DNA of 63,195 bases, filler included, from 9 parts of 9 records of this genome joined end to end with filler, not necessarily neighbours in it; one strand, 5' to 3'. Counted from the whole stretch's first letter, positions 1-63,195 are shown. Notes: generated by a model from the sequence alone, not told the origin. Numbers and translations are program-made.

Positions 1-8
1 CCACAAAA

Positions 9-2501
9 TTGCCTAACCCACACTATAGCCCGGAAATCTGCATCAAAACGACCCTCATTAACTTCACGGTCACGATGCATGGGCTTGAGGAGCAATTACT
101 AGCCGAAGTGGTGATGCTTGAACGCCCAGAGCTTGAAGAGACCAAGAACAAGCTCATCAAGTCAATGGCAGCTGATAAGAAACAGATTGCTGAACTCGAG
201 GACAAGGTCCTCACTATGCTGAAAGATGCAGAGGGCAACATCTTGGACAATCAGGCGCTTGTGGAGACACTCGAAGAGTCCAAGCAAACCTCAAATACTG
301 TTCAGGAGCACCTCAAAGAAGCTGAAACGACCAATGAGCAGATCAGTCTTGTCCGGGAAGATTATCGCCCAGTGGCAATTCGAGGATCGATCATTTATTT
401 TGTAGTTGCTGATCTGGCACGAGTCAATGAAATGTATCAATACTCTCTCGACTTCTTTAAGGCACTCTTCATTTCCCAGATTAAGACATCTGAGAAACAC
501 AATGACGTGCATGTCCGCTGCGAGATTCTCATAAAAAATGTGACAATGTCAGCGTATGAAAATGTCTGCCGCGGATTGTTTGAGAAAGACAAGCTCCTCT
601 TCTCTTTCATGCTCTGCTGCAACATCCTTCGACACAGTGGGAGCATTGCTCCAGCTGAATGGGCCTTTTTTGACTCTGGAGGAGCTGCTGGAGTCCATGC
701 AGGGAAGTCTGAGCGACAGAGCAAGCCTGAAGACTATATTGACCTCAGTGATAAGTCGTGGGAATTACTTGTTGAACTCTCTAATCAAGTTGAGTCTCTA
801 TCGGGTCTGCAAGACGACATTCATGCCCATAAGCAGGAGTGGGCAAAGATTTTGAATGTTGGGGATCCGCTGCTCTCTGGCCACAGTTCGAGTATCACCA
901 GTGCATCGCAGTGTAGTCTATTCAATCTGCTGTTGATTCTTCGATGTGTCTACCCCGAGCATCTAATTCACCTGTGTAGCCAGTTTGTGCGAGAGACAAT
1001 GGGAGATTTCTTTGTAGAACGAGCTCCTATTGACTTGAGTCGAGTTTATCGTGATACCACTAATACTACCCCAGCCATCTTCATCTTTGCAATGGGTTGT
1101 GATCCCACCGATATGTGGGTCAAGTATGCAACGGAGGAGCATCATATGAGTTTGGAAAATTTGCACATGGTATCTCTTGGTCAAGGTCAGGGTCCAAGGG
1201 CCGAAAACTTCATCCAAAAGTCAAAGAAAAGCGGCGCATGGGTATTCCTTCAGAATTGTCACCTGGCCAAGACCTTCATGTCAAGGCTCGAACAAATTAT
1301 CGACGGGCTGTCTGCTGATGCTGCTCAAGTGCACCCACGTTTTCGCCTGTGGCTGTCTTCGTCACCATGCGACCACTTTCCAATCGCTGTTTTACAGAAC
1401 GGAGTTAAGGCCACCATGGAACCTCCTAATGGGCTTCGAGCCAATGTGCTTAAGTCTTTGGCTACAAATGTCAGAGATGGCGACTTTACGAGTAGTAACA
1501 AGCCAGTAGAGTTTCAGAGGTTATTGTTTGGTTTGCTCTTCTTTCACGCAATTTCCCAAGAGAGAAAGAAGTTTGGACCACTCGGTTGGAACATCAAGTA
1601 TGAGTTCAATGATTCCGATCTTCAAGTGTCTATCGAAATGTGTCGGATGTACCTGGATGAATCAGCAAGTGGAGTTCCTTGGGAGACGTTAAATTATATG
1701 ATAAGTGAGATCTCGTATGGTGGCCGCGTAACAGACATGTGGGACAGACGTTGCATGACGGCAATTGTTTCCGAGTATTTCAAATCTGAAGCCCTTGCAG
1801 CATCTTATAAGCTATCAGAAAGCGATTTATATTGTGGTCTTAACAACGAGATGAGTATAGCAGCTGTGCAGTCTCATGTAGAGAAATTCCCGGCCGATGA
1901 CAGTCCTGTTGTGTTTGGCATGCATCAGAATGCCAACACGACATTCTTGATGCAAGAAACTGCATATTTGAGTGGGCAGATCTCAGTGTTTCAGTCCAAG
2001 GCCTCGGGGTCTAGCACATCCTCAGGTAGCAGTAGAGATCATCAATTGTCGCAAATGGCCAACTCTCTGCTTGAGTCTTTGCCCAATTTACTTGAAGAGC
2101 CATCAGAAGATGATAAAGGCGATGCAAATTTGAGCGCTGGTGTAGATCCAATGACCATTGTGCTTTGTCACGAGACAGTTCGATTCAATAATCTTTTGAG
2201 CGTGATTCAGAGTACACTTTTGGAGTTGCTGCGAGCAATTAAGGGGTTGGTAATCATGTCAGATGAACTCGACAGAGTTTCGCAGGCGCTCTTGTGCGAC
2301 AAGGTCCCCTCTCCATTTGCCAATGCAGCTTATCCGTCTCTGAAACCACTCGGAGCATGGATGACTGATCTGAAGCAACGGATTGCATTTAGCCTCGAGA
2401 ATCCGAAGATAATTAGGGCCCAGATATATCGCACCAAGAGCTTTACGTCTTCGGTCGGGAGGTTCCAGTTGACGCCTGGCCCAGACTTAGAGCGGGATTA
2501 A
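9..2501 (+). CDS. Axonemal dynein heavy chain, C-terminal part (5'-partial; homology stops abruptly near 2390)
   Basis: AAA5/AAA6/C-terminal motifs LINFTVT..GLEEQLL, EGNILDN, YQYSL, SLGQGQGPRAE, WVFLQNCHLA, RKKFGPLGWNIKYEFNDSD, YGGRVTD, YPSLKPLGAW. The last ~36 codons are not dynein-like. Confidence 0.95.
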   Translation: MPNPHYSPEICIKTTLINFTVTMHGLEEQLLAEVVMLERPELEETKNKLIKSMAADKKQIAELEDKVLTMLKDAEGNILDNQALVETLEESKQTSNTVQEHLKEAETTNEQISLVREDYRPVAIRGSIIYFVVADLARVNEMYQYSLDFFKALFISQIKTSEKHNDVHVRCEILIKNVTMSAYENVCRGLFEKDKLLFSFMLCCNILRHSGSIAPAEWAFFDSGGAAGVHAGKSERQSKPEDYIDLSDKSWELLVELSNQVESLSGLQDDIHAHKQEWAKILNVGDPLLSGHSSSITSASQCSLFNLLLILRCVYPEHLIHLCSQFVRETMGDFFVERAPIDLSRVYRDTTNTTPAIFIFAMGCDPTDMWVKYATEEHHMSLENLHMVSLGQGQGPRAENFIQKSKKSGAWVFLQNCHLAKTFMSRLEQIIDGLSADAAQVHPRFRLWLSSSPCDHFPIAVLQNGVKATMEPPNGLRANVLKSLATNVRDGDFTSSNKPVEFQRLLFGLLFFHAISQERKKFGPLGWNIKYEFNDSDLQVSIEMCRMYLDESASGVPWETLNYMISEISYGGRVTDMWDRRCMTAIVSEYFKSEALAASYKLSESDLYCGLNNEMSIAAVQSHVEKFPADDSPVVFGMHQNANTTFLMQETAYLSGQISVFQSKASGSSTSSGSSRDHQLSQMANSLLESLPNLLEEPSEDDKGDANLSAGVDPMTIVLCHETVRFNNLLSVIQSTLLELLRAIKGLVIMSDELDRVSQALLCDKVPSPFANAAYPSLKPLGAWMTDLKQRIAFSLENPKIIRAQIYRTKSFTSSVGRFQLTPGPDLERD

Positions 2502-2931
2502 ATTAGCATTGCACCGGTCTCGTCAGGACCACCGCGTAGCAGCATTGCCCGTAGCAGAGTTGACATCGATGAAACGAGATTATTATCACGTCTGGTACAG
2601 CCTGGCCAGCATATCACTCGGCCCGTCCATTGGGCTCGCTGTCGGGGAGCCCCTGGCTTAAAGTTTTGCCAACTTTGGCCCGTTGAGTGCCTACAAGGCT
2701 GCAACAGTACTGATCCGGCTGACTGACCGGCTGAGTCGATCTTTCAGTAAACTGAAATCTACAGACCAATGGTACAATACATGTAGGTACGTAGCGTACA
2801 CATACGAAGCTACAACTAAATCTAATATACTCCGACTGGCCGCGGCGGTCGGCGTCCCTAGTACAAATTAACAAGGGTACGAGTCCGAGTATTAGGATCT
2901 TTGGAGTTCATATTAAGGAATCAATCCTAAA

Positions 2932-4356
2932 CTAGGTTTGGTCGGGTTGGTCTCTTGGCTTGACCAATTCAAAGCTTGTTGTTTCCGATTCAGTTGGCTC
3001 ATCGCCGATTGTGGCGTGAGTTTGGTCACCGGCTTGTCCATCTGTCGCCGGGTATAGCCGAGGGAGGAGCCGGCTTAGTCCGAGCCAGCCGAGCACCTGA
3101 ATCAGGGCCACTATCACCCAGACTGGCTGCCAGCCGCTGCTGTCGACCAGCAGCCCAAGTAGCGGGTAGAGCAGCACTGTCGACCCGTACCCGATCCCAT
3201 CGAGCCAGGAGGAGACCATTCCGGTGTTTTCACCGCCGAACGTGACCGCGTAGGCTGACGGGATCAGATAATATTGGATGCCCGTAGTGGTGGCCATCAG
3301 CAACACACAGAGGCCCTCGAGCACAAGCCGCAGCCCGGCAGACTCGATCGGGCTGTCAGAGGACACCAGCGCGAGCAGCAGCAGCGAGCCGACGCACATG
3401 GTGTACATCAATCGAATCAGCACTCTCTTGGTCTCATAACATGCCTGCTTGTAGTAGCCGCCCACGAGCAGCAGCCCGATCAAGTATCCAACCGAGAAGA
3501 GCGTAGTGAAGGCCCCGGCCTGCGAGGCCGAGAGCGAGGTAGTGTCCCTGAAGAAGACGCCCAGCAGGATGTCGATTCGGCGTATGGTGGTCGAGCAGCA
3601 GTGGATGCCGGCCGTGAGCACGAACGACGGCTCGCTCACCACCGCCTTGGACGACTGGCTCCACGAGGCCCATGAAATCGGCTGGCCGGGCATGTTCTTC
3701 CGACCCGGGCTGTCCTTGAGCCGGAACTTAGCCAGCAGCCCGCCCACGCACGGGGCGGTCGCGGCCAGTACTGCCACCATGCGCCAGGGCGACAGGGCGA
3801 TCAGGCCCGAGTACAGCAGCACCGCCAGGATCCCGGCCGAGCGCGAGGCGATAGAAAGCGTCCATATGCCGGTATCGCGCTGGGCCTGATCGTGGCTCCA
3901 CCAGCAGCCGATGATCACGGTCAGGCTGGGCCAGACCACGCTGTTGGTGAACTCAATCAGACCCTGAGCCAGCGCGAGCACCCAGCCGGCCCAGGCCATC
4001 CCGTAGAAGACCAGGCAGCCCGAGAGCATCACGAACCCCACCATCAGCGCACGCCGGGCCCCGAGCCCGTCCGCCAGCTTGCCGGAGACCAGCTTGCCCA
4101 GGGCCAGACCGATGGTGCCCAGCGCCCCGATGGTGGCCGCAGTACCGGAGCTGATCCCCAGTTCCTGCTGGATGGCCGGCATGGCGGCCACCGGGAACGA
4201 TACTGACAGGATCGAGCAGGTGTAAATCCCAAAATTGAGCAGATTGAAGCCCAAAGCCGACACCGACTCCACTGGCGGCTCGGCTGGCAGCTCCGGCTCG
4301 TCCTCATCGCTCTCTGTATGGACAGCCGACGGGACAACCCCGGGCGAGCCGCTCAT
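2932..4356 (-). CDS. MFS transporter (GlpT/SLC37-like organophosphate or sugar-phosphate type)
   Basis: About 12 hydrophobic helices, MFS motif A (GKLADGLGARR) and WPS...IGCWW. First ATG is at 4356. Confidence 0.85.
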   Translation of the reverse strand: MSGSPGVVPSAVHTESDEDEPELPAEPPVESVSALGFNLLNFGIYTCSILSVSFPVAAMPAIQQELGISSGTAATIGALGTIGLALGKLVSGKLADGLGARRALMVGFVMLSGCLVFYGMAWAGWVLALAQGLIEFTNSVVWPSLTVIIGCWWSHDQAQRDTGIWTLSIASRSAGILAVLLYSGLIALSPWRMVAVLAATAPCVGGLLAKFRLKDSPGRKNMPGQPISWASWSQSSKAVVSEPSFVLTAGIHCCSTTIRRIDILLGVFFRDTTSLSASQAGAFTTLFSVGYLIGLLLVGGYYKQACYETKRVLIRLMYTMCVGSLLLLALVSSDSPIESAGLRLVLEGLCVLLMATTTGIQYYLIPSAYAVTFGGENTGMVSSWLDGIGYGSTVLLYPLLGLLVDSSGWQPVWVIVALIQVLGWLGLSRLLPRLYPATDGQAGDQTHATIGDEPTESETTSFELVKPRDQPDQT

Positions 4357-4513
4357 CGGGGCGGAGCTCGACCCGGTGCTGCCGTAACAGGCGCGCACCG
4401 TCGCGGCAGGACGCACTTGCCACCGCGCTTGACCTACTCTGCGGTGCCTCGGTGAGATCTAACGGCTACGAGTAGAACCCGGCCGATACCGATACAATTT
4501 ATGAATGAATAAC

Positions 4514-5455
4514 TTAGCGTGGGCTCGCAGGCGGTGAAATCGAGATCCATCCGCTGCCCTCGTCGCTGTTGCCGTCCGGGCAGAGCAGCCCCAGTTCGCC
4601 CTGCCAGCCGAGGAACTGGGCCACCGCCCCGAGCAGCACCGGGTTGGCCAGAGACAAGAAGTTGATCGACCGCAGGTGCTGCAGCGCCACATCCACCGCC
4701 CAGCCGAGCTCGGCGCACAGCCAGATCAGCACGGCGGCCCCGCTCCGGTTCTTGCCCATCTTGCAGTTGATGTTGACCAGCGGCTCCGGCTGCGAGTCCC
4801 GTATGCGGCGCAGCTCGGCCAACAGCTCCGGCAGCTGCTCGCTCCAGCGCTCCCGGGCTCGCTCGTTGGCCTCCGGGTCGTCGATTGAGAAGAAGTCCTC
4901 CATCGGCACGTGGCTGGTCGGTATCTCCTCGGCCGCCCACTCTGGCTTGGCCACCAGCTCGGCAGCGCAGTTGAGCCGATGGGTCACTCCGCGCAGCCCG
5001 GCTGTGGCCATCTCGAAGTTGCTCCAGCAGATCCCGAGCCCGCCTTTCCCCCCAGGCGGGAGCACCTCCACCCTCGCCACCGCCTGCTGCCCCCGCTTGG
5101 CCCGCTGCAGCCCGAGCAGCCCGTCCAGCTCGCGCTGCACCGCCGCCGTCCGGGCCCAGCCAGCCGCCTTGTCCGCCCGGACCGCCGCCGCCCCACACCC
5201 GAGTATCAGCCCGCGCAGCTGGCCCCGCGCCCGGTCCGGTTCGGCCCGGGCCGCGGCGTGCTGCTCTTCAGTCAGTGTGTCCAGCCAGGCCGCCGCGACC
5301 TCGGCCGGTGGCGCATCGGCGCAGAACTGCTGGAGCCAGGCCGGCAGATCGGCCGGGCAGGTCGGTTCGGGCTGATCCGGCTCAGCGCCCGGCTCATCGT
5401 CCGATTCAAGGTCCCCGAATCCCACCGCCACCGCCTCGTCGTCACTGGACCACAT
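4514..5455 (-). CDS. Dual-specificity protein phosphatase family protein
   Basis: CX5R loop INCKMGKNRSGAAVLIWL, then VDVALQHLRSIN and NP. ATG at 5455. Confidence 0.75.
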   Translation of the reverse strand: MWSSDDEAVAVGFGDLESDDEPGAEPDQPEPTCPADLPAWLQQFCADAPPAEVAAAWLDTLTEEQHAAARAEPDRARGQLRGLILGCGAAAVRADKAAGWARTAAVQRELDGLLGLQRAKRGQQAVARVEVLPPGGKGGLGICWSNFEMATAGLRGVTHRLNCAAELVAKPEWAAEEIPTSHVPMEDFFSIDDPEANERARERWSEQLPELLAELRRIRDSQPEPLVNINCKMGKNRSGAAVLIWLCAELGWAVDVALQHLRSINFLSLANPVLLGAVAQFLGWQGELGLLCPDGNSDEGSGWISISPPASPR

Positions 5456-6001
5456 GCTAGAGCAGCGCCGTGCGCCCGACGCTCGTAAAATGTCGCGGCC
5501 GCGGAAGGGTAGGACCAGGGCAACTCTACAAGCGACCGGTGCGCATGCAATATCGCAATGATCGCCAAGACTCCGAAACACTCGGTGCTCATTCGATACA
5601 CATACGATACACATATTTAAACTCCTACTTGTAAGTATCTAGATTGTAATGGCATGATTAGGAAGTGCTGCACGAATCTTGGCTAGTGCTTTGTTCGCCT
5701 TGATTGGCGGGAGCCCCATGTTGCACAGCATCTCCTTATCCACATACTGCAGGTCGTCCATGCCCTCCAATCCTTGAGCCCGAAGCGCCGCCTCACAGAG
5801 TCCCAGCTCACCGAGCAGCCTGTGCAGCTCCGATTCGCTCTGCTCGAGGCTCGCGGCTCCTTTCTCTTCTGGTCGGCTCTCTGCCGGCAGTGATGACGAC
5901 GATGCTGGAGCCGGCTGCTCTGGCGGAGCTGAGAGCTCGTTGCGGGCCGACTTTGGACTCTGGAATCCGTCCGGGCGATGGCGCAGGCGGCGGAGGATCG
6001 T

Positions 6002-6101
6002 NNNNNNNNNNNNNNNNNNNNNNNNNNNNNNNNNNNNNNNNNNNNTTAATTAATTAANNNNNNNNNNNNNNNNNNNNNNNNNNNNNNNNNNNNNNNNNNN
6101 N
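6002..6101. other. Artificial contig spacer (44N-TTAATTAATTAA-44N)
   Basis: Six-frame stop linker. Identical copies at 13923-14022, 19849-19948, 37495-37594, 44305-44404, 47730-47829, 55861-55960 and 59861-59960. Confidence 0.99.
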
Positions 6102-6122
6102 AGAGCTCGTGTCGGTGCTTCA

Positions 6123-7250
6123 TCAGCTTACAAGTTTGCAGAGAGTAGCTGACATCAATCCAATCGCACCCAAGGCCAGCAGAACCCTACTCACCAAACC
6201 CCAGTCCGGCCTGGCCGCGCCTGGCGGCTCTATCCCAAGCGGCTCAAAGTAGTCCCGCCACTCCTTGGGCGCCGCCGCAGACTCAGAGAGCAATATAGCG
6301 GCTCGAAGCTGGGCTGTCTTGTTGCGGTCCGGACGCTTCAAGTAATGGAACTTCAGAAAATCGCACAGATGCTCATCTGCATGGTCAGGCGAGCCGTAGA
6401 ATCCGTTGGCACCCAGGCTGCCTGAGTGATAGATCACGTCATGTACCCATAGGCACGGGATATAGAGCCAGTCCCTGGGCGACAGCTCGGCGGTCCACAG
6501 CTGGCCGTGCCTGTGGCCGCGCTCTGCGAGCTGCTTCAGGTCGACAAGCATCTGATCCACAGCCTCCGGCCGGGCTCGCAGCGCTTCCTTGAGGTCGAGC
6601 AGCTGAAGCGTGCGATTGCCGGTGAAAACCTGCAGGACGTTGGGGCTGCAATCGATGTGCGCGCCGTAAAACATGCCCGCGCTGCCCACCCGGCTCATCA
6701 CTGCCTGCCGCGCCCACCCCTGCCCCAGCTCGCCGCGATCAAATGGAGTGCGCGACTGGTTTAATGCCTCCAGCAACCGCCCGCTCGCGCCATCCGCCCT
6801 CCGCCCGCCCTGCACTCGCCAATACAGGCTGTGCTCCCGCCAATCGCACGCCCGGCCCGTCCGGTCGTTGCACGGGCCCGGGTCGGCCTCCCGGCCGTGC
6901 AGGAAGCCCACCAGCCGGCCCAGCTCCAGCTCAGCTATCCAGCTTGCGTCGGCTGGGTTGGCCGCGAAGACCGGATCGAGGAAGCTTGACCGGCCGTCCG
7001 TATTGCCGGCCGGCACCACCCGGGCCCGGGCCAGCTCGGCCGGCGGGCGCTCCAGCCAGTCGGTCACGGAGCGAATCACGGCAGGCTCTACTGCCCCCCG
7101 GACCAGCAACGGTGTGCGCCGGGCTACACTTTCGGCCAACCGGCGGATGAGCTCCGGGCTGCTGGCCGCCAGCTCCGGGACCGGCTGCTGGGCCTCAGAC
7201 CGAGTCACTCGCAGCAAAACGCCCACCACTAGCGCCACTGCCAGCCCCAT
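6123..7250 (-). CDS. JmjC/cupin-like 2-oxoglutarate Fe(II) oxygenase with N-terminal signal/anchor and C-terminal TM helix
   Basis: HxD (AHIDCSPNVLQVFTGNR) and distal His (LSPRDWLYIPCLWVHDV), typical of Cupin_8/JmjC. Both ends are hydrophobic. Confidence 0.8.
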   Translation of the reverse strand: MGLAVALVVGVLLRVTRSEAQQPVPELAASSPELIRRLAESVARRTPLLVRGAVEPAVIRSVTDWLERPPAELARARVVPAGNTDGRSSFLDPVFAANPADASWIAELELGRLVGFLHGREADPGPCNDRTGRACDWREHSLYWRVQGGRRADGASGRLLEALNQSRTPFDRGELGQGWARQAVMSRVGSAGMFYGAHIDCSPNVLQVFTGNRTLQLLDLKEALRARPEAVDQMLVDLKQLAERGHRHGQLWTAELSPRDWLYIPCLWVHDVIYHSGSLGANGFYGSPDHADEHLCDFLKFHYLKRPDRNKTAQLRAAILLSESAAAPKEWRDYFEPLGIEPPGAARPDWGLVSRVLLALGAIGLMSATLCKLVS

Positions 7251-7297
7251 AGTGAAGCCGAATAAAAAAACAGACTTTTTCACAGCTGCAGACTTGC

Positions 7298-8407
7298 ATG
7301 CAGATGGTGACTGGTGAGAAGCCCATGGGGCTTTTCGCTTTGGTGCCGCTTCTGCTTCTGGTGGGAGGCGGAGTTGAGGGGTGCAGCCACTTCTTTATGA
7401 ATTTCTCGGACTCGAGCTTCCAGCTCTCCGCTCGCACGATGGACCTCGGGGGTGCCCTCGACTGGATTGTCCACGGCTTCCCCCCCGGTCACAGCAGAGT
7501 GCTCGGCAAGGCCTGGACAGCCAAATACGGCTTCGTGGGCTTCACCCCGCGCACCACCCAGGCACTCAACCGGACCATACCGCTGGATGGGCTCGATCTC
7601 GGGCTGTTCTCGGCGCGCGATGTCGTGGCGGACGGGCTCAACCAGCGGGGGCTGAGCTGTGGCTTCCTCACCCTGGACGGCAGTCAGTTCGAGAGGCCGA
7701 GCCTGCTCCCCGGGCGAGATCTTCTCTCGCTCTCGTTGTGTAAGTACGTGCTCGAGAACTTCGGCAGCGTGGCCGAGGTGGAGCAGGCGCTGCCGCAGCA
7801 GAAAGTGATCTTCAACGCCGATATCCACTTCGCGATTGCAGACGCGCAACGGGAGCTGCTAGTGGTCGAGTTTCTGCAGGGCCAGATGCGGATGCACAGG
7901 GACGCTAACTCGAACAGCGCGGCGGGGTATGGGATCATGACGAACGAGCCGCCGTTCGAGTGGCAGCTTACCAACGTACAGCACCTGCAGTGGAAGATGC
8001 AGCTGGCCCGGCCGTCTGTGGCGATACCGGGTAATTTCTATCCCGACGAGCGTTTTCTGAGGATCCACCTGATCAAGCAGGCGATCGAGACCTCCGAGCA
8101 GCCATCGAACTACAGGCAGGCTGTCGCACGTACCGTTGCAGTTCTCAATTCTGTCAACGTACCGATGGGTGAAATGCCTGGGACCGACTCGGGCACCAAT
8201 TCCGGCGAGGGTGACGGGGACCACACCCAGTGGGCGGTTGTGAGGGACCACAAGCAACTCAAGTATTATCTTCGCTCTGAGAGCAACCCAAGCCTCCGGC
8301 TGATCGATCTGACCAAACTAGACTTGCGGCCAGGCGCCAAGCTGACTACCATGCTGATCGAGGACGATCCTTGGTTCCTAGATGTTAGCTCCAAGCTAAG
8401 TGCTTGA
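7298..8407 (+). CDS. Linear amide C-N hydrolase (choloylglycine hydrolase/penicillin V acylase family, Ntn hydrolase), secreted
   Basis: Signal peptide followed by nucleophile Cys (VEG|CSHF), ARTMD, DGLNQRGL, HFAIAD, MTNEP and IPGNFYPDERF. Start may be 7325. Confidence 0.9.
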   Translation: MQMVTGEKPMGLFALVPLLLLVGGGVEGCSHFFMNFSDSSFQLSARTMDLGGALDWIVHGFPPGHSRVLGKAWTAKYGFVGFTPRTTQALNRTIPLDGLDLGLFSARDVVADGLNQRGLSCGFLTLDGSQFERPSLLPGRDLLSLSLCKYVLENFGSVAEVEQALPQQKVIFNADIHFAIADAQRELLVVEFLQGQMRMHRDANSNSAAGYGIMTNEPPFEWQLTNVQHLQWKMQLARPSVAIPGNFYPDERFLRIHLIKQAIETSEQPSNYRQAVARTVAVLNSVNVPMGEMPGTDSGTNSGEGDGDHTQWAVVRDHKQLKYYLRSESNPSLRLIDLTKLDLRPGAKLTTMLIEDDPWFLDVSSKLSA

Positions 8408-8459
8408 GTTTAGCAATGTTCAGTGCCAGATTAAATGAGGTTCCGTTATAGTCACGCAA

Positions 8460-10081
8460 ATGCGCCGCCCGGGGAAGAGTCGCTGCCTGCTCGGGCTGCT
8501 CGTCATGGCAGCCCTCGGGGCAGGGTTGCCCAGCAGCAGCGCGCCGGACTTTGGATATGCCCAGATGTTCCAGACCGAAAACCGGTCGGTGGCCGACTGG
8601 TGCACCCGGGCCCCGTCGGTGCTCCCCTCGGAGCTGGCCGGCGGCTCGTTCGTGATCCCCACGCTGGGCCAGTTCGAGATGGGCGGCCAGAAGCTCCGGG
8701 GGCTGTTTGATGCGTTCGGCAAGTTCCACCGCTTCGGGTTCGGCCCGGACCGGCGGACGGTTTGCTTCAGCTGCCGGATGATGGAGACCGGGTTCCGAAA
8801 CCAGTCGGTGGCGCTCGGCCGGGTGGCCGCTGGGAATCTGTTCTACCGGACGGTGCCGCCCCGGAACTACACTGGGATGCAAAACATCCAGGGCCCCAAC
8901 GACAATGTGTTCGTCAACACGTGCGTGCCTCGGACTTGGGTGGCCGGCTGAGCGCCCCGGGTAGGTACCGTATGGACGACGTGTACCGGTCCATCACCGA
9001 CTCGCAGGTGGGGCTGGAGTTCGACCCACGGACCCTCAGGATCCTCAAGAACATCAGCTGGGACGACAGGCTGGACAAGCCTCCCGCACCGATCACTTAT
9101 AATTCGGGCTCAGCGCACCCGCTGGTGCACACGGCGAGCGGATGTCTAATGAACGTGCATCCATCGGACATCATGTTCACCGGCTGGCTCCCAAAGGTCA
9201 CTCTGTTCAAAATCTGCCCGGGAGACCCCAACAAGCGGATCCCTGTCAATCATTTCAGACCACCGACTGGGCAACTGCCTTACTTTCATTCCTGGGGCCT
9301 GAGCCAGAAATTCGCTGTGTTCCCGCACCAGCCTTTCTCACTCAACCCGATGAAAATGGTCAAGGGCGGCACAATCGTCGACGCGTTCGAGTCCAATGAC
9401 AAGCAGAAAGCCAATGCATCTGTCTGGATGGTCCCACTGGATGGCTCTCGCGCTTTCAAAATGATCGCGCCCCAGGGCATTTTCTTCTCCCATACCCTCA
9501 ACACGTACGACACCGAGGACTCAGTTGTGATGGACATAGTCCTGTTTGGCGCCAACGCTTTTGTACAGGCTTCGGACGTTTTCTTCTACCGCAACAAGAC
9601 CGCGCGAGACTCGATGCCCAAGGACCTTCGCGGGCTGGTGACTCGAATGGAACTCAAGATTAGCGGCCCAGACCGTGGGCGAGTCACTCTGGACCCGCTC
9701 AGCTCGCAGGAGCAGGCCACGGACTTCCCCACGATCAATAGCGAGTATGCCGGCCGGCAGTACTGTATCTATTACGCCAACGAGTGGTTTCACGACGGCA
9801 AGACGTACGCAAGCATGGCGGTGGTCAAGCACAACATCTGCACCGGGGAACGGAGCTACTGGTACAAGCCCAGCCACTACCCCTCCGAGCCGAAGTTTGT
9901 AGATTCTGCTAGCAGCCACGTGGAGGACCAGGGCACTCTAATCTTTGCAGCAAGGGATGGCAGGTCGAGCAGCACGAGCCTGATCGTTCTTGATGCGGCC
10001 ACAATGGAGGAAATTTCTGCGGTTCCGGTGCCTGTGCCGCTTGGATTCACCACTCACGGAGAGTTTTACCCGAATTTGTAG
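8460..10081 (+). CDS. Carotenoid cleavage oxygenase / RPE65 family protein with signal peptide (1 intron, 8921-8964)
   Basis: GLFDAFG, four Fe-ligand His motifs (SAHP, YFHSW, FSHTLN, TTHGEF), DFPTIN and PSEPKFV. The 44-nt GT-AG intron joins the two ORFs. Confidence 0.88.
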
Positions 10082-10358
10082 AGCTCCATGCACCAAATGC
10101 TAAGCAAATGCATATGCAGGACTGCTTGATCACCAAAGTCATACTATGGTTCCATCGATCAAGTCAATCAGTAGACTTGAGTACTACCAGTAGTGTGATG
10201 ACGCCGTGACGCTTGCACCTATTGTAATTGCAGTCACCTGCGTGCACATAAGTTTAATCATAAAAATCATGCCGCCTATGCCGCCTTGGCCCCGATGTCC
10301 CGATGTCCCGCGGCGGCGCGGCCGATGTCTCGATTCGCAACGGACCTCGAATCTCGAA

Positions 10359-12156
10359 ATGCCTGGCTCTGTCGGCCGGCTCGGAGCATGGAGCGCTTCG
10401 GCGGTGCTGGCACTGTTCTGGGTGCCAGTTGCCGCCAGCATCGACCTCCCATACAGCAATACCACCCAGCCGCCGCACATTGTGATCTTTGTGGTGGATG
10501 ACATGGGCTTCGCAAACATCGGCTTCCACAACCCCGGGCACCCAGCCGGCCGGGCCGGCAGCTGACCGGGCCGCAGGAACGTGCTCACCCCGCACTTTGA
10601 CCAGGCCGCCGCGGAGGGCACCATCCTGATGCGCCACTACACCTACTGCTGGTGCGCCCCGACCCGGTCCGCGCTGATGACCGGACGGCTGCCGTACCAC
10701 GTCCTCGAGGTCGCTTACCCTAACCCCCGTCTACGGATGAGGCTAACCGGCGGGCAGCGGACCAACCACGTCGAGCGAAAGATGAGCCTGATCCCAGCCA
10801 AGCTCAAGAGCGTTGGGTATCACACCCACCAAGTCGGCAAGTGGCACTTGTGAGCAGCCTGCTGGGCCCGAGGGCCAGCGGGTGGGCCAGGGGGCTGCTC
10901 ACCCAGTGGATGACCCCTGCCGGGCGCGGGTTTGATACGTCGCTCGGTTACCTGAGTGGGGGTGAGGACCATTACACACAGCTGGAGGGCAAGGAATTCG
11001 GCTGCAATTCGAGCAAAGCGTGCGTCGACCTGTGGCAGACAAACCGACCGGCGTATGGCCGGAACGGCACGTACGGCAGCTATATCTACAACAAGGAGGT
11101 ACAAAGGGTTGTCGAACAGCACGACACAGCAGAGCCGCTCTTTTTGTACGTGGCAACGCAGGTGATGCATGCTCCTCAGGAGGTGCCTGCAGTGGCAAGC
11201 GACTTGTTTCCTTCTCCCAAGTACTCGCAGGATTACGCTATCATGAACGGAATGGGGGTGATGGCCGATTCTATATTTGGCAATCTGACCGCCACGCTCA
11301 AGCGCCGCGGCATGTGGGACAATACAATCCTGCTGATGACCTCCGACAGTAAGTGTCCAGTGCTTATTCTATGACTGGTTGCCAGATGGCGGGCCTTCTG
11401 GGATCGAGGCTTCCGGTCATTCGGCCAACAATTTCCCGCTCAGAGGTGGCAAGACAAATTACTTTGAAGGGTGACCTGTGCCCAGGGAGCTAGCTGATCC
11501 GTCTGGCAGAGGCATCCGAGTCAGCGCTTTTGTCGGTGGCGGAGCCCTGCCACAAGGAATGAGGGGCAAGCGGCGTGAGGGCTACGTGTCGGTTGCTGAC
11601 TGGTACCCGACTTTGCTGCGGCTGGCTGGAGCGGATCCGTCTGATGATGCGCCGGGCGTGCCTGCAGTCGATGGTGTGTGTCCACTGACCAGCCAGCTCA
11701 GCTGTGTCAGGTGTGGATCAGTGGCCGTATCTGTCGGGCCAGACCGACCAGTCTCCCCGGAAGGAGATCATGATTGCCACCGTCAACCCGAAGGATGCGA
11801 CCCCGGACGAGCCGCTGCAGGGCGCGTTGATCTCCGGTCGGTTCAAGCTGGTGCTCGGCACTCAAACATACGGTATCTGGCAAGGCCCAGTGTACCCGAA
11901 CGCCACTACCAACCACACACGCGACGACGTGAGCGTTCGGTGCCATCCTGGCTGTCTTTTCGACATCTTGGCGGATCCGAGCGAGTACACCGACTTAGCT
12001 GAGAGTCATCCAGCCAAGCTCAATGAGCTGATTGCACGCTGGAAGCAGCTGAACGCCACCCGGTATGATGCTCCGCCATTTCCGACGCAAGCTAAGCGGT
12101 GCGAGGCCTATGCTAAGGCACACAAGGGGTTCTGCGGTCCGTATCAAGGGCCTTAA
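10359..12156 (+). CDS. Arylsulfatase (ARSB/I/J-like), multi-exon
   Basis: PHIVIFVVDDMG, CAPTRSALMTGR (CxPxR), GKWHLG, SDNGG and NFPLRGGK after removing six small introns. The first intron, 10538-10576, is GC-AG. Confidence 0.93.
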
Positions 12157-12431
12157 CTCATTGCCTATTATCACAAATGCCCATTAAAACTGAGGTGTTT
12201 CGGTTTGGTAACTTTGGTTGATTTTTGATACATGTACATGCGCACACGCTGCTACTAGCTAAAGGGTGGGAGGGGCCAATAGAGGGGCCAATTAATGTTA
12301 TATGAAAGCTTAAGCAAGTCAAGGCACGATCTCTATCTAGATGCCCGCATTAGTCTTAGAACCGCAATGTTGGACTCGACGAGTTTCAACCTTCTAGATC
12401 ACTAGAGCTATTAAAGATCGCTTGTGAAATC

Positions 12432-13922
12432 TTATAATGTTACTGTATATTGAGACTGCATGAGTTCAATCGCGCGATCCGCATTTGCAGTCGTCAACCC
12501 GACCTTCTCGTCACATTCAACCATGTGTCCACGCATCATACCATGCAGCCGGTGGGAAGGAGGCCACGAATCGCTCTGAGGCACCAGATCCAAATCATCA
12601 ATCGCGACCCAAGCCCCCACCTTCTCACCACAGTCCTCGATATACTGTAGAATCTCCTGGTCCCTGTGGTTCTTGGAAATGATCGGCGTCTTCCCGTGCC
12701 TTGGTGCCCATCCGCGCCCAACCAGTTCTTCATCAAACCGCTGCCTCAACCCGCGGAGCATCCGCCAGGACGACGTCATCACGATCTGGGCTTGGCAGCA
12801 ATCGAGCACCCTCTTCAGCTCAACCATCGCATCTTCCCACATCGGCGCCCTCTTCCCAGCCGCCAGCACCCCATCCACGTCAAGAAACACAAGCCTCAGC
12901 CCGCCACTGGGCAGCTCTGCCTGCTTGGCGCGCTGGGCTTGGACTCTGTGCAGGTCCCGCTCAAGCTCCTTACTTTCCTGTACGGCCTCCTGCTGCTCCA
13001 TCTCCGGCGCTGCAGGCTGAGTGCTGCTTGCCTCGGGTTGAGAACCGGGCGCGAGTAACGGCAGGTGGGTGGCGGCCATTGGGTGCTCGAGTCTGCTGTA
13101 GAACGATCGGAACTGGGCCGGGACAGCGTCCTCGGTCACAGTGTCGCACAGGTCATGGGGGAGCGAGCCCGGATAGGCGCCGAACGGTGCCCGCGGCCAA
13201 GTCTGGAGGCACTTGCGCTGCATGGCCTCAAACACCTCCAGCTGCGTCATGTAATCCGGGATCGGTTTGATTTGCCACCGTTTCGCAGATAGCGCTGCAA
13301 TCGCCTGCTCTGCGGTCGCTTGATGACGATGCATGTAGTACGCGGCAGCGATCGTGCCCGAGCGCTCGGAGCCTTGCGCGCAGTGGACCAGGACCGAGCC
13401 TCCGTGCTGGTGCGCGTCGGCGATAAAATTGATTGCCGGCTGAAACGAGTGGATGATATCGCGATTGTTGCTTGCGTTCAGGTGAAGCTGCAGGTAGGAG
13501 AACGCGCCCGCGTGCTTGCACTGGAATTCCTTGGTGGTGTTCACTATGTGGGTCACGCCAATCTCCTTGAGTGCCTCGATCTGCTCGGCCTTGCTGACCC
13601 CACGCAGCAGGCAGGCTGCGGCCGCGTGGCTGCCCACCCAGAGCCCCGCGTCCACCTCCTGGCACCGGCCGCGCCGGTCCTCGCGCACTGGAGCCCGCGG
13701 CTCGGTGGCCGGCCGAACCACTGGCTGCGGATCCGCTCGGGGCGCGGGCTCAACGGTTTGCTGAAGCGCAGCGGTCGAGCCGACGCAACCGAGCGGGCCG
13801 AGCGGAGGGCTGGCCGGAGCGGCGGCCTGCTGCTCGGCCCACTTGCGGTGCAGGTGGAGTAGAGTGGGTTTGCCTGGGCAGGCGTCCACCCGGCTCTTGG
13901 GCACCCCGAGCTCGACCAGCCG
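12432..13922 (-). CDS. Dual-specificity phosphatase fused to C-terminal HAD domain (Swiss-Army-Knife HAD_SAK_2-like), 5'-partial
   Basis: VLVHCAQGSERSGT (CX5R), then FLDVDGVL, IVMTSSWR, RDQEI, WVAIDDLDL and VGLT. Confidence 0.85.
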   Translation of the reverse strand, partial: RLVELGVPKSRVDACPGKPTLLHLHRKWAEQQAAAPASPPLGPLGCVGSTAALQQTVEPAPRADPQPVVRPATEPRAPVREDRRGRCQEVDAGLWVGSHAAAACLLRGVSKAEQIEALKEIGVTHIVNTTKEFQCKHAGAFSYLQLHLNASNNRDIIHSFQPAINFIADAHQHGGSVLVHCAQGSERSGTIAAAYYMHRHQATAEQAIAALSAKRWQIKPIPDYMTQLEVFEAMQRKCLQTWPRAPFGAYPGSLPHDLCDTVTEDAVPAQFRSFYSRLEHPMAATHLPLLAPGSQPEASSTQPAAPEMEQQEAVQESKELERDLHRVQAQRAKQAELPSGGLRLVFLDVDGVLAAGKRAPMWEDAMVELKRVLDCCQAQIVMTSSWRMLRGLRQRFDEELVGRGWAPRHGKTPIISKNHRDQEILQYIEDCGEKVGAWVAIDDLDLVPQSDSWPPSHRLHGMMRGHMVECDEKVGLTTANADRAIELMQSQYTVTL

Positions 13923-14022
13923 NNNNNNNNNNNNNNNNNNNNNNNNNNNNNNNNNNNNNNNNNNNNTTAATTAATTAANNNNNNNNNNNNNNNNNNNNNN
14001 NNNNNNNNNNNNNNNNNNNNNN

Positions 14023-17000
14023 AAGTGGAATATCCCAACCGGGACGGCTATTACTGGGCGCTGGGCGTCTACGCAGTATTCGTCCTCGCGATCGCCATCT
14101 GGGCTCGCTTCAAGAACTCCTCTGCCACGGACTCCTCGAACAACGAGAACGTGTCACGCCGCGCCTTCAATGTGCGCGGTCCGGCGGGCGAACCCAGACC
14201 CGCGGGGACAGGAACACTACCTCGCGAGCAAGAGCCTAGGCTGGATTCCGTTGTCCCTCTCGTTCTTCGCGAGCGCGCTCTCCGGGATCCAAGTGAGTTC
14301 GCGCTGCCGCAGCCCCCCGCGAGCCCGCGAGCTCACGGTGGCTTGCTGCAGCCGACAATGGCCGAGGGCACACTGTTCGGATTCATCGCATGCCGGAACT
14401 TTATCGTCCTCAATTGGGTCTTCTTATCCTGCGCGATCTGGGTGAGTCCCGATCAAGCAACCCCACCCCGGGCTGCTGATCGGCGGGGGCAGGGGCCGCG
14501 CATGCGCCGGGTGTTTACAGCGCGCGGACACACGACCCCCAATCAGCACGTAGCCGACGTGTTTGATAATAAGATCCTGACCATGATCTACGCCTGCACA
14601 CTGACCGCAGCCTCACTGATTTACCTGGCCGGGATTTTCAACAACATCTACAAAGGCTTTGATGGCATCTCGCACGGGCAGATGACTGTTAACGACACCA
14701 ACTTTACCAGCCCAAACTGGATAAACGCCCGATGGGTCTGGGCGTTTGCGCTGCTGCTCTGGATCTGTGAGCTGTTAGGGGGCTTCCGGGCGGTGGTGTG
14801 GTCAGATGCATTCCAGGCGGGGATGATGATCTTGGCAATGATCACCGTGCCTTGCCTCTCCCAGCACTTTTGGGGCGGGATGGGCGGGGTTCAAGGCCCG
14901 GACTGTCAGAACCTACAGGTCATTTGCAATCCTGAAGTGAGCCCTACACTCGCAGCTGTCCAGGCCAAGCTGGCGGTGACGCTCATGTGCCGGGATGTTC
15001 TTGTGCTGATGGTAGTGTGCACAGGCGGTGCCAGCGGCACGAGCTCTTGCAGCGGTCTTCCCCACCACTGGCTGTGGCTACCTGACTGGAGTTCTGGGTT
15101 TAGAGAACACAACGCATCTGGATTATAAGTACTGTGCTACTGAAAGCATGCAGATTGTGGACTGCACGGGCTGCGTTGACTGGAACTCCGGCGGATATAT
15201 GTACCTCAACCCGACCAAGTGGGAACCATCCAGGTACTTTGAGCCGCTTTGGGGCGCAACCAAAGGGATTGATAAGTTCAGCACATTCTCAGCTTCGGTG
15301 ATGGAAATGGTCAGTTTCTCCTTTTTATTTTCGGGTTACATTCTTCTCCCTTCACTAACAGTGCGGATCCTGGTAGCACGGACCGACGAGACCTTGAAGC
15401 GATCTTTTATCATGAACACGCCTGATGTGTACATTGCTTTCCTGACAGCGATGATTTCTGGTATTCAGCTGAGTGCCACTTATAATGTGTCGCAGCTTGG
15501 CGGGGCTTGCTCGTCAAGCAGCTCCTTTGCATGCTTCATCGATTACTGCTATGAACAGTCCGAAGGATTTGCATTCGTTGGTATCATGTGCGCCATCTCG
15601 ACACTTGCTGCTCTGATGGCTACAGCTGATTCCATTATAGTCCAGATGGGCAATGTGCTCACAAAGGACTGCTTTCTGGACGTTTTCTACGACAGGTATG
15701 ACTTGGACGAGGGAGAGACAGTGCCAGAGGGCGAAGATCGCGGTGCCTGGTACTGGGACACCGAGAAGAAGGCGAATGTTTGTGTCATCCTGGGGCGGAT
15801 CATTTCGGCTCTGGCGCTAATCTGCGGTGTCTGGTGGGGCTGCGCCAATTCAAGCGTCAATGACCCGGTTTGGGTCACCACAGTCGCCTTCTACTGGGCT
15901 GTGACTTTGTTGGTACTTTGCCTGCCCATCAACCATTGCGCCCTCTTTGCTCCAGACATCAGTGCCTGGGTGCTGATTGTCTCATTCTGGGGCGGTTTCA
16001 TCGTGCTCATTTCAATGTGGGCCACAATCGTTGATCAAGAGTTTTATCAGACTGCTTTCTCTCAAGAGGGCGATAACTGGACTACCCCAGCTCGTGTCTG
16101 GCCAGGAATCTGGGCCGTGGCGACTGAAAGCATTCTAATCTTCATTCTATCTTTCGTCCCCAAGGAATCTTACGAGCCTCTCTTGGACTGGGAGTGTCTT
16201 AAATATGACCCACGTATCTTCAAGAACCGCAAGAGTATCAAAGATCTGGGGAAAGAGCATGGCGAGCTTGGATGCAAGGCTGTCCTGATGGATATCATGC
16301 GAGATACCCAGGAACCAGTCTTGACAATTGGAGGCGTGGCTTGCATGGTGTCGACTATCGTGCTCATGTTTTTTTGCTTCCCGTGGTATGGCGAGGATTA
16401 TGATGGCTGTAATTACTACTCATACTATGGATACTACATGGAGAAATGGGCCGAGTTCTTCCCCTCCGGGAGCGCACTGACAGGGTCGGTTGCATGGGAC
16501 GACACGCTCACTTGGGGTTTGGTGTACTCGGGGTCGTCGGGTCTTGTTGACGTTTCACCAGGCTACATTGCGCAAGCTGTCGGAATCACAAACGAAACTG
16601 CATGGGGGAAGTGCACTGTCCCAAGTGGATCAGACTTCATCAGCGGCTGGCCGTGGTGGGCAATGATCATGGTCATCGGATTTACGGTCCAGACATTAAT
16701 GATTGTGAGTGCCTTCGCCTTCTTTTGGAAGAATCACGAGGAGAACGGAGGCGGCGAGCCTTTCTTCACGAAGGTGTCGATGTTTGGTGGATATCCAACG
16801 GAAGGAGTTGATCACAAGAGCCTCACGGAAGGAGTTGATCACAAGAGCCTCCGGCGGAGAACAATGGTCGGCGTGAGTTCGCCGGTCACTGTGGATCAAG
16901 AACGAACCCAGGGCCAAACCTGTAGCGCTCCGGTCTATGACATGAGCCTTCCGACAGAAACACCTCCGCCTTCCGACAGAACACCTCCAACGCCCAGCGA

Positions 17001-17133
17001 TATAAGCAAGAACGAGCTCTACAAAACTGACCGCCTGGAGACGCTGGAGATTGAGATTGAGACCAATCCAACTCAAAACACGCTAGCACCAGGAGTGATG
17101 GGTTCTGCCATAAACCCCGATGTGGATATCTGA
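14023..17133 (+). CDS. Sodium:solute symporter (SSS/PanF-like) with Cys-rich extracellular loops, 5'-partial, multi-exon
   Basis: EHYLASKSLGW..SFFASALSG, LGGFRAVVWSDAFQ and LAALMATADS motifs. Many TM helices. Small GT-AG introns in the 5' part. Confidence 0.8.
16798..16851 (+). repeat. 27-nt in-frame tandem duplication (TEGVDHKSL x2)
   Basis: acggaaggagttgatcacaagagcctc occurs twice in tandem. Confidence 0.9.
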
Positions 17134-17370
17134 TAACTGCAGCCGAATTGGAGACCGATGTGGATATCTGATAACTGGAGTGGAACCGGAGCGTGCTTTA
17201 AGAGATCGAGATGTTGGTAAGAATCCACCAACCAATGTGAAGTACGACTCTCTCGACTCTCTAGTTATGAGGTAAGTCTCACTTGACTATCACTTGACAC
17301 CAGCTCGCTTACACAGTCACCTCTGGAGCTCGCTTACACAGTCACCTCTGGAGCTTACATAGTCACCGAC
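17117..17370 (+). repeat. Short tandem duplications around and after the SSS stop codon
   Basis: ccgatgtggatatctgataactg occurs twice (from ~17117 and ~17155). agctcgcttacacagtcacctctgg occurs twice plus a partial copy (~17302-17370). Confidence 0.85.
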
Positions 17371-17632
17371 TGTACACCGATTGTACATTAAGTCGAGTTG
17401 AATTGTAAATTAATACAAACTCATCACTCAAGTCTTGTTGAACATTAATTTCATTTACTGTAATTTTACTATTATTCATTTACTCTTGTCCGAACAAAGC
17501 CCGAGCTTTAGAAGTGTGCAGAAGCCAGAGACCCGAGCAATAAGCGGCTGCCCAGAAATTAGGAACCTATACCATGTACGAGTATGCAGCGCCTAGAAGC
17601 GCCAAATGTGTTGTGTAAGGAGAAATAATTGA

Positions 17633-19743
17633 TCACACCGAGGTCGACATTGTGAGTACAGTGTACGACATTGGTTTGAGCGTGACCTTCGAGCCATGGA
17701 GCACAAGCTTCGTGGGCGACACCAGATCTGGCTGTCCAGGCGTATTGGCGCTGGCCAGGCTGGGGGCAACTAGTTCCATCAGCACCATCCCCTTGATTGA
17801 TCCCGCAGCGGCAAGCTGAACGTCTAGATCCACCGACTGGTCGGCTTTGTTGACTAGCCGAACTGCGAGTTGAGAGCCATCAGCCGAGGCTTGGACTGAA
17901 ACCGACAGGCTTGTTACATTGCCGTCTGCGACAAACTTAACGTTCTTCGGCTGCCAGCTGTCTGAAATCATAGCATGAACGTGTCCTGGCGGTTGCAGCC
18001 AGGTCATATTGGGCAGGAAGAAGCTGATCCCTTGGTCGTTCAGTCCAGCCTCGTTGTATCCGGATCGCTCCATACAGAAGGAGCCGGCTCTGCCCTTGAG
18101 TCGTGGGTTAGGAAAGCTGAAGAACTCATTCAGATCGGCGGCCTCCTCCAATGCACGGTTAAATGTGTGGTCCCCGCAGTTGGTCTCACAGTTAATCGCT
18201 CCCCTGGCGCAGCTCTGAGCCACATCACCCAACTAATGGCACACACCAAGTACTAGTCTGGGCTGCTGCAAATAAATTCTTGGCTGCTTCGACCCCACCG
18301 GTAGCTCCATCATGCACATCAGCCTGCATAGACAACCATCAGCTGCCCGAACCGGGACCGTGCGCCCACCACCAAGTGGTCGCCTAGTCCTAGCGCCTTG
18401 GCGTCATCTGCATCCTTGCCCGGCTTTACGCCGCCATTCTGAGGGAACATGTAGTACAGGGTGTTGGGCATCCCCAGCTCCGAGGCCTTGCTCTCCATGG
18501 CCTTGACCTGCTCCACAAACTGGGAGTTGTACTGTTCATTCCCTGCGCTCCAGGCTCACTCAGGCCAGTACAGCCACGCACCTAGTTCAAACCACTTGAC
18601 CTTGTAGGCGTCCGGATGGCCATCAGCAACCCGCAGAGACCCAAATTTGGTCGAGCTGTTGCCCCAAGCGTACTCGACCAGATCAGCGTAATCCTGCGGC
18701 GAAATCTCGCAGTGGGTCGTTATCACCGGCTCGATCCCCATCGCCTCGCACATGTCGATCATCTCAAAAGCGCCCCAGCCGCTCATCATGCCGTGGTTCC
18801 AGTTACCGTCGCCCGCAGTGGGCCTTTCCCAGCGCGGCCCGCGCCAGTATTTCCAAGGCATGTTGCCGGCCTTGGCGAACGAGCCGCCTTGCCGGATCAT
18901 CTTGATTCCCATCGATCTGAGCAGCGAAGCGCTGTCATCTCTCACCGGCAGTCTTCCGTCGAGCAGGCCCCACGGGCCAGGCATCAGCGAGACAAACCCA
19001 ACAGACACCCGGCTCCCGGTGGACCCCAGTGCCAGCGAGAATTGGCCGTTGCACTTGACGCAGATGTGCGCAGAGCGGTCACTCATCGAACGGTCCCTGT
19101 ACGTGTTGTTCGGTGGGCAGCTGATGTTGTACTGTGAAGGCGCCACCTGATTGGGCACGCCCACACACTCACTCCCGGCGGTAGGTGTCAGCTGGAACTC
19201 GACTCGCCGCCACAAGCCGCCGCCTGGCACCCGGAGCGCGGCGGTAGCCAGTATGCGCGAGGCGGCAAGGGTCGCATCCCACGCCTCCAGCGCCACCTGG
19301 ATCGAAGCCCCGGGGCTGTCGGTGGTGCGAGCGAACAGAAATCCGTTGTAAGGCTTGCCGGGGAGCAGGTATAGCCCCTCTCCCGCGAAGCCCCGGTTGA
19401 CGGCAGCTTGGCCCTTGCCGAGGCTCAGGGTCGGGACTGGATGGCCGGAGGTGGTGTTTGGCACGAAGGAGACCGAGCCATCCAGCGCCGCACCATTACG
19501 GCTGAACCAGCCAGTGCCATCCAGCACGGCGCGCCCAGCGGGTGGGTCGGGCACTTGCTGGAACGAGCAGCCGGAGAGCATCTCCGCGAACAGCCCGCGG
19601 GCCTCGTGCGCGTAGCCGCTGTCGCTGTGGCAGCCCATGTGCATGGTCGGCACGGTGTGGGTTGCGTTGTGTGGGTAGACCGTCAGCTGCAGCGCCGACA
19701 GCCCGGTGGCGAGCTGCGCCAGCACGATCGACACGCGGATCAT
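17633..19743 (-). CDS. Glycoside hydrolase family 51 (alpha-L-arabinofuranosidase-like), secreted, 3 introns
   Basis: Signal peptide, RQGGSF, ADLVEYAWGN, RVADGHP, WFELG|NE (acid/base), AINCETN, and C-terminal ANTP..P..VSP. Small GT-AG introns join the ORFs. Confidence 0.88.
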
Positions 19744-19948
19744 ACGGTTCCTGGTTGCGACAAGTGGTGATGCCGGAGCCGGCAGTACCGCAGACCGGTA
19801 ATAACGACTTTAGTATTTAGTACAGGGTTAGTCATAATTCTCCCACCTNNNNNNNNNNNNNNNNNNNNNNNNNNNNNNNNNNNNNNNNNNNNTTAATTAA
19901 TTAANNNNNNNNNNNNNNNNNNNNNNNNNNNNNNNNNNNNNNNNNNNN

Positions 19949-22196
19949 GGGTTGGGGTCGGAGTTGGGGTCGGAGTTGTGGGGGTCGACACGCCACTTGC
20001 GCCAAACTGGGCTTCGACGTGTTCCTTGAATCTGGCCGGGCACTCGATTGGCTTGTAGCTCATCCCGTCGGGGTCGCCACGGACCCAGCCCCACGAAGCG
20101 AACAACCGGCACCCTGTCTGAAACTCGTCCGGCAGCGCATCGCACAGGTGAGCACATTCGGCAGTGTTGGGGCATTCCTCCCACCAGCTTCCAAACGCCG
20201 ACGATTGATCTTGGCTCATACCAGTGCCATCCCGTTCGCCACACACGTTGGCTGTCGACCACCGCAGGTTATCGAATCCGGGCACGGCCATGTCGAAGTG
20301 CGGCTCGTTGGCGCCACACCCGGCGCTCCAGGGCGGGCAACGATTCTTCTTCATCACCACAGCTGTCCAGTCAGCTTGCACAGCATGCGGGTTCTGCACA
20401 AGCAGGCACTTTCCACAGCCGCCGCTGTCGTTGTCGCTGCCGCAGCACGTGTCGTCCGCGCCTAGAAGGTTGGCCAGGGCGTCGGAGGCGGCTCCGACCA
20501 TCCACATCTTCTCTCCATACACCGCGCCGCCATGCTCAGTGGGATCCATCGGCGAGTATCCTGGCGCGGCCACATACTTGGATTCGTCCCACGGTTGCAG
20601 TGTGGTGGCATCGCATCCCATCCCGTTGCAATCCCAAAAATGCGTTGCCTTCAGGTTGCTGCCGACCCAGTCGCCAGGAGGCGGAGCTGGAGGTGTCGGC
20701 GTCGGAGTCGGGGTCGGAGCTGGGGTACGACGACGAGCACGACGACGACGAGCCGCCCCATTGCTCGGTGATGGTGTCGGTGTCGGGGTGGGCGCGGGCT
20801 CCTCCGGGACCACGTCGTCTTCGCTGCTGACCCAGACTGAATTGGTGCAAGAGCTGCAGATCTCACTGCTACCCTGGCACGGTTCGCCCTTCCGGTAGGC
20901 ACAGTACGGTAAAGCAGCATCGGTCACGATGAACCTGCCACCGCAATCGGTCTCGCAATTCCTCCAGTTCTGGTTGCAAAATTCTTCCTCCCCGCCCTGC
21001 ATCTCCTTTGTGTAGCAGGTGCCTGTGAGCGAGCTCGGTCCCGGCGCTGGAGTGCTCGGGGGTGCAGCTGTGCCGGGGCAGTGCTGGAGCCCGTCGTCGC
21101 AGCCGCCTGCCGCAGTCATCGCAAAGCACTCGCCGTCCGAGGCCTGACAGTGCCCGCTGCTCCCAGCGTTGCATGTGGCCTTGCAATCGAATGTCACAGG
21201 TGGCGCCGGCGCCGGTGTGGTCGCAGGCGGAGGAGCAGGACTGCCGCCGCAGGTTGGGTTGCTGGCGGTGCCCGAGCTCATCGTGAAGTCGATGCAGTTG
21301 GCGAACTGCTCGCCGCCGGCGTTCTTGGTGCCCGGCTCGGGGTCGCAGGTGGCCATGGACCAAGTTGGCCAGCTCGTGCTCTCACACTTCCACTGGCCGC
21401 TCGCCTTCAAGTCGCGCCAGGCCTGCGGGATGCATCCGTTGGTCGTCTGCCACCACCACTGGACGATCGCCCGGTTGCAGGTCCGCAGCTCGTCCGGCAC
21501 TCGGTAGGTCATGTCAAACCCGATCCCGCTGTTGACTGGCACCGAAGGGTCCATGCACTCAGAGCCCATCGAGCTCGGCAGGTTGTACCAGTAGGGATAA
21601 TCCGCATAGTACGTCTTGCTCTCGTCAGCGCACACCCGGGTCATCCGGCGCGGTCGGTAGCATTTGCCGTCGGTAAAGATGTTGGAGTTTCGGTTGTCGT
21701 TGAAGCAGAGCGCCGCGCTGGTCACCCCGCCGGCCCAGGAGATCTCGTCATAGAAGTCCAGCGTGTTGATCGTCGACTTGCTCTGGGCCAGCTGGTCGGC
21801 GCACACGTACCGGAACTCCATTATCCCGCCATGGTTGGCCGTGACCGCAACCCGGAAGGTGACGAAGTCCCGGGCCTGGATCTGGCCAACGGACCACGAG
21901 TTGCCTTCCCCGTCGTTGAGCAGGCCGTCGTACTGCAGGCTCTGGTCGGTCCTGGCTTGCCCGGCGCTGTCGGTGGTCTGGCCCGGCTCCCCGCAGGCCT
22001 TGGTCGTCTGGTCCACCCGGCCAGCCTCGCCATTTAGTGAGTATGGGTTCCACTCGCGCATGCTGCCCCGGAACAGTTGTTTGGTGGCCCAGCCGCGGCT
22101 GCCCAGCTGGCCGCTCACGTCGCCGTTGATCCCTTCGAGCGCCCCGTGCCCGGCCGCGTATGGGAGCACGGCCAGCAACAGCAAGCTCGTCTTCAT
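19949..22196 (-). CDS. Secreted LPMO (AA15/AA10-like) + Cys-rich modules + GH45-like endoglucanase fusion, 3'-partial
   Basis: His immediately after the signal peptide (AAG|HGALE), TANHGG, QWWWQTTN and EQFANCID. GH45-like ATHFWDC and HFDMAVPG. Pro/Thr linkers. Confidence 0.8.
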
Positions 22197-22330
22197 GTTG
22201 GTTGGTCTCGTCCTCGGTTTCATAACGAATCGAATCGCAATTTTCCAAACGGTTGTCCGTTATCCGCAGCCGGGCTCGCCTCGGACATCTGGGCGGCTCA
22301 ATCAGACACGAGGCCCCACGGGTTCGGCGT

Positions 22331-23828
22331 GATGACCGCGGCTGTGATGACCGGGTGCTGGGCCGTGCTGGTGCTGCTGGCGCTCGGTGCTGCCGGCGAG
22401 CCGTTCGACTGGCTGCTGGGCGCGCACCGCCACCTGGCCGGCCCCGCGGACCTGCTCCGGAGCCCCGACCTGCGCAGGCTGGCCGAGCTCCGGCCCGGCG
22501 GGGTGCTGATCGCCCCCGCCGGCCCGCAGACGCTGTCCGGGCTCAGGCGGGTGGCCCGGATGAGCCCGGACCAGCCGGGGGGCGACCCGTGGCGGCGGGT
22601 CAAACTGGGGGCGCTCGAGGGCGGTGAGGTGGCGCTGTTCTCCAAAGGGTTGCTGGACGACAGCGACCACTTCTGCCTGGGGGACTACGGGAACGAGTAC
22701 GGCGAGTACCGTTGGGGCGTGTTCTCGAGGTTCATTCAGCGGATGCTCGGCCGGTCCCCGCCGGCGCTCGCCGACTACTTCGAGCGGCAGGCGGAACTGT
22801 TCCGGATGCCTGTGGCCGGGCTGCGGGCCGCATTCAAGTTCCCGCACAGGACACGGGACGGGCGGGTGGTGTTCCGTTACCGCACCGGCGAGCGGCGAGA
22901 GATGACCGTGGAGCAGCTGCGGGCCGGGCTGGCCAGCGACCTGCAGTTTGCCCTGGCCGTGCACTCGGAGAGACTGTCGGTTGAGCTTGAGCCCGAGGGC
23001 TGGCTGCGGGTGAGCATCAGCGGCAACACGAGTGGGCTGGAAGACTACCGGCTGCATCCCAAGCAGCAGCCCTGGACCAGCTGGCGGGCTTACTTTGGGG
23101 ATGCTCAGGCGCAGCATTTGATAGTAATTGCCCAGACGCTCAGGGAGAAGGCGCTGATGGTCGACGACGACCTATCGGATCTGTACCGAGGTCAGGTGAC
23201 TGCGGCAGTCCCCGAGGGCGCAGTCAGTGTGTCGCTGATCTCATCGCACTGCGCCAGCTTTGGTCCAGCGCTTGCTTTGCATAAGATCGACTGCGTCGCT
23301 CCAACTGACCCCGCCGAGCACTCAACTGCAGGCGAGCAGTCGCCCTTGTATGCACTCGCGGCCAAGGAGAAGCTCTCCGGTGACTTGGGCGCGGCCGCCG
23401 AGTCCTCGCTCAAGACGATTGCTGCTCGGGCAGGCCGGCCGTGGCCCAATCTGGCGGTGCTGCATCTGGAGTCCGGGCAGGCCGCGTTGGAGTTGTTTGA
23501 AGGCCGCGAGCTGGCTCATGGCCGGCTGCGGAGCCTGGCGAGGCGGCTGCATCACGGGGTGGACCTGGTGCATGTGCACTCGTGCGCGCTGCCTCCGGAA
23601 GCGGTCGATGTGCTGGTTCCGGGTGGATTGGTTCTGGTGGAGGGATTGGACTGCCTGGAAGTTGAGGCGTTCGAGCAGTTTGTTGGCAGGGCTCAGCAGG
23701 TCGGCCATCTTGCAATCGGCAGGGGCATCGCTGTGATTGTAAAGCATGGCGAATACAAGGGAGCGCAGGCCGAGCGAACGCGATGGCCCCATGTGCCACC
23801 GCGACCACCGTCAAAGCTTGAATTATAA
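22331..23828 (+). CDS. Hypothetical secreted protein; C-terminus weakly resembles a SAM-dependent methyltransferase fold
   Basis: Long GC3-rich ORF with signal peptide. VDLVHVH...LVPGGLVLVE resembles methyltransferase motifs II/III. Confidence 0.5.
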
Positions 23829-23913
23829 TCTCTGTATAAGCTATTAATTGATGTAGATCTACGTAGTAAAAACAGACACACTCTTTTCTGATAATTGTAA
23901 TTGGAACAAAAAT

Positions 23914-24315
23914 TTAATGCGTATGCTGAACTTGAAGGTGCACGTCCAGCCCCAATCGTGATCGTGACACTTTCATGAAACCCGCATCGTAGAGCCCTCC
24001 TGTCCTATTCTTTACAATCATCATCGCTATCTCTTTGTGACCATTCTTAAGTGCCTTCATTTGTGCAGTGTTGCCTTGCTTGTCCTGCAGGTCTAGCCGC
24101 GCCCCCGCCCTCATCAGCTCTACTGCTGTGGTCATGTGCCCTTCGCCAGCTGCCCGCGTCAGCGCGCTCCCTCCGTGATTGTCCTGCAGGTCCACTGCAG
24201 CTCTACTGTCGATCAGCGCCGCAACGGTCTCGGTGCGGCCCTTGTGGGCTGCTGCAATCAGCGGAGTCCAGCCATACTTACCTCGCACCTGCAGCGGCGC
24301 ACCAGCCACTGCCAC
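23914..24315 (-). CDS. Ankyrin-repeat protein lacking a recognisable 5' end (possible truncated gene)
   Basis: Repeats GWTPLIAAAHKG, GGSALTRAAGEGH and GNTAQMKALKNGH. No upstream ATG; the ORF begins with an acceptor-like ...ctgcag. Confidence 0.75.
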   Translation of the reverse strand: MAVAGAPLQVRGKYGWTPLIAAAHKGRTETVAALIDSRAAVDLQDNHGGSALTRAAGEGHMTTAVELMRAGARLDLQDKQGNTAQMKALKNGHKEIAMMIVKNRTGGLYDAGFMKVSRSRLGLDVHLQVQHTH

Positions 24316-24532
24316 GTAGCTACGTATACTCGTACGTATACAATAGAATAAAAATGGTTGATCATGGATCAGAAGCTAGACAATCTTGAAGGGTAACAAA
24401 GGTTCGATCCCCATGACGTGCATTATACGCTCAGAAAGTCTCTAGTTTACAAGTCGAGATCAAGGGTGCTAGTCGGTGCTTATGAGTAGTGCCGAGTGTG
24501 CGTGGTGTAACGAATGAATCGGTAGGCCCAAA

Positions 24533-25804
24533 TCAGGCCCATGATCCAGTGAACGCCACGTGTTTGAGCTGAGGCGCCCAGAGCATCACGTCAGGCGGCG
24601 TCGGGGACGGTGTCTGCTTGATTCCTGCACGGGATTCCCGATTGGTGAGTGAATACTCGCGGAAAGTGATTTCTAGATCCACTAGTCTGGGACAGGCCGG
24701 GAGCAGACGGGCCAGGAAGCCCTCAATCAGCGCGGTTTGGTCCTTGCTGTTGAGAGCAAGCTGTTCTGGAGTGGCCGCCTCTCCATACCGGTTCGACATC
24801 TTGAGAGTCAGCTTGAGCTGTTCCAACCTACTGAGTGCTGGGAACGCTGCCGTGCTCTGCAGAAATGGGTCAGGATCATCGCGTTTAATCACGATTTGGA
24901 TGGTCAGACTGGTCAGTTCCGGCAGCTGGGCGCCGATGCAGTTCCACACACTGATGCTCTTGTTGAGAGTCAAACTATCCCACCATCCATATCCTGTGTG
25001 CTCAAGAGTGAGCCGTTGAAGAATCGATGAGCCGCCATCTCGGAGGGTGGCAAGTCCAAGCTGCTGGATCAACTGGGCGTCCACCTGTGTTCGATCAAGT
25101 TCGATTGAGATAATCGAGTGGTTGGCTGCTATCAGCTGGAGCTTGGCTGCAAGCTCGGCTTTTGTGTCCTCGAACCGCACGACTCGCAGTTTGCTCCAGT
25201 GTGTGCTGGCGGTCTTCAATACTGCGTCCTTGAATTTCCGCCCGCTGAGTGTCACCACCTCGACCTCGGTAAACGCCTTGACCGCTAGATTGATGTCTTT
25301 GGCGTGCTCCCACTCGCCTTGAAGCGTGAGGTCGCGCACGTGCGGCAGCATGTTCAATCGGGCCAAGTAGGGGACGATAACCCGCAGCGCGTGCTTGGGC
25401 AGCCCCATGTTGCGTGGTTGGTACGTGCTCAGGTGCAGGATCCGCCAGAGCGCCGGCTGCTCGGCCAGCGATCGCCAGCCGGTGCAGGTGCACAGTACGT
25501 TCATGATGGTTCGGGCGCAGCTGCCGGCGATGATCGACAGGTGAAGCTCCAGGCTCAGCCGCTGGAACGGCCCACTAAATGAGCGCAGCTCGCCCGCCGC
25601 TACGGCCACCCGGGCGATTTTGGCCTGCCGCTTGGCGGCGGGCAGGGCCTGCTCGACCTTACGCTGGTCGATCGGCTGATGATCGGCCATCGAGCCGAGC
25701 ACCAGCTTCTCCAGCTCCGCTCGGCTGAGTCGGGCCACGAGCGTCTCGGCAGAGACCTCATCGGCCGCCCCGCTAGCTGCCTTCTTCCCACGCTTGGGTG
25801 GCAT
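24533..25804 (-). CDS. F-box / LRR (RNI-like) protein
   Basis: F-box FQRLSLELHLSII...CTGWRSLAEQPALWRILHL followed by LxxLxL repeats. ATG at 25804. Confidence 0.8.
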   Translation of the reverse strand: MPPKRGKKAASGAADEVSAETLVARLSRAELEKLVLGSMADHQPIDQRKVEQALPAAKRQAKIARVAVAAGELRSFSGPFQRLSLELHLSIIAGSCARTIMNVLCTCTGWRSLAEQPALWRILHLSTYQPRNMGLPKHALRVIVPYLARLNMLPHVRDLTLQGEWEHAKDINLAVKAFTEVEVVTLSGRKFKDAVLKTASTHWSKLRVVRFEDTKAELAAKLQLIAANHSIISIELDRTQVDAQLIQQLGLATLRDGGSSILQRLTLEHTGYGWWDSLTLNKSISVWNCIGAQLPELTSLTIQIVIKRDDPDPFLQSTAAFPALSRLEQLKLTLKMSNRYGEAATPEQLALNSKDQTALIEGFLARLLPACPRLVDLEITFREYSLTNRESRAGIKQTPSPTPPDVMLWAPQLKHVAFTGSWA

Positions 25805-25850
25805 TCTCACGGGCGCGTCTCGGTCTCTCGTCGGAGGTGCAGCTGCAGGC

Positions 25851-25875
25851 GCCTTCTCGAACTCGCCAACGGAAC
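25851..25875 (+). repeat. 25-bp exact direct repeat, copy 1 (GCCTTCTCGAACTCGCCAACGGAAC)
   Basis: Identical to 27345-27369. Both copies are preceded by CGGAGGTG. Confidence 0.9.
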
Positions 25876-26262
25876 GTCCACGCGTGGACAAGCGTATCCT
25901 GACACAACAGACCACAGCACGATGTTTAAAAATGAAGTTCGAGGGTGTGTGCAATTTATGTTTCAAACCGGAGCGAGAGCACGGGGCGTGGAATGGTGAA
26001 ATACTGTGATCGTCTTTGCTAGCGGGCTGATTGGCAGGCACACAAACAATCGTGCCGTGAACAGCAGAGGAAACACAACACCACTGGAAACTCTGGCAGA
26101 GCCGTGCAGAGGAACAACCGGTGTCCCTGTTGCAACTGCTTTAATGAGCTTCGTGCGCATTTTTGTCAGCTTCCGCCGGTTCTTTTTGAAAGCCTCAGAC
26201 ATGCTGGGTCCCTGTCATGGGCTCTTCATCCCAGCAAAGTCGATGCCGCATTGAGATCTCGC

Positions 26263-26346
26263 CTGCCGATGTTCGTCTTTCCCGTGCAAGTGTTGCTGCC
26301 GGGAGAGGCTACTGAGTTCATAATGCTTGAGCCACGCTACTTTAGG
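26263..26346 (+). pseudogene. Fragment of a LON substrate-binding (LON N-terminal/PUA-like) domain
   Basis: LPMFVFPVQVLLPGEATEFIMLEPRY matches the LP.F....VL.PG....L...EPRY start of this domain. No continuation is visible before the convergent GH16 gene. Confidence 0.55.
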
Positions 26347-26365
26347 GTTAGGCACATGCTCTGTG

Positions 26366-27262
26366 CTATCTCTTGGAGCACGAGCGCACGTAGTCCACCT
26401 TATGGTAGGTCGGGAAGGTCGTCGACGCGTTTGGTGCTGAGGCCCAGGTGCCCTCGCCACCGACCGCCGTGTTCAGGATGAGAAAAAACGGCAGGTCGGA
26501 GAACTCGGCCTTGTCTGCCTTGATCGTTGTGTTGAGCACTGTGATCCCGTCGACCACGAATGCGAGGTGGTCTTGCGTGTGCTCGACTGCGAACTCGTGA
26601 TAGGTGCTGCCCCAGTCCTGAGGCAACGCCGCGCACTCGTGGGCAGAGAGGTGCCCGACCGGGAAAGTGCAGTTCTGCTGCGGCCAGGTCGTCTGCCAGT
26701 GGTACGTGCCGCAGGCCTGTCCATTCCCCTGCACCATCTCCAAGATGTCCACCTCCCCTCCGTCAGGGTCGCACATTCCGCCCTTCACGGGATCGTCTCG
26801 GACGGCCTCCGGCATGAGCCAGTGCGCCGGCCAGATGCCGGCGCCTCCGCCCGGAACGGTGCCGCCGGGCAGCATGGCCCGGACACAGAGCCGGTAGCCC
26901 GCGCCCCCGGCGACGCTCCAGTTAACCTTCCTGCGGGTGACCACGCCGCCGCTGGTGAAGTTGAAGCAGCCCGCGGCGGGGGAGCACGAGTGCGCGGCGT
27001 CGGTCTTGATGACCAGGTTGCCGTGGCCGTCGAGGAAGACGTTCTCCGGCAGGCACTTGCCGTAGCGGCCCACACCGAAGCCGCACTGCCCGTCGATGTT
27101 CCTCTGGTATTTAGTCCATCTGCTGGCGTTGAGGGCCGTGCCGTCAAACTCTTCCGCGAAGGAGCGCGGCCAGTCGGGAGTTGGGGTGCAGAAGCTGGCG
27201 GGAGAGGCGGGGGCGATGGTTAGTGCTCCCCAGAGGAGGAGGGGGTGGAGGAGCGGGAGCAT
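26366..27262 (-). CDS. Glycoside hydrolase family 16 (laminarinase-like), secreted
   Basis: Signal peptide, FAEEFDG, FTSG, GIWPAHWLMP, catalytic EVDILE, FFLILNTAVGG and VDYVR. Confidence 0.93.
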   Translation of the reverse strand: MLPLLHPLLLWGALTIAPASPASFCTPTPDWPRSFAEEFDGTALNASRWTKYQRNIDGQCGFGVGRYGKCLPENVFLDGHGNLVIKTDAAHSCSPAAGCFNFTSGGVVTRRKVNWSVAGGAGYRLCVRAMLPGGTVPGGGAGIWPAHWLMPEAVRDDPVKGGMCDPDGGEVDILEMVQGNGQACGTYHWQTTWPQQNCTFPVGHLSAHECAALPQDWGSTYHEFAVEHTQDHLAFVVDGITVLNTTIKADKAEFSDLPFFLILNTAVGGEGTWASAPNASTTFPTYHKVDYVRSCSKR

Positions 27263-27344
27263 GATGGGCTGTGAGTAGTGATATCTGCGTGTTCACGTCA
27301 TATGGTGATGCGAGAGGACTCCGGAGGTGGTGAGACGCAGAGGT

Positions 27345-27369
27345 GCCTTCTCGAACTCGCCAACGGAAC
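27345..27369 (+). repeat. 25-bp exact direct repeat, copy 2
   Basis: Identical to 25851-25875. Lies in the divergent GH16 / ankyrin-RRM promoter. Confidence 0.9.
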
Positions 27370-27409
27370 AACGTGGCTCGTCGTGCGTCTTGCCTGGAGG
27401 TGAGCGGCG

Positions 27410-28773
27410 ATGCCGGTGGTGCTGCCGCACTACCTGTCGTTCAGGAGCCACACGCAGATCGCGACCGATCGGGCCCCGGAGCGGGAGTCGATCGCTGGGG
27501 TGCTCGCGGCGCAGGGGAAGGATGTGCTGGCCGCGTGCACAAAGGGGGACCTCGGGCTCCTACGAGCGCTGCTGGCGGATGGCAGCGATACTTCGGCGGC
27601 GGACGAGCTCGGCAACACAGCGCTGCATATCGTGGCCGCCGATGGCGACTTGAGGCTGCTCGAGCTCTTGCTGCCTGCGTGCGAGCTCAGTTCGACCAAC
27701 AAGGCCGGGCTGACCGCGCTACATCTCGCGGTGCATTGGGGACACCGCGATGCCGCGCTCCGGCTGATAGAGAGCGGTGCGGCGGCCGACGTGGCCGATA
27801 GCGACGGGGAGTTGCCGCTGCACCTGGCGGTGCGCAACCAGGACGCGGAGTGTGTCCGGTTGCTAGTGGCGGCGCAAGGCTGCACCACGCTGCCGAACCA
27901 GAAGGGGGTCTCAGCGCTGGAGATGGCCACGGGGGGCAAGCTTTTAGACATAACTGCCATTCTGGAGGGGCCGGTGCCAGCGATGCCTCTGTCCAAGAGG
28001 AAGCGAGATGAGCGGGCTGTGCTGATGGTGCCTGCCACCGGCTGTGCTTGCTCACCGGCGGGTCACAGGAGCTGAGCAAGGGCGATAAGATCCGGTATAA
28101 AAAGACCGGCGAGGAGGTTTTGGTGCTGGGAGTCCACCTACAGGACGCCGACCCGTACTGCACAGTCCAAATGCCAGACGGGACAGAGCGGCAGACCACC
28201 GCAGTGCACCTCGAGATTCCCGTGACAGACTCGGCCGAGCGTAAGGCCAAGCGGCTCAAGACGGAGCCAACCAAGGGCAACAGCTCAGTCTATGTGCCTG
28301 CGTGGGCTTGGGGGCAATTGAGCGGGTGGGCCAGGTGAGCGGGCTGCTCCCGGAGGACGCAAATGACGAGTTTGTGCGGTCGCTGTTCAGTCCGTTTGGG
28401 GGTATTTTGAACATCAAACTCTACCGGAACCAGTGGGGCAAGCCCAAGGGCGACGCGTTGGTGGTGCTGCTGACCGATGCGGAGATGAGGAAGGCCGTCA
28501 AGGCGCTCAATGGAAAGGAGGTCCACAGTCGGCTTGGCCAACTGGCTGAGCTCGCCGCAGGTGCGAAGCGGCGTGCCGATTAGCGTGGAGAGTGCGGACT
28601 TCAACAAGAAGCAGCCGGCCAAGCCTGCTGTGGCGCCCAACCCTCGAAGCGTGTTTGGTGTACCTTTGCCCATGCAGTTCCCAGTGCCCATTCCCAAGCA
28701 AATGGACCTGGCTAACAAGTCGGCGGCAATTGCCAAGGAGGTGGAGGCTCTCAAAGCAATGCTAGGCAAGTAA
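27410..28773 (+). CDS. Ankyrin repeats + small beta domain + HTATSF1/Cus2-like RRM, 3 introns
   Basis: Ankyrin repeats GNTALH, GLTALH and GELPLH. Spliced RRM SSVY|VSGLLP..IKLYRNQWGKPKGDALV..ALNGKE|VRSGVPISVESADF. ~40-nt GT-AG introns. Confidence 0.8.
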
Positions 28774-29036
28774 GCCCGCCCTACCCGCCTGGAGAAGTTA
28801 TGATTTCTACACGTTGGTCAGTCCTACTCTAGTTCTACTCAGTCAGGTGTCTAAGATGACTTCAGGATTGAGCGGTGAACCATTTTTATTCTACTAAATC
28901 ATCATAATTTTAGAACTATAGTGTCCATGCTGCCGGGCAGGCATGTCGAAGTACTTCCGAGAAATCCAGGCTCCCTTTAGGCCTCGCCGGGCTCCCTTGG
29001 CACTAGACCCTAGCTTATGTATAATTATGTGGGGAT

Positions 29037-29831
29037 TCAATGAGGGCTTCCTCCCAGCTCAGAGTATGTGCGTGCCAACTCTGATTCCCGGTGCAGGGAG
29101 CCGCTGTGATACGAATGCGCGTACTCGTCCATCTCGGAGACTGGGGTGAGCGACGGCATGTTGACTGGGGTGGTTGGGGCTCCAACTGGGCTAGGATTGT
29201 CTTGATCGTCATTGACGTAATCACCAAGTTCTTGGGTTTTCCCCAAGGTCACATCAACCTGGCTTTCATGCACTTGAGCTGCAGAGCTGAGCACTTGATT
29301 CAGACCGTGTTTGATGCCTTCCTGAAGGTTATCACTGACTCTCTGCTGCAGCTGGACCCTCACAGAGGCCACCAGTTCCTCCTCTTCGTCCCTCTGTGCC
29401 ACCAGTTGAGCCCCATACAGCGCAAGCCCTTTCGTGTCCGGCTTCTGTGTGCGCTTGGCTCTCACAGTGTGCGGCCTGCCCTCTTTCCTGGGAGTCCGAG
29501 TCCTGACAGAATGCGGTCGACTGTCTGTCTTCGAAGTTCCTGTCCTCGCAGATTCTGGCCGACACTCCGTCTTTGGAGTCCTCGCAGAGTCAGGCCGGAG
29601 CGAAGACCTTGAGTAGCCGCCCGGAATCGCGCTTAATCGCTCGGTCCGGAGCTCCTGCCCGCCTTGTGGGCCTAGATCAGCCAGCGGCGTACCAGAGGAA
29701 GAATTCCGGCCCTTGAGCTCGGTCGAGCCTCGACCCGGCCTGGCCGCCCGGCGGGCCCGGTCCACCCGTCGGCTGTTCAGCGACATGGTGGTGCGGCCAC
29801 AGGAGGACCACATTCGGACCGGGCTTTCCAT
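29037..29831 (-). CDS. Hypothetical protein (RP.S/T.R repeats plus coiled coil)
   Basis: 264-aa ORF starting at ATG with repeated RPxSxRT units. No family recognised. Confidence 0.5.
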   Translation of the reverse strand: MESPVRMWSSCGRTTMSLNSRRVDRARRAARPGRGSTELKGRNSSSGTPLADLGPQGGQELRTERLSAIPGGYSRSSLRPDSARTPKTECRPESARTGTSKTDSRPHSVRTRTPRKEGRPHTVRAKRTQKPDTKGLALYGAQLVAQRDEEEELVASVRVQLQQRVSDNLQEGIKHGLNQVLSSAAQVHESQVDVTLGKTQELGDYVNDDQDNPSPVGAPTTPVNMPSLTPVSEMDEYAHSYHSGSLHRESELARTYSELGGSPH

Positions 29832-29979
29832 TGCTGCCGGGAACCCAGGATTAGGCTCTAGACTCTACTGACCGTCAGGTAGCTAGGCGGACGTGAGAGG
29901 GTCAGACGTTTTCAATATACGCGTTTACAAGTCGTACGTATACGTGTGTTTATAAAGGACAACTCATACTAAATACTTG

Positions 29980-32900
29980 TCACTTGCGAAGGCTGTCTTC
30001 AATCTCCACTCGCTCCTTCTTTAGCTCGGCTGCTTTCCTATATTCGCCCGAACCGACGGCTTCCTTGATTTGGGTTTGTACCTCTTCAAGTCGGTCCTCC
30101 GGAGCAGCTGCAGCTCCGTTCTTCTGGCGCTCTTTTTGCCGCTTCCTTTGCTCTCGTCGCTTAGCACTAGTACGTTTGCCAGACTGGGTTTCCTGGTCCT
30201 GTGTAGAGCTGTTTCTGCATTCCTGTTTTGATTCCTTGTTGCTGGTGTTGACCTGCCTTTGGGGCACAGGATGCGGAGCTGCTGGCGCTGGCAAAGGAAT
30301 CGCAACAGAATTGAGCTGTCGCTTCGACTCGGCTGCATCTTGCCGCGCGTCATTCACTTCAGAGGGGCCTAGCAACGTATCTGTGCTGATCAATGGTTTC
30401 TTCTTCTTCTTCTTCTTCTTGGACTTTGGCTTCTGATCTGGGTCAGTCTTGCTATCTTGCTCTTGGCTTGTGGTAGGCTCAGCCGTTGGCAGCGGCAGGC
30501 TCTGCTGCTTCACTTTCTGCTTCTTTTTGCCTGCTTTGTCCTTAGCCTTCACAGCCGGCCCCACACTGCTAGAGTTGGTATGATGAGCTAAGACGACCGT
30601 GCCACTTCCTTTCTTTGCGGGTTGAAATGTCAATTCAGAGCTGAACAGCTTGCACAGCCCCTGGACGCCACCCTGTTGCTTCAGAGTGAGACGAGCCGTC
30701 GGGTGCCTGCCAGCACAGACCAGCCTCAGTCAGGCTAGGCTATTGCTCGAGCTACCGCGTATAGAGCTCAGTGCATAACACAGAGTTGTCCATCTTGCAA
30801 TTCCCGCTATGTAACAATTCGACCATCCAGTCTCTCACTTCTCGTACAGATGCCGCCGATTGCTTGGCTTTGGCATCAGGCTGCTTGGTCAGGGATTTTC
30901 CAGCCGCAGATTGGCTACTCTTCGGTACAGGAATGTCAGGTTGCGGTGCAAGCTGGCTGCTACTATCTGCTCCAGGCCTGAACGGTGGAGCAGCCGCATT
31001 AAAGATAATACTCTGTGAAGTTTCTTGGTGCTTCTTTCTGGATTGCGCCACCCGGGCGACTCTAGCAGGAGCGTCCCGCGCAACCAGGGCGACGCTCTTT
31101 TGGTGCGCTGTAGACCTTGCCACTGCGGTCGGTTTGCGACTGGCGTTTGCAATGGGCAACGATATGACGCGAGACCTATGATCAAAGGAGAACGACTGGG
31201 GAAGCTGGCTACACAATGCTTCGAGACCCCCTATGCGTTCTAGTAGAGCGTGGTTCTTGGCAGACTGCTTTTTGAGCAGCTCCTTCTTGCATTGGGCCTC
31301 GGTGGCCCGACCACGCTTAGCGTTGAGAAAATCCATGAGTTGGTTAACAAGAGGCCAAAATAGTTTCATTCCCACTGCCGATCGCTGCGGAGGAGCTCCA
31401 TTTGATCTTGATGGCTGTTTGCTCGCGCCGTGGCTTGGCATAGGAACAGCATTGCCGCCCTCATTGTGCTGCAGTCTCGGGTTCTGATATACATCGGGTA
31501 GCAAATCTTCCCAAGACTGCTGTAGGGCCTCCTGGTCGTGAGGAGTTGAATCGCAGCACTGCATCAACAAAGCATCGAGTTCTTCGCGCAGCTTTCGGTC
31601 AGCCCTGAATTCTTCTGTAGCTCTAAGCTTGTCGCATATCTCTTCGGCAGCCTCGTAACAAGCCATATCTAACGAGCACTCAAGCCACTCTGGCGCCTCA
31701 TATCCAACACACAACAAGGCCACAGCGGCCCAGTCTGGCCCTGGTAAAACTGTGAGTTGCTCTACAAGCACCATTCCTTCATTCATTTGAAGCCCAGTGT
31801 TATACACAGCGTAGACTCCGTTACGGCAACTGGTGGTATCGATCGCAACCTTCATCAACGAGCATTCGTCCTTCACTATCTGCACCAACATGGGTCATGG
31901 ACTACTGCACCAGCATGGGCAATGAAAATTAATACTAAATACACGCGCTACCGCTGAGAATTTCGCTTTTTTTCTTTCGTTGTTGTGCCACCCTTGCCAA
32001 TCAAAGCCCATCCTCACAGCTAGCTTTGCTTCGAGGCAGTTCTCTTCGCACGGCCAATCTGCCTCACCGGCCGCCCCAGCCTCGCTGGATGGTGGCAGCA
32101 GTAGCACCAGCGCTGGCCTGCCCTTCTCCCGCCGCCTTCGACGACCATGTGCTGCCGCCAGCAATAGCCGGGCCCCAAGCGGCTGGTCGGCCACCAGAGC
32201 GGATGCGCTGCAAGTGGCGATCTGTTCCGGTTCAGAGTGCTCGAATTGGATATGAACAGTACGCGGCTTATCCTTCGAGCCGCCACGATGGTTCCAGCTT
32301 GTACCGAACTCCTTCTGTAGCATTGGCTTTACCTGCTGAACAAGGTTGTGCTGCTCTGACACGAAGTCAAGCTTGGCTGAGCTCTCGGATGAGTTCAGTA
32401 CCAATGCAGCCAGCGACCAACTGCATCCAAGCATCTTCTTGTGCACTTCTTTCATGTAGCCGCACTGCAGCTGCAGCGCGCACCAAGGCTGGCCTCGAAA
32501 CATCTGCTGCTCCCTTTGGGCCTTGCCCAGACCGAGCTGCTCAACAACTGCATCGATGCTCTCTACAGAATGCTTGATGAACACAGCGAGTTGTCCTTCA
32601 GAGCCCTTTCTGAAATAGAGTAAAGCTGCTACTTCCGGCTCAATCTCCCTCACAAGACCTTCAACGAGCATGATAGCATGTTTCCAATCTTTCAGTCGTG
32701 GTTTGACAGAGACAAGTGACTCAACAACCCTTGGCACAGAGACGCACCAAGAGACACAGCTAGGCATCAGCGCTCTGAGTTGAGATTCGTTGACTCCAGG
32801 CTTAGCTGCGTCAATTGGAGAGAGTTCTGCTGTGCGATCTGGCAGTTCGCTTTTGCGGTGGCTCTTAGGCGCAGTTGCTTTCAGCAAGTGCCCCGGATTC

Positions 32901-35900
32901 GCCCATAGCAGCATGCAACGGAGCACTGCAAGCCTCGAGCTGCTCGGGCTGTTGAAGCCGGTCGGGTCCGGCACCTTGTTACCGTTGCAAAGAGCTGTGC
33001 CAATCTGACGCTGGAGACCCGCTACAGTCTTCTCAAAATCCTCAAGGCGCGACTTGAGAAGCCCATGGCGGTCGCACCAACTAGACCGAACACGGAAGTG
33101 CACTGATGTCTGCTTCATCTCGATCCATGCACAGTACAGCCTAAGCATCATGAGTGGTTCCGAATAAAACCCGGAGTCCAGACGAGCTCGGCCAGTGACA
33201 TGGCGACTAATTATAGAATGATAGTCATCTGGGTCGGTATGGAACAACGGTGAAGCGATTCTAAAGGGCATCCTCGGTTGAGTCATCGCTGCTGCCATCA
33301 CAACTGCGTCTGGCAGACACTCGAGCCGGACAGCAAAGCACAGCATTCGAGTCAAGTGTAGATCGATTGGAAGCGTAGCTGCCACCGTCCCAATCTTCGT
33401 TGGCTGGCCTTCGTCTGAGGGCTCTGTGATCATTCCGGCGCTGAATAAAGATTCAAAGGCCCGATCGACGTGTCTCTCGTCAGGAGGTTCCAACAGTTCG
33501 CTTAGCATTGTCGCTACTGGTCCCTCCAGCATCACTTTTAGCCGCAGCAAAGTGGTCCCAAGCGGTTGCCGGTGAATCTCAGACGTCTCATGCTCCGGCT
33601 GTGCGTCGTATAGCCTTCGGCTGTATAATCTAAACACTGTTCCAGGCCTCACACGGCCTGTCCGCCCTGCCCGCTGTGTGGCGGAGGCTTTGCTGATCAT
33701 TGCCTTCTTGAGGCACGCTTTGTCATTTAGATGGTCGTACTGCACTTGTTTGTGCGTACCTAGACAGATTACAATATCAACATCAGGCAGCGTCACGCTG
33801 GATTCAGCTGCGTTGGTAGCAATGATCACTTTGACCTCGCCTGCTGCTGGCGGCTCCCACGCCTCCAACTGCTCTTCAAATGGAATGTCGCTGTGTATCG
33901 CGATGCACTTGTACATCTGTGCTGACTCGAGCTGTCCGAACCTCTCAAACAACTCCATGATGTCTTCCATCCCTGGAACAAATACCAGCACAGCAGAGCC
34001 CCCGTGCATTTGATTCTCGAGGCACTGGGTGATGAGCAGCACCAGATCATGCTGCATCGAGCTGAGCTTGGACAATGCGTCCTTCCCGGCCCCGACTTGC
34101 TCACAACACGACTGGCACTGTGCCACTGCTCGCTGAAAGAACCGACCAGCGTTTTCAAAAGTTTCTGGAAGCTCTTCTGTGTAAATAATCTGCACTGGAA
34201 ACCGCCTTGCCCCGACAAACAGGCCATTCCCTGGGCTAAAACTCTCGAAGTAATCAGCATAGAGCTTGACATGCAGCGTTGCCGACATCAAGATCACCCT
34301 AATGTGAGAATACGTATCAAGCAATCGCCTCACCAAATAACATAATACGTCACTGTCGATGCTCCTCTCATGGACCTCGTCGATAATCAAGTGTGAGTGT
34401 GACGCAAATTCCTCCGGATGGTGGGCCAGCAGTCGGACCAAGTATCCCGTAGTGACGAACCAAATCCGTGTCGCCGAGCTCTCATCCCTCACATGCCCAC
34501 CCATCCGCATCCCCATCACCGGACCCATGCCAAGCCCGTCTCGCGTGTACTTGAGTAGCCCATGAGCAGCGATACGGCGCGGCTGGGCCACAAACATCTT
34601 AGCCACCCGACCGCCGGTCTCGAGAGAGTTTTGGTAAAGAAACAGCGGCAATCGAGAAGATTTTCCACAGCCTGTCTCGCCAGAGATGATTGTCACACGG
34701 TGGGATCGAACGTGCTCAATGATCTGGTCTCGGTTCTCCTCAATCGGGAGCTTAGCGTCTGCCAGATCAACAGGGACTGGCTGCTCAGGCACCGGCATAG
34801 GCGACAACGCTGCGATCAGCGGTGTGGGAGCCGGAGTGACAAGAGGGCCGGCGGTGGCAAACGGGCGCAGTATTGGCAAGATGAGTCGCAGGGATTCCTC
34901 AGCCGGCTCAGGAAGCAGGAGCTGACTGTTGGCGTCGAGCCGCTGCAGGAGCAAGCCATTGTACAGCTTCTGCGGCTCCAGGAGCGGGACGTGTCCTTCG
35001 AGTCGAAGCAGCTGTACAATGCTCCGGATTTGCTTCAGCGCTGCTTGGAACCAGAGCTGGACTTCAAGAAGCCTCAGCCGAGGCGGTCCTGGGAGCTCTG
35101 AGTCTCCAATGAGCGTGGCCGGAGTAGATTCCTGCCCGGACAGCACAGCGGCCATTCTGCAGAGGTCAGAGAGCTCCTTTGTCGTCATACTGACATCCCT
35201 GCTCGTCAGCAGGAAGCGCAAGGCGAGGACTGTGCATTTGAGCGGAGCAGGCACGGTCGCTATATGGTCCCAAAGTGTGCCCGATGCAGTACACAACAAC
35301 GCGGTGCGGCTCTCCACTGGGCACCGCCGGGCTTGCAGCAAGTCCAGCGACCCAGATGCAGCAACAGTGACCGTTGTGACTGCCTCTGAGTCGTCCCAGT
35401 CCCTCACGTATTCTGTAACCGAAGCAGCCCCCAGCAGCCCATAGCACACAGCGCGGAGCGGCCTGGTGACAGCATCCGATCCGGGCTCCGATGCCAGCCT
35501 GCTCGAGCCCCAGAACTGGTGGTTACAGTGCACAGCCAACGAGAAGCGCGGGAGCGACTGCGAGCACATCTCGGCCCTGATCAGCTGCTCCAGCTCTGTT
35601 TCAGCCGGGGCCGGCGGAGCTAGTGTCCGACTGTAAAACTGGTCCGATTCCTGCACTGCGCGCTCGAACTCTGGGTGGGCCTCGAGCAGCTGCTGCCAGC
35701 GCTCCGAGGCCTCCAGGGGCTCTTCGATCGCCCGGAGCCAATCTGCTACTGCAGTGACCGCAGCGCTGCTCGACGGCGGCAGCCCGAGCTCGCTGTGGAC
35801 AGCCTGCACCGCGTGCTTGGTGAGGTCGTTCCCGCACAGCGCCGCGAGCGCCGGGAGCATCGGCAGCGGCAGTTCGAGCGCCGCGGCCAGCTCTTGTGGG

Positions 35901-36550
35901 CTGATTAGCGTGCCAGAGACCTGGTCCTCCTCGAGCTCCAGGCTGCTGATCGGAATGTACACCGAGCCCTGCGCACACGCTGCTGAGCCCAGGCCTGGCC
36001 CGGGAGGCACCGTAATCACCGCAAAGTCGCTATCCTGGGAGAGCACCGCGTATCCGCCCACGGCGTGGCAGGCGTCTACCAGAGCTCCGTCTGCCTCGCT
36101 GGCGGTCACCAGCACATCAACCCCACGCGCGACCAGGCTGGCCGAGACCTGCTCCATGGCCAGCTCCGGCAGGTCCGCCCGCAGCCCGGCCGCCCCGAGC
36201 CCCGCGCACCAGCGCTCCAGCCCGGCTGAGTCCCGGAGCCTTTCCTCGAACCGAGCCACCCACTCCGAATGCTTTCCGCCGGCGTCGGTCCCGCGGGAGG
36301 GGTCTGCGAAGCAGCACAGCGTGATCCCCGCGGCCGCTAGTTTGTCCACCAGCGCGGCAGTGGCCTCGGCCAGCTGCTCGTACTGCCCGCCCAGCACCGC
36401 CACCTCGGCCCGCGGGGTGGCCCTCCGAGCCAGCCAGTGCATCAGGTTGGACAGATCGCACAGCAGCGTGCGCGGGGCTTCAGGGCTGAACGCCACGCTC
36501 GTCCCCACCCCATGCTCCCGGCACCAGCTGTCCAGGCCCTTGACCCCCAT
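29980..36550 (-). CDS. ~2135-aa fusion: Asteroid/FAM120-like XPG-PIN nuclease + DEAH/RHA (DExH) RNA helicase + two LOTUS/OST-HTH-like domains + UVR motif
   Basis: PIN: MGVKGL, CDLSN, FAD, EAD, SQDSDF, LCGND. Helicase: GETGCGKS, QPRRIAA, DEVHER, MSAT, ATNAAESSVT, QRAGRTGR, HA2. GT-AG introns 35969-36010, 31880-31951 and 30707-30755 join three ORFs in frame (6408 nt spliced). Confidence 0.85.
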
Positions 36551-37010
36551 TGCAACAAAGCTGCGGCGTGCTCGGCACGACTTCAAAGAGACTTCAAAGC
36601 ATCAGGGGATCGTGGTGCATTCAACTCCCTCGACCGCGCGCGGCGAGCTCGAGCTGGGCCATGTGAAAGAATCCGATCTTGTCCCGCTGTAGTTCGGCGG
36701 CGAGAGTTGAGCACAATCATAACATATCGTGATCGTGAGCAGTCTTGAGCTCGACATCCGGACGATGAATCGATGAATTCGATTCGTCGGTCCGGCGTCG
36801 TCGATCGCGGAACTAGTAACAACGAGATCTAGAGGGAGCATCATGTGCCATCTCACCATGTGAGAGCCCGCAGAACTCGGGCACAACGAAATCCTCTCGA
36901 TGCACAATCTCATCGACACAATCGATCAGGCAGGTGCCAAAGTCGTCAGCGGTCCTTGTTGACTGGTCGTCTCCGCGCTTGAACAGGCAGAGGCGCGTGG
37001 TGTCCGAACG

Positions 37011-37494
37011 ATGTCTGAACGGTCTGGCCGGTCGTGGGGCAGCAGCGGCAGCGAGCCGGACGACGGCGCCGAGCTGTACGAGAGCAGCGATGCCTCGCAC
37101 ACCGCCACCCCGGGCCCGTCCGACTCGGACGAGCCGCCGGTGGTGCTTGCCCAGCGCGACCCGCCAGACCAGACACTAGACACGGCTGAGGAGCCCAAAC
37201 AGGAGAGTAGCCTTCGGCTGCTGGCCGGGTCAGCCAACCCGGAGCTTGCGGCCGAGGTGGCCCAGCGGCTGGGGATGCGTTTGACCGAGGCTGCGATTGG
37301 GAAGTACAACGACGGCGAGGTTTCGATCAAGATCCACGAGAATGTGCGGGGCAAGGACGTGTTTGTGATCCAGCCCACCTGCTCCCCCGTCAACGACAAT
37401 CTCATGGAACTGCTCCTCACAATCTCGGCACTCAAGCGCGCCTCGGTCCGCTCGGTGACGGCAGTGGTCCCGTACTATGGCTACGCCCGGCAGG
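37011..37494 (+). CDS. PRPS: Ribose-phosphate pyrophosphokinase (PRPP synthetase), 3'-partial
   Basis: LLAGSANPELA, DGEVSIKIHENVRGKDVFVIQPT, VNDNLMELLL and VVPYYGYARQ. Start position is uncertain. Confidence 0.95.
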
Positions 37495-37722
37495 NNNNNN
37501 NNNNNNNNNNNNNNNNNNNNNNNNNNNNNNNNNNNNNNTTAATTAATTAANNNNNNNNNNNNNNNNNNNNNNNNNNNNNNNNNNNNNNNNNNNNTTTTGG
37601 CCAATTGTGGCTCGGTTTTCAGAAATCGTGTTAATTGACAGCTGCAGACTTGATGGAAGTCAAGATGGGATACTGGCGATCCGGGATAGATCCGGGGACG
37701 GAGTGACCTAGAGTGAGCGCGC

Positions 37723-38175
37723 ATGCTGCGCATCACGGGAGCCCGGGGACTGTGCGCCGGGCGGGAGTACGTGCACCGGCCATCGGGGCTGTGTTGGCTG
37801 GACATTGAGCTGGGCCGGGGCACGGCGCTGTCGACGGGGGATGTGGTGCAGGTGCACTACACTGGCCGACTGCATGCCAACGGGATGAAGCTGGACTCGA
37901 GCCACGACCGTGGCAAGCCGATCAGCTTCACACTCGGGGCCAGCCGGATGAAGGGCAGCATGAACTGGAAGTGCCCACCACTGCTGCGGGGCTGGGACGA
38001 AGGGATCGCCGGGATGCGGGTGGGCGGAAAACGCGAGCTGCTGATCCCGCCAGAGCTGGCGCACGGAGACCGCCGGTGTGGTCCGATCCCAGCCGGGGCC
38101 ACGCTGGCTTACGTTTGCGAGCTAGTGGACGCACAACCGCCGCCAAAGAGTTGGTTTGCATCGCTGCTCGGATGA
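37723..38175 (+). CDS. FKBP-type peptidyl-prolyl isomerase
   Basis: VQVHYTGRL, DSSHDRGKPISFTLG, GWDEGIAGMRVGGKRELLIPPELA and IPAGATL. Confidence 0.95.
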   Translation: MLRITGARGLCAGREYVHRPSGLCWLDIELGRGTALSTGDVVQVHYTGRLHANGMKLDSSHDRGKPISFTLGASRMKGSMNWKCPPLLRGWDEGIAGMRVGGKRELLIPPELAHGDRRCGPIPAGATLAYVCELVDAQPPPKSWFASLLG

Positions 38176-38437
38176 GTAGAATGCGCCACGGTGCTACCAC
38201 GGTACTACCACGGTGCTTCATCAGCCATCATGAGGGTATCACGAGGGGAGCTTTATGTGTGAAACACAGGCCCATTTTCATTTACTGATATCCTTACCTG
38301 CCCTACACGATTCTATCCTAACCTATCCTTGACTACGTACGTACTGCGTACTGTACGTATACTCATAACTAAAGTTGAGTTTGATGGAACTAAATTATAA
38401 ATGTAGTTTGATGGAATTTAGGTGTGTACACGGAAGG

Positions 38438-41023
38438 CTATATAATGTCCTTAAATGGTTTGGGAAACGGCAGTAATGCGAGTCGAGCCCGCGAGGTTAT
38501 GTCTGAGTCCGAGAGGCTCGACTCAAACGAATTCCCACTCCCAGTGCATCCAAACTTAGAAGCAGGTACAGCATTTCCATAATCGGAGTGTATCGTGTTG
38601 TTGAACACGGCAGTGGACACCTCATTGCACCAGACAGCTGGTGTTTCACGCATGATAATTGTGGCGTTATAGACATACGTATGGGCCCCGCCACCGGCCC
38701 AGCCGGTACCGATCTGCTTGGGGTACGCGTGCACACTGCCCACATGATAAAGCCAATTTCCATGGACCATCGCTGAGTTGATCACCACCATGCCGTAGAC
38801 CATATAATTATTGGTCATCAGGTAACGCGAGCTGCCGTCATCTGTCTGCATTGCAGAGAACGAGTTGTAGTTAGCTAGAATGAAATTGTGTTCCAGCCGT
38901 CTGTACCGACCAATCACACTGCCAGCAGCAGCAGGTCGAAACCCGGGTGTGGCCCCATTGAGAATCTCGGACAGACTCGGAGTCTCGTTGGAAGTGGGGT
39001 CCGGGGCTAGTCCATCGTCTGTGATGTATGGAGCTCTTTCCCACGCATTGATCGGCCCCTGCTCAGCGGTTTCGCGGTTATGGTTGAAAATCAGATTGCC
39101 TCTGAGCACATCACCACCGCCGAACGCCTCGTTGAAATTTACGGCTGCTCGGGGTGTGTTGAAAAATATGTTCGACTCGAGAATAGTTGCAGCCACAAGT
39201 TGCTGCGCCCAGCAGCTGCTCTGCTTCTGCCAGATCCCGATCTCCCGCACCAAGTTCCCAGCAACCAACGTGCCACGAGGCTGGTTACCCGACCTGCCGT
39301 CCGGCCCGACCTCACCGGGGAGTCTGACACTGCAATTAGCATACAGGCAACTGCTGGTTGAACCAAAAGCGACCATGGCGCTCTCTCCCAGAAAGCTAAA
39401 CTCGTTCCGTACGAATGAAGTGTTGCGAGCGTAGTTGTTGAGGCTGATGGCATTGCCGTCAATTCTGGTGAACTCGCAATCTTCTATCCTACAGTTCTCG
39501 ACGCCTCCAAGTGTGACAGCTCCGGATCGCGACACTGCCCAGTCCCCGGCCGAGGCAAGATACTGCACGTCTGCCGGACTGTTGCCGAGATAGGTGAGGG
39601 CCGTGTCACGCAGTGTGAGCCCGCGCAGCACAAAGTTTCGGACTGGCGCCGACATCGTGCCCGAAATATTGAACAGGATCTTGGTATTGGTCAGCGCGAG
39701 CTGCTCCCGGCCTGATGGCCTCTCAGAGCTGTTGAAGGTGTAATAGAGTGCCTGCTCTTCCTGATCATGGAAATATTCGTTCGGCGCGTCGCACTCTTCT
39801 TTCACGTCCTCAACAAACCAATCCCACGCAGCCCCGGAGGCAGTAGTGGGTCCGCCTTGGTCGCAGCCCACAGAGGGGCTGAACTGGACTGTCTTGCTCT
39901 GGGTATCCACGTGGTCTACCAGACACATGTAGGAAAAATACGGGTTAGTGCCCCCACGGGCGTGGAACACAGCGCCACTCGCGTTATGGTATGTGGCAGC
40001 CTGCGGCAGGCTGTTGTTTGATTCATATAGAAAGCCACCGGGTGGATTGTATGCGGGCTGGGCCCCGTGCTGACTCCTGGGACACGAGGTCGAGCACCAA
40101 TAGCCGTAGTCCGGGGTGCGTCCCGAGCAGATCCCGCCCTGCGCATGGAACCAGGCCCCGTACCCGCCGGCGCCCTGCATCATCATCCCGGGCTCTCCGA
40201 ACTCCTGCCACACCACTCCAGGCCAGTCGGACGGCCGCGCCCAATACTCCGTCGTCTCGTTCGGTGGCTGGTGCGCCCGTGCAAAGTATGCCGGGATGCG
40301 CATCGACCGGCCCGACCCGGGGACGTACCGGCCGGGGCCGTACGGCACATTCTGGTTGTCACAATATGAGGCTGTGGTCTCGGGGTCGCCGTTCGGATAC
40401 TTTGCTCGAATCGCCCGCAGCCGTCCAACCCGCAGCCCCGCCCCCTTGGGCAGCTGCTGGCCACTGAGGTCGAGCCGCCACGTGTTGGTGCTCGCGTTGT
40501 GCAGCGACCAGGCCTGCAGGCTCACCTTCACCGGCACCGCGCCCGAGATGACCGCGTGCTCCCCTGGAAAGTTCTGAACCGTTAGGTCCGAGCTGCGCAC
40601 CAACAGCGTCTCACGCACATAGTACACCCCCCCGCGCAGCACTACCGTCTTGGCCCCCGCCAGCGCACTCGCAGCGGCCACAGCCCGCTCCAGCGAGGCG
40701 AATGGCCGCTCCACTGACCCGTCGCCGTCGGGGCTGGCCGCTGGGTCCGCGTACAGCACGGCGCTGCCGGGCGGCGGCGGATCCCGGGGCGGGTCGAACG
40801 AGTCGTTGCTGGGCGGGGCGGGCAACCCGCAAGCCTCGAGCTGCAGGGCGTCGAAGACGGTGCGGAACTGGGCCCGGGCGGGCATGGTGGCTTTGGCGAA
40901 CTCCCAGGCGTGCTGCCGGGAGGCGCAGTCGAACGATCGGCTCACGTTGGCCGGGGTCCCGGGGTACCGCAGCCCGGCGGCCCACGCAGTCCCCAGCACT
41001 AGCTGCGCCAGCACCCACAGCAT
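38438..41023 (-). CDS. Secreted right-handed parallel beta-helix (pectin-lyase-fold) protein
   Basis: Signal peptide at ATG 41023, DGSVERPFASL, LRGGVYY, RAKYPN, and PbH1 repeats (NCRIEDCEF, NLVREIGIWQKQS). The ORF-track extension upstream is antisense to the next gene. Confidence 0.8.
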   Translation of the reverse strand: MLWVLAQLVLGTAWAAGLRYPGTPANVSRSFDCASRQHAWEFAKATMPARAQFRTVFDALQLEACGLPAPPSNDSFDPPRDPPPPGSAVLYADPAASPDGDGSVERPFASLERAVAAASALAGAKTVVLRGGVYYVRETLLVRSSDLTVQNFPGEHAVISGAVPVKVSLQAWSLHNASTNTWRLDLSGQQLPKGAGLRVGRLRAIRAKYPNGDPETTASYCDNQNVPYGPGRYVPGSGRSMRIPAYFARAHQPPNETTEYWARPSDWPGVVWQEFGEPGMMMQGAGGYGAWFHAQGGICSGRTPDYGYWCSTSCPRSQHGAQPAYNPPGGFLYESNNSLPQAATYHNASGAVFHARGGTNPYFSYMCLVDHVDTQSKTVQFSPSVGCDQGGPTTASGAAWDWFVEDVKEECDAPNEYFHDQEEQALYYTFNSSERPSGREQLALTNTKILFNISGTMSAPVRNFVLRGLTLRDTALTYLGNSPADVQYLASAGDWAVSRSGAVTLGGVENCRIEDCEFTRIDGNAISLNNYARNTSFVRNEFSFLGESAMVAFGSTSSCLYANCSVRLPGEVGPDGRSGNQPRGTLVAGNLVREIGIWQKQSSCWAQQLVAATILESNIFFNTPRAAVNFNEAFGGGDVLRGNLIFNHNRETAEQGPINAWERAPYITDDGLAPDPTSNETPSLSEILNGATPGFRPAAAGSVIGRYRRLEHNFILANYNSFSAMQTDDGSSRYLMTNNYMVYGMVVINSAMVHGNWLYHVGSVHAYPKQIGTGWAGGGAHTYVYNATIIMRETPAVWCNEVSTAVFNNTIHSDYGNAVPASKFGCTGSGNSFESSLSDSDITSRARLALLPFPKPFKDII

Positions 41024-41180
41024 GCTTTGGGTGAGCCCGCAGCCTGGTCGGCCTACCGTTACCGGAATAACGGCGGGTCTCAAATGTGGATTGATCGTGT
41101 GGTCCACGATTGTGGACGACTGAACTGGCTGTTCGACACTGCGAATCGCCACGTGTTGAGTGGATCGAAACCACAGCAAC

Positions 41181-43090
41181 ATGCCGCGCTGGCTGGCTCG
41201 TCTGGTAGTGAGCCGCTCCGGGGGGCGGGGATTCCGCACGCTATCCGGCAGCCCCGTCACCAAAGCCCCCACCACCCAGTCTGGCGCCTCGACATCCACC
41301 CAGGCCGCTCCAGCCGCTCGAGTGTCCCAGCAGCCGATCCGCAGCAAGCCGGTGCCGCCGATGGCCAAATCCACCCGGCTGCGCAAGTCGCCCTTCTTCG
41401 AGAAGACGCTCCAGCACGGTCCGGCCTCACCGCGGGCCGCGGGGCCGAGCCGATCGGTCAGGCGTCGAGGACTTCACCGTGTACAACCGGATGCTCATGC
41501 CGCTCACCTTCGGCGACACCGACAAGGAGTACAGGGCGCTCACCGAAGACGTGGCCATCTGGGACGTCGGGGCCGAGCGCCAGGTGCAGTCTGGTCTACC
41601 GGTGGCGCGAGCGGCCAGTAGGTCGAACTGTCTGGGCCGGACGCGGCGGACCTCTGCCAGCTGCTCACCTGCCGCGACCTGTCCAACATGAAGGTAGCCA
41701 GCCAGCTGCTGGCCAGAAGTGACAGGGCGGTCAGGATGGCACTTGCCGGTACGCCATTATGTGCGACGACGACGGGATCGTGCTGAACGACCCTGTGCTG
41801 CTCAAGCTGAGCGACGACCAATACTGGTTCTCTCTGGCCGACTCGGATGCGCTGCTCTGGTGCTATCTCGGCCGGGGCACTCGGGCGAGCCGGCGGGCAG
41901 GTGCCAGGCACAGGCCCGGGCGCGCGGGTACGATGTCAAGGTGCACGAGCCTGACGTTTCGCCGCTCGCTCTGCAGGTCTCCGGCGACAGCGGCAGCGCT
42001 GAGCGATCGACAGGGCCCCAAGTCTGTGCCGCTGCTCAAAGAGCTGTTCGGGGAGGATCTGGTGGAGGATATTAAATACTTTCACTTCCGGAATGTCGAG
42101 CTCGATGGGATCCCGATCCTGCTCGCCAGATCCGGCTGGTCACCCGAGATCGGGTGCAGGCTCGCCGTGATGGCGTGCTGAGCCGGCTGCAGTTACGAGC
42201 TGTACCTCAGAGACGGCAAGCAGGGCAGCAAGCTGTGGGATATTGTGTGGGACGCCGGCGAGAAGTATGGCATCACACCTGGCTGCCCGAACCACCAGAG
42301 GCGGATTGAAGGAGGGATGCTCTCGTTCGGAGGCGACACGATGCCCGACACCAACGCGCTCGAGCTCGGTGCGGTGCTGGATTTGGGCTGGTCGATCGGT
42401 CTGGCAGGGCTGCCGAAGCGGTTTGTGGATCCTTTCAAGGGGCACGAGTTCATCGGGAAGCAGGCGCTCCAGAGGATAGCGGAGGAAGGCGTGAAGCGCA
42501 AGTTCATCGGGATCAAGTTCGACAACCATTTCCCGATCGACGACACCCTCTGGCGCGGCACGCTCCAGCCGGTGCATCTGTGCGGCGGCGAGCATTCCCA
42601 GCATCTGCATGAGGAGCTCAGCAAAGCCGAGGCTGATAAAGCCGAGTGAGCAGCGCTGCTGTCGTGTGAGCTGATCGTGGCGGACAGGGCTGTGGAGAGC
42701 GAAGATTTCCTGAACGCGGCGCTGCTGCACCAGCAGTGCGCCAATCTCAAGCAGCAGCTGGATGAGCTCACCACCAAGATGGCGGAAGTTGGCTCTCTGA
42801 CTGTGATTGCCTATTCGCCCCGATTCGAGCGCAACCTTGGTCTGTGCTCCCCCTAGCCACGGCTGACCCGACCGGCTGCAGGGCTTGCGATTGTGAGCTC
42901 GGATCTGAACCACGGCGATCGAGTGGTTGCCAGTATGGCTTCAGGAAAGCTTTTCTCTGGAACTGTGAGCAAGCTGCCGTTCCCTGATACAGTCGACGAG
43001 AACAACCAGCCGGTCAACATCTTCCCTCAGTCGGTGCGACAGCTCAATACGTATGGAGGGTACCAGAGCGAGGGCATAGCTTCTACCTGA
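41181..43090 (+). CDS. DmdA-like (DMSP demethylase-like) GcvT-family aminomethyltransferase, 9 introns, with N-terminal transit-peptide-like extension
   Basis: Spliced protein: STRLRKSPF, TVYNRMLMP, IWDVGAERQVELSGPDA, LTCRDLS, NDPVLLKL, SLADSD, QGPKS, ARSGWS..GYE, PGCPN..RIEGGMLSFG, YSPRF. Introns: 41419-41461, 41584-41621, 41694-41734, 41860-41900, 41977-42013, 42154-42192, 42369-42407, 42646-42687, 42840-42881. Confidence 0.85.
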
Positions 43091-43548
43091 CGACTCTATG
43101 CGAGATCAGCGTTCAGGTCAGAGTGCTGTGGTTTCTAGTTGTCCGCCTAGTTGAGTTCGTACGTCCGGATTACTAGTCTATACGGTAGTTTCAAGCATTC
43201 TGCGATGCACGCGCGTAATACAGGTTCTGGACAGGATGAAAGTTAGAGTGTTAACCATGTAGGCGCCCGGATCACCTAACATTAATTTTATACCGCGCGC
43301 TCTCTAGTCTCTATGTTTACGACCATGAGCGACCGTCCTCCGGTATGGTCGTAAAGGTAGTCCATCGATCTGACTGCATATCCGCCGGACGGAGGCAAGA
43401 TCGCCACCACTGCTCCAGTAGGCTGAGATGTGAGATGAAGTCACCATCGCATGCCAACCTAAAATTAAAACTGGACTCACAGCAGACTCAGCTGAACTCA
43501 GTCTGTAGAGGAATACCAAATCCGTTATCATAACGTGCGTCCATCGGG

Positions 43549-44304
43549 ATGCTGTTGATGCTGTTGGCTGCTGTGGGGCGGTGGCTGCTCCCATTCGGGC
43601 TGCTTGTATTGTCCCAGCAGGCGGAGGTCAGTGCGCAGCAGCAGCCCTACGTATGGCCGCTGCCGCAGCAGCTCAGCGCCTCACTGTCGTCATCACCATC
43701 CGTCCTCAGCCCGGACATCACACTCATGCCTCGAGGGAACGCAAATGACGTCACCGCCTCAGCGATTGCCCGTTATGGCCCGATCCTTCGCGACCTCACC
43801 AGCAAGGCCACGAACGGCACGGCCGTTGTAGACACTGTCAATATCTACGTCGATCCCACAACAGACACCGCTATCCTCAGCCTCTCGACGCCGTACAATT
43901 ATTCGCTCTCTCTTGGAGAGGGCACAAGCAGCATCCAACTCCGCGCAGCCTCGCGCTTCGGCGTGGCCCATGGGCTGGAGACGCTGGCCCAACTTTACGC
44001 CCGCAACCAGCCCTCGCGGTTCAGCAGCTTTGGTGTGCTCGACGGCCCGGTGTATCCATACCGTGCGCTCATGATCGACTGCGGCAGACGGTTTGTGCCG
44101 ATTCCGACCCTGGAGGAAACCATTGACGGGATGGCTGCGGCAAAGATGTCCGTGCTGAACCTGCATGCCTCTGAGTATGGCTTCTTTAGAGTTGAGGTCA
44201 AAGCGTTCCCTGAGCTGACCGCAGGGCTAGGGTCTGCCTTCTACCAACAGCAGCAGATCCGGCAGCTGATCCGCTATGCCTACCTCCGCGGGATTCGTGT
44301 GATC
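43549..44304 (+). CDS. Beta-hexosaminidase (GH20), 3'-partial
   Basis: Signal peptide, VWPLPQ, HGLETLAQL, YPYRALMIDCGRRF, IDGMAAAKMSVLNLH and YAYLRGIRVI. Confidence 0.92.
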
Positions 44305-44404
44305 NNNNNNNNNNNNNNNNNNNNNNNNNNNNNNNNNNNNNNNNNNNNTTAATTAATTAANNNNNNNNNNNNNNNNNNNNNNNNNNNNNNNNNNNNNNNN
44401 NNNN

Positions 44405-44866
44405 TATACAATCTCAAAGGATGAGCTGATTCCTGGTGCAGAGTACACTTTCGAGGTTGGGCCAATCAATGGGGACGCCTACGGGTCTCCCAGCCCACCC
44501 TCAGAACCTGTGGTGGCTGTGATGGCACGGGTCCTCCCGCCTGTGGTGGTTCCACAAACGATCCCTGGTGTGCCATTGGGCTCTCCGCAGGACCAACTTG
44601 TCGAACGCATCGAGGATACACCTATAGACCATAATGGGGCTGATGGCCATGTGGAGCAAGAGACTATGCTAGCCGCCATGTCACCTCAGGACAAAGCCGA
44701 CATGTTTCTTGCATTGCAACCAAACGACAGGGCTACAATGCTGAAAGAGATGTCGCCCAAGGACAAGGCGAGCATGTTTGCAGCAATGAATACCCATGGC
44801 GGTACCGCATCAGCTGGGAGACACGTGCCGAGCGGCCGCGGAGCCTCCAAATTTGATCCGCCCTGA
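44405..44866 (+). CDS. 3' end of a protein with a fibronectin type III domain and MgtE-N-like helical repeats (5'-partial)
   Basis: LIPGAEYTFEVGPING..GSPSPPS (FN3 end), followed by 12-aa repeats MSPQDKADMFLA / MSPKDKASMFAA. Confidence 0.6.
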   Translation, partial: YTISKDELIPGAEYTFEVGPINGDAYGSPSPPSEPVVAVMARVLPPVVVPQTIPGVPLGSPQDQLVERIEDTPIDHNGADGHVEQETMLAAMSPQDKADMFLALQPNDRATMLKEMSPKDKASMFAAMNTHGGTASAGRHVPSGRGASKFDPP

Positions 44867-45221
44867 TCGATCAAGACTATCATGATCATCCTAGTAATGA
44901 CCTTAGAATAGACCTTAGAAGACATAGAAGACATGCTAACGTACTTGTATAACGTGCACGCACAACCCGTATTAAGCCCGTATTATCGTTTAAACCATAA
45001 ATGACACCTTTCAATGATCAAGTTCCTCCACCTGGAGCACTATAAGAGCGCTCACTTTGTAATTATTGGGCACTAACGGCACATCATACGCATCATAACT
45101 TAATCATAACTATTCCGCCGGCTCCTGAATAGTCTAAACTACTATCATATACACTGAGACTTGTTTTTACATGGGAGCTGCACGCCTGCTGCTCGCGAAT
45201 GGCTGAGTATGCAGACCGTGC

Positions 45222-46919
45222 TTACAACGCCTGGACTTGGCCGGTCATGCCGTGAGGGTCGATCACATATTTCTTGGCGGCTCCAGCATCAAACTCAGAG
45301 TACCCCTTGGGTGCATCGTCCAGCGAGATCATCTGCACGTTCACTGCGTCGGCGATCTTGATCTGCCCACCGGGCTCATTTCGCTTTCAGCGGCCCTCGC
45401 GGCACCTTATCGTACAGAATCGCTTGCATCAGCTGGTGGTTGTACTTCATCACCGGGCACTGGCCAGTTGTCATCGACTGCGAGAGTGACCAGCCGAGTC
45501 CGATACAGACTTGCAGGTTGCCCAGCTGGGCTCCGGTGTCCTCGGCCCCAGGATCGGCGGTCACGTACAGCCCTGGGATCCCGATCTTGCCTCCCTCGCG
45601 CACCACGCTCATGCAATCATTAAGCACTTGTGCCGGCACTTCCTTGGCCGCCCCTTCACCCACACCGCGCGCCTCAAACCCAACGCAGTCCACTGCGCCA
45701 TCCACCCGGCCCTCGCCGCCGATCTGCCAGCCGCCAGTCAGGCAGGGCGCGATCATGGCGGGTCACGATAGCGTGGATCCGCTCCCTCAGAGTACCCTCC
45801 TCTCGGAGATCAATCGTCTCACAGCCAAAGGTGCGCGCCTGGGCGAGCCGCTCCGGGATCATGTCGCCCACGATCACGCAGGCGGCGCCGAGCAGGTGGC
45901 AGCTGGCGGCAGAAGCCAGCCCGACCTGCCCCTAGTGAGAGTCCAGCACCGGCCGCTCCGGCACCGGCCCAGCCCCTGCCACGTATACAATCGACCCCGG
46001 GCCGACCCCTGCAAGGCCCGGTGAGCAGCTGGGGGCGGGTGGCCTGACCGGCAGTAACGGCTCCGTGGAAGCCCGTCGGGAAGATGTCAGAGAGCAGCGT
46101 GAGGTCCGCAATCTTCTCCATAGCCTGCGCTTTATCCGGGAACTTGAGAAGGTTGAAGTCCGCGTACGGCACCATCACGTACTCGGCCTGGCCGCCGATC
46201 CAGCCGCCCATGTCCACGTAGCCGTACGCGGCGCCCGGCCTGGCGGGGTTGACATTCAAGCAGACGCCTGCCGAGCAGTGAGCGGTCGGCTGGTTGGGGC
46301 GGTGCCTGTGTCGCCGCGCTTGCAGGCGGCACAGCGGCCGCAAGCGATGTTGAACGGGACCGAGCAGATGTCCCCGCACTTGATGAACTCGCAGCCTGCC
46401 CGGCCGGTCAGGGCCGCCGGGCGAGGCTGGCAGACCGGGGCCGGTTTCGACCACTTCCCCGGTGATCTCGTGGCCGAGGACCATGTGCCCGCCGGGGAGC
46501 GACGTGCGGCCGCGGACCATATGCTGGTCGGAGCCGCAGATGTTGGTGGTCACCACCTTGAGGATGGCCCCGTGGTTGCAGTCGCGCTTCTGGCGCTCGG
46601 AGGTGACCGGCGAGGTGGTCGAGTCGAGCTCGAGCTTGGGGAACGGGATGCCCTTGACCTCGACGTGGTCGGGCCCCATGAAGATGACCCCCCGGTTCTC
46701 GGTCGGGTTGGCGGTGGACGAGAGGTTGCGCTCCTGGATGGGCTTGCCGCCGAACTTGCCCTTGCAGGAGGAGCAGGCGCATTGCTTGCCGTGTCCGGAG
46801 GCGAACAGGTTTTGGAGCGACTCCATCGGGGCCGTCCCGCTCACCAGGCCGCGCCGGGTGCCACGGGGCGCCCCGCGGGGCCGGCTCACATGGATGAACT
46901 TGGAGGAAGCAGCTCGCAT
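45222..46919 (-). CDS. fdhA: Glutathione-independent formaldehyde dehydrogenase (Zn-MDR), 6 introns
   Basis: TNICGSDQHMVRGRT, LGHEITGEV, SVPFNIACGRC, GAAYGYVDMGGWIGGQAEYVMVPYADFNLLKFPD, LSDIFPTG, GIPGLYVT.DPGA, TGQCPVMKY and KKYVIDPHG. Start may be 46826. Confidence 0.93.
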
Positions 46920-47051
46920 GTCTCTGCCGTCTGGTGCTCGCAACAGTCAGAGCGCGAGGGGACACGCGCACGTTTTTTTAACGGAAGTCTCTGGATTACA
47001 GGCGTGTTCCCCACCGCTCGAGCCCGGAGCACAGCTTGGCCTAGGCACAAA

Positions 47052-47729
47052 ATGCAGCCGCCGAGCTACACCAAGGCGGTGAAGGGCGAGTCCCTGCCTG
47101 ACGCACGGCTCAGCGAAGCCTGGTACGTCCCAGGTCTGCACCCGACGCTGGCCTGGCTGGCGCTGGCGTTCATCCCACTCGGGTTCTACTGTTGCACGCT
47201 CATCTGGCTCAACTGGTGGTTCTGGCTGGCCACCGCCCTGCCCGGGCTCCGCTGGCTCCGGACCGCCTGGTGGTCCGCCGACCGGGCGACCACCGCCCAG
47301 GTCGTCCAGAACGCCTGGGCCGCCTGCGACGCTCTCGAAGCCGAGCTTGGCCCGGCCGACCCCGCCGGGCGAGGGGGGCGGTACCCAGCGGTGAGCTGCT
47401 TCGGGGTGTCGTGGCGGTCGGGTCGGTACCTCGGGCACGGATACTACCTTCTCAAGCATCGGCTGTGGGACAAGGCCACCAACATATACGGCTACTCGCT
47501 GGCCGGGTTCATCACCACCATCCTGGCGATCGCCAGCGCCGAGCCCACCGAGGAGGCCCAGCTCGGCTGGCTCACCCGCGGCGCCGAGGCGTGGGTCGAG
47601 TTTGGCCGTGAGTTCGTCCCCAACTGCCTGCTGCCCTCCTCGATCCGGATGTTCAATCGGTGTGATCGACCAGCGGCTGGCTGCGCTCACCGCGGCGGTG
47701 CAGCATGCTAGATAAGTTCCAACAGAACA
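47052..47729 (+). CDS. Membrane protein with possible degenerate patatin-like domain, 3'-partial
   Basis: TM helix, then VSCFGVSWRSGRYLG...IYGYSLAG, loosely like the patatin Gly-rich and GxSxG motifs. Confidence 0.4.
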
Positions 47730-47829
47730 NNNNNNNNNNNNNNNNNNNNNNNNNNNNNNNNNNNNNNNNNNNNTTAATTAATTAANNNNNNNNNNNNNNN
47801 NNNNNNNNNNNNNNNNNNNNNNNNNNNNN

Positions 47830-48159
47830 TCCAACGTCACCGACATGCGCTGCATGTTCGGCTGCGCGATCAACTTCAACCATGATCTTAGCAACTGGGA
47901 TGTGTCTGCAGTCGTGGATATGGGAGGAATGTTCTTCCATGCAGACAGTTTTAACCAGGACCTTAGCAACTGGGATGTGTCTTCAGTCACTGAAATGAGA
48001 CAGATGTTTAGGGGGGCGATTAGCTTCAACCAAGACCTGACTGGCTGGAATGTATCTTCTGTCAGCGACATGGCGTACATGTTCGAGGGAGCGAGCAGCT
48101 TCGAGCCTGCTCACAAGCCGGCCTGTGCCCACAATCACCGAGAAATTCTTTACCGCTGA
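47830..48159 (+). CDS. BspA/DUF285-type 25-aa repeat protein, 5'-partial
   Basis: Repeats FNHDLSNWDVSAVVDMGGMF, FNQDLSNWDVSSVTEMRQMF and FNQDLTGWNVSSVSDMAYMF. Confidence 0.92.
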   Translation, partial: SNVTDMRCMFGCAINFNHDLSNWDVSAVVDMGGMFFHADSFNQDLSNWDVSSVTEMRQMFRGAISFNQDLTGWNVSSVSDMAYMFEGASSFEPAHKPACAHNHREILYR

Positions 48160-48650
48160 AGTGTACATGTGCACGTGCAAGTGGTTTATAGTATGAGTAT
48201 AGATACTGAGCGGTCTCGCACGACGCAATTTACTCGTACACTAAATCAATGCTACGATTCGATAACGTTCGATAATGGCTCGACAGGTTTCATAAAGATC
48301 ATATAAAGATTTTACGGTATGAGTAGAGGCTCTTTTCCGTCGCCATGGCGGCGCGGCTTCGGGAGATGGACTGATCACCGGCTGGCAGGTGGTGGCATTC
48401 GCGGGTAATTCGTTGGATCACATCCGGAGGGCACGCTGGCGCTGAGTGAGCTTGTCAAGAAGCCGGAAGGAGGGAAGATGGTAGTACGGGTCCTAAGCAG
48501 AGTATCGGACGAGGATGTTGCTGCGCGGGTGCGACCAGAGCAAAAGAGTAGAAGGAGGAGCAAAGGCTAGCCGGCCGCGGCACTGTACAGGCATGCAGAG
48601 ACGTTTCTCCATCGATTCCGTTATAACAGGAGCCCGAGCACCGGCAAGAC

Positions 48651-50328
48651 ATGCTCCTCCGACTCCTTGCCATCTTTGCTCTCGCCAGCGCGTACCCCGG
48701 CGCCCAGTGGATCCACCCGTCCGTTCACTTCGCCACGCACGTGGTCAGCGACGAGGGGGGCTGGCACGACATTGCCGGCGCCCTCACCCACGGAGGCGTC
48801 CACCACATCTTTCAAGGATGTGGGTGGAACCACGCAACCTCCACAGACCTGGTGCACTGGACCACCGCCCCGCACGGCCCAAAGGCGCTCCACGAGACCT
48901 ACGCCGGGATGGACAGTACCTCCGATCCATGCAGCGGGTTTATGACCAAGGACGACAAGGGGACCGTCTGCGCCGGCTTCCGGCAATGCGGCTCCAATAA
49001 GGGAGTGGCCGGGATGCCAAATAACTGGGACGTGCCTCTCGAGCTGCGCTGTGCCACCGACCAGTCATCCGCCCTAAGCAGCTTCACTGAGGACCCCAGC
49101 TCGGATTTGTACTCTTTCCTGTTCAACGTGAGCTTCTGGCGGGCTGTGCCTTACGATCCTGCCCGGCCGTGGCACGACAAGTCGACGGGGATGTGGTACC
49201 AGATGCTCTCCATGGACGCTTGCAACGCCACCACCGACCGGAACGTAGCAGGGCGGACCTGTCCGGCCGGTGGGCAGCTGGTGATGTGGCAGAGCCCAAC
49301 GCTGCGTGGCCCCGGAGCTGACTGGCAGCTGGTGGGACCAGTCTGGACCGACAACACCACCGTCTTGAAGGACGGGTTTTTGTCTCACGAGTTTGTTACT
49401 ATTGACATGCTCGGCACAATGCCAGGCTCGGCCGACAACTCGGAGTTTGTCTTCCTCAACAATGTAGCACGTAGCACGCGCCAACAGCTGACTGGGCGGA
49501 CAGGTGGGCGGCAACGGAGGCGGCGACGGCTGCTGCGCCGGCACCACCTCATACACCATGCTCAAGCAGCCTGGCGGCCCGGGGACTGCTTTCAAGAAGT
49601 TTGGTCCTGGCCAGCAGATGGTGGACTGGGGCTCTTTCAAGTTCAAGCCCAGCCCCGCTCCCGGTGCCACGGGTCTCGACCTGCTCACTGGCACCGGCTC
49701 CAGGGGGCTCTCGATGGCGCGCACGCTAGGGTCTGAGGAAGCCGACCAAGTCTCTCAGCCTGGCCGTCGAGTGTTAATAGGCTGGACTGGCCCCTCGCCG
49801 TGGCGGGACTTCGCTGCCAACGCTCAGTCGCTTCCACGAGAACTGTCGATCGATGCGAGCACGGGCCGGCTCCGGCAGCGCTTTGTGGCTGAGCTCGAGG
49901 GGCTCCGTGAGGGCGATGCCGTCAGTGATGCAGTGCAGGTGGGAATCCAGCCTGTGGAGCTGCTTGCTTCCTTCGGCAGCTCGTGCTCCACAGACAGCTG
50001 TGGCGTGTCCTTGCTGGGTGACGATGCCAGTGGCGAGGTGATGACGGTGAGCTTGGACCACGCCAAGGGGCTTGTAGTGGTCAATGCGACTGCTCTCGGG
50101 AATGCTGACGTGCGTGCTGGCCCTCTTCCTGCAGCAATGGAAGGAGCAGCAGCCTGGTCGGTCCATGCAATCGTGGATCGCTCGATTGTCGAACTGATCG
50201 TGAACAACGACACAGCCTTTGTTGTTTATGTGAGGCCAAGCAGCAATACCACCCAAGGCAAGGTCACAACCTTTGGGCAGGATTGCCAGCTCACCTCTTG
50301 GACGTTGAAGGATGCCAACCACAATTGA
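48651..50328 (+). CDS. Glycoside hydrolase family 32 (beta-fructosidase-like), secreted, 1 intron (49464-49503)
   Basis: WHDIAG (variant NDPNG), WNHATSTDLVHW, YDP, RRVLIGW, QSLPREL and VDRSIVELIVN. Confidence 0.85.
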
Positions 50329-50441
50329 AGTACAATTGAAGGCATAACATTCTCCATTAACTAGTTAGCTAGTCAGTCACCGAGCATTTATCTGGTCAAC
50401 TAAAATACGAAGCCATTACTTCGCTATCTCTATCGTTGTTA

Positions 50442-53400
50442 TTACATCGCTATGACTTTATTGTCCGGGTTCTCAGACTTGACATTGTCGTTTCCGACAC
50501 TAAGAGGCGCTCCGTCGTCGGCTTTCTCCCAAGTGAGTCTAGTGGTTTCATCTTTGGTTGAGAGCTCGCCATCGCCATCAGCATCAAAGAGCGGCAGCCT
50601 AGTCGCCTTGTCGAGCGTGATCATGTGCACCATCGTCGCGTCAGTTTGTCCAGGAAAGTCTATAGTCGATTCCATACAATGAAACTCCACCTGCAAACGC
50701 TGATAGTGTACATCTAACGTGACTCACCTCGATGCCGTTGGCAAGTGTGCCGTCTTCAGTGTAATGCTGCCGAGCCGAGGTTAGTAGCAATGGCAAGATG
50801 GGCAGCTGGCTCGATGTGAGCACCTGAGTAGTGCCGGTTTTGAGTGCTTTAAAGTGCGGTGCTATATCCCTGCGATAGGATTAGCAGCTGGGCTTGGCCA
50901 GGTCTATGCCTTTCGACGGCTGGGTGGCAGAGTTGCATGTTGTTGTTGTAGCCTATGAAAAGCTTGGGGCAGCCACCATACAGCGCAGCGAAGAGGCGGT
51001 TGCACCATAGGATTCTGTTGCCTGCGTAACATCATCACAACAACAAACTGCATCGAGAGACACCATTTTCTCTACAATATACTGGAATGGGCAAGTTGGC
51101 CAGGATTGTTGCTGGCAATACTAAGTCCTCTGCAGTCCCTACCTCCGAGGCCAGCGCGAGAGCCTGAGATGGTTGGATTCCCGAGTATTTAATCTCGGAG
51201 GTAACCTGAGAGACCAATTACAGCCCAACACAACCAGGGCATAGAGACCTCAGCATTGAAGATCCACTTATCGGATAGCCGTCTACCGTCCTGATCACAC
51301 AGCGTTTCCAAGCGTTTGATTATTATACTGAACATCTGCTTGACCTTCTCGTCCTTGGTTTCATCTTCTGCTTGATAGAAGAGGTCAAACCTGCAGCATA
51401 CGCGTAAGGTGTAGTCTTCAGAATAGGCATGGGGATTACATATCGAGCACAACACTGACAAACAGGTTCATAAGTATGAGTGCAAAGGTGATGTTGAAGG
51501 CAACAAAATAGTATCGGGTCCACTTGGTGTGCGTGCACAGAGTATACCCATCGACAGTCACTTGCCTGGACAACGCACAGAGTGAGTAGGCTTCTTCGCC
51601 GTTGTATGTACCAGTTATTCTGGATCATGAGTGTGTACAGTGTAACAAATGCTGCATAGAGATTATCGAAGTTCAGTTCGTAATAATAAGTTTCTTGACT
51701 AAATTGACCCTGCCAGTAGGTTTCCTGCCAATCGCCAGGTCCCTTGGGTGCGTCCTGTGTGACACAGCCTGCAAACATGCCCATCCCTGTAGAAAAACAC
51801 CCCCAAGTGTTCAGCGGCTAAGCTGCCATGCTGTCACCGAACGAGGCGAAGGCATAAAAAGTGCAGAGGATCAGCACCATCTGAGGATAAATCGCTGGAA
51901 TGCACTTCACCGCTCCGGATGCCACCCTATAAACCGCTTTGATCTCCAGCAAGATGACAGTGCACTTCAGTACGCGCATCAGCCCCATCCACGGCCCGAA
52001 ATCGAAGTCATGAAATGCGTCTCCGCATATTGCCACCACGTTCAGATAGGTCATGACAACAAAGGAAATGTCGAACAAGTGATCAACATTTCTCACTCGA
52101 AGCCGCCTCTTGACCCTACGATCGGACCACTTGGACCACTTGAGGGTCCACAGGTATTTCCACGGTTGCTGCCTAGTCTGATTCGCAAGGAAGTTGATCA
52201 CCACATCAAATGTTGAGGCAACCGCCACAAAAGTGGACCAGGCCGCATGCGAATCGCTACAAGATCTCCCGCGAAGATCGTCCAACGATGGTGGATCGTG
52301 GAAGGTGACAAAAGGGTAGAGCAGCACCGCAAAATTAAGCAACACAAACAGATTGTAATACGACAACGACGTAAGAATCCGACGACTGCACGGCCAATTC
52401 TTCATCTCATGCCCATCAGCTGCCCGCTTCCATCCAGCGCCTTGCCTTTCGGCGGGTGGATGTGAAGATAAGTCTGGTCCGTAGAACAGTGTGTAAGCAT
52501 TGGCCTGGCACACCTTTCGGGCCCACATATGGCGTGGTGGGTCGTCTTTGAACTGCACCTCGGCGTCTCGGCGCTTTAGCGGTGCTTGAAACACATGCGA
52601 GAACCTAACAAACTCCTCCAGATCCACGAGCTCCTCGCCGTCCTCTTCTGGCGACCTGAAAAATCTGTTGCTCGCCGTCGTCGTAAGTCTGTTGCGGTGC
52701 TTGACATTTAGCAGCTGCCACCAGAGCTCCTTGTGCTCCTCAGTCGGCGCCACCAAGTCTGTCACTCCGAAGAAGACTTCTTTGCTTATCCCGGGGTCTC
52801 GCTTCAGCTGTGAGAGCCGGGAGAGCCACTCCTCAGTTGTGATTGCATCATTAAAGCTATTTGGGAAGCGGATCATTTCAAAAACAGTCATGAGCAACAT
52901 GGACGACTGCTGGTCAGCTGCCTTGACTTCAGTTGCGACCAGAGCAGAGTAGGCAGAGTTGACCACTGCTAGCAGAATATTCAGCATGAATATCTGTGTA
53001 ACCAACATGAAAGATATCAGTATGAACATCCTATACGGATGTCCCCTGTACAGCGGCATCAAGACATCCGGGTGATTTGCGGTGGTTAGGGCCACGAATA
53101 AGTTAAACAGGCCGTCAGCATTCGAACTGAAGTAGGTCTCCCTGCAAGACAGTGTCGGGCGGCAAGGGCGCAGAGTAGGCACCTCTCTTGGATCGTGAAT
53201 TGATTAGTCGACGACGGGGGCAGTGCGACTTGTATCATGTAGTAGTGAAACAGGAAGCTCATCAGCACCAGACCACCCACACCAGCGACATGCCGAACCA
53301 TGTATAAAGCCGAAAGAAACGCCCTACGGCCCCGCCTGCTGAAGTAGAGTAGAAAATAGCATCGGGTAAACTGTGGGCAAGCTGTGAGTGAGTGCAAGGC

Positions 53401-54202
53401 GGCGGACTTCCACACACCCTGAAGTAAACATGCAGTCCACTAGAAACTTGGCCGTACCGGGTCTGCCTAGTGTAGTACTGCCAGCCACTCAGTCGGGCTT
53501 GTGGCTGCACACCAGGTTTTCAGTTGCCGTCGCCGCTGTGAGGTGCCCCAGCTCGGTGATCACCGACAGTGCGATCATCAGCCCGAAGGTTAGAATCCAC
53601 CACTGCTCAGTGGCTCGGTAGCTGTGCTGCCAAAACGACGCATCCGACCGGTCGGCAGCCGCGCACCACAGATGGGCCGAATGCCGGATGCAGAGCGCGT
53701 CCATCAGCCAGTGCGCTGTGAAGTAGGCAGTCACCACCCAGAAAAGCGTCCCGGTGAGCCAAACCGGCCTGTACTCCTGCCGGAGCAGCTGGTCGTTGCA
53801 AGGGTTCTGGAAGAGAGCCAGCAGCATGTGCGCCAGCGCCAGCCCGATGTTGAACCGGTGCATCCCCCGCGAGTTCCGCAGCGCCAGCAGCCGGAGCCCG
53901 CGCATGCTCTTGGACCAGATCGAGCCGTATTTGGCAGCCCCGCTCCGGTCGCAGTGCACCGCGTAGTACATGGCCGTGTCCTTGAAGCAGGCGTCCCGCA
54001 CCATCACCTGCGCCGCCAGCAGCTCCCGGGCGCTGCACTGCGCGGCCGCCGGCTCCAGCTCGATCGCCGGCAGGGGGTCAGCGTGGCTGCCCATCGTGGG
54101 CAGAGGGTTTGGCTGCTCCTCTGCCAGCTCCATCCCCCCGGGACCGGCAGTGCCCTCTATTACACTGGACTTCATACGACGCCCCACCCTTGCACCGCTC
54201 AT
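50442..54202 (-). CDS. Two-pore channel (TPC) with C-terminal PAS-like domain, multi-exon
   Basis: Pore 1 LFVALTTANHPDVLMP..FMLNILLAVV, EF-hand-like linker VDLEEF, pore 2 LNFDNLYAAFVTLYTLMIQNNW, S6 ILMNLFVSVVLD. Small introns link the frame through to TAA at 50442-50444. Confidence 0.88.
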
Positions 54203-54370
54203 CTAGAGACCGCCGCGACAGGCAGCAGCACAGTGCCCCAGCAGTTCAGAGCCTGGCCGGCGCAGCGTGCGCGGCGGCGCCTCCCGTCTGGCAGCGGAGC
54301 GGGCTTGAGTCGGAGCTCGATTGCCAACCGAACGGAAGCGGCCAAGCGGGTCGTCGGGAAGAGCCTCAGG

Positions 54371-55860
54371 ATGTACGCCTGGGTCAAGGGCAAAATCTGG
54401 GGCGGGGAGGGTGAGCCCCCGCCCGAGGGCGACAACAGCAGCGCCGCCGAGATGTCGGAGGAGGATGTCCGAAAGCGGTGCGCGCCCCCGCCGCCGCTGA
54501 CCAGCTGTGCCCCTAGGCGACTGGCGTACTTCGAGAGACAGCAGCAGGCCCGGAGCCCCCCGGCCGGCCCCGAAGACAGCCCCGAGCCTCCCACAGCGGA
54601 GCCCGAGCCGGCATCTGCAGCACCGGTTCAGGAGCCTTCACCCGAGCCTGCCGAGGATCCGGCCGCGTGCGCCCCGGCGCTCGGCTGCTCGCTGAACCAC
54701 TCGGGTGCAGGCCGGCGCCGAGCGCCCCAGAGGAGCCGCCCGCCCAGAGGAGCGACAGCACCCATCCTGTGGAGCCCGCGGATGAAGCGGCCCCGGAAGC
54801 GCCTCCCGCAGGGGCTGAACCTCCGGCCGAGGACAGCGAACCAGCCCAAGTGGAGGCGCCCAGTCCCGACCCGGCGCAGCCAGTGAGCGCAAGTGGTCGG
54901 ATGGCCGCGGGTATTCTGGGCGTGCCAGCGAGTCCCGAGTTGGATGTGGGATCGGTGGACGATAAGCTGATCGAGCTGCTGATGGAAAACCCATCACCGT
55001 TCGACTACTTGCTGCAGTGCTACTCCAGGCTGGAGGCTACTAAGGCTAAGCAAGCCGCGCCGGAGATGCTCGAGGCGATCGAGTCTGTCGCCAGACTAAT
55101 CGGTGGCTGCTCCAGCCGCCTGCTCTGACAAAGGGGGCAGCATCATACTGTGGGATTTGCATTGTCCTGCCCGATACCTTCCCCAACGTCAAGGCCGCGC
55201 TCGGGCCGGCCATGCTGGCGAATAAGCTGCGGGTGGGCATGGGTGAGGCTAGCTTCCCTGTGGGCCTGCTGGACAGCATGGTGACTGCCCAGGCTTGTCC
55301 GGTCGCGAGCTCAGTGAGCGCAGGTGGCCACTCTGGAGCCGGCAGATCAGACGCAGTTCGGCGAGCAGCTCTTGGGCCAGCTGATGCGGCACCAGACGCC
55401 CCAGAGCATCATGTCGAGCTTCATGACCGGGCTACGCGCGCTCGCCACGGTGCGATGGCGCGGCTGGGCAGGCTGAGCTGTTGGCAGGTCGCAGCCTCGC
55501 CTCTCTGTTCTGGGATGATGGTCGAGGTGCCCCAGTGGAAAGTCCCCGTGTGGGGCGCCCCGAACCTGGTACAGACGGTCACGCCGGTTGGCCGGTTGCT
55601 GAGTATTGGCACTATGGATGCCGACGTGGTAGCGACATACTTCTCGGAGCTGCAACGCACCACCCAACGGACACTCGACCAGAACATGGCTTCGCTCAGG
55701 CAGCAACTTGGCATGCTCCACACGCAATTGAGCAAGCTGTTCCTCTCGCTGCTGCGTAACCAGAGCTCGCGAGAGGCCACCATACAGTGGCTGGCTGCGG
55801 TGCTCAACCAGAACCAGCCCCGAGCTTCAGAAGCTGCAAAGATGAGCCTGCTCACCGGCC
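54371..55860 (+). CDS. Ubiquitin conjugation factor E4 (UBE4/Ufd2-like), 3'-partial, multi-exon
   Basis: EEDVRKR|RLA, PFDYLLQCYSRL, TPVGRLLSI and LLRNQSSREATIQWLAAVLNQN. Confidence 0.8.
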
Positions 55861-55960
55861 NNNNNNNNNNNNNNNNNNNNNNNNNNNNNNNNNNNNNNNN
55901 NNNNTTAATTAATTAANNNNNNNNNNNNNNNNNNNNNNNNNNNNNNNNNNNNNNNNNNNN

Positions 55961-56501
55961 TTGGAGGTCATCGGGATGTACAGCCCGTTCGCGCACACAT
56001 GCAGGTACTCCAGCCCGTCCAGCCCCTTGGTCACTTTGCCCGTCAGCCGTTCGTACTTCAATGGTCCGTCCTCCGCAGTCGTGGCTTCATACTCGGGCTT
56101 GTACCGCCATTTGACCCCCTGAGGCACCAATACCTGTCCGCATCCAGCTCGCGGCCGCCCCAGGGCCGGAGGGGCACCTCGTAAGTCTGTGCGGTTTCCT
56201 GCCCGGCAGTGTCCTGTGCCGCTTCCGCCTGCTCGGCCGGCTTGTGCCGTGGCTTCACCCCGGCCCGTGCGGGCGGCTGAGCTGCGACCTGCACCTGCGA
56301 CCCGGCCTGGAGGCCCTCTTGCGCCCGCTTGGCCGCGGCATCCCGATCAGCGTAGTACTGCAACTGCTCGCACTTGTCCCACCGCGCCGCCCCGGCCTCG
56401 GGGCCGTAGAACGCGATGAACTCGGCCAGGGTGAACGGGCCGGCCCCGTCGAGGTCCCGGCGCTGCTCCTCCTCCCCCATCCACACCACCCCACTCTCCA
56501 T
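55961..56501 (-). CDS. Hypothetical protein, 3'-partial
   Basis: ATG at 56501 with motif RRDLDGAGPFTLAEFIAFYG...W. One probable small intron near 56132-56179. Confidence 0.5.
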
Positions 56502-56915
56502 GCCTCCGCAGCAGCGCTGCTGCCTTGCTGATCTGGCACTGGCGGTGAAGTCCAACCGTCTGGCCGTTACGAAGTGTGCGGAGAGAGGGCCGGGCTGAGT
56601 ACTGCGGTTCAGTAGGTCTATAGTAGTCTGTACTCTAGACAAGTAATAAATAGACAAGTTACGAAGAACTTTAGTATTGAAGCCGTGGGTCGTGCGAAGA
56701 TCTTACAAGTTGTCACGAGCGTTACGAGTAGAAAGCCGATGTAAACGACTGATTTGGTGTGAAGTTTCGATCTAATTTTGATCATGATCAAGTTTTGACG
56801 ACTATTACGTAGATCCACTTAGAATTGCACGGATACTCAGTACATGATTGTACTAGTAAGTGAACCGATACAAATACGTTTACGAGCTCTAGACCACGCA
56901 GCATACGAGGATCAA

Positions 56916-59507
56916 TCACATGACCGCGCATCCCGCGCACACACCCTGGTCTTTGCCGACTGACCGGGCCGGCGGTGGGCTGATGCTGCCTTGCGCCGTG
57001 TTCATCATGTCCTCCACCCGCTGCACATCCTCCTGCGCCTCCTGTTCCTGGAGCAGCCGCTGCTGACGCGCTTCCTCCTCCTCCTCCTGCTGCTGCTGAA
57101 ATGCGGCCTTCTCCTCCTCCAACCTCTGATAGCTCGTCGCCTGCAGAGCGTCAACGGCCAAAGCACCGACCACCCGACCTGCCAGAGCGCTCGCTTCACC
57201 ACGCTCAGTGAGCCGGCCACGTCCTTGCTCGCCCTGATCAGATCGCGCCGGGCAGGCTCGGCTAGTGCCTCTACCCCTTCAAGCCCACGATTGGCTTCCA
57301 CCTGACGCAACAGTGAGCGCTTTGGCTAAACAAGCGCTCCACCAAGTTATCCAGTGTGCTCTGCCTCAACTCGGTCCGCTCTTGAATCACAGAGATCTCC
57401 ACTTCGGCCTTGTCTGCTCGCTCGCGCGCCTCCCCAGCAGTCTCCTCGCTCACCGCGTCCAGTGCAGCATTCGCCAGCGCATTAGCCTGCTCAGCGTCTT
57501 GCCTTGCTTGATCCACCAGCTCCGACCACTACCGCACAGCGCAATCAGCCACAGACCCGGACACGCACGCACCTGCTGCATCACGGCGGTCAGCTTGGCT
57601 TCGGCCTCGCTAGCCCGCCGGTGGAGCTCGGCGGTAGCCAGCATTTGGACCTCCTCCAGCTGGCTGCGCACTCGGTGCAATTTATCCTCCAACTGCTCCA
57701 GCGTCTGGACAACCACTCAGACCGCCCACCCGCCCACGCACCTCCGAAGCAGCGCCCGAAGATGCCTCGGCCTGCTCGCACAGCGTGGCGGCCTCGCCGC
57801 TCACTCTGGGAGGGGCCACAATGTGCATTTCCCGCAGGCTTAGAAGCGCCCGACTGGCGGTCGCCGCAGCCTCCTCGGCTTCGACCAGGCATTGGCCGGC
57901 CTGGAGCCTCATCTGCCTGAGCACGCCCTGGCTGTTGGCCAGCTGCTCCAGCTCGGCCCGGGGCACGCTGCCCAGCCCGGTCCTTACAGACTCTACCAGC
58001 TTGAGCACTCCACTCGCACAATCGTCCGCAGCAGCACTGGCTGTGTCGGCCTGCACCTTCGCCAGCTCCACACTCTCAATCTGCTCACTCGCCCTGCCCT
58101 GGCTCAGCCTATGGCGCCCAGCCTCGCACTTGCTGTGCCAGGCGGCGTTCTCGTTCTCAGCGCTCGCAGCCGCCTCGATTTGCTCGCCGGCTTCAAGACT
58201 CGCCTGCCCGCCCTTTCGCGCCTCTAGTCGGACAGACGGGCACAGTCTGAGCAAATTCGTGTCCCTCGCTGGCCATCTTGACCATGTCCGCCAGCTCGGC
58301 TATCAACTCATCTGCCGCCAGGCTCGGCCGGGCCTTCCACCGCCGACCCACCATCCAACCCTGATTGGCGAGCGCAAAGCAACGCTGTCTCCAGATCGCT
58401 CACACGCTCGCCAATCTCCTGGCAAGCCGCATCCACCTCCCGGCTTCGGGCCACCGCCTTGGTCCTCGGCGTCTGACCCGTCCCCTCGTTCGCAAATGCC
58501 TGCGCAATCCGAGAATGCAGCCGCTGCGTCTGTGCCAGCAGTTTCTCTGCCTTCTCTATGTGCCCCTTCCCCCGCGCTGCCTGCTCCTCAGCAGCCCGCC
58601 GCTCCTCAGCCAGCTTGGCGCTCGCCAGCTCTCGCGCCCGGATCTCGCCCTCAGCAAGCTCCCGGGCCTGACGTTCCTTGCCTGCTGCCATCAGAGCCTC
58701 GCGCTCTGCCAGCTCAGCTCTGTGAGCTGCCTCCAGTGACTGCCGCCGATCCCTTTTGGCCCGCTCGGCCTCCTCCGTCGCGGCGTGCAGCTGCTCCTCC
58801 AGCTCGATCCGCCGCTGGCTCTGCGCCTGGATCTCTGACAAAGCCACCTGCGCACGCTCTCGCCCCGGCCAGCGCTACACTGTGTGCCTGCTTCTCCGCG
58901 TGTGCAAAGTTGAGAAACCGCGCGGTCTTGGGGTGCCGAAGCCCAGGGCCATTCAGGATCTGCAGCCCAGGCTCAGCCCAGGCCGGCGGCTGCAGCACCG
59001 CCTCGAGAAGCCCAGAGAGTCCGAGTGTTCGCTCCTGAAGCACCGACTCGGACTCGGAGAACATGCGCTTCTTGAGCGCGGGTGGCAGCTCGACCCGATC
59101 TTCCTTGAGCCCCGCCACCAGCTGGTCAAACTCCTTGAACCGGCTGCCCACGCCCGTCCCGGCTGCCCGCGGCTGGGCGCGCACCGCTGGACTTCCCAGT
59201 TGACGGTGTAATTGCTCAGCGGCTCGGCGGCGGGGCCGGACGGCTGGACGGACCGGGCGGCGCAGCTGATCACGTACTCGGTGTAGCTGCCGTTGTGGTC
59301 CTTCTGCTTGATGCAATCGGTCACAGAGGCGCTCACAGACTCGAACGGGAGCGGGGCCGCCGCCGTCTCGGTGGGGCAGCTCACATGCCGGACCCCCGGG
59401 CTGGCCGGCGAGCCCGGGCTCCCCCCGTCCGGGCTGGCCGGCGACCCCGCGGGGCGCTCAGCCCTGGGGCTCTCCTCCTCGTCAACAGACGCCAGTGCAG
59501 ACGCCAG
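56916..59507 (-). CDS. PX-domain protein with long coiled coil, multi-exon (no in-frame ATG upstream of the PX domain)
   Basis: YTEYVI, WEVQR|RFKEFDQL, LPPALKK, ERTLGLSGLL and FL, typical of a PX domain. E/A/R/Q-rich heptads follow. Confidence 0.75.
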
Positions 59508-59611
59508 TGCAGCCTCGCGACCACCCCCTCGCTGCCTCGTGTTGGCTCGATTCGTGTGGAACAAATCAACGGCAAAGCCGCTCGGCTTCCACTCCGACGC
59601 ACTTCGCCGTA

Positions 59612-59860
59612 ATGGAAAAGCGGCTGGCGATCAGCATTCTCCCAAGGGTGGCATCCGAGCTCCCAGTACACCCGAGGCCGCTCGCGCTTTGGGCGCTCAC
59701 GGGCCGGGAGCCCTCCGCTGCGGTGGCGGCGCTGCGGGAGGAGCTGGCCGAGCAGGCTTGCGAGGAGCACGGGCTGGCGAGCGCACGGGGTGCGGCTGCA
59801 GGCCGAGCGCTGAGGCTGCTGGCCGGGAGCGGGGAGACGGCGGGGGCGCTGCGGCTGGTG
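59612..59860 (+). CDS. Hypothetical protein, 3'-partial
   Basis: ATG at 59612, with an Ala/Leu-rich GC3-biased frame running into the spacer. Confidence 0.4.
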
Positions 59861-59981
59861 NNNNNNNNNNNNNNNNNNNNNNNNNNNNNNNNNNNNNNNN
59901 NNNNTTAATTAATTAANNNNNNNNNNNNNNNNNNNNNNNNNNNNNNNNNNNNNNNNNNNNCCCCCCCCCCCCCCCCCCCCC

Positions 59982-60572
59982 GCCCCCCAGAAGCTCGTCA
60001 GACTTGGCTGGGTATGGGCCAGACGGCTCGTGCACGCGCTCGAGAGCAATGCCCCCTGGATCGCTAGCACCCGACCATCGCCTTGCAATGATCAGCCGTC
60101 CCGTCACACGACACGCTGAGCGCCTTGCCGGAGGCCGTGTACTTCTTATACGCCCAATCACAGATGCACCACGGCTGCCCCACGTGCTCGGCGCACCAAT
60201 CGGTCTGCCCTGTCGTGCTGCCCGGCCGCTCAGCTCGAACAGATGGGGGGGCAGCCCACCTGCAGAAGTCTGCCGGGAGGCTCGCGACTTGGACACAGTG
60301 CACTCTATCGGCATTCTTGCACCCCCCAGCCGGCACCTGCGTAAGGGTGTCGGCTCGTTTACCGCCGGGCCGCGCACCGCGCCGGTCATCTGGAGAGACG
60401 ACTCCGTGCAAGCAGAGGGTCGGGTGTGGGCCGCCTGTCGGCCGCTGAGCCCCGGGGGTGGCGATGACGGGACCGGGTGGTCAACTTCGCTCAGCTCCTG
60501 CGCGCCGGTGTCGCCGGCGACCGACAGCGCGAGGCCGCAGAGCGCGGCCATCACGACCAACCTGGGAGCCAT
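59982..60572 (-). CDS. Secreted Cys-rich hypothetical protein (remotely DUF2237-like), multi-exon, 3'-partial
   Basis: Signal peptide MAPRLVVMAALCGLALSVAG. Downstream HCVQ..DFC..TGQTDWC..WCICDWAY. Confidence 0.45.
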
Positions 60573-60833
60573 AGTCAAGATCAACGGCTCTGGGAAATCC
60601 GGCAAGTCTCACTGTCTCAGGGCTTTGCGTGCCTGGCCAAGTGGCCATGGTGCAGCGCGTCGGACTACGTCGGACTGGAGCAGCTCGCCTGTGGTCAAAC
60701 CCGCATGCAACTATTTATTGGGACATTGACCATTGAAATTCTTGAGCTCAGAACATTGAACAAGTTTTTACTTTCTGCTTATTTCTACCGTACTCAATGA
60801 TTGTACACTGAATGATGAGGTCAAACTAGTCGT

Positions 60834-63045
60834 TTAGCAGCTATTCAGGCAGCCAGTGATCACCTCTAGCAGCCTCGCCCTGGCGGTCTCATCCGCGCTC
60901 TCAATATACGTATGGTTGTGCCCGAGCGCCACCAGCGCGTTGAGCGACGGCACTTGCAACACCCAGCTTGTCCCCTCTTGCACGCCACTCTCTGCGGGCG
61001 CCTCCACCACCTCAGCGTCGCAAATCCCGGCCTGCCGGCCCGGTCGGCCTGTCCTCGGCTGGAGGCAACCTTCACCATCTCTTCGAGCACTTTGTGGGCG
61101 GTCGTGTTACCGTACAAGACCTCCACAGGCTTGCCTCTGCTCGTGGGCGGCCGGAGCGTGATGAGGGCATCACTCACTCCCAAGTCCGCCACCACCCGCA
61201 CCTGCCGTCCGATCACCCACCACTGCCGCCAGTGCACTACCAGCGACTTCCCGCCCGTCCGGTCGGCCGGCATCGCCAGCCGCTCGGCCAGCTGCCCCCC
61301 ATCAGCCACAGCCGGGCCGCTCGCACACCTCGGGCGCCATAAACCCCTTCCGGCCGGCCGGTGCAAGCGGCACATGTGTCTCCACCAGCGGGACGAGCGC
61401 GTGGCAGCTGAGCTGCCGAGTGAGCTCCGACTTGAGCCCCTCGAGCACGCCGGCCCCGCCCTGCAGATACTCGAGCGGCAGCGCCAACTGCTCTGGCTCG
61501 AGCCGCTTGATCATGGAGGCCGCCTGTGCACAAGAGAGCCGTTGATCCAGTGGCTTGCTAAGCACGTTGATCTGCGCATTTGAAAGGTCTCGGGAGACTT
61601 GCTCAGCTAGTCGGCTGTCTGTGAGCACCAGCAGGCTGTTCGGGTCGGACCGCCATCGCCGGAGGAAGACCGGTGCCGGGCCCAGCCGTAGCGAGCTATG
61701 GCTGGCAAACACAGCGCACGGCTCGCGATACACTTGCGCCAGCAGCGGGTCGCCGGCTTGCTTGAACAGCTTGAGTCCACCGGACTCGACCAGCTCGGAT
61801 AGCACAAACGGGTGCTCGCCCTGGTGCGCCCGCTCCTGCCCGGCCGGTCCTGCTAAAAATAAATCGGCTGAGCCACCTGAAGCTGCGGGTTGAGCCATTC
61901 AGTCGCTAGCCTCGAGTAGCTCACAGCGGGCCCCGCCACCGGCGACACGAACAGCAACGGCACCCGCAGCCGCTTCTCCTGCAGCTTGGCCCATATCGCC
62001 TCGAGCAGCTCGCTCATCACTCCGCCGCTGGCCGCCACGGGGAATAGAACGTTCCCCCCCCTTGAGAGCGTCTCAACTGCCCGTGCTCGGACCACCAGCC
62101 GGCCGGCCCGCACCAGTCTGGCAGGCTATCTCGGCGAGCGCCTGATCAAACGGATCGCGCGCCCGGGTGGCTAGCCCTGTACAGAGCAGCAACGCCGGCT
62201 TGGTTAAAGCCTCCAGGTTGGCCGCCCGACATCTGAGGGAAGGAAGCTCCGGCCACGCTGTCTGCGCGAGCCAGGATATCTTTGAATATCCAGGTCAGCC
62301 CGGCCCGGCCCGGGCACACACCTTGAGCATGTCGGCGACGATCAGCCAGTTGGCCGAGCCAAGCTCGTGACCGGCACTAACTGCCGTAGCAGTCCATTGG
62401 TTCACCATCGTATGAGGCTGGTCGTAGGCCAGAACGGTCACCCAACCGAGCGCAGCCTCCATCTCCGATTGGGTGAACCCGGCGCTCAGCACCATCCCGG
62501 CGGGCGGCTCCGGCTCGGCCGCGCTGCCCGGCTGGCTCGGTCCGGCCGCCGGCGGGAGGGGCGCCTGCTCCCGCGCTCGCCGCTGGTGAGGATCACAAGC
62601 TCTTGCATCAAATCCCTGCGGAGCGGCTCGCCCCCGGGGGCGGTGCGCCGCACCTGGCCAGCCAGTAGGTCGGTTCGGTGCAGAGGACTCGGGCCCGGAA
62701 GCCGGCGGTTTTGGCCAGCATTGGCAGCCCCAGCATCCCTTCGGCAGACGAGATCAGCACGGCGTCCAGGCTCTCAACTTCCCGGCACTCCCACTGCCCG
62801 CCGGCTCGCGCCCGGTCCGGGCTTTCCGTTACCTCCGGGACCAGCCAGCACTTGGTGTGGCTATCGATCAGCTGCGGCTCGCGCCGGCGGCGTTTGCGGC
62901 CCTGGAGCGGGACTGGGGCGGGCTGGGGGAAGCGGAGCAACGGGCGGGGGTCGAGCGGGCAGTCAAGCAGCACCCGGAGCTCGGGCAGGTTGAGCACCAG
63001 CCCCGGGCACCCCGGGTCCGCCCCCAGGTGTTCGATGTCCAGCAT
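60834..63045 (-). CDS. INTS9: Integrator complex subunit 9 (inactive beta-CASP metallo-beta-lactamase), multi-exon
   Basis: RVLLDCPLD, DAVLISS..MLGLP, CTEPT, SAGHELGSANWLI, GGNVLFPV, SPVA...EWL and FASHSSLRLG. Confidence 0.88.
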
Positions 63046-63195
63046 TGGCCGGTACGCGCTAAGCTTCCGTTCCGGTACGGCGGGCTGCCCGCCGCTCAAC
63101 GTCCGTTGGGATCAATTGATTACGGACAGCTGAATCACAGTCAGTAAAATAGTATTTATGATTCCCTCATAGAAAGCCGTATAGGTACGCTAGAA

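Follow-up and report, generated by a model that had tools for sequence, protein, structure and literature searches.

The window, a 63,195-nucleotide stretch of DNA consisting of nine concatenated contigs with artificial spacers between them, contains a gene that is genuine, expressed, spliced and eukaryotic. Judged from its sequence, the encoded protein is related to the bacterial DmdA lineage but falls outside it. We lean towards reading it as a mitochondrial, tetrahydrofolate (THF)-dependent C1 transferase acting on a methylated compound, that is, a eukaryote-specific relative of DmdA with a substrate that possibly differs from, or is broader than, DMSP.

DMSP demethylation is regarded as the main marine sink of DMSP, and as bacterial. 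If the product were to demethylate DMSP or a similarly abundant methylated osmolyte, the gene would provide a eukaryotic entry to a demethylation branch of the marine sulfur or methyl cycle that reviews up to 2026 treat as purely bacterial. A conserved and expressed eukaryotic relative of DmdA with a putative presequence is a concrete candidate for testing, and it bears on the use of methylated osmolytes by eukaryotes as C1 or sulfur sources. A 2017 review sees 'no indication' of the demethylation pathway in phytoplankton (PMC5395565), and papers of 2026 name Alma lyases alone for DMSP catabolism in eukaryotes (PMC13310141, PMC13280387, PMC13360808). Judging from titles, abstracts and passages, we found no literature on a eukaryotic DmdA homologue. 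Homology surveys work with cut-offs of about 40% identity, according to a passage in one of these papers (PMC13310141); with 44% identity to a roseobacter DmdA orthologue, the family described here could be mislabelled as bacterial dmdA in surveys using such a threshold.

Gene structure and splicing

The gene lies on a contig at 37595..44304, with an artificial spacer (N44-TTAATTAATTAA-N44) on either side. Removal of nine introns gives a plus-strand reading frame of 1548 nt (515 codons) from ATG at 41181 to TGA at 43088-43090; a stop codon lies in frame closely upstream of this ATG, and the stop-to-stop frame begins at 41160. All nine introns in the spliced model are GT..AG and 37-43 nt long. 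RNA support came from contigs of four marine RNA runs (X1-X4) belonging to three studies, nine of the ten contigs matching at 99% identity or more. Exact RNA joints were found across seven of the nine introns (1, 2, 3, 4, 6, 8 and 9) in the four runs.

Exon 1 (41181..41418) carries the start codon and is covered by an RNA contig over 41178-41328. X1 contigs skip intron 1 (41419..41461; 43 nt, phase 1), intron 2 (41584..41621; 38 nt, phase 0) and intron 3 (41694..41734; 41 nt, phase 0), with sides of 97, 49 and 50, respectively. Between them are exon 2 (41462..41583), which encodes YNRMLMP and WDVGAERQ and by itself scores 40.1 bits on the NCBIfam model NF009133, and exon 3 (41622..41693), which encodes TCRDLS and is placed by the spliced frame and homologue alignment. 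Exon 4 (41735..41859), with NDPVLLKL and SLADSD, scores 46.2 bits on NF009133 and 20.2 bits on PF01571. The 41 nt of intron 4 (41860..41900; phase 2) are also skipped by an X1 contig; the short side of this joint is 26, with what lies between listed as not known, and the homologue alignment is ungapped there. Exon 5 (41901..41976) again follows from the spliced frame and homologue alignment. Intron 5 (41977..42013; 37 nt, phase 0) is inferred because its retention would shift the frame and because the junction, PLALQ followed by GPKS, is ungapped against six homologues; it has no cover in the contigs of runs X1-X4, and this absence is not counted against it.

Exon 6 (42014..42153) runs from QGPKS to ARSGWSPEIG, includes the first of two diagnostic loops in its ancestral state ('E.GYE'), passes the PF01571 cut-off (27.5 against 25.6 bits) and scores 32.8 bits on NF009133. 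Intron 6 (42154..42192; 39 nt, phase 2) is skipped by an X2 contig with a side of 23. Exon 7 (42193..42368) encodes PGCPNHQRRIE, with the second loop in its ancestral state ('RRIE'), and NALELG. Intron 7 (42369..42407; 39 nt, phase 1) is stop-free and in frame, so read-through would be possible. An X3 contig beginning at 42407 has 15 loose letters whose sequence is that of the final part of exon 7 (42353-42367); we read this loose end, on a side too short for a listed joint, as support for the splicing of intron 7. The 13 codons of the intron fall opposite a gap in the P. ubique DmdA structure 3tfh and in six homologues. Exon 8 (42408..42645) is placed by the spliced frame, the NF009133 profile and RNA. 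It is followed by intron 8 (42646..42687; 42 nt, phase 2), which has an in-frame TGA and is skipped by X1 and X3 contigs with sides of 142 and 127. Exon 9 (42688..42839), with YSPRF, begins the C-terminal barrel, and intron 9 (42840..42881; 42 nt, phase 1) is skipped by X2, X3 and X4 contigs with sides of 58, 124 and 151. The coding part of exon 10 spans 42882..43090, and RNA contigs extend to 43175, so the 3' UTR measures 85 nt or more.

All nine junctions are gap-free in an alignment with six transcript-derived homologues. The claim of an earlier note on this DNA, that removing nine GT-AG introns of 37-43 nt yields one frame, was borne out by the splicing computation, the RNA joints and this alignment; on its junctions, RNA joined seven introns exactly and a loose contig end backed an eighth. 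A minimal-intron path with five introns is also frame-open and was ruled out by the RNA joints and homology. The same note had argued from the host-type introns against bacterial contamination, which agrees with the spliced RNA and with homologues on eukaryotic contigs adjoining genes for Xpo1, XPG, MSH6-like and RCC1 proteins. A nuclear gene of a marine eukaryote is the best explanation of these data.

Intron 8 sits within a lineage-specific insert of 34 residues (residues 393-426; 42635..42778, plus strand), which is missing from the six aligned homologues. The insert is Glu/Gln/Leu-rich and predicted to be helical, has a weak, sub-threshold UVR motif match (19.3 bits; cut-off 21.5), and is transcribed and spliced, as shown by RNA contigs over intron 8.

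N-terminal extension

Ahead of the conserved RLRKSPF stand 65 residues, encoded within exon 1 (41181-41375, plus strand), where the earlier note had seen some 60 Arg/Ser/Ala-rich, acid-free ones. This presequence-like extension contains 10 Arg/Lys, no Asp/Glu and 38% Ser/Thr/Ala, and the first acidic residue of the protein is at position 74. Comparable basic extensions are found in P0005-P0008, P0010, P0012, P0013, P0151 and P0424-P0443, and the motif R-G-F-R-T-L-S-G of the window protein recurs in R-x-F-R-T-L-[RS]-G-like form across many homologues. In a test for an amphipathic helix, the hydrophobic moment of the N-terminus is 0.51 against a shuffle mean of 0.38, a difference that is not significant as 117 of 1000 shuffles (11.7%) reach this value. 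The extension is consistent with a putative mitochondrial presequence, and the protein is probably mitochondrial. A plastid transit peptide would also fit in the case of an alga with a primary plastid, as the Arg/Ser/Thr-rich, acid-free composition is compatible with one as well.

Similarity to DmdA and to other GcvT-superfamily proteins

PF01571 matches on exons, profile scores and fold identify the protein as a member of the GcvT superfamily. Precomputed annotation places both PF01571 and PF08669 on its closest homologues; the Pfam scan per exon gave no PF08669 match on the short exons of the window gene. A 150-aa piece of the window protein has 3tfh as its sole PDB sequence match (E 1e-10). 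The closest full-length relative, P0001, is 66% identical to the window protein and scores 264 bits with 3tfh, 104.5 bits with the GcvT chain 1woo and 86 bits with the TMAO demethylase Tdm, an order that is not discriminating because uncharacterised paralogues behave likewise. An AF2 model of P0001 (pLDDT 75.9) gives a predicted fold with 3tfh as its top Foldseek match (TM 0.86). DmdA is the nearest solved relative by both sequence and fold. In the protein atlas, the matches of P0001 are to bacterial GcvT clusters only.

NF009133 was the top NCBIfam family for four of seven scanned stretches of the window gene (three exons taken singly, and exons 7 and 8 with intron 7 retained between them), totalling 187 bits. 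The closest homologues, as a proxy for the window protein, score 317-360 bits, below the cut-off of 410. We rejected this cut-off as a test of function since it follows roseobacter type rather than function: it is passed by none of 31 sampled Pelagibacteraceae genomes versus 11 of 31 Rhodobacteraceae genomes. L118, a clade-A DmdA orthologue from a roseobacter, has an acuI-like ORF downstream, scores 682 bits and is 44% identical to the window protein over 360 columns. Identity to uncharacterised non-DmdA paralogues is 43-47%, with P0022 at 47%.

DmdA itself, the DMSP demethylase, comprises clades A-E and is represented by P. ubique SAR11_0246 (PDB 3tfh/3tfi/3tfj) and R. pomeroyi SPO1913. Like DmdA, the window protein is a stand-alone protein of about 370 residues with a three-domain GcvT fold, and it has most of the listed motifs as well as the identity to the roseobacter orthologue given above. 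All 11 DmdA motifs named in the earlier note were found in the spliced protein; nine of the 11 occur letter for letter in 3tfh, where S.RLR.SP is present only as S.RLR.TP and PGCPN as written. Unlike DmdA, the window gene is eukaryotic and intron-bearing, and its protein carries the 65-residue extension and the 34-residue insert. It also differs in loop 1 (S-P-E-x-G-Y-E against S-K-Q-G-G-[YF]-E in DmdA) and in loop 2 (Q-R-R-I-E against I-E-R-I-E).

A second group for comparison is that of the bacterial DmdA-like aminomethyltransferases (AMTs). SAR11_1265 and SAR11_1303 are given as 'AMT of unknown function' in a passage of Sun et al. 2011 (PMC3160333), and a 'non-DmdA clade' of DmdA-like proteins appears in a passage of another paper (PMC7487153). 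The window protein resembles this group in the ancestral state of both loops, in its 43-47% identity, and in having NF009133 as the best family with scores under the cut-off (372-387 bits for the AMTs), a likeness that names no function. By contrast, the DmdA-like AMTs are bacterial, are without a presequence, and score well on Tdm and GcvT models.

Next-best PDB and NCBIfam matches were to DMGDH/SARDH, DMGO, heterotetrameric sarcosine oxidase and Tdm. Their C-terminal parts share the GcvT-type folate domain with the window protein. In these enzymes the domain captures a C1 unit released from an N-methyl compound and, in animals, is mitochondrial; it is joined there to a further domain of oxidase, dehydrogenase or metal type, whereas the window protein is stand-alone. 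The aryl O-demethylases LigM and DesA also have a GcvT-like fold and carry out THF-dependent, redox-neutral methyl transfer; they are only distant relatives (43-51 bits on NF047633; TM 0.57-0.61 under either length normalisation).

Phylogenetic position

We compared three trees: a FastTree tree and IQ-TREE trees of 78 and 50 rows, in which the DmdA core is anchored by roseobacter orthologues only, with P. ubique-type, SAR92, Vibrio and Psychrobacter sequences absent. The clade of the window protein has support of 97-99 in the FastTree and 50-row IQ-TREE trees, and an inner subclade of 11 rows has 98 in the 78-row IQ-TREE tree. Its members, from eukaryotic contigs, EukProt, MMETSP and transcripts, are eukaryotic only, and no named bacterial locus falls in the clade among the best 80 of 569. 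The clade spans GC contents of 0.35-0.63 under strong purifying conservation. The window's clade falls outside the DmdA core each time; support for the core is 100, 99 and 93 (inner node 98), respectively.

The deep position of the clade is unstable: it lies with DmdA sensu lato (s.l.) in the FastTree tree (91), is basal beside the GcvT root in the 78-row IQ-TREE tree, and is sister to the non-DmdA paralogues in the 50-row IQ-TREE tree (97), a grouping not recovered in the other two. An AU test did not reject an arrangement that unites the eukaryotic clade with the DmdA core (delta lnL 5.57, p-AU 0.355). In every tree, a long branch sets GcvT apart from the DmdA-like proteins as a whole.

Among the gathered sequences, none came close to a DmdA of the P. 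ubique type, sought as one with over 50% identity to 3tfh; P0233, P0248, P0148, P0190, P0016 and a SAR11 378-aa protein score 277-317 bits on 3tfh. The genes that surround the closest bacterial relatives (TauD, P450, hydrolase, DNA alkylation repair, subtilase, SCO1 and PGM) gave no clue to the substrate.

Loop signatures and conserved columns

Two stretches that the earlier note had flagged as departures from DmdA, SGWSPEIGYE and PNHQRRIE, are real and turned out to be key discriminators. From 198 rows plus the window, we defined derived loop signatures as x-Q-x-G-[FYW]-E (loop 1) and [ED]-R-[IVLM]-E (loop 2); the window protein has S-P-E-I-G-Y-E and Q-R-R-I-E. In the eukaryotic clade including the window (n=34), 30 rows have the ancestral GcvT-like state in loop 1 and 32 have it in loop 2; no row shows the derived DmdA state in either loop. 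The derived state of loop 1 is found in 14 of 23 DmdA core rows, 60 of 73 DmdA s.l. rows and 7 of 7 SAR11 378-aa type rows, that of loop 2 in 16/23, 60/73 and 7/7, so that pooling the three groups gives 81/103 and 83/103. Both derived loops are present in 3tfh and likewise in roseobacter DmdA. Both ancestral states are common to GcvT, the uncharacterised 'non-DmdA' paralogues and the eukaryotic clade; ancestral states in common do not make a clade of the last two. The two loops may set substrate or mechanism. Whether or not DMSP is the substrate, their signatures offer a simple sequence test that distinguishes the DmdA lineage from similar proteins.

The earlier note's suggestion of a domesticated DmdA is not supported as worded: in all three trees the protein's clade contains eukaryotes alone and lies apart from the one with roseobacter DmdA, its loops are ancestral, and its closest homologues score under the model cut-off. 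Better supported is the note's own caveat that the protein could form a sister clade and act on a different substrate.

Of 44 columns that are conserved in DmdA core and paralogues alike, all but one are retained in the window's subclade, the folate-site motifs ADSD and G[YF]E among them. At 17 columns separating the core from the paralogues, the subclade matches the core in seven and differs in ten; His, Gln and Pro, invariant in the core, are missing at window residues 105, 111 and 152. An aromatic 'W171' and folate-contact Ser/Glu/Tyr are given as DmdA residues in a passage of PMC7487153, and S-G-W, A-D-S-D and G-Y-E-L-Y are all in the window protein. We ruled out 'W171' as a discriminator, as the residue at this place is Tyr in roseobacter DmdA and Trp in the paralogues. 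The window protein also has N-A-L-E-L-G, found as N-[AS]-[LMF]-E-[LV]-G in 21 of the 34 clade rows; [NTS]-P-x-E occurs anywhere in the protein in 127 of 164 other rows.

Proposed function and alternatives

According to the reading we favour, the product would be a stand-alone three-domain enzyme of the GcvT superfamily, most likely imported into mitochondria by its 65-residue presequence. In the organelle, it would bind tetrahydrofolate and receive a one-carbon unit, with a small methylated compound as the donor. The unit transferred may be a methyl or an aminomethyl/formaldehyde-level unit and would feed the mitochondrial C1 pool. The active-site loops are ancestral, as in GcvT and DmdA-like aminomethyltransferases, and the substrate may therefore differ from or exceed DMSP. 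A broader proposal, that marine eukaryotes of several lineages share a mitochondrial THF-dependent demethylase for DMSP that is taken up or ingested, or for a similarly abundant methylated osmolyte, is speculative and in our view rather improbable.

A true mitochondrial DMSP demethylase, in line with the earlier note, would convert DMSP and THF to MMPA and 5-methyl-THF and so supply a eukaryote with the first step of the demethylation pathway, with generic beta-oxidation-type enzymes serving the DmdB/C/D steps; this seems unlikely to us to a similar degree. 3tfh as the closest solved relative in sequence and fold, NF009133 as the top family, the sister position to the DmdA core that the AU test did not reject, and the core residue in 7 of 17 discriminating columns all agree with it. 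Functional SAR92 DmdAs are reported to share 35-40% identity with ratified DmdAs (PMC10746254), less than the 44% between the window protein and L118, and DmdB and DmdC are described as broad-specificity (PMC5395565). However, derived loops are found in 0/34 rows of the clade, the core residue is not matched in the other ten columns, with the invariant His, Gln and Pro among the losses, and no tree places the clade within the DmdA core. Similarity to non-DmdA paralogues is as high (47% to P0022). The sub-cut-off scores of the closest homologues also count against a DMSP demethylase, as weak evidence since all 31 Pelagibacteraceae genomes fail the cut-off too.

The fold family includes non-catalytic or regulatory folate binders such as PDPR and IBA57/YgfZ, and IBA57 and YgfZ are among the fold matches. 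Such a role is, however, quite improbable given the 43 of 44 universally conserved catalytic-family columns kept, the strong purifying conservation across a clade of widely varying GC, and the modelled fold, which with TM normalised to model length gives 0.41-0.51 for IBA57/YgfZ versus 0.73 for DmdA.

GcvT (AMT) is mitochondrial in eukaryotes, and the GcvT fold, folate site, presequence of mitochondrial type and ancestral GcvT-like loops, as well as the database names of the relatives ('aminomethyltransferase' or 'glycine cleavage system T'), would suit a divergent T-protein with a housekeeping role in mitochondrial glycine cleavage. We consider this very improbable, as the window protein is only 22% identical to two canonical GcvTs adjoining gcvP, the GcvT branch is long in all trees, and P0001 falls short on both GcvT models (94.9 bits on TIGR00528 against a cut-off of 235.85; 143.8 on NF001567 against 300) versus 345 bits on NF009133. 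An artefact, whether from bacterial contamination of the bin or from a frame open by chance, is conceivable in principle for a window of nine joined contigs in which binning errors could occur, but it is refuted by introns removed exactly in RNA from poly-A/oligo-dT and other marine libraries, by the 617-bit match (E 4e-187) of the spliced protein to transcript-derived P0001, and by homologues on contigs with eukaryotic hallmark genes.

Flanking sequences and intron similarity

Operon logic is inapplicable to eukaryotes. The neighbours on the 6.7-kb contig are an 862-aa ORF on the minus strand (38438-41026), which has no Pfam match, and the N-terminal part of a GH20 hexosaminidase gene on the plus strand (43534-44304); no fusion partner for the protein was found on this contig. 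A dynein heavy chain gene at 3-2501 lies on a different contig of the window, its best named matches being 38-46% identical and its best unnamed match 52%. An introner-like origin of the nine introns was considered and rejected, as even the most similar pair reaches a score of just 12 across some 40 nt, a level expected from common splice signals. The introns nevertheless resemble one another beyond shuffles, with a mean pair score of 4.56 versus -0.55 that 0 of 200 shuffles reach.

Gene model and transcripts

Three-frame translation of 41181-43090 (+) revealed that the reading frame shifts at short GT..AG stretches. With nine of them spliced out, a 1548-nt frame of 515 codons runs from the ATG at 41181 to the TGA at 43088-43090. 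All nine introns measure 37-43 nt, with a GC content of 0.71 versus 0.62 in exons. As a five-intron path likewise leaves an open frame, an open frame by itself is weak proof, and independent evidence was required. A search of sequencing runs returned 20 rows containing part of this stretch, of which 18 are recorded as RNA; they stem from 13 studies, each of marine, seawater or estuarine origin. RNA contigs from four runs (X1-X4) of three studies, at least ten contig records, were compared, and nine of the ten listed had 99% or higher identity to the window. Exact joints were found in X1 at introns 1 (41419-41461, phase 1), 2 (41584-41621, phase 0), 3 (41694-41734, phase 0) and 4 (41860-41900, phase 2), in X2 at intron 6 (42154-42192, phase 2), in X1 and X3 at intron 8 (42646-42687, phase 2), and in X2, X3 and X4 at intron 9 (42840-42881, phase 1). 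At intron 7 (42369-42407, phase 1), an X3 contig starts at 42407, and our own comparison places its 15 loose letters at 42353-42367, the end of exon 7; the 13 codons of this intron lie opposite a gap in 3tfh, the PDB chain of P. ubique DmdA. Intron 5 (41977-42013, phase 0), without RNA cover in the four runs, is placed by frame and homology only. RNA contigs also span 41178-41328 (N-terminal extension) and reach 43175 (3' UTR).

P0001, a close full-length relative, matches the spliced protein at 617 bits, and six homologues align to the latter with zero gaps at all nine junctions. Cumulatively, the RNA joints, the loose end and the gap-free alignment confirm the gene model: RNA joints account for seven introns, the loose end for an eighth, and frame with homology alone for the one left. 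The nine GT-AG introns and single frame proposed in the earlier note are thus borne out, and spliced RNA upholds its view of the gene as eukaryotic rather than bacterial.

Fold and identity

Exon by exon, Pfam detects the GcvT folate-binding domain, and NF009133 ('DMSP demethylase') was the best NCBIfam family for four of seven stretches scanned (68, 40, 46 and 33 bits); three were single exons, and one spanned exons 7-8 with intron 7 left in. A 150-aa piece of the protein had 3tfh as its sole PDB match (E 1e-10). P0001, which shares 66% identity with the window protein, scored 264 bits against 3tfh, 104.5 against the GcvT 1woo and 86 against TMAO demethylase. The top Foldseek match of its AlphaFold model (pLDDT 75.9) was again 3tfh (E 3e-39, TM 0.86, 34% identity), followed by GcvTs (TM 0.81-0.83). 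By all these matches, the protein has the GcvT-superfamily fold, with DmdA nearest.

The window protein is 44% identical to a roseobacter DmdA orthologue, 50% to an Acidimicrobiales protein of the wider DmdA group (DmdA s.l.), 47% to a bacterial DmdA-like paralogue outside that group and 22% to GcvT. In PMC10746254, functional SAR92 DmdAs are only 35-40% identical to ratified DmdAs, and a look-alike at 21-24% is inactive. Given the SAR92 range, identity alone would take the window's protein as dmdA, and uncharacterised paralogues equally.

Relationship to the DmdA lineage

In DmdA core, the clade that holds the roseobacter DmdAs, 90 columns are conserved; of the 44 among them that are universal, the window's subclade retains 43. 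Seventeen columns part the core from the paralogues, the core residue also being present in the window's subclade at seven. Loop 1 reads x-Q-x-G-[FYW]-E in DmdA core (14/23), DmdA s.l. (60/73) and the SAR11 378-aa type (7/7), and x-E-x-G-[FYW]-E in the eukaryotic clade (30/34), non-DmdA paralogues (50/59) and GcvT (2/2). For loop 2, the former groups have [ED]-R-[IVLM]-E (16/23, 60/73 and 7/7) and the latter [RKL]-R-[IVLM]-E (32/34, 47/59 and 2/2). None of the 34 eukaryotic rows has the derived, DmdA-type state in either loop, and P. ubique DmdA (3tfh) has it in both; among DmdA rows, the ancestral, GcvT-type state is absent from loop 1 and present once in loop 2, in a DmdA-core row. By these counts, the two departures from DmdA flagged earlier (SGWSPEIGYE and PNHQRRIE) prove to be the two loops that split. 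The loop states mark the DmdA lineage as a derived group that does not include the window's protein, and the loops may govern substrate or product. As a separate candidate marker, 'W171', taken from PMC7487153, failed to discriminate.

Trees were rooted on two canonical GcvTs adjoining gcvP. FastTree (199 rows) recovered the window's 34-row clade (support 97) and joined it to the SAR11 378-aa type plus a 96-row DmdA sensu lato that includes the roseobacter DmdAs (support 91). IQ-TREE under LG+C20 grouped the bacterial rows (99) with eukaryote-like rows as a basal grade when 78 rows were used; with 50 rows, eukaryote-like rows were monophyletic (99) and sister to non-DmdA paralogues (97). The deep order is unstable. 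The DmdA affinity put forward in the earlier note fared unevenly: the window's clade fell outside the DmdA core clade in all three trees, and an AU test did not reject a grouping that unites the eukaryotic clade with DmdA core (delta lnL 5.57, p 0.355).

The closest homologues reach 317-360 bits on NF009133, whose cut-off is 410. Among sampled Rhodobacteraceae genomes, 11 of 31 reach 537-692 bits, an acuI-like ORF lying downstream in most; none of 31 sampled Pelagibacteraceae genomes reaches the cut-off. The model is fitted to the roseobacter type, and its cut-off was therefore not used to judge function. Downstream of the roseobacter dmdA orthologues (L117-L123, 650-692 bits), no more than about 100 nt away, comes a 330-aa ORF with the start M-F-N/K-A-L, a putative acuI judged from position and start; this arrangement fits the dmdA-acuI pair of PMC5395565. 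Among the Pelagibacteraceae (sample G001-G034), 27 of 31 genomes have an NF009133 match at E <= 1e-90, mostly frames of about 378-386 aa at 346-354 bits. Every ORF cut out was 378-aa DmdA-like, at 280 bits to 3tfh, and no protein of the 3tfh type turned up in these 31 genomes. In four loci (L083, L088, L113 and L115 among the entries) the 378-aa protein lies directly downstream of a 447-aa paralogue. A non-DmdA paralogue type of about 380 aa (L084, L086, L109, P0022) is more than 72% identical from Halomonas to Pelagibacterales (84 rows merged at 72%), and Planktomarina, Pseudothioglobus and SAR11 members sit on short branches beside it in the FastTree tree; this type has the appearance of a catabolic gene that is widespread in the sea.

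Distribution of the family

Protein searches and an exhaustive representative search gathered homologues of 370-530 residues from short transcript-like contigs, EukProt (three clusters), MMETSP and Tara, annotated only as 'aminomethyltransferase' or 'glycine cleavage system T'. JGI and other metagenomes hold intronless members on 4-33 kb contigs (GC 0.35-0.63) beside exportin-like, XPG, MSH6-like MutS, RCC1/ankyrin and WASH-complex genes, neighbours that mark the contigs as eukaryotic and nuclear. The absence of introns in homologues on such contigs (L131-L137) sets them apart from the window gene. Prokaryote relatives number 569 among 185,579 species genomes. The best 80 of the 569 are all bacterial (marine Acidimicrobiales, Rhodospirillales, SAR116, SUP05/Thioglobus, Planktomarina and Pelagibacteraceae), 39-49% identical to P0001, and none of these 80 falls in the window's clade in the FastTree tree.

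The window gene is unusual in its family for its nine tiny introns and a 34-residue Glu/Gln/Leu-rich insert (42635-42778), split by intron 8 and found in the window protein only among seven aligned. The insert gives a weak, below-threshold match to the UVR motif.

N-terminal extension and proposed function

Ahead of the conserved R-L-R-K-S-P-F, where the bacterial proteins start, stand 65 residues with 10 Arg/Lys, 0 Asp/Glu and 38% Ser/Thr/Ala, in agreement with the acid-free extension of about 60 residues described before. Many homologues have basic N-termini of like kind. R-x-F-R-T-L-[RS]-G or close variants recur near the end of the extensions of diverged homologues (window, 41229-41252; P0005-P0008, P0424-P0427, P0429-P0435, P0437 and P0439), which argues for common descent and constraint of the extension, as expected of a processed presequence; the motif is possibly a conserved processing site. 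A helical-moment test on the N-terminus was not significant (0.117), and the extension may instead be a plastid transit peptide. In a second eukaryotic subclade (P0458, P0466 and P0470; MMETSP and JGI), a long acidic Pro/Ser-rich extension with a myristoylation-like M-G-S-x-Q-S start replaces the basic presequence, so that its location may differ.

We lean towards a mitochondrial THF-dependent C1 transferase that would demethylate a small methylated compound. It would work in the manner of DmdA or of the DMGDH, SARDH and Tdm folate domains, and the C1 unit would pass as methyl-THF or methylene-THF to the organellar folate pool. A true DMSP demethylase would suit the identity values and the AU test; with the derived loops absent from the eukaryotic clade, it is unlikely. 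A non-catalytic folate-binding protein would share the folate-binding domain and is improbable for a subclade keeping nearly all universal columns. A divergent GcvT would share the fold and loop states; at 22% identity, and with 3tfh outscoring 1woo, it is very improbable. An artefact is scarcely credible for a gene with spliced RNA. A small share of the probability goes to none of these readings. Passages in 2017 and 2026 reviews treat demethylation as bacterial, and the literature searched, supplements and several key papers excepted, held no account of DmdA-like proteins as a eukaryotic family. Here a known kind of enzyme takes a form that is new and specific to eukaryotes.

Genomic context

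Eight artificial spacers, each N44 + TTAATTAATTAA + N44 (6002-6101, 13923-14022, 19849-19948, 37495-37594, 44305-44404, 47730-47829, 55861-55960 and 59861-59960), divide the window into nine pieces; synteny across them is therefore not real, and ORFs reaching into spacers are cut genes. The DmdA-like gene lies on a 6,710-nt piece (37595-44304) with an 862-aa ORF lacking a Pfam match (38438-41026, -) and the first 257 codons of a GH20 hexosaminidase gene (43534-44304, +). Intron density on this piece is uneven, with nine in the 1.9 kb of the DmdA-like gene and none apparent in about 3.3 kb of open frame of the two neighbours.

Other window genes, including an MFS transporter, lie on separate pieces tied to the DmdA-like gene by binning only, and its eukaryotic nature rests on spliced RNA rather than on them. 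They include an axonemal dynein heavy chain (C-terminal third; 3-2501, +), which indicates that the bin is from a flagellate and whose named relatives are at most 46% identical, none close. Also present are an RPE65-type carotenoid oxygenase (8711-10081, +), a DSPc + HAD 'Swiss Army Knife' phosphatase (12432-13922, -) and a 1568-aa DEAD/Helicase_C protein (31895-36601, -). The last piece opens with at least 15 C in a row (59961-59975), probably an assembly or library end artefact.
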